NCBI GenBank assembly: GCA_042852035.1
Contig: BAAFHK010000001.1
Location: 480,001 to 512,000, forward strand
Reading direction: 5' to 3'
DNA from: Candidatus Saccharimonadota bacterium
GTDB lineage: Bacteria > Patescibacteriota > Gracilibacteria > BD1-5 > UBA2023
DNA length: 32,000 nucleotides
In this document: positions 1 to 32,000 of the stretch, piece after piece
How positions within the stretch are numbered: the first letter of the stretch is position 1
Layout: each line of letters starts with the position of its first letter
The notes under the pieces: generated by a model
Databases searched by the model: none
The model's input: the letters and a program-made list of their open reading frames with translations, nothing else
What the model was told of the DNA's origin: nothing
Translations under genes and position numbers: made by a program

Positions 1-2234
1 TCACCTGAGCTCCGAATATCTCCGAAGCAAAATATGTGGCTGTAGCACTCGTAGGAGCGCGCCTACCTGGAGATTTTCTCATTTCTGAAAGGCCCATGGC
101 AGGAATGATGAGTCGTGGAATGATTTGTGGTGCGGATGAAATATGACTTTCTAAAGAATCAGATGGCGGAATCATGATACTTGAGCAATTATGGGAAGAA
201 GATACTCTTGAAAAAATGCTTGGAAAATCTTTGTTTGATTTAAGTCTTCCTTTCCCATGAAATAACTGAAAAGTTTTTGAGTACTCGATTGGGGAAGCTA
301 TGTTTGAGATAGACAATAAATTTATCACAAACCGACCTGATCTTTTTTCGGTACTGTGAAATGCAAGAGAATTTCATGCCATCTTTGATACACCGACTTT
401 TCTCACTCACACTTATTCATATTCAAATGAAAAAACCGTACAAAATCTCAAGAAACTTGATACAAAAATTGAGACTCGTGCCTGCCTTTCTTACCACCTC
501 CTTGAAATGAAGGATATAGTGGTAGGGAAGAGTCCATTTGGAATAAAACTTATGATGGAACGCGCCGATCTGACTGTAAAAATGGATATCGTGGATATAA
601 CAAACCTTATCATGACAGAACTCGGGCAACCTATGCACGTATTTGATAGTGATAAGCTCGTAGGAGGAATTACTGTAAGACAAGCTAAAGAATGAGAATC
701 GCTCCTTGCATTAAATGGAGTCACCTATAAGCTCTCTCCACTTGATATGGTAATAGCCGATGAAAGATGACCTGTTGCTCTTGCGTGAGTTATAGGCGGA
801 ATGGAAACAGCCGTGAGCGAAGAAACAAGAAATATTCTCTGGGAATCTGCCTGTTTTGATGCAACTTCAGTCCGACTCACTGCGCAAAGACATGGCATTC
901 GAACTGATGCCAGTACACGATATGAAAAATCTTTAGATCCAATACTTGCGAGCACTCCCTTTCCTCGTGTTATAGAATACTTAGAGTTTTTGGGGAAAAA
1001 TATACATCTCACTTGAGCATCTGAATATATTGATGCATCACAAATTCGAGAAATAGAGCTTGATGTTACAGAAGAGTTTATTGACATGAAAGCTGGTGTA
1101 CATATACCAAAAAATGAAATAACTGCCATACTGAACCGCTTAGGCTTTACTCTCTCAGGTGTTTTCGAAAATACCATCCACATCAAAGTTCCTTCATGGA
1201 GATCAAGCAAAGATATAAATATAAAAGAAGATATTGCTGAAGAAATAGCTCGAATTTATGGATATGACAAAACGCCTCTCGCTTCACTTGGATGAGGCTT
1301 TAGCATATGAAAAAAGAATCTCGATGCAAAACTTCGAAATATGATTCTTTCCTATCTTTCTCAAAAAAATTGGAATGAAGTCTATACGTACTCATTTACG
1401 AATGAGAAACTCGAAAGAGCCATAAAAAAAGAAAATCTTGATGATGCAATCACTGTTATTAATGCATTTAATGAAGAATACACTCACATGCGGACGTCTC
1501 TTGCCCCAAGACTCCTGTTGGCAGCAAGCGAAAACATAAAACAGAGTAAATCATTCGGATTTTTCGAAATAGGAAAAGTGTATAGTAAAAATTGAGTGAA
1601 TGCCAGCCCTCTTCTCGAAGAGATTGAAAAAAAACCATTCTCTGAAAAAAAGAAAATTGCTTGAATCCTTATTGGATGAAGTCTCGAAAAACTCCGAAGT
1701 GACATAGAGTGACTTCTGAATCAATCTCTTTCATACATTCCACCGGTTCACACTGGAACTCGTCTCTCATTTTTACACCCAGGCGCGAGCGGAACCTATA
1801 ACGAATGAGAAACTGTTATTGCAGAATTTGGCAATATTCATCCTGCCGTATCAAGTGCATTCTGACTCTGAGATTGCCTCTATTTTGAAATAGACTTTGA
1901 AATACTGCTTTCACATATGAAGGAAAGTGAAGTTCGTTTTGAACCAATTTCACGCTACCAGACTATTGCAAGAGAACTCAATTTTCTAATGGATGAACAT
2001 ACCCCGACTGGTGACGTTGCAAGAATCCTTGATGCACTTCATCCTTGGATAACTCAGGTAACTGTTGATTCTATATTTACTGATAAAGAGAAAATCTGAG
2101 AAGGAAAAAAGAGCGTAAATTACGCATTCATTCTCTCAAATCATGATGCAACCATATCAGATGAAGAGGCTCTTTCGGTCCAAAACCATATTATTGAGGA
2201 AATGAAACATAGAGGATTTGAACTTCGAAGATAG
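1..2234 (+). CDS. pheT: Phenylalanine--tRNA ligase beta subunit, 5'-truncated by the window edge
   Basis: Frame 3 is open from the window edge to TAG 2232-2234 once in-frame TGA is read as Gly. This joins track ORFs 507, 801, 1086, 1341 and 1917. Motifs: GADEIGLS, ITNRPDLFSVLGNAREF, and ADERGPVALAGVIGG with TGA at 768-770 and 786-788 on conserved Gly positions. Confidence 0.9.
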
Positions 2235-2286
2235 GTTATGTAACAAAAATTTTTAATTATTCAAGTTTTCTGTTAAGATAAAGGAT

Positions 2287-4527
2287 ATGTCAGATACACT
2301 TCTTACATCTCCAGAAATAGACTATACTAAATCTGATGCACTTATGCGAAAGCTCATTGAAGAAGTGAGCAGATACATGAGTATATCAAAATCAGATATA
2401 GAAGAAACTCTCTTAGGAACATATTATTTTGCACGAGATGCTCACCATGGTCAACTCCGAAAAAGTGGAGAACCCTATATTACACACCCGATAGAAGCAG
2501 CGCTCCTCCTTGTTCACCTCAAGCCTGATCTTACCTCTATTCAATCATGCATTCTCCATGATGTAATCGAAGATACTCAATATGATAAAGCCGAAATAGA
2601 AAAGCGCTTTGGTCATGATGTAGCGGTTATATGTGAGTGACTCTCAAAACTTTCTGCAATTAAATATCGGGGTGAGGAAAGAACTATCGAAAGTCTGAGA
2701 AAAATGCTTATTGCCATGGTAGAAGATTTAAGAGTGATTATCGTAAAACTTGCCGATCGCCTCCATAACATGCAGACGCTCGATCATCATCCAGACCCTA
2801 AAAAACGTGAACGCATCGCTCTCGAGACTCTCAATATCTACGCACCAATCGCGGATAGACTTGGTATATTTCGAATGAAAGAAATGCTTGAAACCGAGTG
2901 TTTCCGAATCCTTCACCCAGAAGAATATGCAAAAACTACAAGAGAACTTACCGATCTCAAAGAAGAGCAAGAGTACTTTATCAACGAAGCCAAAAGCATT
3001 ATCCGAGAAATGATTCCAGAGTCAGTTCCAATAATCGACATTTCCTATCGTATAAAAGCTCCATATAGTATATTCAAAAAGCTTCAACGAAAAGAATATT
3101 CGTATTCTCATGCAAGAGATCTCTATGACCTCTTTGCAATTCGTATTATTACAGACACCATTCCTCGATGTTACGAAGTCCTTTGATTTCTGCATAATGT
3201 TTTTGTGCCGATGCCCAAGCGATTCAAAGACTATATAGCACTCCCAAAGGAAAATTGATACCAATCGCTTCATACAACGGTTGTTGGTCTTTTTGCGAAA
3301 GTTCGCTCTCAACCAACTGAGATTCAAATTCGTACCCCAGAGATGCATATCCAAGCGGAAATCTGAGTAGCAGCACATTTTGAATATTCAGAAAAAGGGA
3401 AGTCCGTTCGATCAAGCGATAGTTATTGGGTAAAAACCATAAAAGAAATAACCGAGGCAACTCTTGAATGAGGAGAGTTTATGAAAGAAATGGAAATGAG
3501 TGTTTTCTCTGACCAGATATTTTGTTTTACTCCTACAGGTGATATTATCACACTTCCAAAAGGTGCTACTCCGATTGATTTTGCCTACGCCATACATACT
3601 CGTCTCGGAAATGAACTCACAATAGCAAAGGTAAATGGCCAAGTAGTTCCGCTCGATTATAGTCTCCACAATGGAGAAAGTGTTCAAATCGTCACCGATC
3701 CACACAGAAAACCAAACCCAATTTGGCTCTCGTTCGTAAAGACTGAGAAAGCTCGTGCCCATATTCGACAGTTTATAAACCGAGAAGAAAAAAGCTTCTT
3801 TATAGAAAAATGAAGGACTATTCTCAACTGATACCTCGAGAAAAATTATGGAAAATGACTCGATAAAGAGCTCTCACTGCTCAAAATTGTAGATGGAAAA
3901 AATCTTGATATGAGAGAGAAGGAGGATGTCCTCGTACAAATAGGGAACCTCTCGAGAAAGCCTGGATCACTCCTCAAGGCAATAAATGATGTAACAATCA
4001 AACATCATTTTGGAGAAAGAGTCGAGGAGGCGAAAGGAGAAAAAAGGAAACGACCTCCAAAAGTATCAATCAATGAAAGTGAGAGTGTTATCATCTGAAA
4101 GGAAAGAGATATTCCCTATAAATTCGCTCAATGCTGTGATCCAAAATCTGGAGATAAGCTTCTCTGAGCTATATGAAGGTGAGTCGTTACCATTCACCGT
4201 GCAGATTGTCCAAACATAGAACGCATTCATCTCGGAAGACGTATTCCAGCTCGCTGGAGCAATATGCCAATAGAACAAACGCTTCTGAATATAAGGTTAG
4301 ATTTTTATGATAAAAAATGACTTTTACGGCAACTTACCGAGATTTTTTACCAATTTTGACTCAATATTGAAAGTCTCCACACCGAAGAAACAGAAAGAGG
4401 AAAGGTACGCGATCACTTTATCTTATCAAGTGATGAAGAAGACTACTACCTCTACGAACGGGTAATCGACCGTATTCGTTTCGAGATTCCAGAATTTATC
4501 TCATCAGAACTCATTTCATTTCAATAA
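2287..4527 (+). CDS. rel: Bifunctional (p)ppGpp synthetase/hydrolase (RelA/SpoT homologue, RSH)
   Basis: Frame 1 runs from ATG 2287 to TAA 4525-4527 and joins track ORFs 2287, 2704, 3481 and 3910 through TGA=Gly. HD hydrolase motifs: HHGQLRKSGEPYITHP, ILHDVIEDT. Synthetase motifs: YSIFKKLQRK, DLFAIRIIT, YQSLHTTV, EIQIRTPEMH. TGS-like FTPTGDIITLPKGATPIDFAYAIHT and an ACT-like C-terminus. Confidence 0.9.
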
Positions 4528-4532
4528 TTTCT

Positions 4533-4778
4533 ATGGATTTTCTTATTTGATTTCTCATTATCGGGGCAGGGATTGCTGTCATGAAGTACCGATATACCGT
4601 ATATGGAGTCACTGGAGAATGGGGCTGGGCCTCACAATACCTCTGATGAAATGGAACCATAACTGCGATTGTCCTTATTGGGATGCTCTTAGTTTGAGTG
4701 GGCGTTGCGTACCCATTTTGAGTATTTGATAACGTCTGAAAACAACCCACCCTTCAGCAGGCTAATAAAGCTCCATAA
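4533..4778 (+). CDS. Small hydrophobic (about 2-TM) membrane protein, 81 aa, function unknown
   Basis: ATG 4533 lies 5 nt after the rel stop, and the frame ends at TAA 4776-4778. Reading 6 in-frame TGA as Gly gives MDFLIGFLIIGAGIAVMKYRY...ITAIVLIGMLLVGVGVAYPFGV, two Gly-rich hydrophobic segments. No homologue recognised. Confidence 0.5.
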
Positions 4779-4812
4779 TCTTGAATTTTTCTAGAAAATA
4801 TGAGATACTTAA

Positions 4813-5157
4813 GGCATGTGAACGATCTCAAAAGCACATGCCGAACTGAGTTGAGCTGGATATGCTGACTCCGATGAGTCAGTAGCGACTTTAGCTGAGC
4901 TCGAAGAAAGAGAAAGAGTTATTAGACAACTTTTATCAGAAACAAAAGTTGAAGTATCATGAAGGCTTGATGCTATCCTTTCTAATCGGGTATCAGAACT
5001 AAAGGAGTATGTGAAAGTCCATCTTAAATATATTCTCTTAAAACTTCAAACAACTGGATGACTCTCTTATCTGGAATACCAAACTTTTGCTTCATTGCCA
5101 AAGGATGAGCAAATCGAGAGATTATTGGATATTTACTCAAAAGAGTCTGGTCAATAG
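4813..5157 (+). CDS. Hypothetical protein, open frame only, start unresolved
   Basis: Frame 1 is open from the TAA at 4810-4812 to TAG 5155-5157. The translation looks coding (Glu/Lys-rich): ...LAELEERERVIRQLLSETKVEVSGRLDAILSNRVSELKEYVKVHLKYILLKLQ...DEQIERLLDIYSKESGQ. No in-frame ATG, GTG or TTG occurs before about 5011, so the real start or frame history is unknown. Confidence 0.3.
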
Positions 5158-5226
5158 GCATTTCTCTACTGCAAAATGCTTGCAAAATAATCTTTTTTTT
5201 ATAAAATCCGCTCGCTTTCCTGATAT

Positions 5227-5301
5227 TGGGATATCGCCAAGTGGTAAGGCTCCGGACTCTGAATCCGGCATTCGTAGGTTCGAATCCTACTATCCCAGCC
5301 A
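5227..5301 (+). tRNA. tRNA-Gln, anticodon CUG, with encoded CCA
   Basis: Cloverleaf read by eye: acceptor TGGGATA/TATCCCA (U1:A72, as in bacterial tRNA-Gln), D arm GCCA-AGTGGTA-AGGC, anticodon arm CCGGA-CTCTGAA-TCCGG (anticodon CTG), variable loop CATTC, T arm GTAGG-TTCGAAT-CCTAC, discriminator G plus CCA. It aligns position by position with my recollection of E. coli tRNA-Gln(CUG). Confidence 0.93.
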
Positions 5302-5368
5302 TAAAAAATCGAGCTCGCAGACCATGTTGCCTGCGTTTCACATAACACTCAGTTTCCGCATAAAATAG

Positions 5369-5410
5369 AAGGAATTCTCCGATTTGGAGAGTTCCTTTCT
5401 TTTTTGTTTT
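5369..5410 (+). terminator. Rho-independent terminator-like hairpin after tRNA-Gln
   Basis: GGAATTCTCC (5371-5380), loop GATTT, GGAGAGTTCC (5386-5395) with one mismatch, followed by TTTCTTTTTTGTTTT. It lies between the tRNA and the stop of the convergent recombinase gene. Confidence 0.5.
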
Positions 5411-5462
5411 CTTGTGGTTATATATGTGTCCTTGTTTCTAGAGTTAGTTGGATTCGAACTTT

Positions 5463-6863
5463 TTAGGATACTTTAAATGATCCTGATTTCTCTATGTAAA
5501 CTTTTTTATCCTTGAGAATAATATCTGCTTGGATCATCCCGAGTATTTCTCGTTTCTCATCTTTGCTTCCGTTCGAGATCATATACTTCATATACTCTCT
5601 GAGGTTTATCTGTTTGGTAGATACGACATCTCGAGAGTCTTTTTTGAGGAGTTGGGATTGGAAGAGATTGTACCTTCGTATTTCTTCCTTGAGACTATCT
5701 CAGACAGATATGGTATTAATATCTATATCATCAAGCATTTCGAGGAGCTGTAATATGAGAGCATCTTCTCGGATCATAGGATTCTTGCACTTATGATCAT
5801 GGCACTTACTACAGTGGTAGTAGACGTAACTTCTCGGATCTTTTTGTCCAAGTATTTTCTTGAACTTTTCTTGAGCCGTAATCCCAGATCCACAGAGTCC
5901 ACACTTCATGATCTTCGTGAATTCGAAGTTCTTATTCCGTGGTCTATATCTTGGAGAGAGATTGAGCTGATCTTGTACTTCATCGAAGAGTTCTTTGGTA
6001 ATAATCGGTTCATAGTTTCCCTTACACCAATTCCCACTTCCTCTCGGGTATTCATACATACCGTAGTACATAGGATTATTGAGGATAGAGTATATAGCAG
6101 AGACGACCAGTGGTTTTCCACTTCGAGTCCTCATAGGAGTTTCCTCGAGGAGAAATCTCTGTACGGCTCGACCACTCATTCCTTCATGAGCTACTTTCTC
6201 GAATATAAGCTTTATATATGGAGCCCTCTCAGGATCTATAGCGATTTTTCAGCCATTTCTGAGATAGCTTCTTTCATTGGTATATCCAAGGGGTGCTTTA
6301 TGAGGGAGATGTCAGAGTTCTGCTTTGGTTTTGAGTCCTCGGATAACATTTATACTCCTGTTATCATTCTCGAGCTTTGCTTGAGAGCAGAGAATCATAA
6401 GGAGGAATTTCTCATTGGGAGCATTCTTGAATATCTGACCGTTGGTTCTGATTTCTTGAAGCTTTCCTTGATCCATGAGGTCAACCACCGACCCAAGGTC
6501 TCAAGCATTTCTCGAGAGTCTATCTGGAGCCCAGGAGAGAATCGAGTTATACCGTCATTGTCTGAGTCAATCAAGGAGAGTATTGAATCATTCGCGAGCT
6601 CCTGAAGCTTTCGCTGACTTACTCTCCCTGATGATCTCGACCACATCGAGTTTATCTCGTTCTGCTACCTTTCGCATTGCCTCGATCTGAGACTCTATAG
6701 AAAGGGCTTGTCGCTCATCATCTTCTGATGATTTTCGTACATAGAGGCAGTAGGTTCGGACCAGAGTCTCTTCTCAAAAGCTTCGAATGTTTTCCCAAGG
6801 ATTTCATCCTCCTGTCTGAGGTTTCTTGGATGATATTTTTGGTCTTTCGAGTGTTTCGATCAT
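5463..6863 (-). CDS. Large serine recombinase (resolvase domain + recombinase domain + zinc ribbon), 466 aa
   Basis: ATG at 6863 to TAA (complement of 5463-5465), in frame with track ORF 5700..6179. N-terminal catalytic region YCLYVRKSSEDDERQALSIESQ and SWAPDRLSRNAGDLGSVVDLM (Gly from TGA). Cys cluster CGLCGSG...YYHCSKCHDHKC. Coiled-coil tail. Confidence 0.9.
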
Positions 6864-6964
6864 AGTACTCAAGTTATTATCCTACAAGACACATATATGT
6901 ATTTTTCCACTTGGAAGTCTAGGCGAAAGTGAGAGAAAAGAGCATTAAGATGCTAAAAAGCTCA

Positions 6965-8476
6965 TTAAAACGTTCAAATATAGAAACAACGATCCTTTTT
7001 CTCGTAAACTGCCGTTACCATCATCGTAAGTGCATCCACAAGATCATCGTGCCGTTCCTTTCCAAATCCAACCAATTCTTCTACAAGCATTCTTCATGCT
7101 TCAGTATTTGGAAAACGAATCTTTCCAGAACGTATAAGGTCACTTATCAGAATCAGTCGCTCTCGTTTTGATCCTGCTGGCTTACGACCAACAATATCCA
7201 TTTTTGAGTTTTTCTGAAGGAATTTCTCCATAGCTATTTGGTAGCCGACGGTCTCTATATAAACCTCATGTTTCTTGAGATTATGAAGATCTGAATTCTT
7301 TTTATGGTAGAATTCAAGGGTCTCTACTGTCGTTGGGAAATCCATTTTGCTTTTGAATGCATCTATAATATAGATCATTTTATGCTCATGTTTTCCCCAG
7401 ACGGATCCTGTGACAAATGCTGTATAATCCGCTGAGTCTGACTCTGAAATAGCAAGGTCAACCCCTGTAGCGAGCTGATGAGGATGAGTCGGTTGAGTTT
7501 CTTCATATGTTTCGCTCCACCCACCTCTTTCTCTATGAACCATAGAGGATCATCGCTCAGGAAGGACATCATACCAGTGAATCCACTCTGGCTTAATAAC
7601 CTGTCATTCTGCTCCTGCATCCTCGAGAAGATACTCAGTTCTCCATGCAATCTCACTTCAAATCGTCTCCCTGAGTTCTTGTATATCTTCATCTGTGTAC
7701 CTCTCGCTCCAGAGGCACTTTCCGTGTTCATCGAGAAGTGGATATTTGCGAAATACTCATGACTTCTGTCCGCTTTCGATACGTTCTCTCATTCGCATGA
7801 GAAGAGAGTCTCTATGGAGCATATTTCATACGAGAAATACTCGAGTCTTCTTGATATCTCCAAGAGGTATGAGCTCTTTCGTAAACCATTCAAAAAGTTT
7901 ATCTCGTCATTCACGAGTTTTTACAGACTGGAGATCCTCGATATCATCTGCTATGATGAGTTCTGGGCGATGATTGCGATGTCGCATTCATCGAGTGGAT
8001 TGATCCACAGAAACCACGGTAATACGAGCCTGAGACCTCAGAAGTACAATGGAAGAGGAGTTGAATTCATCTCCATCATCTCGAAATGGTCAGAGATCTT
8101 TTTTGAGAAGCTCATTATTGAGAATTTCTTCCTTGAGGTTTCTCATATAGAGTTTTGCTTGTCATTGAGTCTGAGCTACAATAACAATGAACTTATTCTG
8201 ATGTTTCCCAAGAATACTCCAAATAGGGAATGCTGTATTGATTATAGTAGACTTTCCTGATCACCTGAAAGCCATAATCGTGGTAAAGCGATTTTTCTCA
8301 TCTTCGATAAAATGAAAGATTTCTTTGTGAAACCATGCCATAGGAGCAGTTACATAGTGAGCAAAGTAGATTTCGAAGAAAAGCTGAAAACTTTCTTTTG
8401 CAAGTTCTCTCCGTATCCCTGTAGATTGTTCTATAGCTTTGAGATCCTTTGGATCTATATGAAGTTGTTGACTCAT
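6965..8476 (-). CDS. terL: Phage terminase large subunit, 503 aa
   Basis: ATG 8476 to TAA (complement of 6965-6967), joining track ORFs 8261..8476 and 7094..7543. Walker A is MAFRGSGKST, with the first Gly encoded by TGA at complement 8261-8263. Walker B is PELIIADDIED. The nuclease half has GVDLAISESDSADYTAF and ERHDDLVDALTM. Confidence 0.88.
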
Positions 8477-8523
8477 AAATGAAAAATGTAAGTGGATATA
8501 AAAAATGTAGTGATTGGTATAAC

Positions 8524-8919
8524 TTATTCTTTGGGCTGATACGCTTTCAGAACTCTTCGAACAATCTCTTTTTGTTCTTTCGTGAGTTCTTCTCGTTCGG
8601 GAATATCGACTATCTCAAGCTTATTACTATATGAGGTATGACGAGATCTGAGCCAAAAAGCTATAGCGGACATATTTCCGTCTTTCACGGCTTTGAGAAG
8701 TTGGGATTCTGCAAGGTCATTCATCATTGCCACTCATTTTGAGAGAGCTTCTCTGGAAGCCTTTGCGAATGCTTTGTCAGATTGCATCCATCGGTAGTAG
8801 GTAGATCGACCAACTCCACTTTTCTCACAAGCAATCTGTACTATCGGAGTCTTTTCGAGATGTTCGAGAAGAAGCTTCTTCTCTTGCTTTATACGATTTT
8901 GTAGTCCTGTAGAAGTCAT
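8524..8919 (-). CDS. terS: Putative terminase small subunit / HTH DNA-binding protein, 131 aa
   Basis: Track ORFs 8734..8919 and 8524..8733 are joined by a single TGA. HTH IVQIACEKSGVGRSTYYRWMQ, then DGNMSAIAFWLRSRH, which is typical of small terminase-like proteins. It sits directly upstream of terL. Confidence 0.55.
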
Positions 8920-8964
8920 ATGATTTATGAATGAGGGATGGAAGAGGATTCAGAGTCCGATGCC

Positions 8965-9759
8965 TTACCCGAGTTTGAGAGCCGTTTTTCCTGTAAGCTT
9001 TTCCCATCGTTTGATGATACGAGCTATATAGACTGGATTTTGTTCTACCATCACACAGACTCGTCAGGTTTGCTCTGAAGCGATAAGCGTGCTTCATGAT
9101 CCTCAGAAGGGATCATATACTGTGTCTCATATTCGACTCGAGTTCAATATGAGTTCACGAAGGAGAGGAATAGGCTTCATCGTAGGATGAATTGTGTTCT
9201 TGCGAACTTTTGCGAATGCAAGAACACTCTTGGATTTTCCTCAGTAGAATGCATGTTTTCCATGCCAGCCATAGGCAATGAGTTCATGCTGAGGAAGATA
9301 ATCGAGCCGTCAGATAATCGCACTATCCTTGACCCATACGATGAGCTGAGTGAACTTCCATCAGGCTCGAAGCATTCCATCTCGGAGAGCGAATATCATC
9401 TTATCAGCATTAAAGATATAGCTCGCATTCTTCTCGCTGAGGTATGGAATGATTGGTCGTAGCCATCCCTCGGTGAATCATGCGTATTCTTCATCCGACT
9501 GAAATCCATCGTTTGCTATATCCACGTGCTCTTTTGTGCTTTCATTGAATCCTACTTTTGATGCCACATAGTCGATCCCGTATGGCGGATCTGTGAGGAG
9601 GAGTTCAATCCTTTTCCCTTTGAGGAGAGCATTGAGTGACTCGGTATCTCGAGAATCGGCACAAAGAAGGGTATGTTCTCCAAGGAGAAATCTATCTCCA
9701 TAAGCAATAGAAGCATCATTAGTTGAGTTTTCTTGCTGTATTTCCTGTAAGTTGTTCAT
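8965..9759 (-). CDS. DNA methyltransferase, beta class (N6-adenine or N4-cytosine), 264 aa
   Basis: ATG 9759 to TAA (complement of 8965-8967). Motif order is IV before I: LLTDPPYGI, then HPTMKPIPLLRELILNSS and VYDPFGGSGSTLIA (two Gly from TGA). The C-terminal tail IIKRWEKLTGKTALKLG is paralogous to the upstream gene. Confidence 0.88.
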
Positions 9760-11023
9760 AACGTTTAATAATTAGGTCTATAAAAATGGGTTCATGTTCC
9801 ATGAGGACAGCTCTTCGCTTAATCTGTTCACAGGCGATGAGCGTACTTCCAGATCATCCGAAGAGGTCGATTACCGTATCTCATACCTTTGTACATCGTT
9901 TTAGGGGCTTCTCATGGAGTGTTGGAGGTTTTTCCGTTGGATGCTCATACTCTCCGACGGAGAGTCGTTTCGCGAGCCAAATATCGAAAAGGTCGATGAT
10001 ATCTTCGAGAACTCTATTTCCGACTCAAACTTCTTTATCCAGCACCTCATGAAGATTTCGAAATTCTGTAGAAAGAGAGGGTTTTCACTTCGTGCCATAG
10101 ACACATGGCTCATATGCTCGGTTGAAGGCGACATTTGGTGTAGCATTCATATTATTTTTGATCCAGAGACATACCCTGCGGGGAAGTATCCCGAGTGACT
10201 CATAGAGAGACTGTATGAGTCCGATCATGTTCGGATCACACCACATGAATATATGAGTATCTTTCTCGGCATATCTGAGTCCGTTGTGAAGAGCTTTTTC
10301 GAGGAAGAGAAAATAGTCTTCTTTGGACTTGGTATCATTTGTTTTCTTTCCACCATAACTTTTTCATTGACTCAGTCCCTTTGAGTAATCCAGTCAGATA
10401 TTATACGGAGGGTCGTAGTAGAGCATGGATATATTCGAATCAGGAGGGATTGTCTCGAAGAGTTTTCGTACATCCTCTTCATTGGTCGAGTCTCCGCACA
10501 TGATCCGATGCTCTCCGAGGGCATAGATATCTCCGAGTTTTGCCGTAGGAGTTACGATCGATTCAAGTTCTTTTTCTACATCAAATCCATCCTCCTCGAC
10601 TCCGAGCATATCGTCCCAGATTGCGGAGAGTTCGGAGTTATCGAATCCGACATCTAGAAGGAGTCAGAGATCAAGATCCTTCAGGAGTTCAAAGTCCCAT
10701 TCTCACGTATTTTGATTGAGTCTCAGATTGAGCTCTTTTTCTCGGTCTATATCAAGGTCGAGATATATGACAGGAACTTCCGTCATACCGAGCTCTTTTG
10801 CTACCTTGAGCCTGAAGTGTCCTCCGATCACGATATTCATGCGATCAGGATGTCGATTCGCAATAATCGGATCCACTAGACCGTATCTCGTGATACTTTC
10901 TTTTAGATGTTCAACTTGTTTCGCAGTATGTTTGCGAGGGTTGTACTCGGCAGGGTTGAGGATATCTGCCTTCACATACACTATCTCATGTGAGATATCT
11001 GGAACGATTTTGTCTTGTGACAT
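9719..11023 (-). CDS. ParB-like nuclease domain fused to a beta-class DNA methyltransferase, 434 aa
   Basis: ATG 11023 to TAA (complement of 9719-9721), joining track ORFs 10703..11023 and 10394..10609. ParB-N region: NPRKHTAKQVEHLKESITRYGLVDPIIA...GGHFRLKVAKELG. MTase motifs: YYDPPYNI, EHPTEKPPTLHEKPLKRCTKVGDTVIDLFGGSGSTLIA. The 3' end overlaps the next MTase start by 41 nt. Confidence 0.88.
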
Positions 11024-11142
11024 AAGAGTGAAATAAAAGGATAGAATTTGAGGTGTCGACTCCCCCTGATAAAAACAGTAGATATGTCACATAGGTCTCA
11101 AAACTATTTTTGAATTTTCCTTATTAATCCTCTATTTTAAAA

Positions 11143-11173
11143 GAAAATCCCTCAATTTATTTTGAGGGATTTT
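11143..11173 (-). terminator. Rho-independent terminator after the MBL gene
   Basis: Perfect inverted repeat AAAATCCCTCAA / TTGAGGGATTTT with a 6-nt loop, flanked by T-runs on the - strand. It lies about 40 nt downstream of the stop at 11215. Confidence 0.6.
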
Positions 11174-11214
11174 GTTAGAAAAATTGTCAATGTTTGTCAC
11201 GCAATGAGTAGCTT

Positions 11215-12159
11215 TTATAAGAACTGATTAATAATAAAATCAATATCTTGGGTTTGTATTATTTCGGTTTCGGGTTTATCAAAATCTATAAATATGTGTC
11301 CTACTGAAGTCTTCACTGCATTTTGTTGTAAAGAATTCACTCATGAGGAATAGCTTGAACTATAATATCGTGTATCCACATCGGATCGATTCTCTTCAGA
11401 ATCTGAAGTCCTAATCTTCTCTGAAATAATATTCAAACGAGTCTTTCATCATTTTATAGTCTGAAAAAGTTTTTCAGAAAATGAAGTCTGAAGTCAATGG
11501 TGAGGCGCTAAGAGGTAGTCGACTCAGTCATTCATAAGAAGACTTTTAAATTCAGGCTTATTATCAATTAAGTATTCCATTCAGGATTTGAGTATGTCTC
11601 AAGGTATAAGTACAGTTTTATCTCAAACTTTAAAAAATAAAACCAAGCTTATATTATTAGCGTATCAGGAACTGATGGTAATATCAGATTCACATATTCA
11701 TGGTGGAATATAAAAAAGTGAGATATGTGGGATATCGGAAACTAAAGGTGCGTCTTGAGTGAACGGAATTCTCGTATTGCGCATATCACTTAAAATTATA
11801 TTTTTAAGATCCGTTTCTACTCAAAGTAAGTCTTTATTTACAATATGATGATCATTTTGATCGGGATGATCATTGGGGCATGTCATATAAACTCAGTGAA
11901 AATTTTCTCTGAATTTTAGATAATCACAAACATGATCTTTATCAAGATGACTTAAAAATAGTTGATTGATTAGAAACTTTCACTTATCATGACTTGTTGA
12001 TCAAACAAGAAATTTTGATTTACTTGCCAAGGGCTTGAGAAAGTTATCTACAGGAGAGAATTCGGCGTTCGCTCATAGATCAATTAAAGCTGTTCTTCCA
12101 TCAAATTCACAGTATGCAGAATGAGCTCATCATACATTAAAAATTACCAGTTTTCTCAT
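11215..12159 (-). CDS. Metallo-beta-lactamase-fold hydrolase (ComEC-type MBL-like), 314 aa
   Basis: ATG 12159 to TAA (complement of 11215-11217). It is invisible in the standard-code track because of many TGA codons. Motifs: VIFNVGGAHSAY...LIDLGAN, FLSHLDKDHVCD (HxHxDH-like), VLIPGDIL, LLAPHHGLQ (Gly from TGA). Confidence 0.8.
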
Positions 12160-12165
12160 AAAAAA

Positions 12166-12822
12166 TTAATCGTTAAAGGAAGTTAAAACAGTATTGAACA
12201 CTAAACTCTTAGCACAACCTCTCGATCTCCATAAGAATATTAGAGATAATAGTCCAAGTAAGATGGATAGAGTAGAATGACAAGCTAATATAGCAATCAC
12301 AGAAAGCAAAAAGAATGCAGTCATCATTACTCGGACAAATAGGTAACCTCTATTTACAGTCTTTATTTCATCACTTCCTCTAACTTGCGAATATAATTGC
12401 CAGAAGTAGTGTTGAGATAAGCTGATTCATGATTGAAATTGTTTACGTTTTTTTAGAAATGGAATATCTTTGTATGATTTATCGATTTCCTGTAGCTCAT
12501 TTGGGGGGATGTTGAGTTTCTCGATAATTACTCATCTCTTTTTATCTGATATAATTGGATTTCATTTATAAAGAAAAATTTCGGAAGGTCTTAGAAATTT
12601 GAAAAAGATATCAACAATACCCTCAATTTCATGAGCTATTGTTTGAAGAATCTCTCATGTAATGAATGCTACACAAAAGAATACAAAAGTATAAAAGAAG
12701 TCCAGTTTCTCATCCAGTTCGAAAGAAATTATATCTCAAAATAAAAATAGCAGAATTCATAAAAAAAATCCTCAAGGCATGATCTTTATCATAAGTTCAT
12801 CAATAGAAAATTTATCTAACAT
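12166..12822 (-). CDS. Hypothetical membrane protein, 218 aa
   Basis: ATG 12822 to TAA (complement of 12166-12168), starting 2 nt after the upstream stop. N-terminal hydrophobic segments: GFFLGILLFLFG, FFYTFVFFCVAFITG. C-terminal hydrophobic segments: VMMTAFFLLSVIAILA, LSILLGLLSLIFLW. A soluble middle region. No family recognised. Confidence 0.6.
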
Positions 12823-12824
12823 AT

Positions 12825-13634
12825 CTAAAATAGGTTATTAAAGCTCTTGTCCTGAAATTTTATTCTTGCGGTTTCTTTTGCTCAAAAATCAAATTGAGGG
12901 TTGTACTTCTTATTTCCAAGCATTAATGGTTCTCACTCAATTTGTAAAAATTCACACATTTCTTCGACAAATCTTTCTTTTGCCTTTCGAAACTTACTTG
13001 AGGCTTGTTCGTTATCCTCCCAACTAAACTTCCTTCCACCACATATTAGAAGAAGTATTTCTCAGGATTGAGAAATAGTTTTTGTAACAAAGTCCACAAG
13101 TCACATATCAGAAATTGTCAGAAATTTTATTTGCTTTCAGCTCAAAAAAATTTCAATTCTAGAATTCTCAGGATTTTTTTCGTCATATTCTACGAGATAG
13201 AATTTTATATTTTCCCAATTTGTTCATTCTGGAAGGGGTAGTGCTAGTTTTGCAAATCCTCTCTTATGATCAAGATGATTCTCAATTTCTTGCGTATGAA
13301 AAGCCATACTTGCCTCAATAAGCTTCTCTTTCTCTTCAGAACTATGATTAGGATATTTTTCTGTAACAAATTGTGAGGCTTGAGCCCTAAGATTACTAAT
13401 GGTAGTCATTCCATTTCCTTGATAATCCTCTCATACCCTCAATGAAGTCGTCTCGACTTTAGGTAAGGATATAGTTGGGATTTGAGAAGGTATCGATGTA
13501 TGGGTGGGCACAGGAGAATGTCATACAAATCTCTCTCATGATGGAATCGATGGAGTTCGAGAAAATCACCCACCAAAAGAGCTTTGTCATCCTCATGAAG
13601 TATTGAAAAATGCTTGTCGAAAAATGCTAGTCAT
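12825..13634 (-). CDS. Hypothetical protein, 269 aa, N-terminal extent uncertain
   Basis: Open from ATG 13634 to TAG (complement of 12825-12827), in frame with track ORF 13224..13409. The N-terminal 75 aa are Gly/Ser/Pro-rich low complexity. An alternative start is the ATG at 13409. No family recognised. Confidence 0.5.
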
Positions 13635-13644
13635 AGTTTAAAAG

Positions 13645-13869
13645 TTATCCTCTTGGTGGAAATGGATCTTTCCCATAAGAATTAGAGTTACTGATCTTAC
13701 CATCTCGGTTTTGGATCTTAAGTTCGGCTCATTTATTCTGAGCAATCTCCCGAGCTCGACTCATGGCTTCTGCTTTTGTATCTGTGTGAGCGGAATCACG
13801 TTTTGCTCAAGGCGAATGAATTTTCCATCCTTCTTCGCCATTTGGGGAAACCCATACTTGATTTGTCAT
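13645..13869 (-). CDS. DUF2188-like small protein, 74 aa
   Basis: ATG 13869 to TAA (complement of 13645-13647). MTNQVWVSPNGEEGWKIHSPGAKRDSAHTDTKAEAMSRAREIAQNKGAELKIQNRDGKI matches the DUF2188 pattern as I remember it. Confidence 0.65.
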
Positions 13870-13881
13870 AGTGTGTAAAAA

Positions 13882-14490
13882 TTAGAAAGTATTACTTGGA
13901 AACGAGCGAACGAAAATTCATTGGATTCTAAAATCTTCGTGAAGAATTATTGGTTTATGTTTTTCATTGGTAGAACTTGGATTGAGAGAAATATAATCAG
14001 TATCATAGTGAATTCGTTTAATAGTTGCTTCATCATCGATAAGTGCTACAACTATTTGTCATTCTGTTGCCGAATCGGCTGAACGTACCAAAATAAGATC
14101 ACCATCATTGATTCCTTCATTATTCATAGAATCTCCTTTTGCTCTCAGGAAGAAATATTTATTCGTTCCATATGCAATTCTGGTTGATACAGGTATCTGT
14201 GCTTCTATGTTTTCTTCTGCAAGAATAGGAAGTCAGCAAGCAATCATTCATACTAACGGTACATTTATGGTATTTTCATTCTGATGGTCTTCCACTACTC
14301 AAAGAGATATCTTCCCATCATGTCTTACGAGATATCCTTTCTCTACCAAGCTATCTACAATAAGCTGTACTGAACGAGTAGAGGCATATCATAAATCTGC
14401 CTGGAGCGAACGAACAGATGGCACTGATCAGTTCTCCCGATAATACAAGCGAATTATTCCTAATGCTTCTTTTTCTTTTGGCTTTAGCAT
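13882..14490 (-). CDS. lexA: LexA-type repressor (winged-helix DNA-binding domain + S24 peptidase), 202 aa
   Basis: ATG 14490 to TAA (complement of 13882-13884). N-terminal region: EALGIIRLYYRENGSVPSVRSLQADLGYASTRSVQLIVDSLVEKGYL. Cleavage region VPLVGMIACGLPIL, with the scissile Gly encoded by TGA at complement 14233-14235. Catalytic Ser in KGDSM and Lys in ATIKRI. Confidence 0.85.
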
Positions 14491-14545
14491 AAAAGTAAAC
14501 AGATTACACAATAATAATACGGGTATTTTAGAAAATGCAAATAAA

Positions 14546-14568
14546 ATAACACCTAATTTTGGTATTAT
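14546..14568 (-). terminator. Weak AT-rich hairpin after the Res-like gene
   Basis: ATAACACC (14546-14553), loop TAATTTT, GGTATTAT (14561-14568), one mismatch. On the - strand it is followed by a T-rich run. It starts 8 nt past the stop at 14576. Confidence 0.35.
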
Positions 14569-14575
14569 CGATGAT

Positions 14576-17500
14576 CTAGTTATCGAATATCATCCCCATC
14601 ATTCGTCCGATATAGTCTCCATGCTGAAATATCACATGACGTTTTTCAAAGTCATCCTCTGATTCCTGTCATTTCCAGTGCTGAATAGCCTCGCGTGCTG
14701 TTACTGATATGATATAAGCGTCGAGTATGACATTCGGATCTTGGACTGGGAGTTTTTTTAGCGTCTCATGGAGACGAAGCTTCGGATTATCGAAACCATC
14801 TTCCATATTGAAGAGTCATTTTGGATCTACAAATACGATATATTGTTTCTCACCATCGATTATCCAGATTATAAAATCAGGGTAAAAATTCTGAGCCTCG
14901 AAGAATCAAACTCATTTTTTACTGAGATTTCGGAGAAGATAGAACTCTTTTCCAGCAAGGGATTCGGTATTTCTCTCATAGTAGTTCTGCATCTCGAAGA
15001 CGAATTTTCTCTCTCATTCATTGAGTGGAACAGGGGAGATCACGGCGAGTTCAGCAGGGAAGTTTTTTCCGAGGGCAAGAAGAGGACTATAGAGATGTCG
15101 ATCGAAGTGAAGTGATGTAAATCATTGAGATAACTCATGATTCTGAAATATTCCATTTTTGATCTGTCACTCGAGCTCTCGTACAGCTTGGATAATGTCA
15201 GTCTCTTCAGAAGAGACTTTCACTTCATACGAAGTGAGGAGATTGGGATGATCTTCAGGGAGAAATGAGAACTCCATCTTGTTACGATAGTAGTGTCACT
15301 TCTTCTGATTATAGAGAGCATCAAAGTAATTCTTGATCAGAGCAATCGATACATCGTTCCATGCTTTTACATTTTCATATCTTGTCTCGAGTGATACTCA
15401 CGGGATATAAAGGGTATACCATTTTGGATTCATGAAGAGTTTCTCGAGATTCTCCTTCGATATAGATACGATATTCCATGATCTATCTGCTTTGTGGCGC
15501 TCCAGCTCGAAATACATCTTTTCCCAATCGATAAATGCGAGATGTTTTTCTTCTAATATGTGCGTTTCCCTGAAATCTACACTATTAGTACTTCATCCTG
15601 TGCTTTCGATGGCTTGTACTTTTGCATACCAGTCTACTGTTACCTTAATAGTATCTTCGAAATCGAGTTCTATTTTTTCACCAGACTTCTTGAAATCAGC
15701 TCCATCTTGAATCTTGAGATATTTGAGCTTTCCGATTTCTTCTTTTTTGAAGTTATTCTTGATTGGTATGGTGATCTCGTACATATCTTCCATAGGCATA
15801 CCTTCTTCTTCGAGATATTCTCGGAATTGTTGCATATAGTCTGATCGAACTCAAAACACACATAGTGTCTCGAGAAGACTAATCTCATCTCCTCAGAGAG
15901 ATTTTTCGATGATTCCTTCACGTTTGAGATACTTGCTTCGTCTGAGCGTATGATTGTATCACTTGAGGCGTACTCATCGACCGAAGAGCTGAATAATCTC
16001 AGATCATTCACTTCTACCAATATTCATAAGTCACATCGTCGATACTCTCCAGCTCGACCATCCTTCAGTGAATTTCTTCGAACCGATGAGGATATTCACG
16101 GCGCTTCATTTTTCATTGATCTTATGGAAGAGTGACTCAGAGAAGTCCCTCACTCCAGTGATCAGTCATACAGATTCACAGAGCTTCACGAGTTCGGCAT
16201 CATCTCAGACATTGATCACGCCAAAATAATCACCATTACCAGCCTTGAGTCATATCTCTCCATCCTGTCACTTCAAGTTCTCTATATGAAGATGGGATCA
16301 TGGAGTATTACAGTTGAATATTTTCTCGAGAAAATCAGAATAGAGTCTATCGATATCATATTCACCATTTCATCGAGAGAATGATTCCTTTATAGCACGG
16401 AAATGATTACGGAAAAGTGGTCAATTCTTCCCAATAATACCATCCTGTCAGGTGAGGATATTCTTGATTGCTCATTTTGCTTTCTTTTTTTCTCCGAGAA
16501 TACTCTGGAAGAACTGCAATATCTGTATCACATCGGATACTTTAGCTTTATTCTCGGTTCGCACTGCATTTACCGTTCCTCAGACGAATATGGAGAGAGG
16601 TTTTTCTATCTGGAATTGTTTCGCGACGGTTTTCTCTTTCTCATAGATGAACATCTGCTCATAGAATGTCATCATCGATCCGATGAGATATCCATACGTC
16701 ATATTCTCATCGTCAGTATCAGATATATTGAGGATTCGGTAATCCTTACCATATCCATCCTCGTAGAAATATTTATACGAATAGTCTATAAGTACGGATT
16801 TTGAGTATTCACTGAGAAGTTCAGTTCGTTTCTTTCCGCTCGATGCATGGATAGCCTGTCCGAATGTGGCACTATACTCAAAAGAGAATCCATTTCTCGA
16901 TAGTGTTGCTCGTTTCTTTTTCCATTCTTCACCACTTGCTCCACGATGTCATTCATCGACGAGTACGAGATTATTCCCTTCGAATGACTCTATCGCGACG
17001 GTCTTATCTCCAGCCTTATCTTCGAGCTTATGGATATCGATGATATCGATAAATCCCTTACGACTCGTAGAAGATGCTCTCTTATCGAAGAGTTCTCACC
17101 AAAATCATGAATCCTTGAGTTCTTTTTCATGCTGGCGAGAGAGTCACTCATTTGGAGTGAGTATGATTATTCTATTGAGTGAATCATGCTTTTCATACTC
17201 TTCTAAATAGTGTTGATATTGGAGTATATTCATGTGCATGATGAATGTCTTACCACTTCCAGTTGCGCTCCAGAAAGCCACCTTCGAGAGTTCTTCTAGG
17301 GTAAATAGTTGAATATCCTTAAAGGCACCACCTTCTTCATCTTGGAGCTTGGTGAGATAGGTGTTCAAGTCATTTAAGAGCTTATCCTTGTTCGCGAAGT
17401 ATCGATCAAGATATATCTCAGTAAAAAGGAGAGAAAGATATTGGAAATATTTCCATCGTAGTTTTTCATGGCGCTTGCTCGATATAGTCTCTGTATGACG

Positions 17501-17749
17501 AAAAATATTCTCATCATATTTTCTGAGAAGAATTTCTGGTATCTCATCACTCTGGTAAAATCTATCGATCAGAGTACTGAGATATCGAGAATTTCACTTT
17601 TCATTCCATCATTCGAGCTTGCTATCCTTGAGATCCTTGGTCAGTGAGGCGAAGTCATTGAGCCCAAAGAGGGAAAGGAGCCATCTATGAAGTATGAGAC
17701 CATCTTTGAGTTTTATTGGTGCTGATTTTGTGGTTTTCTGTGGTGGCAT
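14576..17749 (-). CDS. Res-like SF2 (DExH) helicase with a C-terminal PD-(D/E)xK-type nuclease motif, 1057 aa
   Basis: ATG 17749 to TAG (complement of 14576-14578), in frame with track ORFs 17144..17368 and 15593..15835. About 30 in-frame TGA by hand count. Motif I: FWSATGSGKTF. Motif II: LVLVDEGHRG (Gly from TGA). Late helicase motifs: [42 protein letters not shown]. C-terminus: FYPDFIIWIIDGEKQYIVFVDPKG. Confidence 0.88.
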
Positions 17750-17761
17750 ATAAATTTTTTA

Positions 17762-19126
17762 CTAAATGATTCTTATTCAGAAAGCTTTCCTTTTTGATTT
17801 ATCTCATTCTGATTCTTTAATGAAGAAGTATACTTTTGTTCATATCTTTATCAGATTAATCAAATTATTATCAGAGTCTCTATTTAAAATAAAATATACT
17901 GATGATTTATCTTGCATTCAGATGAATCAGTTTATTCATCTCTCATTATTGTTCATTATTTTTACAACTTCTCCTTCGAATCGTTCACTTCTATTTTTAG
18001 GTATATCCTGTTGTTTGTTTAGAGATTTCCAGTACTTTATCAAGTCATGCTTTATTACATCAAAACTTTCATCTTTTACTTCACTTCATTTTATTTTTCA
18101 TGATAAATTTTGTGGAATTTTCCACCCTTCACGTTTTCTTATGAGAGAAGACAGTATATAATGTTTTTCTGCAATTTCATCTTCTTTTTCATTAATTAGT
18201 AAATCTCCAAGTAGGATCATTACTCAAACTTTAAATTCCAAATCTCCATAATTATTCATTGCACGAATAGCATATTCAAATGCCTGTTTAGTATCTCACG
18301 TTAAGACATATATTTCTGCTAATTCTTTTTCAATAAACCAATCTTTCTTTTTTTCATAAATTTTTAGAAGTTTTTCAAGTGCAAGTTCAGTATTTCAGAG
18401 GTGTTGATTTGACAGTGCGATTCTCCGAGAAAACCAGATATCATTTCAGTTATGGAATTTCTTGATTATATCCAATGCAAGTGTGGATAACTCGGAACAT
18501 TCCTCATATTTTCCAGATTCTAGAAGCGCCTTAGTATAATATCAAAACCATTTTTCTTGATCTGATGCTAATTCAACTTCCTTCTGTTTCCCTTTGATGG
18601 TTGCCTCAATCATTTCATTTCTCGTAGAGAGATTCTCATATGGTATTTGCTTACATATCTCACAGATTTGTTTCCAATGTCACTTTTCATCATGGTTATC
18701 CAGTATTGATTTAAATACCTGGCTAAACGCTGATTGAGAAAAGTCATCTTTAATATTGCTTATATTTTTTAAGAAAAGAGTAATATTATTATCACTTATC
18801 AGATTTGAATCACCGATGTCTGATTTATTTTTAATAGATGCTTTGAGTTCATCGAAAAGTATCCATCCGTAACTTGTGAGGATTCTACTTGATAGCTTCT
18901 CATAAATATTTATAGAGAATTCGTCAAAGAATGAATGGGTAAAACGATGGTTCTTTGTTTTTCTAAGTGCAGTTAGTATGTTCGCAATCATATACTCATC
19001 TTTTCTTATCTCATCTGCGAAATCCGATTTATGAGACTTGAAATATGAAAGTACCTCATCAAAATTTTTATCTTTGATAAGTGATCAAATATGCGAACTA
19101 AAACTATAGTATGTATCCATAATCAT
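17762..19126 (-). CDS. Hypothetical protein: helical-repeat (TPR-like) body + C-terminal OB/cold-shock-like domain, 454 aa
   Basis: ATG 19126 to TAG (complement of 17762-17764), in frame with track ORF 18680..18991. It starts 5 nt after the NERD-helicase stop and ends 12 nt before the Res-like start. Repetitive helical region: YYTKALLESGKYEECSELSTLALD, ELALEKLLKIYEKKKDWFIEKELAEIY. C-terminus: RFEGEVVKIMNNNERGINGFIGMQDKSSVYFIL...IGTKVYFFIKE. The domain calls are my inference. Confidence 0.6.
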
Positions 19127-19131
19127 GAAAG

Positions 19132-22020
19132 TTATCCTAAAATATTCAAGACTTCTTGAAACTTATTCCATATTGCAATATCAGAATAATATAAAGCTTT
19201 TATACTTATAATTTGATTCTTTCCATTATATCGACACTCAATATCCAATTCTTGCTCATCTTGATATAACTTAATGAAATCTTGGTAATTATTCTGACCG
19301 ATTTGAACGATACGGAAATTATGATCGGAAGCAGTCTCCCATTTTTGATATATTGTTCGTTTCCAAATATCTTCCACATCATCGAAGTTATATTTTATAT
19401 TTCATAAAACTTTATTAAGTTCATCAAATAGCCATTTTTCTCAATTTTTGAGGATAGGAAGTTTGAACTTTCATTTTTTATCAAATCCAAATGCTAATGT
19501 GGCAAGTTGTGTTCATTTCATGAATTGGATATGAAGCTCCCATCATATGACTTCAGTTGACTTCAGTGAATAATTTGAATCTAGATGTTTCCGAATAAAT
19601 ACTATAAATTCTTCTATCTGATCTTCTTTTCTTATATCGTCCCCTCATTTTACTTGCATGATATATCTTTTTACTCGCTTATCTGCACTAGCAGCATCTT
19701 CTATGAGTAACTCATCTAATGGAGATATCGGTGAGTAGTTTATGAGATAAAGATTTTTTATTGTACGAGATATACCAGTATAGAGCCACTTAAAGTATTC
19801 AATATTATTCTTTCATAGTTCATACTTCAGATCAAATATAACTGTTTCCCAATGAAATGAAAACGTTTTATGCACGGTCATTGCCCATCAATATTGTAGT
19901 CGAAGAGTATTTTTATATTTCCCAAACTTAGAACTTGGATCTTTTCTGAGTTTATACTGGATACTTAACTTGAATTCCTTTTTCACATCTTTCTCAAGTC
20001 TCTTTTTTTCTTTTTCCTTTGTTTCTATTTTTCATTTTACCTTTTCTCATTGCTCTTTTTGTAAAGATAACTCGTCTATTTCATGAACTACGTTAATATA
20101 ATTCTCATCTTTTAATAATTTTTGGTATTCTTCAGATTCCTCGAATTTTCATCCTTCTTCTTTTATGAGTCAATTAAGAAAGATATGATAAGCCTGTTCC
20201 TCATCTTTTGATATATCACCTTTCTCACTGAGAAGACTATTCTCAAGTATTTTTACATTTACACTACTATTTGCTCTTTCTCACTTAAAGCTTACATCTC
20301 TAAAATAGAGTTTGGTTTTTCTGCCACTCTTTGTTTCTATAAGGAATTCCTCTCTTGGTTTAATATCTGTTATAGTTCACATCATTCATTTATCGATTTT
20401 ATATACAGAAGCAAATAAATCATTGCTTGTAGTCTTCATTTGATTCATCGTAACTACTCTATCATTGATATTGATAGAATCTCACGAGTGAAAAATATTT
20501 TTCTTTATCCACTTATTTTTTAATACAACATCTTGGTTTCAATATGCTAATATTACCGTATCATAATTTTCTACTGACATTCTTTCCTTGAGTAAATCTA
20601 TGGTAAAATTTTTGTCATCATTTTTCAGATGATGTATTGTATTTACTACCTCTGGAATCTCCATTTCTGAATATACATCTCAGACGATTTTTTCTTTTAG
20701 ATATGACGTAACATTACTAATAGCTGTTTTACTTTTCTGGATTCTTAGTTCTCTCATTGTTGGGATAAAGCCATAAGAATCATGAATATATTTTCAATTA
20801 AGTGCAGATTTTTCATCTTGAATAAGATAAGGATCTCAAATAAAAATTACCTTAAAGGCAGGTTTTTGCTTTATAAAGTCAACGAAGTCATGAAGAAGTC
20901 TTCCAGTTCAAAATCGAACATCATCAGACTCAAATAAAACATCACTTATAAGATGCGCTTCATCTATAATATATACACACTTATCAGCGTTATCATTCGT
21001 ACCTACTCAAATCAATTCTTTATCTATTGATACATCTTCTTGATCTCATTCATTATTTGTATCGCTAGTTTTTTCATGGAGTCATCAAGAGTATATATAC
21101 GAATAGAGACTATTCACTTTATATCAGCTTGCTTGATTGGTAAGACTATGAGCAACTCTTTGTGAAAATGCAAGAACATCAACCTGCTCATATCAAAATC
21201 TGTAGCTTTCATCTATGATATCCGAGATCAAGAAGCTTTTTCAGGTTCATGTCATTCAGGAAAGGATAAATATGTGAGATTCTGATTTGAGAAACTCACC
21301 AATATCTGATAACACTATCTTTTGATCATCAGTCAACTGCATATTGCTTTTCTCTGTAGAATTTTTTTCATTTGATGGTGTTCATACTCAGTATTCTTCC
21401 TTTGATTCATATGCATCAGCCATAAAATATAGCTTGAATGCATCAAATCCATCTTTTGATAGACATACAGATTCATCCTTTATGGATATAAAATCATTTA
21501 TTTTTTCTAGATAATTTGATTTATCTACAATCCCAAAGAAGTTTGTTTGATTCCCAGGTATATGTCAAACGAGTTCTATGATTTCTTGAAAGCAAACAAT
21601 TCGACGAACTCTATGTGGATCAAATATGTTTGGAAGAGTAATATGTTTTGATATGTGATCTCTATACAGTCATGTGAGCTTCCTTTTTTGATGGAAAAGC
21701 TGATCAAAAGGACTTAGTCTCGCTCCTCATTTAATATAATCTCATGTTTTTTCGCTTATCCATGCCCCTGTTTGGAAGTCAGATTCTTCTGGTAGCATGA
21801 CTTTTCCGCTATAGTTTTTGAAGTCTATAATACAAACAACATGCTCTGTTATAAGTAGAGCATCGATTTGTAGCAATGGTGCTTCATCTACTTCCGAAAA
21901 TCATATGAGTAAGCCATCTTTATTATGTTTTTCAAAAAGCTTTGCGAGATTATATGAAAACTCCCTAAAGAATGAGTTCTCATATCACCTTGAGGCTGTT
22001 CATTTTCTGATTTCAAGCAT
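19132..22020 (-). CDS. NERD nuclease-related domain fused to an SF1 (RecD/UvrD-like) helicase, 962 aa
   Basis: ATG 22020 to TAA (complement of 19132-19134). I checked it line by line as one open frame. NERD region: QIDALLITEHVVCIIDFKNYSGKV...SPFDQLFHQKRKL. Walker A: ILSGMTGTGKSF, with all three Gly encoded by TGA (complement 21256-21258, 21247-21249, 21241-21243). Walker B: CVYIIDEAHLISD. Also VIFIGDPYLIQD, and the C-terminal helicase motif GWAMTVHKTFSFHWETVIF...LYTGISRTIKNLYLI. An extra roughly 150-aa tail is unassigned. Confidence 0.85.
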
Positions 22021-22050
22021 TTGATGAAGTGGTTACAAAGTAATTTTCAA

Positions 22051-25000
22051 CTATATCTCGAACATCCTCTTTTTGAATTCTTCTTCGATGAGTATGACTT
22101 TCCATGTCTGTTCTCCTGTCTTCATATTTTCCACACTGTTATCTCCATTCACATAGATACGATCGAATTCTGTATCGAGAGGATTGTAGGCGCTCTTCTG
22201 GAGGAAGTTATTGAGATCATCATTGCTATGTTTCTCGATATTTCTCCAGACTATGAGTGTGCGTTCTCCATCGAGTGTTCTTCACGTCACGACACGGTAT
22301 CCTCGAGCCTCATAAGTATGTTCGACGACGAGCCCGATGAGATAATTGAATGTCTCGACGAGATCCACACGAGTGACACGAGTTTCATTGTCTCTCGTGA
22401 TACGCATCTCGAAATCAAATGGATGAGCAAAGTGATCCACAGAGAGGATGCTTCCCTGAGATTCTGTATCGAGCATATACTGGAGCATATAGTCTTCTCG
22501 GAATTCTGCATTTTCTGGAGCGAAGAGGACTCATTGCTGAGTTTCTGATCTCTGGAGTTTCAGGTTATTGAGCGCATCTTCATAACTCTCGAGTCTGAGA
22601 TACTTGAATGCATGAGATGATCCCTTTCTCGAAACTGGCTTTCATCATTTCCAGTCCTCACTATAGATAACCTTCTGGATACGAGGCTTGGTAACAGTAT
22701 TGAAATACTCTCCCATCTCTACGAGGATATATTTTCTCTTTCCCATATCTCCACCATCTTTTGTATCTTCACGATTTAAATTGATAACTGAGTGTCAGGT
22801 AGTTCCAGATCATGCAAAAAAATCAAGAATCAATCAAGTAGGTTTATTATTTAGTCATGCATCAATACAGTCTTTAACTGTATGTATTGATTTAGGATAA
22901 GTAAATAGACTTTTTCAGAACATTTCATTCACTACTACACTTCAATAACTATTTGCTGAATACTTTGCTCACGTCCATACTGTCTTATAATTGAATTTTA
23001 TTTTGTAACGAATAATGTCCCAAGTTCACTTCTTTTTATCGTATTCTGCTTTTAGTTCATCCTTAATTGACTCTACAGTTTGTCTAGCAAAAGTCCACTT
23101 CCTTTCTTCTCCTTGTGCTCAAATTGGGTAAACCTCAATAATTCCATCATCCTTCTGCATATTTATTCATGAGGGATGAAACTCATCAGGAGATACCTCT
23201 CAAAATCATATAATTTCTCAGTTTTTTATATAGACTGGATAAAAACAATTTGCCGCATCTGTTCTTAAATGCGATCAGATGGATACATTTCTCAATGGTC
23301 TAACATCTGGATTATCAATACGATCTTCTAATCAGATGAATTTTCATGGTTTTGGATACACGAAATATGCAAATTCATGTGTAAATGAAAAATTTGATCA
23401 CTGTTGACCTGTTGGATTGTGTACAACAGATATACAATTCTTCTCGTGTTCAGGATAATTCTGTGATAAAATTTGCCCTAATACTTCCTGTTCCACTTCA
23501 TCAATTGCTACAATAAGGACACCATTTCTATCTTCAATATTCTTAGCAATTCAGATTCTATTATCCATCAAAGAGAGCCAAGATGAGTGCTTAAATGTAT
23601 TTTTATATACTATCTCAGATGACTGAGCGTTATAAGGAGGATCGATATAGATGCATTTTACCTGTTCTCTGTATCTCTCTTGGATGAGATTTAGAGCTTG
23701 AAAATTCTCACTATTAATTATGAGACCATCTAGCCATTCATCGAGATTATGATTTTCGCTGATTTCTCCGATGAGTTTGTTTTTCCATGATTCATCGAAA
23801 TGCTTAGTATCGAGTACGAGATATGGATTGTTCTCGAGGAATTCACGGGAGAGGGGGCGAGAAAATCCATCGATCTCATCGATAGCAAAAAGGGAGATCC
23901 AGTCATCTATCTGAGCCTCATTGGTACGGATATCATCATAGTATGCCTCATCGATACGGTCGAGTGTGATACAGTATCCTGTTTCGACGACCATCTTTTT
24001 CTTCAGGAAGAGTTTTTTCTGGAATTCTTCGAGACTTGAAAGGAAAGTGATGACCTTTTCTCCGATCAGCTTCACAGCCTTGATCATCGCGAGCGATGCG
24101 ATGAATGTCTCTGGAGAGCGAGTATCGATATCATCGATGTAGAGAATCTCATTCTTGATATAAAAATCGAGCTCTCTCGTGAGGAATCCATAGAGATCCT
24201 TGTGGATGAAGTAATCAAAAGTGTTTCGTTTTACATAGTCATTGATATGTCTCTGGATGAGAGTACGAGACTTATCTTTCTCTGTAGGTGATGGAGAGAT
24301 ACACTCAGCGTACTCACTCGGGATAGTATCTCGGATAGTAGTGAAAGCTTCAGTAATGAGAGCATCTTGCTTCACTCACTTATCCATCGGTTCATACATG
24401 AAGTAGACATGAAGCTCACCATCCTTTTCTTCGATGGTGTGTGCTGGTTTTCCTTGTTCTATGGATGAAGGTGATGGTGTATATATCTTGAACTTTCTCT
24501 CCTTGTCTCATTGAGCCTTGTTGTTGTTTTGCTCGGTACTTGCCTCGACGAGTGTGAATACGACAGATTTTCCGCTTTCAGTTTTGAATCGGTAATTCTT
24601 AAAAAATTCACTTGTCTTTATATAGTACTGATCAGCATTTGCCCAGTGAAGCTTCACTTCTTCTCACTCGTAGGGGATAGCGTAGACATCTTTCTTGTAT
24701 CGCCTCATCGAGATGAAGTCTCCAGAATCAAAATATCGTCTGAAAAAGCTCGTCAGGTGAGAAAATACTTCATTCTCGAGAGCAGTGAGATCACTTGAAT
24801 TCGCCATTTTTTCTCTGAGTTCTCGTACTTTTGGGAGACTCTCAGGATCGGCACCAAGAGCTTTAGCATTCGCTATGGCATCATGAAGCTCTTTTTCGAG
24901 GCTTCACTTATCAGAAGTTCCTGCAGATTCGAGAATAGTCTTCACTTGAGGGATGAGATCCTTCTCGAGAAAAGTCTCTATCTCATTTCGACGAGAGTTC

Positions 25001-25092
25001 ATGATACGGTAGATACCGAAATCAAGATCAGCCTGATCGAGCATGAAGCATTCTCTGAGTGTGGCTATGAGGCGCTGGTAGTTTGATTCCAT
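22051..25092 (-). CDS. Large Mod-like beta-class DNA methyltransferase (N6-adenine/N4-cytosine type), 1013 aa
   Basis: ATG 25092 to TAG (complement of 22051-22053), in frame with track ORFs 24904..25092, 23551..24375 and 22282..22488. Motif [12 protein letters not shown] is at complement 23632-23643 (about residue 484). [14 protein letters not shown] and motif I LILDFFAGSGTTGHSV follow about 280 aa later. The long N-terminal region [32 protein letters not shown]... and the C-terminal region ...[19 protein letters not shown]... are unassigned. Confidence 0.9.
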
Positions 25093-25112
25093 AGAGAAAA
25101 GTAAGATGGTGA

Positions 25113-28082
25113 TTAAACGATGGTAAAGCGAATCGTGAAGAGATGTTCTTCGGTGATCTTCTCGTGTTTTCGAGCCTTCAGGATATCGATCATTCTGTCT
25201 CGTTCCGCGAGGATCTTATCTTCGAGTTCGAATATCTCACGACGGAGCTTTTGCTGTTCTTTGGTGAGAGTTTGGATTTTTTGCTGGAGTTCGAGCTGAT
25301 CAGTGGGATTTTCTGATTTTTTTGCCTCTCGAGTGTGCTCTTTGATTTTTGCCTTCGTTTCCTTGAGGGCTATTTCGAGAGATTTAGTATGATCATCAGC
25401 CCATTTTTCCAGTTTTTCGGTCTCTTCTTGGAAGTAGACGGCATTTCTCTTATCAGTTCGTTCTAGGAGCTTCTGTCGTTCTTCGCTGTAGGATTTACTG
25501 ATACTTTCTCCGAGAGGACTATCTCATGAGATCACTCTTCACTCTTTTCATCATACTGAGAGGATTTTCTCTGAGAGTTCTTGATCGAGTATCTCTCCAG
25601 TGTCATTGATGGTCGTGAGGACAAGTATATCTTCGCTTTCGAAGGCATCGATAGAGAGCTTCGTGAGTCTCATCCAGCCACTTTTTCCGACGAGGTTTTT
25701 CACGAGTGATATATTTTTTCCGCTCTGAGTATAGTCAATGGTGATTTCTCTTGATTCAGTCTGATATCCGAGACATTCAGTGATCACGTTTTCAGCGAGA
25801 GGATGTCCGATACGATAGATATTCGCATCTTCGATGTTTTTCCCGATACGATATGGTCAGAGGAATATCTTTTCTGGTGAGTATGGATTCTTTTTGAGTT
25901 TGAACGAATAGTCTTCAGTGAACTCTGCTTCTTCAGCAAGTGCGAACTTGGTAACATTCCAGAGCCAGTTCTGGTATTTATCGAGTGAGGCATCAGCTTC
26001 ATTCTTTCGAAATCGGAGCTTTTGAGCTACTTCTTCATCGAAGTTCGAGAGAAGTGTTTGTTTTGCTGAATCAATAGTTTCAGTGATTTCTTGATCGAGT
26101 TCGAGCTGGAGTTGATCGAATGCATGACTGATCTCATTCTCAGTACGACAGTCACCATAGATCTTCGCGATACGGCGCTCGAGATCCATACCATTTTCGA
26201 TACTTCCGAGTACTTCATCGGAAGCTCCGAAGACACCTTCGAAGAGCTTGAATTTCTGAGCAAGGAGTTGATATACTCTCTGATCTGCTTCGTTTGATTT
26301 GTTGAGGAAGTTAAGGACTACGACATCAGACTTTTGACCATATCGATGACATCTTCCGATTCTTTGTTCGATACGTTGTGGATTCCAGGGGAGATCATAG
26401 TTGATGATGAACGAACAGAACTGGAGATTGATACCCTCAGCGGCTGCTTCAGTGGCAATCATGATGATTGCTTCATCTCGGAAATGTTCGACGAGAGCGG
26501 CTCGCATATCTGCTGTCTTTGATCCTGTGATTTTATCTGTTCCAGCATGTTTTTCGAGCCAGTCTTTGTATACTTTCTGGGATTCAGGATCAGCATTTGA
26601 TCCATTGAAGAGAACTATCTTTCCAGCGTATCCATTCTCCTCGAGGATACCCTTCACATAGAGCTGAGTTCTGGTGCTTTCTGTAAATATAAGTGCTTTC
26701 TTGAGTGGGAATTTATGATCCTCACTTCTTTGGCGTATCTTCTCGAGTTCTTCGAATCCCTTATTAAGGGCAATCGTGAGTTTTTCTCACTTAGAATTTT
26801 TCGATATTCCTTTTGCGAGACTCTCACACTGAGTGAGAAATCCGATTTCATCTTCGATTTTCGGAATATCGAGGAGTGTGAACTTCTTTTTCTTCTTTCC
26901 ATCCTCTCATACTTCTTCATCTTCCTGTTCACTCCATTCCTCAGCAAATTCATCATATTCTTCGAAGTTGGTAGAGAGGGTATCTATTAGACTCATATCC
27001 ATCTCTGGAAGCCGTACTTCGAGTGATTCTGTTTTAATAGTATCGATGAGAGTATAGAGCTTGTTGATGAGCCCTGTAAATGTATCAGAGATGGCATAGG
27101 TAGATGATGCCATAAGTCTTCTCATGATGAGTTCCATGAGTGATCTCTGGCTTGCTGGGAGGGCATAGAGCTCTTCTCGTGAGAGATAATCTGAGAGCAT
27201 CTCATAGAGTTTTTGTTCGTCTGGAGTCTGATAGAATTCTTCTACGAGAGCGATACGATTGGTATACTTGATATATTCGAGTACTTGTCTTCTGAGTGTT
27301 CTCTTGCATACAGAACGAAGTCTCGCCTTGAGATCATCGAATGCTCCAGTATCAGAAGTATTTTCAGCTCGTGAAAATTGGGACTTAAAACTCTTCTGAT
27401 CACCAAATACATTATCATCAATAAAACCTACGAGACCATAGAGTTCGAGGAGTGAATTCTGAAGGGGAGTGGCTGTGAGGAGTACTTTTGGTCTTCCCTC
27501 GAGCATTTCTTTGATAGCTCGAGCGATTTTGTTTCATGGCTTATAGACATTACGAAGGCGATGTGCTTCATCGATGACGACGAGATCCCATTCGATAGCT
27601 TTTACATATGCTTCTTTTGAGCGAACGAATTGGTATGATGCTATGACGATATTTTCCTGTATGAAAGGATTAAAATTTCACTTTTTTGTATTCTCATTGA
27701 ATGATTTTGATTCGAGAATAGTGGAACTCAAGAAGAATTTATCTTGGAGTTCTTGATTCCATTGCTTTCTGAGATTTGCTGGAGCAATGATGAGGATTTT
27801 TCTTTTTCGTTCTGCCCATTTCTGAGAGAGAAGGATTCATGCTTCGATAGTTTTTCCGAGTCATACTTCATCAGCGAGGATAGCTCACTTCGATAATGGT
27901 GACTGGAATGCGAAAAGAGCCGCTTCTACTTGGTGCGGATTGAGATCTACTTGTGCATCGAAGAGCGAGGCAGTAAATTTATCGAGACTGTTTGACGGAC
28001 TTCGCTTCGAGAGCTCGTGGGCGAAGTACTTGGCATGATATTTTGTAAAATTATTCACGATCTGAATTGTATAGAAAATCAT
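25113..28082 (-). CDS. SNF2-family helicase/translocase, 989 aa
   Basis: ATG 28082 to TAA (complement of 25113-25115), joining track ORFs 27885, 26907, 25857 and 25551. 12 in-frame TGA by hand count. Motif I: ILADEVGLGKTIEAG (Gly from TGA at complement 27861-27863). Motif II: LVVIDEAHRLRN, LLTATPLQNSLLELYGL. Helicase-C: INLQFCSFIINYDLPWNPQRIEQRIGRCHRYGQ. Coiled-coil C-terminus. Confidence 0.92.
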
Positions 28083-28218
28083 GGTTTTACCAAATAAAAC
28101 AGTGTGTAGATATACTTTTTCAAAAATAAATTATTAATAATACTTTTTTATTCTATATAAGCGTTTATATAAATTAGGATAAACTTGATAAAATAGTGTT
28201 TCTAAGTATATTCCTGAA

Positions 28219-28365
28219 GCCAGAATCTTATTTATTTTACTTACTTTTTAGTTGCCCATAAGCGATTAGAAGGGAGGATTGTATCCTCACCTCCTTTTGT
28301 TGCTTATGGCACTAAATGAGTAAGATTCTGGCGAATCAACGGGGATCGATCCTCCCTTTTTGTTT
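28219..28365 (+). promoter_or_regulatory. Structured leader or small RNA-like element with nested inverted repeats and a terminator-like hairpin, upstream of the GmrSD gene
   Basis: Perfect 12-bp inverted repeat: GCCAGAATCTTA (28219-28230) and TAAGATTCTGGC (28321-28332). It encloses GCCCATAAGC (28254-28263) / GCTTATGGC (28302-28310) and GAGGAT-tgt-ATCCTC (28274-28288). Next comes the hairpin GGGGA-tcga-TCCTC (28341-28355, one G-U pair) plus a T-run (28357-28364). SD-like AAGGGAGGA and CCTCC anti-SD-like strings occur repeatedly. Confidence 0.35.
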
Positions 28366-28419
28366 CGCCAGATACGATGATTTTGGTATTTACTTCTGTA
28401 GATACCTTTTTTGTTACCT

Positions 28420-30483
28420 ATGCAACAGCTCGTCAATATCAACAAGATTTTCAAGAATAAAATCTTCCGAATTCCAGACTACCAAAGATGATACGCCTGG
28501 CAAATCCGACAACTCAAAGACTTTTGGGAAGACATAAACTCTCTCGAAGAAGGGAAGAATCATTATACAGGAGTTATCTCTCTTGAAGAAGTAAAGAAGG
28601 AAATATGGGAGCAATGGCACGAGGATAAATGGGTGATTGAGAATAAGGGATATGATGTATTCTTTGTGGTTGATGGACAACAAAGAATGACGACTTGTGT
28701 AATACTTATTCAAGCCATTCTCGATGTAGCCAAAACACTGCGTGAAAATACTTATGAAAATAATGAAGATTTTGAACTTTGTGATACAAAACTTTCAGAT
28801 ATTAAGAGAGATTATACAGTCATAGAAAAAAGTAATGGAATACAGCGATCTTATATTTTTGGTTATGAAAAAGATAACCCGAGCTATGAGTTTCTCAAGA
28901 CGAAAATATTTAATGAGCACTCTTCTTCCAATCAGTGACAAGAAACGATATACACCCAGAATCTCGAGAATGCAAAAAAGTTCTTTGTAGATAATCTCCT
29001 TGAGATTCCTGAAAATGAACGACTCGAAAAACTCGAGGTCATATTTCGAAAAGTTACAAAAAATCTCCTCTTTAATGAGTATGTTATCGAAAGTGATATC
29101 GATGTATCGGTAGCATTTGAAACCATGAATAATCGAGGGAAGAAGCTCAGTGATCTCGAACTTCTCAAGAATCGTCTCATTTACCTTACTACATTATTTT
29201 CTGTAGATCAGTCAGATAAAGATGAACTCAGAAAACGCATCAATGATGCTTGGAAAGAAATATACTTCCAGCTTGGACGAAATAAGGAGAATCCTCTTAA
29301 TGATGATGACTTTCTGAAGGCTCATTGGACTATGTACTTCAAATACAGTCGAAAAACAGGAGATGATTATATTCACTTTCTGTTAGATGATTACTTTTCT
29401 CCAAAACGAGTACTTAAGGAAATCGATGTGGCTATCAAGATAAAAGAAGCTCAGGAGGTTCGTGATGAGCTTCTTGATGATGTCGAGGAGGATATTCCAC
29501 TTGAAACATCTCAAAAAGAAAAGAAAGGATTAGAAATCGGGGATATATCTCTCTTTGCTGAAAGTATACAAAAAGCCTCTAGTGCTTGGTATGATACCTA
29601 TAATCCCGAAACAAATCAAAGACTTACGAGCGATGAAAGAAAATGGCTCGATCGACTAAATCGACTCTGAATGGGATATTTTCGACCTCTCATCATGAGT
29701 TCATTTCTCTCGAGAAATACAACAGCAGATGAACGAGTTTTATTATTCAAAACCATAGAAAGGTATATATTCATTGCGTTCAGACTTACACAGATGCGAT
29801 CCAATTATGGAAATAGTGAGTTTTATAATCTGAGTCGAGATCTCTACTACGGTAATACAACTATTGCGAATATTGTAGAAGCTCTCGAGGAGCGAATCCA
29901 ATTTTCATTCAATGACGATGGATCGTTTAAAATCAATGCTTTCTATGATTTTATCAGCAATAAGTTCAGATTCTGAGCAAAAACTGGATACTATTCTTGG
30001 GGATGACTTCGATACTTTCTCTACGAGTACGAACAATATCTTCTCGAATCTTCGAAGAATTCTACTGCAAAAATCACATGGGAGAAGTTTACCAAAGAAC
30101 AGGATATGATATCTATAGAGCATATTCTTCCTCAAACACCCGATAAATCTTGTTGGTCACATTTTGTATCACAGTATAGTCCTGAAGAAATGAATTACTT
30201 TACGAATACTCTCTGAAATCTTCTCGCTCTCTCACAACCAAAAAACAGTAGTCTCCAAAATGATTGTTATGAAAATAAGCGAGTTGACGGAGAAAAGAAT
30301 CGATGATATTTCAATGGATCATATTCGGAATGTAGAGTTGCTGAGACTTATAAGGAATGGACTCCTTATTCTATAAAAGAGCGAGGACTTGAACTCCTCG
30401 GATTCATGGAAGAGAGATGGAATATTAATCTCGGGGATGATACTACAAAGATGAAGTTATTGAATCTTGAGTTTTTAGATTAA
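28420..30483 (+). CDS. GmrSD-family Type IV (modification-dependent) restriction enzyme-like protein, DUF262 + DUF1524, 687 aa
   Basis: ATG 28420 to TAA 30481-30483 in frame 1, joining track ORFs 28633, 29125 and 29671. DUF262 signature: FRIPDYQRGYAW (Gly from TGA 28489-28491) and FVVDGQQRMTT. DUF1524-like His-Me region: ISIEHILPQTPD...TLGNLLALSQPKNSSLQN. Confidence 0.9.
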
Positions 30484-30567
30484 AAATTAACGATGCCATA
30501 GCTTATGTCACAAATTATTTTCTTTCTATAAATTTTTTCTTGCTTTCTTTAATATAAAGAGTAGTAT

Positions 30568-30590
30568 AACCATACCCTATGGTTAGGTAT
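30568..30590. promoter_or_regulatory. Candidate CsoR-type operator (overlapping palindromes)
   Basis: AACCATA-ccc-TATGGTT (30568-30584) overlaps ATACC-N9-GGTAT (30572-30590). It lies about 20 nt upstream of the Cys-rich ORF. It resembles the ATACCC...GGGTAT-style CsoR boxes I recall from Firmicutes. Confidence 0.35.
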
Positions 30591-30608
30591 ATTTAATAAT
30601 AACTATTT

Positions 30609-30686
30609 ATGACTACGAATAAATGCACATGCAATCCATGTACTTGCAAGACTTGTTCTTGCGGTGATGGAACATGTTGCAACTAA
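30609..30686 (+). CDS. 25-aa Cys-rich metallothionein-like peptide
   Basis: MTTNKCTCNPCTCKTCSCGDGTCCN, ATG 30609 to TAA 30684-30686, with 8 Cys in 25 residues. It is followed by the hairpin CCCGC-ggat-GCGGG. It sits between the candidate operator and csoR. No clear SD sequence. Confidence 0.4.
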   Translation: MTTNKCTCNPCTCKTCSCGDGTCCN

Positions 30687-30781
30687 ATTGCACATAAAAT
30701 CCCGCGGATGCGGGAGGTACTTTCGCTAAAAAGTAATTTGAATATACTGAAATCATAGGGTTTTTCAATATAATTTTCAAT

Positions 30782-31054
30782 ATGATAATTTCAAAAGATA
30801 AAATACAGCTCAATATCAAGAAGGCAATGGGAACACTTGCCAAGGTTCAAAAGATGATAGATGACGATGTGTACTGTGCTGATGTTGCCCACCAGATAAA
30901 TGCGTCTATGGGGTTATTGCAAAGTGCAAATCGTGAACTTCTCAAAAATCACCTCTCTTGTTGTGGAACAAAGGCTCTTTCATCTGAATGAAAGGAAAAA
31001 GAAGATTTTATCGAAGAACTGGTTCGGACTTGGGATATTGCTACCAGAAAATAA
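30782..31054 (+). CDS. csoR: CsoR/RcnR/FrmR-family (DUF156) metal-sensing transcriptional repressor, 90 aa
   Basis: ATG 30782 through one TGA (30989-30991) to TAA 31052-31054. Family pattern present: GTLAKVQKMIDDDVYCADVAHQINASMGLLQSANRELLKNHLSCC, giving a C...H-x3-C ligand set. Confidence 0.85.
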
Positions 31055-31096
31055 TTTGCCTTTTATCTCAGTATCGCATATACTCAGATCCATTCT

Positions 31097-31495
31097 ATGG
31101 TATTTCTTTATAAAAAACTCATCAGTATTAGTATACTTCTTGCTGTATTTCTTTTTGGAAATATGGCTATTGTGCATGCTGTATCGGAGCTGTCTCATAC
31201 AAAAACAATCTCCCATACTCATGATGGCATCACAGAGTCCCATACGGTATCTACTACATCAGAAGATAAAGAACCTCCCCATTGTACACAGACGAAGATA
31301 GATACAAACATTATTCAACAAGTCAGAGATAACGCTGATATACCAGATATAGGAAAAACAGTGGTTTACTTGTATATCGGATGAGATATAAAAACGGATT
31401 CGATCACTCAGGATACCTATTTTCAGTACTATCCTTGAAGTGAAAATCATTTTTTCTGACATTTGCTTGTAGGAGAGACTATATTAGTGCTTTAG
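31097..31495 (+). CDS. Exported or membrane-anchored His-rich protein, 132 aa, possible metal-binding
   Basis: ATG 31097 through three TGA to TAG 31493-31495. N-terminal signal/TM: LISISILLAVFLFGNMAIVHA, then SHTKTISHTHDGITESHTV. No family recognised. Confidence 0.5.
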
Positions 31496-31562
31496 AAAGT
31501 ATCTCTTTTTCTGTATACCTTTTTGGTATGCGGATTTTTTGTATTTTCCTAAATCAATTTTT

Positions 31563-32000
31563 ATGACAACTAAAAGTAATATTTTTTATCTTGCTATAAC
31601 AGGAATCTTTTCATCTATTTTAGCAGGATATATTCTCGTAGGAGCACATGGTGGACATGGGGACGAAGAAGCAGAAAATCTCGGATGAGATTCTTCTGTC
31701 ACACTCTCGACATGAGCTACTTTTACCACACTACAAGTAGCAGATATGAGTAACCTCTCAATACCCACCTATCCATGAACAGTACTATCAGATAACTATG
31801 GGTCGATATTTCCAGAACGCCAGTGAATCATAGGGGAACTTCTCGTAAGTCTCGGAGATACCGTGAAAAAATGACAACGAGTTGCTACCATCAATGCTCC
31901 TACTAATACTCCAGAAATGGTGAGTATGGTAGCATGACAACGAGCTGAAATTGCTATAGCTCAATGAGAGCTTCAGAGTGCGAAAGAAAAACTCATCTAC
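31563..32000 (+). CDS. Efflux transporter periplasmic adaptor (membrane fusion protein/HlyD family), 3'-truncated
   Basis: ATG 31563 in frame 3, open to the window end with TGA=Gly. N-terminal TM: IFYLAITGIFSSILAGYILV, then HGGHGDEE. Lipoyl-like hairpin: GIIGELLVSLGDTVKKGQRVATI. Confidence 0.65.

Follow-up and report, generated by a model that had tools for sequence, protein, structure and literature searches.

The five minus-strand genes at positions 11215-14490 of the 32,000-nucleotide stretch analysed here (the window) probably form a cargo operon, headed by a repressor gene, on a phage-derived integrative element and encode a membrane nuclease effector that is derepressed through LexA. 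Sequence comparison shows a constant head, made up of lexA, the DUF2188 gene and g3 up to about codon 74, followed by an exchangeable cassette that runs from the C-terminal domain of g3 through g4 and g5 and includes the terminator. The five genes are therefore not a single evolutionary unit, a point missed by the initial annotation of this DNA. The features of the operon are as follows.

14491-14575, minus strand: lexA promoter/operator region, with -35 TTGCAT, -10-like TATTAT and a candidate palindrome
13882-14490, minus strand: lexA, 202-aa LexA-type repressor with winged HTH and self-cleaving S24 peptidase (profile matches)
13645-13869, minus strand: DUF2188 gene, 74 aa, the constant partner of lexA
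12825-13634, minus strand: g3, 269 aa, unknown
13413-13634, minus strand: g3 N-terminal constant part, ~74 codons, Gly/Ser/Pro-rich, terminating at a VETTS..DYQGN motif
12825-13412, minus strand: g3 C-terminal domain, the first portion of the exchangeable cassette
12166-12822, minus strand: g4, 218-aa 4-TM inner-membrane protein
11215-12159, minus strand: g5, 314-aa cytoplasmic ComEC-type MBL-fold hydrolase, putative nuclease effector
11137-11173, minus strand: intrinsic terminator (fold), the 3' boundary of the cassette

Operon structure and the LexA repressor

UGA is a glycine codon in the host. Read with table 11, the block yields only ORFs of 41-61 aa, in line with the initial annotation, which had noted that it is hidden under the standard code. 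When TGA is read as sense (code 25), five long minus-strand ORFs appear, with 7-17 in-frame TGAs apiece and intergenic gaps of 12, 10, 2 and 6 nt; the block, its coordinates and its gaps are exactly as first described. In the LexA motif VPLV[G]MIAC[G]LP, TGA encodes both bracketed glycines, and database homologues translated with TGA as Trp carry W precisely at the invariant G positions of the MBL family. The strong terminator reported at the operon end is also borne out by its fold. An 11-12 bp stem at ~11145-11173 is followed by UUUUCUUUU, with a folding energy of -18.6 kcal/mol and a z-score of -3.3 (1 of 200 shuffles folded equally well). A simple consensus scanner did not pick it up.

Profiles, hydropathy and structure agree with the identities first proposed for the five products: LexA, DUF2188, an unknown protein, a multi-TM protein and an MBL hydrolase with SHLDKDH and APHHG motifs. 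From its profile matches, the lexA product is assigned at equivalog grade as a LexA-type self-cleaving repressor (TIGR00498, 146.6 bits against a cut-off of 110.95). It matches Peptidase_S24 (PF00717, 6e-29) and LexA_DNA_bind (PF01726, 28 bits against 23.7), its Cys-Gly cleavage site aligns with Ala84-Gly85 of E. coli LexA, and the catalytic dyad is present as Ser in GDSM and Lys in TIKR. The DUF2188 protein matches PF09954 (7e-19), the PADLOC model PDC-S16 (3e-30) and phrog_3220. Its gene lies directly 3' of lexA in at least seven other loci and in L018, and the protein is 98.5% identical to the copy in L123 (L123 and L124 are sister-element sequences).

A promoter-like site is located upstream of lexA at 14541-14514, and its -35 hexamer is kept in the related loci L001, L008 and L039. 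The initial annotation had suggested that 14491-14575 be searched for a palindromic operator shared with other SOS genes. A palindrome, AATAC-CC-GTATT, is present at plus-strand positions 14516-14527, where it overlaps the -10, and it is the sole occurrence in the window at zero mismatches. In ~24 of 68 related loci, a motif of the form ATAC-N(1-5)-GTAT lies no more than 40 nt from the start of lexA; ATAC-N5-GTAT is found in 8 of 64 regions against 0.12 expected; the N2 spacing of the window palindrome is a minority type among these loci. We regard it as a candidate autoregulatory LexA operator. No DNA-repair genes are found within the 32-kb window, and, as seen from these 32 kb, the lexA copy may double as the SOS regulator of the host. 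No terminator was detected for the defence operon upstream, so read-through into lexA could blur LexA control.

Cassette exchange in a phage-derived element

The genes on either side of the operon are phage-derived downstream and defensive upstream, as initially described and as confirmed with Pfam and PADLOC. The features outside the operon are listed below.

5227-5301, plus strand: tRNA-Gln(CUG) (ARAGORN, Rfam), at the recombinase end of the element
5463-6872, minus strand: large serine recombinase (Pfam), backbone
6965-8476, minus strand: large terminase TerL (Pfam), backbone
8524-8919, minus strand: TerS-like HTH gene, backbone
8965-9759, minus strand: second methylase (Pfam), backbone
9719-11101, minus strand: ParB_N+N6_N4 methylase (Pfam), backbone
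5463-11101, minus strand: whole element backbone (recombinase, TerL, TerS-like gene, two methylases)
14576-28082, minus strand: 13.6-kb defence operon (PADLOC, Pfam), an insertion that separates the non-coding block from the lexA promoter
28179-28410, minus strand: conserved, strongly folding non-coding block of ~235 nt, at the head of the island

Recombinase, LexA, TerS-like and TerL genes are all present, and the set recurs with other flanks in L001, L039, L120 and L123. By these features the element is phage-derived and integrative; it spans at least 5223-30835 and has tRNA-Gln at its end. TerL is 27% identical to a Paenibacillus phage TerL across 89% of its length. Homology between the window and L001 stops at 5223; L001 has a tRNA-Gln(UUG) at the equivalent position, and the genes beyond it differ from those of the window. 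No att repeat was found, and no replication or capsid/tail genes were recognised in the element. The backbone gene set adjoins lexA in Gracilibacteria and Bdellovibrionales and in L021, L018, L065, L067, L072 and L075.

The non-coding block is ~96% identical to its counterparts in L001, L008 and L123-L125. Its predicted fold is very stable (-69.9 kcal/mol, z = -6.8), all substitutions fall at unpaired positions, G-U pairs occur only on the minus strand, and no Rfam family was matched. In L124, which does not have the 13.6-kb defence operon, only 21 nt separate this block from the lexA promoter. The upstream operon thus sits in the element as an insertion, which the initial annotation had missed. 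It encodes a DrmD-like SNF2 helicase, a Type III methylase, PDC-M16A (NERD-helicase-TOTE), PDC-M16B (TPR-CSD) and a Type III Res protein.

The initial annotation had made the linkage depend on lexA keeping its neighbours in sister genomes. The order lexA-(DUF2188)-g3-g4-MBL is kept in L001, L002, L008, L039 and an ENA contig, and partially in L003 and L009. In L001, L008, L039 and the ENA contig it continues through the ParB methylase, the second methylase, the TerS-like gene and TerL to the serine recombinase (the last not always present), with three different left flanks.

The boundaries of the cassette are drawn by a near-identical sister element, which has 93-99% DNA identity to the window and differs exactly over the stretch between g3 codon ~74 and the terminator. 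By blastn, L123/L124 match at 97% over 30719-28179, at 96.9% over 14540-13413 and at 93% from 11145 on, and no similarity is found over 13412-11146; the homology with L124 begins at 14540, and that with L123/L124 resumes at 11145. Where the window has g4 and g5, the sister interval holds a CBASS (SMODS/AGS_C cyclase and SLATT_4). The same slot holds a PLD-SNF2 helicase and an Eco57I-like gene in L120/L121. Elsewhere, members of this LexA clade are followed by Thoeris (L067), CBASS (L041, L072, L018), a PDC-M48-type MBL (L065) or Hypoth_Ymh (L075).

The g3 protein has no family match in profile searches. Its N-terminus shows invariant motifs in the homologue alignment. Its C-terminal domain is 34-40% identical to that of g3 copies paired with other cargo, and diverges along with the cargo. 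About 300 remote homologues of this domain were found, and none of the 10 scanned contains a Pfam domain.

The g4 and g5 pair

By hydropathy, g4 has four hydrophobic helices arranged 2+2 around a Lys/Arg-rich loop of ~95 aa. None of its 75 homologues is named or has a Pfam domain. E57, Q60, E67, W198 and R199 are invariant and H64 nearly so. The orthologue P0132 was modelled with AF2 at a pLDDT of 89, and g4 has no structural match among viral structures or in the PDB, full-length ComEC (9vc9, 9vcb, 9vcf) included.

The g5 protein belongs to the metallo-beta-lactamase superfamily, with motif II (H-x-[HD]-x-D-H) and the downstream His/Asp ligands in place. The initial annotation had allowed that the metal-binding residues might be missing on proper alignment; across 15 diverse homologues, D27, H71, D73, D75, H76, D188, H220, H221 and H288 are invariant. 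The match to Pfam Lactamase_B (17.8 bits) is under the gathering threshold of 22.7, and PADLOC models PDC-M48B (1e-10) and LmuA-MBL (2e-7) are matched. The best PDB match of the AF2 model (pLDDT 86) in Foldseek is the ComEC MBL domain 9ic4 (E 3.9e-9, TM 0.61/0.70), and the best 50 of the 77 structural matches at E <= 0.001 are all MBL-fold proteins. A PDB profile match to ComEC/Rec2 9vc9 was also obtained (E 1e-4). Zn-dependent cleavage of dsDNA is the activity of defence MBLs that share a remote relationship with ComEC (PMC12642450). The substrate of g5 is presumably DNA. Because the second-best structural neighbour is the cell-wall phosphorylcholine esterase Pce, a phosphodiester other than DNA is also possible. 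A cell-wall substrate is unlikely since g5 has no signal peptide. Assignment of g5 as a 6A-MBL of a ubiquitin-like Bil-type system was rejected (NF058524, 16.4 bits against 220, and no E1/E2/JAB partners).

The two genes are a tightly coupled, co-inherited unit. They lie -4 to +6 nt apart in 18 of 18 loci, and their divergence is correlated with a Mantel r of 0.89, a value reached by 0 of 2000 permutations. The pair is present in CPR phyla, Gammaproteobacteria and one Woesearchaeota MAG, often within Type I R-M operons; neither cultured phages nor plasmids contain the g5-type MBL family. MBL paralogues adjoining g5 homologues match the PADLOC Avs1a, LmuA and RTasMBL models. Since the sister elements fill the same slot with known anti-phage systems, g4 and g5 are probably a new anti-phage defence module, and we infer both a physical complex and anti-phage activity for the pair.

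The closest comparison is PDC-M48, a computational candidate from an "embedded defences" screen that consists of a small TM protein (M48A) and an MBL (M48B) (bioRxiv 10.1101/2024.01.29.577857, supplement). Both systems join the gene for a small polytopic membrane protein to that for a ComEC-like MBL, PDC-M48 is likewise found within defence operons, those of Type I R-M systems among them, and true PDC-M48 pairs adjoin g5 homologues in L025/L026 and L014/L024. However, g5 is a distant paralogue of M48B, with a partial match of 39 bits (PDLC04675) against 276-428 for true members, and g4 has only the 2+2 TM topology in common with M48A. Neither g4 nor P0132 matches an M48A model, and hhalign of g4 against M48A-type profiles gives a probability of 0.3%. 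The window pair also differs in being driven by a LexA-led operon. By these scores, g4 and g5 are best described as a distant relative of PDC-M48.

Avs, trypsin and caspase modules include MBL death effectors that are activated via site-specific cleavage by a partner protease (PMC12642450). These are, like g5, defence-island MBLs with a remote relationship to ComEC, but the window encodes no partner protease. The sole peptidase is the self-cleaving S24 domain of LexA, whose effect is most likely transcriptional.

The EcoprrI Type I R-M operon harbours the gene for PrrC, an anticodon nuclease that is a single ABC-ATPase/RNase protein. The g4 and g5 genes are similarly nested between hsd genes in Type I R-M operons of L005 and L038, although PrrC is unrelated to either in sequence and fold.

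Proposed induction and alternative explanations

In the preferred reading, the LexA homologue would bind the palindrome over its own -10 and keep the operon low. DNA damage or RecA-ssDNA filaments, arising in phage replication or prophage induction, would cause LexA self-cleavage at Cys-Gly and derepression. The 4-TM inner-membrane protein g4, with its conserved loop toward the cytoplasm, would pair with the cytoplasmic ComEC-like MBL g5 to form a membrane-associated, metal-dependent nuclease effector. The target would be invading DNA, or cellular DNA in an abortive-infection mode. Several observations count against this reading: the sub-threshold Pfam score of g5 and its weak PDC-M48B match, the lack of an M48A match for g4, the Pce neighbour in the structure search, the minority spacing of the palindrome, the possible read-through from upstream, and the absence of the MBL family from cultured phages and plasmids. 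Among the readings offered initially, an SOS-triggered effector pair fits by inference, since related elements have Thoeris, CBASS and MBL cargo behind a repressor of the same LexA clade. The immunity region of the adjacent mobile element was also rightly named, in that lexA and the block belong with the methylases, terminase and recombinase. The two readings are compatible.

A related logic is known from CapH/CapP, where damage-triggered proteolysis inactivates a repressor heading CBASS, DISARM and DUF2188 operons (Lau et al., 10.1101/2022.04.27.489752). In the window a cleavable repressor precedes DUF2188 and a defence cassette, and related repressors stand ahead of CBASS and Thoeris. CapH/CapP consists of an HTH repressor and a separate Zn-metallopeptidase that are divergently transcribed, whereas the window has a single HTH-S24 LexA as the first, co-directional gene. 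Membership of the CapH/CapP module was rejected for this reason, and the resemblance is functional only.

The pair might instead serve the element itself. Here g4 and g5 would aid its own induction after LexA cleavage, by satellite-type degradation of host or helper-phage DNA that favours TerS/TerL packaging (cf. the PLE nuclease NixI) or as a holin-like and esterase lysis pair. The MBL module is tied to the TerL/TerS-like/ParB-methylase/recombinase backbone in four lineages (Gracilibacteria, Bdellovibrionales L014/L024, L021 and L018), packaging genes are present where capsid/tail genes are absent, the Pce fold match would suit an esterase, and an MBL-TM-MBL set stands beside the amidase gene of an IMG/VR phage contig. 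We consider this rather unlikely: the pair also occurs after methylase and DUF262-HNH genes or in Type I R-M operons, with neither terminase nor recombinase; the slot in sister elements holds host-protective CBASS or restriction genes; and the missing signal peptide speaks against lysis at the cell wall. A DNA-uptake or DNA-processing function related to ComEC had also been proposed initially. Cast as a split ComEC, in which g4 and g5 would be a minimal uptake or processing machine for DNA scavenging by CPR bacteria, it now seems barely tenable. The ComEC MBL domain, a membrane-linked metal-dependent nuclease according to Silale et al. 2021 as cited in PMC12642450, is the nearest solved structure and nearest PDB sequence relative of g5, with shared H-x-D-x-D-H, NN-S, GD and HHG motifs, and a polytopic protein is encoded 6 nt upstream. 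But g5 is a stand-alone cytoplasmic protein of ~14% identity that scores 22.9 bits against a TIGR00361 cut-off of 190, and g4 has neither a Pfam Competence domain nor any likeness to the ComEC channel, so that assignment of the pair to ComEC/Rec2 was rejected. The OB/DUF4131 domain is absent, no competence genes are nearby, and the distribution is patchy, cross-phylum and centred on defence islands and R-M operons.

Two further explanations concern regulation. If lexA were the chromosomal SOS master regulator, the four genes behind it would be ordinary SOS DNA-processing or repair genes and the element genes merely adjacent. The equivalog score and complete catalytic features agree with this, as do the possibility of a single lexA in small CPR genomes and the many LexA relatives (35-50% identity) with no element genes nearby. 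It is nonetheless improbable: wherever the flanking sequence of a recoded relative is long enough, lexA accompanies the ParB-methylase/TerL backbone, whereas its left flank and chromosomal context vary, and the 97%-identical sister has CBASS or R-M genes swapped in downstream. Moreover, Gracilibacteria and Bdellovibrionales LexA copies, with a common backbone, are 42-44% identical to each other against 31-33% to E. coli LexA, and phage contigs carry full-length LexA homologues. Alternatively, LexA might govern only itself and the excision and packaging genes. The cassette would then be transcribed constitutively, from an internal promoter or by read-through, and its linkage to LexA would mean nothing for the function of g4 and g5. 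The occurrence of the pair elsewhere without LexA, the entry of the 13.6-kb operon into lexA, and promoter-like hexamers inside the block (at chance frequency) point this way. We judge it very improbable given the short gaps and single terminator at the end, the diverse cassettes that in many lineages are always co-directional right behind lexA, and a 5' boundary inside g3, so that the cassette lacks its own promoter.

Phage satellites and ICEs (P4/P2 hotspots, PICI, PLE, and the SXT ICE with SetR) combine an integrase, a CI/LexA-type S24 repressor, packaging genes and exchangeable anti-phage cargo at fixed positions. The window element resembles them in being small and integrative, with an S24 repressor, packaging genes and swappable cargo. 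It differs in having a serine rather than a tyrosine recombinase, TerL and TerS-like genes but no replication or capsid genes that could be recognised, hosts among CPR (code 25) and Bdellovibrionales, and cargo placed inside the repressor's own operon. Putative members of the family are seen in Gracilibacteria, other CPR, Bdellovibrionales and other groups. Tentatively, and with some doubt, the window may represent an undescribed cross-phylum family of TerL/TerS-like/ParB-methylase/serine-recombinase elements with a LexA-gated "expression slot". Recombination would exchange complete anti-phage systems (Thoeris, CBASS, R-M-like, TM+MBL) in this slot, with crossovers at the conserved g3 peptide motif and the terminator. 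The g3 C-terminus might then be a cassette-specific adaptor or sensor, the ~235-nt block a new regulatory RNA, and the 4-TM protein with its MBL partner a new membrane-anchored nuclease defence.

Genetic code and layout of the LexA-led operon

Under the standard code, region 11215-14490 contains ORFs of just 41-61 aa, and the initial annotation was right that a standard-code ORF track is blind to the block. With TAA and TAG as the sole stops, long ORFs with many in-frame TGAs appear over the whole window. TGA is a glycine codon: it occupies both bracketed positions of the LexA hinge motif VPLV[G]MIAC[G]LP, and homologues translated with TGA as tryptophan carry W precisely at the invariant glycines of their families. 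Public collections hold code-25 genes translated in that way (code 4), including those of database proteins P0003, P0005, P0121 and P0196, and for Gracilibacteria proteins both profile searches and predicted structures will suffer from this. Standard annotation is blind to the mobile-element and defence genes of code-25 CPR bacteria because TGA is taken as a stop or, in public databases, as tryptophan.

Genes of the operon
13882-14490, minus, lexA
13645-13869, minus, DUF2188 gene
12825-13634, minus, g3, 269-aa protein
12166-12822, minus, g4, 218-aa transmembrane (TM) protein
11215-12159, minus, g5, 314-aa ComEC-like metallo-beta-lactamase (MBL) protein

The five minus-strand genes are separated by gaps of 12, 10, 2 and 6 nt, in agreement with the coordinates first assigned. 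The terminator proposed at the operon end is also present, as a hairpin of 11-12 bp followed by UUUUCUUUU (dG -18.6 kcal/mol, z = -3.3). A consensus terminator scan overlooked this genuine hairpin, which folding detected.

Reading the first gene as an autocleavable LexA-type repressor is well founded. It scores 146.6 bits against TIGR00498 (cut-off 110.95), contains S24 and LexA DNA-binding domains, aligns a Cys-Gly bond with E. coli Ala84-Gly85, and retains the dyad Ser and Lys. The second gene does encode DUF2188 and further matches PADLOC PDC-S16 and phrog_3220. DUF2188 follows lexA directly in related loci L041, L042, L048, L053, L057, L061, L064, L075 and L018 as well as in Gracilibacteria loci, and the pair recurs across lineages whose LexA proteins share merely ~25-55% identity. 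This gene order suggests that DUF2188 functions with the repressor, not with a particular cargo.

In the lexA promoter the -35 element TTGCAT is retained, and a 12-bp palindrome, AATAC-CC-GTATT, overlaps the -10 element. The candidate LexA operator site in region 14491-14575 is AATACCCGTATT. The initial annotation had advised looking here for a palindromic operator shared with other SOS genes of the same genome. Palindromes of a similar kind recur at related lexA loci: ATAC-N(1-5)-GTAT lies no more than 40 nt from the start codon in ~24 of 68 such loci, 8 of 64 regions contain ATAC-N5-GTAT (0.12 expected), and the N2 spacing is common to Gracilibacteria lexA copies. The window as a whole contains 10 copies of ATAC-N(1-5)-GTAT where chance predicts 1.5, and 0 of 100 shuffles attained that count. 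Most of these sites are intragenic, and the excess may reflect codon or oligonucleotide bias instead of operators.

The mobile element and its exchangeable cassette

Features of the element and of related loci
5227-5301, tRNA-Gln(CUG), abutting the element's recombinase end; related locus L001 has tRNA-Gln(UUG) at this point
14576-28082, minus, composite defence operon, an insertion of 13.6 kb between the non-coding block and the lexA promoter
28179-28410, minus, non-coding block of ~235 nt; also L001:5316-5554, L008:6613-6851 and L123:3277-3513
28411-30483, plus, DUF262/GmrSD-like gene (PADLOC HEC-06/Orf5/SspE-like), divergent from the non-coding block
L067:7604-9508, L041:7605-10108, L072:7557-9814 and L018:2236-5675, complete Thoeris or CBASS systems immediately following LexA-type repressor genes on the same strand

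Downstream of the operon, on the same strand, lie genes for a ParB_N+N6_N4 methylase, a second methylase, a TerS-like HTH protein, a full-length TerL and a large serine recombinase, and then tRNA-Gln. The order lexA-(DUF2188)-g3-g4-MBL-methylases-TerS-like-TerL-recombinase is kept in related loci L001, L008 and L039 and in one ENA contig, so that lexA and its neighbours form a conserved linkage. Upstream of lexA the content varies: relatives have a divergent Type III R-M system or a gene for a 1,661-aa helicase, and the window has its defence operon. Judged from this gene order, we take the five-gene block to be part of a mobile element, which accords with the earlier suggestion of an immunity region belonging to the adjacent element. 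L001 likewise ends at a tRNA-Gln, beyond which lies rplI, versus relA in the window, and the homology between the two ends at the tRNA. A LexA/S24 gene also stands beside the same backbone in Bdellovibrionales (L014 and L024), a 'Gammaproteobacteria' MAG (L021), a Patescibacteria genome (L018) and metagenome contigs (L065, L067, L070, L072 and L075).

The att search yielded no convincing direct repeat of tRNA-proximal sequence. An inverted 14-nt copy of the tRNA anticodon arm (CGGACTCTGAATCC) is present at 8946-8959, between the TerS-like and methylase genes, with ~0.08 expected by chance. The left island boundary was not found within the window, and the flank genes of relatives L001 and L120 (184-aa and 346-aa proteins) are absent. 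Positions 30500-32000 contain no convincing ORF in either code, tRNA, Rfam match (even at E <= 0.1) or notable repeats; homology to L123 runs to at least 30835.

L123/L124 is a near-identical sister element, with 93-99% DNA identity to the window over the shared stretches. These comprise 30719-28179 (the GmrSD-like gene and the non-coding block), 14540-13413 (the lexA promoter, lexA, DUF2188 and the first ~74 g3 codons), and 11145-5276 (everything from the terminator onward). Interval 13412-11146 shows no similarity to L123/L124, where the slot contains a diverged g3 C-terminal domain, an SMODS/AGS-C cyclase and an SLATT_4 membrane effector, which together represent CBASS. In relatives L120/L121 the same slot holds a PLD-SNF2 helicase and an Eco57I/MmeI-type enzyme. 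In other elements, a LexA of the same clade is followed by Thoeris (ThsB-ThsA-ThsB), CBASS, a PDC-M48-type MBL set or an Abi-like Hypoth_Ymh protein, and the Thoeris- or CBASS-bearing elements L067, L041, L072 and L018 have the same ParB-MTase/TerS-like/TerL/serine-recombinase backbone. The g4-g5 (TM+MBL) pair therefore holds a position otherwise given to validated anti-phage systems.

The composite defence operon encodes a DrmD-like SNF2 helicase (989 aa), a Type III methylase (1013 aa) and a Type III Res subunit (1057 aa), with the PDC-M16 candidate nested within this Type III R-M system as PDC-M16A (NERD-helicase-TBP/TOTE, 962 aa) and PDC-M16B (TPR-cold-shock, 454 aa). We identify it as an insertion because the non-coding block and the lexA promoter are separated by only 21 nt in L124. 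The DUF262/GmrSD-like gene is 97-99% identical in DNA to its L123/L124 counterparts, and a DDE transposase disrupts some copies. GC content falls from 43-44% in the methylase genes (9000-11000) to 31% in the g4/g5 cassette (11000-13000), and is 29-31% at 18-21 kb within the inserted operon; these drops are consistent with separately acquired cargo.

In every case the non-coding block is flanked by a divergent defence gene on one side and by the start of the lexA-side operon on the other. It is ~96% identical among the window, L001, L008 and L123-L125, with element proteins at 38-80% identity. Three long hairpins make up its fold (dG -69.9 kcal/mol, z = -6.8), and every one of the ~10 substitutions falls at an unpaired position. 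Three G-U pairs form on the operon-sense strand only, and a GCCAG segment is able to pair with either of two CUGGC segments. The covariation test had no variation to work on, all 66 pairs being invariant; no Rfam family matched, and an exact-match search of viral contigs returned nothing. For the element, the block may act as a regulatory RNA or as a DNA site.

The TM+MBL pair and the chimeric g3 protein

The multi-TM character first ascribed to g4 is borne out: two N-terminal and two C-terminal helices flank a ~95-residue Lys/Arg-rich loop. Its family of 75 proteins is unnamed and sharply conserved, and a structure model, built on the standard-code orthologue P0132, had no likeness in PDB or BFVD. 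The soluble 314-aa g5 gave a confident model (pLDDT 86, pTM 0.88) that is nearest to the ComEC beta-lactamase-like nuclease domain 9ic4 (E 3.9e-9), and its PDB sequence relatives are ComEC/Rec2 chains only. D27, H71-x-D73-x-D75-H76, D188, H220-H221 and H288 are invariant in 15 homologues of unrelated phyla. The structural match and the conserved metal-binding residues agree with the initial reading as a ComEC-type MBL hydrolase. Membership of g5 in 6A-MBL, a ubiquitin-like system, was rejected: it scored 16 bits where 220 are required.

For the MBL family, homologues number at least 183 (52-64% identity) and come from CPR phyla, Flavobacteriia, Gammaproteobacteria, Bdellovibrionales, Verrucomicrobia and one Woesearchaeota MAG; none was found in cultured phages or PLSDB plasmids. 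In all 18 loci with g4, its spacing to the MBL gene is -4 to +6 nt, and the pairwise divergences of g4 and g5 correlate (Mantel r = 0.89; 0 of 2000 permutations as high). In loci other than LexA elements, the pair sits within Type I R-M operons (L005 and L038) or follows Xre-MTase-DUF262/HNH genes. Where g4 is missing, another small 2+2 TM protein adjoins the MBL gene (clusters c13 and c21, singletons in L027 and L035). These partners are analogous but not demonstrably homologous, because hhalign probabilities among the g4 family (c1), c13/M48A, c21 and the 198-aa protein of L027 were <=5%. PADLOC assigns c13 to PDC-M48A (4e-42) and its accompanying MBL paralogue to PDC-M48B (up to 4e-129); g5 is a distant relative of PDC-M48B (1e-10), and no PDC-M48A model matched g4. 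PDC-M48 itself is given 'assign as candidate' status only (10.1101/2024.01.29.577857). The IMG/VR phage contig L035, which has tail-fibre-like and amidase genes, encodes at 8364-12095 an MBL-TM-MBL set in which one MBL is a paralogue broken over two ORFs and the other belongs to the g5 family; a lipoprotein-like SNase plus lamin-tail-domain nuclease comes next.

No match to g3 was found in the Pfam, PHROG, NCBIfam or PADLOC libraries or among PDB sequences, and it has only 11 close homologues. Its N-terminus (Gly/Ser/Pro-rich, with many TGA codons) is constant and ends at VETTS..DYQGN. The recombination breakpoint lies directly after this motif, which recalls the demarcation motifs of polymorphic toxin loci, and the C-terminal ~190 aa diverge along with the downstream cargo. 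An exhaustive profile search found ~300 remote homologues of the C-terminal domain, on contigs too short for gene context; 0 of 10 scanned had a Pfam domain. The motif of this domain is P-x-G-T-x-W-E-D-I ... M-G-F-x-D ... P-N-x-Q-W ... D-P-F.

A proposed damage-gated defence model

Defence islands encode MBL proteins that are distant kin of ComEC and RNase J and that act as latent Zn-dependent dsDNA nucleases (PMC12642450), and the MBL domain of ComEC is itself described there as a nuclease (Silale et al. 2021, via PMC12642450). Because of these precedents, and because the conserved g4 loop is predicted to lie on the cytoplasmic side, the compartment of g5, g5 may be read as a membrane-associated DNA nuclease effector with g4 as its partner. 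The closest regulatory precedent is CapH/CapP, in which a repressor cleaved after DNA damage governs CBASS, DISARM and DUF2188-containing operons (10.1101/2022.04.27.489752). LexA, as one polypeptide, would do the same here, presumably binding at the lexA promoter, with its cleavage after damage inducing the operon.

Other readings can be weighed against this model. The pair might serve the element itself through helper interference or lysis, which we consider unlikely. A purely host SOS operon is decidedly less plausible, being at odds with the cassette swap and the variable flanks. Mere adjacency to lexA, with no co-regulation, is at odds with a cassette that starts inside g3 and with the single terminator, and is very improbable. 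The proposed link to ComEC-type DNA uptake fared poorly: g4 shows neither a fold nor a sequence match, and membership of neither the channel nor the OB domain was found, making a split ComEC extremely improbable.

Under the preferred reading of damage-gated defence, each part taken singly belongs to a known type: LexA, DUF2188, an MBL effector, a defence cassette borne by a mobile element, and damage gating of defence. We found no description of the whole combination in the literature searched, and to our knowledge it is undescribed. In that combination an equivalog-grade LexA opens a defence operon with swappable content, the C-terminal domain of a chimeric g3 moves together with the cassette, the TM+MBL pair is new and differs from PDC-M48, and the hosts are CPR bacteria that use code 25.

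We nominate TM+MBL as a candidate defence system, a widespread, uncharacterised two-gene module with at least 183 MBL and at least 75 TM homologues. This nomination outdoes the usual defence-island argument because a near-identical sister has CBASS in the very same slot. The model would extend damage-gated immunity, the CapH/CapP idea, to classical LexA-type repressors, directly behind which Thoeris and CBASS are also found. The clean cassette edges, chimeric g3 and ultra-conserved folded block offer experimental handles on cassette exchange and regulation, and the analysis as a whole describes mobile-element and defence biology of code-25 CPR bacteria.

Follow-up and report, generated by a model that had tools for sequence, protein, structure and literature searches.

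A predicted TOTE gene pair nested within a SNF2-Mod-Res cassette of a TGA-glycine genome

Five large genes (G1-G5) are packed on the minus strand of the window, a 32,000-nucleotide stretch of Gracilibacteria DNA. Do they form one defence system or several? The first-pass annotation described a single, unrecognised five-gene system; our analysis points instead to two separate defence modules nested in one operon, a TOTE pair (G3-G4) within an R-M cassette (G1-G2-G5), a reading that is probably correct.

Gene layout and genetic code

The gaps G1/G2, G2/G3, G3/G4 and G4/G5 measure exactly 20, 30, 5 and 12 nt, reproducing the tight operon-like packing and the coordinates first reported (Table 1). 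Because these gaps are so short, and on that sole basis, G1-G5 are most likely co-transcribed as one mRNA; scans for promoters and terminators gave matches at chance level only. All five proteins have intact catalytic motifs, and their reading frames are open only with TGA as glycine (code 25). Recoding, already proposed, is upheld by ORF coverage and homologue columns: counting TAA and TAG as the sole stops takes the window's long-ORF coverage from 7.5 kb to 55 kb, and when standard-code homologues are aligned, the columns that face TGA codons of the window hold mostly Gly, not Trp. At least 80% Gly is found in 16 of the 33 TGA-facing columns in G5 and in 15 of 39 in G3, while window TGG codons face Trp columns. 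The expectation that standard pipelines would shatter the locus did not hold: the public record has G3 and G5 whole, as intact NCBI proteins in a Candidatus Altimarinota MAG.

Divergent from the operon and outside it, yet within the same defence neighbourhood, lies a GmrSD-type (DUF262+DUF1524) Type IV restriction gene, a neighbour that L172 shares.

Table 1. Features of the locus (window coordinates; Pfam E-values where given)
Feature	Position	Strand	Size	Remarks
Five-gene block G1-G5	14576..28082	-
Homology block	14583..28049	-		blastn; common to related cassettes, the mobile unit
G1, SNF2/RapA-like ATPase	25113..28082	-	989 aa	first gene, outer cassette; SNF2-rel_dom 2e-38, Helicase_C 5e-20
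G1 motif I, GLGKT	27849..27863	-
G1 DEAH	27561..27572	-
G2, Type III-like Mod methyltransferase, beta-class	22051..25092	-	1013 aa	N6_N4_Mtase 1.7e-21
G2 DPPY	23632..23643	-		residue 484
G2 FAGSG	22804..22818	-		residue 759
G3, TOTE effector, NERD + SF1 helicase + TBP-like	19132..22020	-	962 aa	inserted cargo; TBP-TOTE (PF22721) 1.7e-10, NERD 1e-6, AAA_30 3e-7
G3 NERD nuclease	21589..21876	-		D53, D66-x-K68
G3 SF1 helicase, Walker A	21235..21249	-
G3 SF1 helicase, DEAH	20953..20970	-
G3 SF1 helicase, UvrD_C_2	19741..19890	-
G3 TBP-like domain	19150..19338	-
G4, TOTE sensor-type partner	17762..19126	-	454 aa	inserted cargo; DUF7017 3.5e-7
G4 TPR/DUF7017 array	18095..18526	-
G4 C-terminal cold-shock/OB-like tail	about 17765..18004	-
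G5, Res-like SF2 DExH helicase + C-terminal PD-(D/E)xK nuclease	14576..17749	-	1057 aa	last gene, outer cassette; ResIII 2.6e-10
G5 GSGKT	17246..17260	-
G5 DEGH	16946..16960	-
G5 PD...DPK	14816..14884	-
GmrSD-type restriction gene	28420..30483	+		divergent neighbour; GmrSD_N 4e-30, GmrSD_C 1.2e-18

The inner pair and its insertion site

By profile matches and architecture, G3-G4 is a TOTE conflict system, catalogued in PADLOC as the candidate PDC-M16; the acronym stands for TPR, OB, TBP, Effector (Aravind et al., 2022, as cited in PMC12458937). G3 matches PDC-M16A at 8.9e-83, and G4 matches the "TPR fused to cold-shock OB" model PDLC01170 at 3.5e-45 and PDC-M16B at 1.1e-7. The G3 catalytic residues are invariant in the 24 sequences compared, its architecture recurs in 443 homologue clusters, and in other phyla a G4-homologous partner lies directly downstream of G3 homologues. 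Profile searches (Pfam, PADLOC) uphold the earlier main domain calls for all five genes, which had overlooked the C-terminal TBP-TOTE domain of G3. As in stand-alone TOTE pairs, the effector comes first and the TPR-OB partner next, with near-zero spacing. The window pair differs from these in three respects: it sits inside a second system, with Mod on one side and Res on the other; its genome reads TGA as Gly; and its G4 is the short form. Some relatives have a partner of ~870 aa with an additional S1CSD-TOTE-1 domain. TALON and G3-G4 have NERD nuclease, TPR-CSD and TBP components in common, but TALON is defined by a YprA-family helicase, and Pfam and PADLOC searches of the five proteins found no YprA/DUF1998-type match.

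On comparative evidence, G3-G4 is a compositional island inserted between Mod and Res. Relatives at 94-96% SNF2 identity differ in the contents of the Mod-Res slot: nothing in L007, TOTE in L006 as in the window, and an AlbA_2+HATPase_c_4 gene in L173-L176. In L007, whose SNF2 and Res are 94% and 92% identical to those of the window, Res directly follows Mod, as it does in L009. The G3 of the L006 insert is 82-86% identical to the window G3. GC content is 0.30 in the inner pair (G3, 0.306, with GC3 of 0.236; G4, 0.295) versus 0.39-0.42 in the outer genes, a split also seen in L006, and the TGA share of Gly-type codons is 0.65 in the inner pair versus 0.27-0.46 in the outer genes. Between Mod and Res, L007 and L009 have a 38-nt spacer, to which the spacers at the window junctions show no relationship. 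The first-pass annotation had itself set a recent insertion of the middle pair, absent from relatives, against its single-system view, and such absence is what L007, L009 and L173-L176 display.

The cassette as a whole has sharp edges: blastn matches of L006, L007, L009 and L173-L176 to the window all end at about 14583/14589 and 28046/28049, and the flanking regions are unrelated between the window and these cassettes. Recombinases and mobile-element genes adjoin the cassette, and its phyletic distribution is patchy.

The outer cassette and its likeness to named systems

G2 and G5 resemble Type III R-M systems (EcoP15I). In G2, a beta-class Mod, DPPY precedes FxGxG, and Type III Mods give the best matches both in sequence (Mbo45V, 6.6e-24; EcoP15I Mod, 6.9e-17) and in fold (6k0w, 5.8e-16; 4zcf, 6e-14). 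In G5, a DExH SF2 motor forms the N-terminal part and a PD-(D/E)xK nuclease the C-terminal part; its motifs are invariant, PD...DPK in 22 homologues, and Mod precedes Res in both systems. The PADLOC models MTase_III (PDLC03646) and REase_III (PDLC03654) match G2 and G5 at about 1e-200 (1.9e-233 and 1.8e-199). The cassette differs from Type III R-M in its usual third gene, SNF2, in frequent junction cargo, and in about 450 additional N-terminal residues of G2, which are conserved family-wide and carry no assigned domain. Called giant at first, G2 is 1.5 times the size of EcoP15I Mod but ordinary within its own family: 8000 full-length homologues of about 990-1040 aa align end to end, and PDLC03646, 1057 positions long, covers residues 3-990. 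G5 has 7950 homologues at ~48% identity; a sequence search of the PDB detected no relative, its fold is generic SF2 and among restriction enzymes nearest HsdR, and EcoP15I Res is not within its top 50 fold matches. "Type III" therefore denotes shared logic, not close kinship.

G1 is nearest to DrmD models (PADLOC PDLC02619, 2.4e-199; NCBIfam DrmD_b, 1.3e-197) and is followed by a methylase, an arrangement reminiscent of class 1 DISARM (DrmD + DrmMI + DrmA/B/C). However, its DrmD_b score of 659 bits falls below the equivalog cutoff of 950, G2 is of the N6_N4 beta-class, not PglX-like, with no DrmMI match, and PADLOC found no DrmA, DrmB (DUF1998) or DrmC (PLD) among the five proteins. The earlier view thus stands: the locus is not DISARM, nor is it Type III R-M in its canonical two-gene form. 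Hma, a DUF499-centred BREX-related system, likewise combines an SNF2 helicase, a methyltransferase and a third large ATPase and often hosts embedded genes. Yet the third ATPase of Hma, HmaC, is of the DUF499 type, and G5, a ResIII helicase-nuclease, does not match DUF499; G2 and G5 do not match HmaB or HmaC, and G1 matches HmaA at only 3e-49, versus 2e-199 for DrmD.

G1 homologues (957-1004 aa) lie upstream of Mod in 45 of 53 surveyed loci, and SNF2 is absent from the other 8 Mod-Res loci. Uninterrupted SNF2-Mod-Res occurs in close recoded relatives and also in Pontibacter and Thermoanaerobacter. No more than 100 nt separates Mod from Res in 39/70 surveyed loci, and at least 514 species genomes, with most bacterial phyla represented, encode G5 relatives. 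Survey loci L012-L091 contain no G3 or G4 homologues. TOTE pairs elsewhere stand alone, e.g., in Ignavibacteria and Patescibacteria: G2 or G5 homologues are absent from 83/83 other TOTE loci, and the flanks are heterogeneous (108 ORFs, 133 Pfam families), with no fixed neighbour. By distribution, the outer cassette and the inner pair appear to be separate units.

Could the five genes nevertheless work as a single integrated machine, three motors and two nucleases around one methylase, and so represent a new entity at the level of a named system? They form one tight operon with catalytic motifs intact in G1-G5, and L006 has the identical order. All sampled occurrences of this order, however, belong to the lineage of the window (L006, and L172 as a repeat sampling of the same locus). 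In relatives whose outer proteins are 92-94% identical, the pair is missing or a different gene is present; outer and inner genes differ in composition, and both sets are distributed widely and independently. Because of the distribution data, this highly improbable reading is already largely refuted; what had been taken for one system comprises a named TOTE pair and a widespread three-gene cassette.

Nested cargo and layered immunity

Carrying nested cargo is a general property of the SNF2-Mod-Res cassette: defence cargo occupies one or both junctions in 30 of 50 surveyed cassettes, 61/64 cargo ORFs are co-oriented with the cassette, and the families matched are HEC-01A/B, Ppl, PDC-S02, AbiU, Old, HEC-05 and GmrSD. 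The "guilt-by-embedding" study (Payne, Hughes, Fineran & Jackson, 2024; 10.1101/2024.01.29.577857) reports the same pattern, co-oriented defence genes nested inside methylation-based systems, and defines PDC candidates by embedding. Hma occupancy (62.7%) and co-orientation (96.7%) there are similar to our values, and HEC-01, HEC-05, PDC-S02 and Old are common to both sets. It describes Hma, BREX, DISARM and Type I R-M as hosts, a list without the Type III-like SNF2-Mod-Res cassette seen here.

The same source describes embedded systems as backups, PrrC-EcoprrI-Stp and BrxU in BREX. By analogy, TOTE might be held inactive by, or monitor, the Mod/Res/SNF2 complex and fire once a phage anti-restriction factor disables it, the five genes being two modules of one two-layer response. 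These precedents, the co-oriented packing with gaps of 5-30 nt and the retention of the insert in two sampled lineages (window and L006, G3 82-86% identical) favour such a guard; the 83 TOTE loci without G2/G5 homologues or a constant neighbour, and the many unrelated cargos that occupy the slot, make it unlikely. Because TOTE occurs without G2/G5 and beside variable neighbours, G3-G4 cannot in general need this R-M, and we infer from distribution that the modules are functionally independent.

SNF2/RapA-like and SF1 helicases have roles in transcription and repair as well; on a non-defence reading, the cassette would act in epigenetics or DNA repair and G3-G4 would be a housekeeping helicase-nuclease. 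The patchy distribution, the adjoining recombinases, mobile-element genes and GmrSD gene, the known defence families that fill cargo slots, and the fact that every PADLOC profile match is to an R-M or defence model make this extremely improbable.

With two nested defence modules as the preferred reading, phage defence is a candidate role for either. In the outer module, G2, whose variable target-recognition region would sit between DPPY and FxGxG, may methylate host sites, and the G5 motor and nuclease would perform ATP-dependent cutting of unmethylated incoming DNA, with the RapA/DrmD-like G1 as a usual but presumably dispensable accessory motor. G4 probably senses a cue from the phage, either nucleic acid or protein, and would then license G3 for DNA degradation, and the adjoining GmrSD gene would handle modified DNA. 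The TOTE cargo may thus provide a second, independent layer of immunity that would share its regulation, through the common transcript, and its transfer with the R-M cassette.

Two nested gene sets in one operon

The five minus-strand genes G1 to G5 probably comprise two nested modules that act independently within one operon: an outer SNF2-Mod-Res cassette (G1, G2 and G5) and an inner TOTE pair (G3-G4), carried as cargo in the Mod-Res junction. Their spacing, 20, 30, 5 and 12 nt, was measured again and agrees with the first-pass annotation. Counts from promoter and terminator scans equal the shuffled expectation; gaps of 5-30 nt leave terminators no room, so the five genes are probably co-transcribed and the cargo would thus be co-regulated and co-inherited with its host.

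With TAA and TAG as the sole stops, coverage by ORFs of at least 150 aa rises from 7.5 kb in the standard code to 55 kb. TGA is read as Gly: in alignments with standard-code bacterial homologues, the columns opposite TGA are mostly Gly and the TGG columns Trp. The locus had been expected to be shattered by standard-code pipelines, but NCBI has intact proteins identical to G3 and G5, encoded on a 750-kb contig of a Gracilibacteria MAG (Candidatus Altimarinota), so the public annotation already follows the correct code. Catalytic motifs are intact in G1 (GLGKT, DEAH), G2 (DPPY, FxGxG), G3 (D...DxK, Walker A and B) and G5 (GSGKT, DEGH and an invariant C-terminal PD...DPK).

Coordinates of features in the window and in the related loci compared with it
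Feature	Position	Strand	Annotation
G1	28082..25113	-	SNF2/RapA-like ATPase
G2	25092..22051	-	beta-class Mod methyltransferase
G3	22020..19132	-	NERD + SF1 helicase + TBP-TOTE
G4	19126..17762	-	TPR/DUF7017 + cold-shock/OB tail
G5	17749..14576	-	ResIII/DExH motor + C-terminal PD...DxK
GmrSD-type gene	28420-30483	+	Type IV restriction; GmrSD_N 4e-30, GmrSD_C 1.2e-18
Element-like region	5227-14490		looks like an integrated element
tRNA-Gln	5227-5301
Large serine recombinase	5463-6881	-
Terminase-like gene	6965-8476	-
N6_N4 methylase	8965-9759	-
ParB_N-fused methylase	9719-11023	-
Three ORFs	11215-13637	-	no Pfam match
First of these ORFs	11215-12165	-	317 codons
LexA/S24-like repressor	13882-14490	-
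L007 Mod	L007:6969-9962		compared with G2
L173 spacer	L173:10362-10489		126 nt, AlbA_2/HATPase cargo to Res
L001 TOTE partner	L001:12945-15551		long form
Serine recombinase/resolvase	L006:1664-3963		beside related cassette
Serine recombinase/resolvase	L007:1645-3987		beside related cassette
Serine recombinase/resolvase	L009:12-1676		beside related cassette
Serine recombinase/resolvase	L173:14075-16048		beside related cassette

The operon and a GmrSD-type gene form a small defence island. The latter is divergent from the operon and is the same neighbour in L172, which is 99.3% identical to the window in nucleotide sequence and represents the same locus sampled elsewhere. On the other side, the region from the tRNA-Gln gene to the LexA/S24-like repressor gene looks like an integrated element. 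The window holds no tRNA-Gln-derived att direct repeat of at least 16 nt, and one 14-mer is probably due to chance. Three ORFs in this region have a GC content of 0.30-0.35; the first shows the strongest TGA bias in the window (17 of 19 TGA+GGN codons), and its HLDKDH-type motif might indicate a metallo-hydrolase fold. Large recombinase genes also lie beside related cassettes, and a small HTH_3 gene sits just upstream of SNF2 in two of them (L006, L007). A common mobile-element carrier was considered and rejected: the window recombinase is 23-27% identical to those of the relatives, and the upstream HTH_3 gene is absent.

The SNF2-Mod-Res cassette and its cargo

G1 matches Pfam SNF2-rel_dom (2e-38) and Helicase_C. 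Its likeness to DrmD stops short of equivalence: DrmD is the top PADLOC model (2.4e-199), but G1 scores 658.8 bits against the NCBI equivalog NF038318 (DrmD_b), below the curated cutoff of 950, with residues 39-730 alone aligning. The Pfam and PADLOC matches of the five proteins include neither DrmB (DUF1998) nor DrmC (PLD), as originally noted, nor the DrmA helicase, and class 1 DISARM was set aside.

G2 is related to the Mods of Type III restriction-modification (R-M). In G2, DPPY (residue 484) precedes FAGSG (759), the order of beta-class N6A/N4C methyltransferases, and the protein aligns end to end with the 1057-position PADLOC Type III methyltransferase profile (MTase_III, 1.9e-233). Among solved structures, those nearest to it both by sequence (Mbo45V, 6.6e-24; EcoP15I Mod, 6.9e-17) and by predicted fold (6k0w, 5.8e-16; 4zcf, 6e-14) belong to Type III Mods (Mbo45V, H. 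pylori Mod, EcoP15I Mod). Within its own family the Mod is not oversized, the best 120 of 8000 homologues all being ~1000 aa long and aligned over ~100% of the query; whole-chain Foldseek yields chiefly methyltransferase-core matches, with no assignment for the N-terminal ~450 aa. G5 has the architecture of an SF2 helicase with a C-terminal PD-(D/E)xK nuclease, motifs included, and matches the PADLOC Type III endonuclease profile (REase_III, 1.8e-199) and, in Pfam, ResIII only. It has no sequence match in the PDB at E<=0.01; its predicted fold (pLDDT 71.7) resembles generic SF2 motors with low TM-scores, the closest restriction enzyme being Type I HsdR, and EcoP15I Res is absent among the top 50 fold matches. 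The SNF2 gene before Mod sets the window apart from the two-gene mod-res layout of Type III R-M.

Other multigene systems were compared and rejected. HmaC is a DUF499 ATPase and HmaB a methylase (PMC8565338, PMC12839542); the cassette is not Hma, because no HmaB or HmaC match is found at E<0.01, G5 matching ResIII only and G2 MTase_III models only. TALON and ARMADA are defined by a YprA-family helicase (PMC12458937), and Pfam and PADLOC reveal no YprA/DUF1998-type match in any of the five proteins. The defining genes of BREX are missing. A literature search falling short of most subscription journals found no name for the cassette.

The cassette is widespread: the G5 family has ~7950 matches at ~48% identity and is encoded in at least 514 species genomes, and Mod and Res each form ~8000 protein clusters. 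As in the window, an SNF2 gene stands before Mod in 45 of the 53 Mod-Res loci surveyed. In the other eight (L031, L032, L036, L044, L046, L051, L057 and L090) at least 3.5 kb of upstream sequence shows no SNF2 homologue; the cassette therefore also occurs with two genes, and SNF2 seems to be dispensable.

Such cassettes as a rule carry nested genes, and the cargo is defence-type. Extra genes (0.45-4.6 kb) occupy 31/70 Mod-Res junctions, and 13/50 SNF2-Mod junctions exceed 400 nt; among loci with both junctions visible, 30/50 carry at least one insert and 11/50 have both slots filled. Nearly all cargo ORFs (61 of 64) are co-oriented with the cassette. They include AAA_21+DUF4276 pairs (HEC-01A/B, 1.8e-141 and 1e-66), PHP-SMC ATPases (Ppl, 1e-92), DUF1016/YhcG nucleases (PDC-S02, 2e-128), AIPR (AbiU), OLD and GmrSD-like (HEC-05) proteins, Fic, RhuM, DUF3800 and VapBC-like pairs. 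The pattern matches the embedded defence described by Payne et al., where embedded genes occur in 62.7% of Hma systems with 96.7% co-orientation (10.1101/2024.01.29.577857).

Tentatively, SNF2-Mod-Res could be a three-gene defence system in its own right, pan-bacterial and so far unnamed, that doubles as a cargo platform: in ~60% of loci its two junctions would serve as slots for interchangeable defence modules in the same orientation, with cargo swapped even between cassettes with 94% identical SNF2. The window may then be the first case seen of the platform with TOTE cargo, in a code-25 episymbiont lineage.

The TOTE pair as an insertion

G3 was correctly read as a NERD and SF1 helicase protein, but its C-terminal TBP-TOTE domain was overlooked: residues 895-957 match PF22721 (1.7e-10; 40.8 bits, above the 27-bit cutoff). 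G3 also matches PADLOC PDC-M16A (8.9e-83), and across 24 family members there is no variation at its NERD D53 and D66-F67-K68, Walker A K261 and Walker B D353-E354. G4 matches DUF7017 (3.5e-7; 30.7 bits, cutoff 27.5), PDC-M16B (1.1e-7) and, over residues 86-447, PADLOC PDLC01170, "TPR fused to cold-shock-like OB" (3.5e-45); the Pfam S1CSD-TOTE model does not match it at E<0.01. Aravind, Iyer and Burroughs 2022 (cited in PMC12458937) gave the name TOTE (TPR, OB, TBP, Effector) to a family of conflict systems, and G3-G4 has the TBP-TOTE effector, the adjacent TPR-OB partner and the intact effector catalytic residues. PDC candidates, and hence PDC-M16, owe their definition to cassettes that lie inside BREX, DISARM or Type I R-M (10.1101/2024.01.29.577857). 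Our literature search found no functional report on TOTE/PDC-M16 and no paper using "PDC-M16" as a text term.

Each module is known without the other. More than 440 clusters of G3 homologues share its full architecture; in Ignavibacteria, Patescibacteria and other lineages the TPR partner comes directly after them, with no SNF2-Mod-Res alongside. G2 and G5 homologues are absent from all of 83 TOTE loci, which derive mainly from a metagenome scan, and just one locus has a distant SNF2; the flanks of these loci are heterogeneous, and defence and integrase genes recur in them only slightly. Conversely, none of 80 reference-genome cassette loci has a G3 or G4 homologue, and Res directly follows Mod in SNF2-Mod-Res cassettes of Pontibacter, Thermoanaerobacter and close recoded relatives. 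The window thus shows the hallmarks of embedded defence, in that cargo lies on the host strand with gaps of 30 and 12 nt and both partners exist apart. TOTE partner genes are either short (~400-480 aa, as G4) or long (~850-876 aa), as seen across L001, L108, L120, L121, L127 and L171; the one annotated long-form partner, in L001, carries an S1CSD-TOTE-1 domain.

Cassettes with SNF2 94-96% identical to G1 differ in the state of the slot: it is empty in L007, holds the TOTE pair in the window and L006, and holds one 486-aa AlbA_2+HATPase_c_4 gene in L173-L176. In every relative, nucleotide homology to the window ends at the cassette boundaries (~14583 and ~28049). The inner pair is a compositional island, with GC of 0.30 against 0.39-0.42 in G1, G2 and G5, GC3 of 0.24-0.25 against 0.39-0.40, and TGA making up 65% against 27-46% of Gly-type codons; the GC split is repeated in L006. 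Since TGA is read as Gly in both gene sets, each must either derive from a code-25 donor or have been resident in one for a long time. The insertion is recent and the slot reused. Scars are not apparent: the spacers at the window's junctions have no similarity to the Mod-Res spacer of L007 and L009, and there are no obvious repeats or target duplication. In L173, the spacer between cargo and Res contains a AAGAAAAGTTACC-like motif three times, which might serve regulation or recombination at the slot.

The first-pass annotation saw the five genes correctly and took them for one unrecognised system; with the middle genes an insertion absent from related loci, an outcome that it had itself named as refuting, the novelty of a single system falls away, and a true five-part machine is highly improbable. 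The cassette itself also varies. Identity between the L007 Mod and G2 is 91% across the first 541 residues but 74% overall, which fits specificity swapping; judged from these alignments, the halves with the target-recognition region appear to have been exchanged between otherwise near-identical cassettes.

Proposed working and significance

With two independent modules, Mod would mark self DNA by Type III-like logic, its recognition region probably lying between DPPY and FxGxG, and the Res-like motor-nuclease would cut unmarked DNA in an ATP-driven manner, SNF2 serving as an accessory motor. The TOTE pair would act alone, the TPR-OB protein sensing a cue and the NERD-helicase-TBP protein degrading DNA, and the divergent GmrSD neighbour would add protection against modified DNA. 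A stronger form of the platform reading holds that cargo may be functionally tied to the host R-M and act as its backup, in the manner of PrrC; such functional coupling of the TOTE pair to R-M is unlikely here. The empty (L007), TOTE (window, L006) and AlbA_2-HATPase (L173-L176) series offers a natural test of whether cargo depends on host R-M.

The locus is not a new kind of immune system; it is a new host-cargo combination within a known architecture. It adds an SNF2-associated Type III-like cassette, very common and apparently unnamed, to the published host types for embedding, and its compact TOTE/PDC-M16 pair is a candidate for the first functional test of TOTE. For the organisms, it means that recoded Gracilibacteria with tiny genomes stack R-M, TOTE and GmrSD layers within ~16 kb.

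Follow-up and report, generated by a model that had tools for sequence, protein, structure and literature searches.

The window, by which we mean the whole stretch of 32,000 nucleotides that was analysed, carries on its minus strand five co-oriented genes in the order SNF2, Mod, helicase, partner and Res, with gaps of 20, 30, 5 and 12 nt between them. The first gene of this operon (25113..28082) encodes a DrmD-like SNF2 ATPase of 989 aa (SNF2-rel_dom 2e-38, Helicase_C 5e-20, DrmD 2.4e-199), the second (22051..25092) a Type III-like Mod DNA methyltransferase of 1013 aa with DPPY and FAGSG motifs (N6_N4_Mtase 1.7e-21, MTase_III 1.9e-233), and the last (14576..17749) a Type III-like Res helicase-nuclease of 1057 aa with a C-terminal PD...DPK motif (ResIII 2.6e-10, REase_III 1.8e-199). 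Between Mod (25092-22051) and Res (17749-14576), where a sequence-only reading had placed them, lie the two genes examined here: an effector gene of 962 aa (19132..22020, stop codon at 19134-19132) and a partner gene of 454 aa (17762..19126), whose ORF starts 5 nt past the effector stop.

Under the standard bacterial code (table 11) the region contains no ORF longer than 274 aa, and for this reason we adopted a code-25 reading. Taking TGA as a sense codon restores both the 962-aa and the 454-aa ORF on the minus strand, with 39 and 15 in-frame TGA codons, respectively. In alignments with standard-code homologues, glycine was by far the commonest residue opposite the helicase TGA codons (402 of 936 cells) and again the commonest by far at the TGA positions of the partner (149 cells). 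Tryptophan was absent from the commonest residues opposite TGA, and TGG positions aligned with tryptophan. These alignments indicate that TGA specifies glycine, not tryptophan, in both genes, as in genetic code 25, the code of the host genome, which belongs to Candidatus Altimarinota (Gracilibacteria). The observation is real only when TGA is read in this way; three TGA codons fall within the Walker A loop GMTGTGKS. Identical proteins are recorded at NCBI from a Candidatus Altimarinota MAG as HHAS10_04960 (helicase) and HHAS10_04950 (partner). The NCBI start of the partner is the second ATG, which gives a protein of 452 aa and an 11-nt gap, and this start is favoured by homologues.

Domain analysis of the 962-aa ORF bore out the fusion of a NERD nuclease-related domain to an SF1 helicase that had been proposed from the letters of the sequence, and the quoted peptides are present. 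Pfam returned TBP-TOTE (1.7e-10), AAA_30 (3e-7), NERD (1e-6) and UvrD_C_2 (2.9e-5), and also PIF1. The nuclease domain, of the PD-(D/E)xK type, occupies aa 1-150 (21571..22020, minus strand), with an above-cutoff Pfam NERD match at aa 49-144 (E 1e-6). It is followed by a RecD/Dda/Pif1-like SF1 helicase core at aa 226-765 (19726..21345, minus strand), matched by AAA_30, UvrD_C_2 and PIF1, in which Walker A (255-GMTGTGKS), Walker B (351-IIDEA), GD (395-396), TVHK (715-718) and YTGISR (747-752) motifs are recognisable and a charged helical segment is inserted at about aa 600-700. Conservation was assessed over 26 sequences, which share 33-38% identity with the window protein except for one 82% orthologue. 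Throughout this set the putative NERD catalytic residues E14, D53, D66 and K68 were invariant, not degenerate, as were G255, K261, D353, E354 and D396 of the helicase; G260, G395, H717, K718 and R752 were conserved in at least 90% of the sequences. Judged from these residues, the nuclease catalytic core and the ATPase motifs are both intact. Compared with PDB sequences, the helicase profile gave marginal matches only, to Dda (4.6e-4) and, over 55 residues, to a "putative deoxyribonuclease" (9kwf).

The C-terminal tail of the effector, which had been described as about 150 aa long and unassigned, is instead a tail of about 200 aa that contains a tandem TBP-like domain at aa 798-961 (19138..19629, minus strand), as predicted by PF22721 and by structural modelling. 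The PF22721 (TBP-TOTE) match scored 40.8 bits against a cutoff of 27 and falls on the second repeat. The AlphaFold2 model (pLDDT 84.5) consists of two repeats, each built of a helix, four strands and a further helix, and a comparison of repeat 1 with repeat 2 by hhalign (probability 89%, E 2e-6) indicates that the halves are homologous. The best Foldseek hits of the model were to E. coli RnlA (E 6.6e-5, probability 1.0), a protein whose effector domain is preceded by two consecutive TBP-like domains. This member of the RnlA-RnlB anti-phage toxin-antitoxin system (PDB 6Y2P-6Y2S) is the best structural match of the tail. It differs in having a HEPN RNase as effector and the antitoxin RnlB as regulator, and there is no sequence similarity between the two proteins (17-19% identity in the structural alignment); the TM-scores are low, at about 0.3, because the two repeats are oriented differently in RnlA and in the window tail.

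The partner is made up of a helical-repeat (TPR/DUF7017) solenoid and a C-terminal cold-shock-type OB domain, and here model, Foldseek and profile search agree with the TPR-like and cold-shock/OB-like regions that had been suggested for it. The solenoid spans aa 6-371 (18014..19111, minus strand), as assigned from the model and Foldseek. In the AlphaFold2 model (pLDDT 86.7) this region is all-helical, with helices at 4-369 in the 452-aa numbering, and its best Foldseek hits were TPR superhelices (E 1e-6); Pfam DUF7017 matched above its cutoff (3.5e-7). A conserved beta-hairpin and an ELASDxExW motif lie near aa 172-193, and S186, E189, W191, H223, N226, W229 and R233 are invariant. The cold-shock/S1-like OB fold occupies aa 383-453 (17768..17980, minus strand), with RNP1-like GFI and RNP2-like YF motifs and a modelled topology of b1-b2-b3-helix-b4-b5. 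Because Foldseek with the whole partner model returned TPR proteins only, the OB domain was shown by a separate profile search of the C-terminus, which matched the Unr CSD (3.3e-5), CspB (1e-3) and a CSD-containing Cmr6 (1.3e-3).

Several lines of evidence assign the pair to a family that has already been predicted computationally. TOTE stands for TPR, OB, TBP and Effector, a definition that PMC12458937 gives with reference to Aravind et al. 2022 (Annu Rev Biomed Data Sci), and its Pfam families are PF22721 (TBP-TOTE), PF22707 and PF22708 (S1CSD-TOTE) and PF22860 (DUF7017). The window pair has each of the four elements that define the family, namely a TPR/DUF7017 protein with a fused OB domain, a TBP-like domain and a linked effector, in conserved adjacency. 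As in TOTE systems, a TPR/DUF7017-OB protein stands beside a TBP domain fused to an effector, which here is NERD plus SF1 helicase. Among 443 homologue clusters of the 962-aa protein, PF22721 was found in all 120 of the matches listed. In PADLOC the effector matched PDC-M16A (8.9e-83), and the partner in the adjacent gene matched PDLC01170, annotated "TPR ... fused to cold shock-like domain (OB-fold)" (3.5e-45), as well as PDC-M16B, the latter weakly (1.1e-7). PDC-M16 is a two-family cassette obtained by "guilt-by-embedding" from genes in BREX, DISARM and Type I R-M systems (Payne, Hughes, Fineran, Jackson, bioRxiv 10.1101/2024.01.29.577857), and like its founding examples the pair is nested in a multi-gene defence system, in this case SNF2 plus Type III-like R-M. 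In the same preprint PDC-M16 is one of 145 candidate systems lacking tests, and because it is a candidate only it gives no functional benchmark. Our literature searches brought up no experimental study of a TOTE or PDC-M16 member, and full-text searches found no paper on PDC-M16, DUF7017, TBP-TOTE or their Pfam accessions.

The pair also departs from its relatives in several respects. Many orthologues have partners of 650-870 aa with S1CSD-TOTE domains, whereas the window partner is short and has a single cold-shock domain; S1CSD-TOTE-1 or S1CSD-TOTE-2 was found in 12-15 partner orthologues, but at E <= 0.01 the Pfam S1CSD-TOTE profiles gave no match to the window partner. The code-25 host and the embedding in a SNF2 plus Type III-like R-M operon are further differences, and the RNase H domain reported to be frequent in TOTE systems is absent here. 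TALON systems resemble the pair in having a TPR-cold-shock protein, a TBP protein and a NERD-type nuclease, but their core is an SF2 helicase of the YprA family that carries an inactivated RNase H domain. The window helicase belongs to SF1, and Pfam and PADLOC found no YprA-family helicase with MZB/DUF1998 in the operon, so membership in TALON was rejected. The locus offers a clean, well-annotated instance of the TOTE/PDC-M16 family, which has been predicted in silico on two occasions, in an unusual host (code 25, Patescibacteria group), and it opens no new category of system.

The genes that frame the pair were also compared with known systems. The frame has an N6_N4-class Mod and a Res helicase-nuclease, as a Type III R-M system does, with an additional SNF2 gene (DrmD profile) that is not part of classical Type III R-M. 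Hma was rejected as its identity: the SNF2 protein gave only a secondary HmaA match (3.3e-49), far below DrmD, and neither HmaB nor HmaC gave a match. A serine recombinase, a terminase-like gene and a LexA-like repressor are found on the element that carries the locus. Around the island, direct repeats that might serve as attachment sites occurred at chance level only, and scanning the operon for promoters and terminators gave nothing above shuffled controls. The window has no HTH controller gene ahead of SNF2, although three other loci (L001, L087 and L088) have one there. The pair is compositionally foreign to the frame genes, with a GC content of 29.5-30.6% (GC3 0.24-0.25) against 39-42% (GC3 0.39-0.41) in SNF2, Mod and Res.

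Examination of other genomes indicated that the pair does not depend on this frame. Mod or Res was found near the helicase in 0 of 80 loci of other species, and weak SNF2 matches were seen in two only, so that all 80 are without Mod, Res or a related SNF2. In about 59 of 62 loci a co-oriented ORF begins between -56 and +24 nt from the stop of the helicase. A scan of 45 sequences, made up of partners and downstream ORFs and including the window partner, detected DUF7017 in 42. The neighbours of the pair elsewhere are heterogeneous, with no recurrent methylase, and its distribution is patchy across phyla. On this comparative evidence the pair is an autonomous, translationally coupled unit that is conserved across phyla independently of any methylase.

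The Mod-Res junction, in turn, accepts other genes. Mod and Res are usually adjacent in related SNF2-Mod-Res operons, and inserts of 0.3-4.6 kb with co-oriented genes were present at 22 of 72 related junctions (about 30%). The cargo domains comprise AAA_21/AAA_15, DUF4276, GmrSD_N, Fic, PLDc_2, RhuM, AIPR, AbiGi and Schlafen, in such forms as a Schlafen-ATPase, an ABC ATPase with DUF4276, GmrSD, Fic or AIPR. In the closest relatives, whose Mod is 74-83% identical, the junction is empty in one case, holds a Schlafen-ATPase in some and the TOTE pair in one; the embedded arrangement is retained at the locus of the 82% orthologue. A conserved recombination sequence was sought at the Mod-cargo and cargo-Res junctions and was not found; the 30-nt spacing after Mod recurs, but its sequence differs between cargos. 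The pair is thus exchangeable cargo at the Mod-Res junction of a SNF2 plus Type III-like R-M operon. Because the junction holds other cargo or none and the pair occurs elsewhere, the slot needs no TOTE pair and the pair needs no slot. This swappability, and the recurrence of the pair in dozens of species without SNF2, Mod or Res, upholds the earlier suggestion of an independent two-gene module embedded in an R-M-like operon. Taken together, these results make it probable that the two genes form one autonomous anti-virus/anti-plasmid TOTE module, carried as cargo in an R-M operon on an integrated element; we infer its defence function from context and domain logic. The embedded arrangement is itself of an already known type: PrrC in the EcoprrI Type I R-M operon, BrxU in BREX and Septu in Hma are likewise second defence modules in the orientation of their hosts. 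The present locus extends this "embedded defence genes" pattern (Hma, BREX, DISARM, Type I R-M) to the SNF2 plus Type III-like R-M family.

Within the EcoprrI Type I R-M operon, the PrrC anticodon nuclease is restrained by the R-M complex and released when a phage inhibits restriction. By analogy, the pair could be a functionally integrated arm of SNF2-Mod-Res, a latent back-up or "guard" effector under the same kind of control. The co-orientation of the five genes with gaps of 5-30 nt and the retention of the arrangement in the 82% orthologous locus are consistent with this reading. Tight packing with Mod and Res at both loci leaves room for functional coupling. Embedded genes match the orientation of their host system in 96.7% of cases, and complementary or co-regulated embedded defence is discussed by the same authors (Payne et al., bioRxiv 10.1101/2024.01.29.577857); back-up effectors embedded in R-M-like loci have been argued to be a recurring theme (PMC12839542). 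The distribution points the other way, since the 80 loci from other species lack the frame genes and a recurrent methylase neighbour, close relatives hold unrelated cargos or none at the junction, and the composition of the pair is foreign to the frame. In addition, PrrC is almost only found embedded and is regulated by its R-M host, whereas the TOTE pair mostly stands alone. We therefore regard a guard arm as unlikely, and the suggestion in the sequence-only reading of a sensor/effector arm that the methylase protects against drew no support from the distribution. The compound proposal, in which the Mod-Res junction is a dedicated co-transcribed exchange slot for second-line defence cassettes and the TOTE pair is at the same time wired to R-M as a PrrC-like guard and not a passenger, seems to us improbable. 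Were such wiring to exist, the pair might be licensed when restriction is blocked, or alternatively translocation by Res or SNF2 might expose single-stranded or hybrid nucleic acid to be read by the cold-shock and TBP-like domains.

Another explanation is that the pair serves housekeeping or mobile-element DNA processing (repair, replication or transfer), with the TPR protein as an assembly factor and no immune role. Helicases with AAA_30/UvrD_C_2 domains are also known from conjugative relaxases and from repair enzymes of the RecD type, the element carries the serine recombinase, terminase-like gene and LexA-like repressor described above, and integrases account for 4 of 101 neighbouring ORFs elsewhere. 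Against this, no relaxase, replication or transfer genes recurred beside the pair among the neighbour ORFs surveyed, its distribution is patchy across phyla, and it is embedded in defence operons both here and in the screen that defined PDC-M16; furthermore, in relatives it is combined with YprA-type defence helicases, as observed in L170 and as described in PMC12458937. We consider a processing role very unlikely. A standalone nuclease-helicase defence of the Nhi (nuclease-helicase immunity) type with an incidental downstream gene, the family link entertained from sequence, shares the general architecture of a PD-(D/E)xK-type nuclease fused to an SF1 helicase in a single polypeptide but is scarcely credible, given that the TBP-TOTE tail links the window protein to a partner-containing family, that nearly all loci retain the obligate-looking partner in translational coupling and that only PDC-M16A profiles matched the helicase (PADLOC-DB 2.0.0, E <= 0.01, a release that may hold no Nhi model).

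For the autonomous TOTE module that we favour, a mechanism can be proposed in which the partner would act as sensor or regulator, its cold-shock OB domain binding single-stranded nucleic acid derived from the invader. The conserved DUF7017/TPR surface would hold the effector, probably through the TBP-like tail of the latter, and the tandem TBP-like domain might dock on a duplex or an RNA-DNA hybrid, in the manner of the TBP-like domains of RNase HIII. After licensing, the SF1 motor would translocate on DNA and the NERD nuclease would cut it, and this action would be independent of the methylase. From their shared orientation and the short gaps (5-30 nt), the two genes are probably co-transcribed with those for R-M, and the defence would then be a layered one. 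Standard-code orthologues in Flavobacterium, Pedobacter, Psychrobacter and others are ready test candidates, and the intact motifs name the mutations to be made. Finally, homologues of the partner are also found paired with a YprA/MZB helicase (L170) and with a split helicase-TBP gene.

Under the standard bacterial code the longest open reading frame in the window is 274 aa, and positions 17762-22020 carry many stops on both strands, those in the minus-strand frame all being TGA. When TGA was read as sense, open reading frames of 150 aa or more came to 18,325 residues in total across the window, up from 2,509. This reading revealed two minus-strand genes: one encoding a 962-aa helicase (22020-19132; 39 in-frame TGA codons) and, beginning 5 nt past its stop, one encoding a 454-aa partner (19126-17762; 15 in-frame TGA codons). 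In aligned homologues that use the standard code, glycine was by far the commonest residue at TGA sites and tryptophan was not among the commonest, and TGG sites matched tryptophan in the same alignments. The Walker A loop, GMTGTGKS, includes three TGA codons. Judged from these sequence comparisons, TGA encodes glycine in the window. Identical proteins are recorded as HHAS10_04960 and HHAS10_04950 in a Candidatus Altimarinota MAG (Gracilibacteria, Patescibacteria group), where the partner begins at the second ATG and measures 452 aa, a start that the homologue alignment favours. The TGA=Gly reading frames and the HHAS10 records thus bear out the sequence-only reading in its coordinates, lengths, spacing and quoted peptides.

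The entire window uses genetic code 25 (TGA=Gly), and standard ORF calling fails throughout it. The TGA share of glycine codons ranges from 0.24 to 0.89 per gene and is highest in an unannotated gene at 11215-12159 (17 TGA versus 2 GGN). In the alignment of partner homologues (A3), rows P0122 and P0123 show tryptophan where all standard-code relatives show glycine; these two close public homologues come from code-25 contigs that were mis-translated (TGA as Trp) in their source assemblies.

The fusion of a NERD nuclease domain to an SF1 helicase, proposed from the sequence, was borne out by Pfam matches to NERD (aa 49-144) and to a helicase core of the AAA_30/UvrD_C_2 kind, with the motifs of both intact. 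In the NERD domain, the E...D...DxK core of PD-(D/E)xK enzymes is represented by E14, D53, D66 and K68, which are invariant in an alignment of 26 sequences that are, one 82% orthologue excepted, 33-38% identical to the window protein. The same alignment shows invariant K261, D353 and E354 in the helicase, along with conservation of its GD, TVHK and YxGxSR motifs. When aa 765-962 were modelled with AlphaFold2 (pLDDT 84.5), two successive helix, four-strand, helix units emerged; the best PDB matches of the model are to RnlA, an anti-phage toxin of E. coli (E 6.6e-5, probability 1.0) with two TBP-like N-terminal domains. One half of the tail is itself a detectable homologue of the other (hhalign probability 89%, E 2e-6). 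In addition, aa 895-957 match PF22721 above the curated cutoff, an entry that Pfam titles 'TATA-binding-like protein domain of the TOTE conflict systems'. The last ~200 residues, previously left unassigned, are therefore a tandem TBP-like domain.

The model of the partner (pLDDT 86.7) shows a helical solenoid at residues 4-369, interrupted by a single conserved beta-hairpin, followed by a C-terminal barrel of five strands, the third and fourth of which are separated by a helix. Foldseek placed the solenoid among TPR superhelices, and Pfam found DUF7017 in the protein. Used as a profile, the last ~77 residues matched the cold-shock domains of Unr, CspB and a CSD-containing Cmr6 (3.3e-5 to 1.3e-3), and the cold-shock domain retains RNP1-like GFI and RNP2-like YF motifs. 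Furthermore, the PADLOC profile 'TPR repeats containing protein fused to cold shock-like domain (OB-fold)' matched the partner at 3.5e-45. Both the TPR-like helices and the cold-shock/OB-like C-terminus of the first description thus stand.

Two independent lines lead to the identity of the family. The pair carries all four lettered elements of the TOTE systems (TPR, OB, TBP, Effector), which PMC12458937 attributes to Aravind, Iyer and Burroughs (2022), and in PADLOC the helicase matches PDC-M16A (8.9e-83) and the partner PDC-M16B. The PDC systems of Payne et al. are 145 untested candidates drawn from genes nested in BREX, DISARM and Type I R-M operons; among them, PDC-M16 is cassette CAS_00083, FAM_00097>>FAM_00119, listed with number 218 (bioRxiv 10.1101/2024.01.29.577857). 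Every tested feature of TOTE and of PDC-M16 is present in the pair. A literature search on both names found no experimental work on either. The pair does not show the features examined for Nhi, TALON or Hma, and the earlier suggestion of an Nhi-type system finds no support. The pair is a further member of a computationally predicted family, and its embedding is likewise of a known type, so that module and phenomenon have both been described already; our results add two settings for the embedded arrangement, an R-M family of the SNF2 plus Type III-like kind and a host that uses code 25.

The pair lies between genes for a Type III-like Mod (22051-25092) and a Type III-like Res (14576-17749), with a DrmD-like SNF2 gene (25113-28082) beyond Mod, all on the minus strand and assigned by Pfam and PADLOC. 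The sequence-only reading had considered either an independent two-gene module or a sensor/effector arm against which the methylase protects. Homologues of the helicase fall into at least 443 clusters; among the matches listed, the TBP-TOTE domain was present in 120 of 120 clusters, nearly all full length with NERD included. Sampling one genome per species gave 80 helicase loci, spanning Bacteroidota, Ignavibacteriota, Campylobacterota, Gammaproteobacteria, Cyanobacteria, Actinomycetota, Bacillota, Patescibacteria and others. No relative of Mod or Res was found within 10 kb in any of the 80, and weak SNF2 matches occurred in only 2. This distribution argues against dependence on SNF2-Mod-Res. 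A co-oriented ORF begins -56 to +24 nt from the helicase stop in ~59 of the 62 loci with a complete helicase, and of 45 sequences scanned, comprising partners (that of the window included) and downstream ORFs, 42 carried DUF7017 and many had Pfam S1CSD-TOTE-1 or S1CSD-TOTE-2. Other neighbours in 18 genomes were mixed (housekeeping genes, integrases, a few helicases), with no recurrent methylase beside the pair.

The Mod-Res junction itself behaves as a cargo slot. Mod and Res are adjacent (<100 nt) in most of 72 related loci with both, and 22 of the 72 hold 0.3-4.6 kb of co-oriented genes between them, encoding AAA_21/AAA_15 ABC-type ATPases, DUF4276, DUF3696, GmrSD_N, Fic, PLDc_2, DUF3800, RhuM, YhcG, AIPR, AbiGi and Schlafen/AlbA_2 domains. 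The closest relatives of the frame appear recoded too and adjoin serine recombinase genes, and their slot content varies: the TOTE pair in L001 (Mod identity 83%), a 486-aa Schlafen-ATPase in L172-L174 (75%), nothing in L088 (74%), and an ABC ATPase, DUF4276 and a PHP-ATPase in L087 (61%). The pair is compositionally foreign, with GC of 29.5-30.6%, GC3 of about 0.24 and TGA as 65% of glycine codons, versus 39-42%, about 0.40 and 27-46% for SNF2, Mod and Res. Pairing, distribution and the variable slot support an independent two-gene module embedded in an R-M-like operon. We looked for a conserved sequence at the cargo junctions and found none. The slot protein of L172 (8902-10362; also in L173 and L174) combines Schlafen AlbA_2 with HATPase_c_4, and a recombinase gene adjoins the operon.

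For this pair the analysis shows which domains are present, that the catalytic motifs are intact, that the pairing looks obligate, that it is independent of methylases and that it behaves as cargo, and a mechanism can be proposed for it. The cold-shock domain, with its RNP1-like and RNP2-like motifs, would bind single-stranded nucleic acid that an invader generates. The effector may be held by the strongly conserved surface of DUF7017, most plausibly via the TBP-like tail. RNase HIII has a TBP-like substrate-binding domain, and by analogy with such domains the tail might dock on duplex or hybrid nucleic acid, after which the helicase would move the NERD nuclease along DNA. The partner may either activate or restrain the effector, the sequence being compatible with both. 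If, as is probable, the pair shares one transcript with SNF2-Mod-Res, the result would be a layered defence.

Partner homologues also adjoin a YprA/MZB helicase, in a TALON-like arrangement, or a helicase-TBP gene without fused NERD, which fits a modular sensor-plus-effector logic. At L170 (883-9078), a 1741-aa YprA/MZB (DUF1998) helicase precedes the TPR partner homologue, which is followed by an unannotated 473-aa gene, a DUF1848 gene and a GmrSD gene; the gene order resembles the TALON arrangement described in PMC12458937. In Mesoaciditoga lauensis (L169, 363-4675), a helicase-TBP protein of just 780 aa has no recorded NERD match, and the unannotated 212-aa gene preceding it may be a split-off nuclease. 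At L171 (121-4010), a 460-aa partner homologue (35% identical across 61% of the query) directly follows cas1, a BT4734-like gene and cas2, and the 3-kb gene-free stretch after it may be a CRISPR array.

The whole operon is carried on an integrated element, one end of which is marked by tRNA-Gln(CTG) (5227-5301), an immediately following large serine recombinase gene (5463-6872, minus) and a terminase-large-subunit-like gene (6965-8476, minus). An attachment-site repeat for the element was sought and not found. Two further N6_N4-class DNA methyltransferase genes at 8965-11101 overlap by ~40 nt, one fused to a ParB N-terminal domain; both are orphan methylases of a type common on mobile elements. 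Directly downstream of Res lies a LexA-like repressor gene (13882-14655; LexA DNA-binding domain plus S24 peptidase), which as called overlaps the end of Res by ~80 nt, so that the real start codon is probably more internal. Beyond it, at 11215-13634, are three genes without a Pfam match. Divergent from SNF2 is a GmrSD-type (DUF262/DUF1524) Type IV restriction gene (28411-30483), and the island thus stacks at least three defence modules. The small HTH_3 gene found upstream of SNF2 in L001, L087 and L088 has no counterpart in the window, where the 330-nt stretch between genes at 28083-28410 holds several short hairpins rich in GC.
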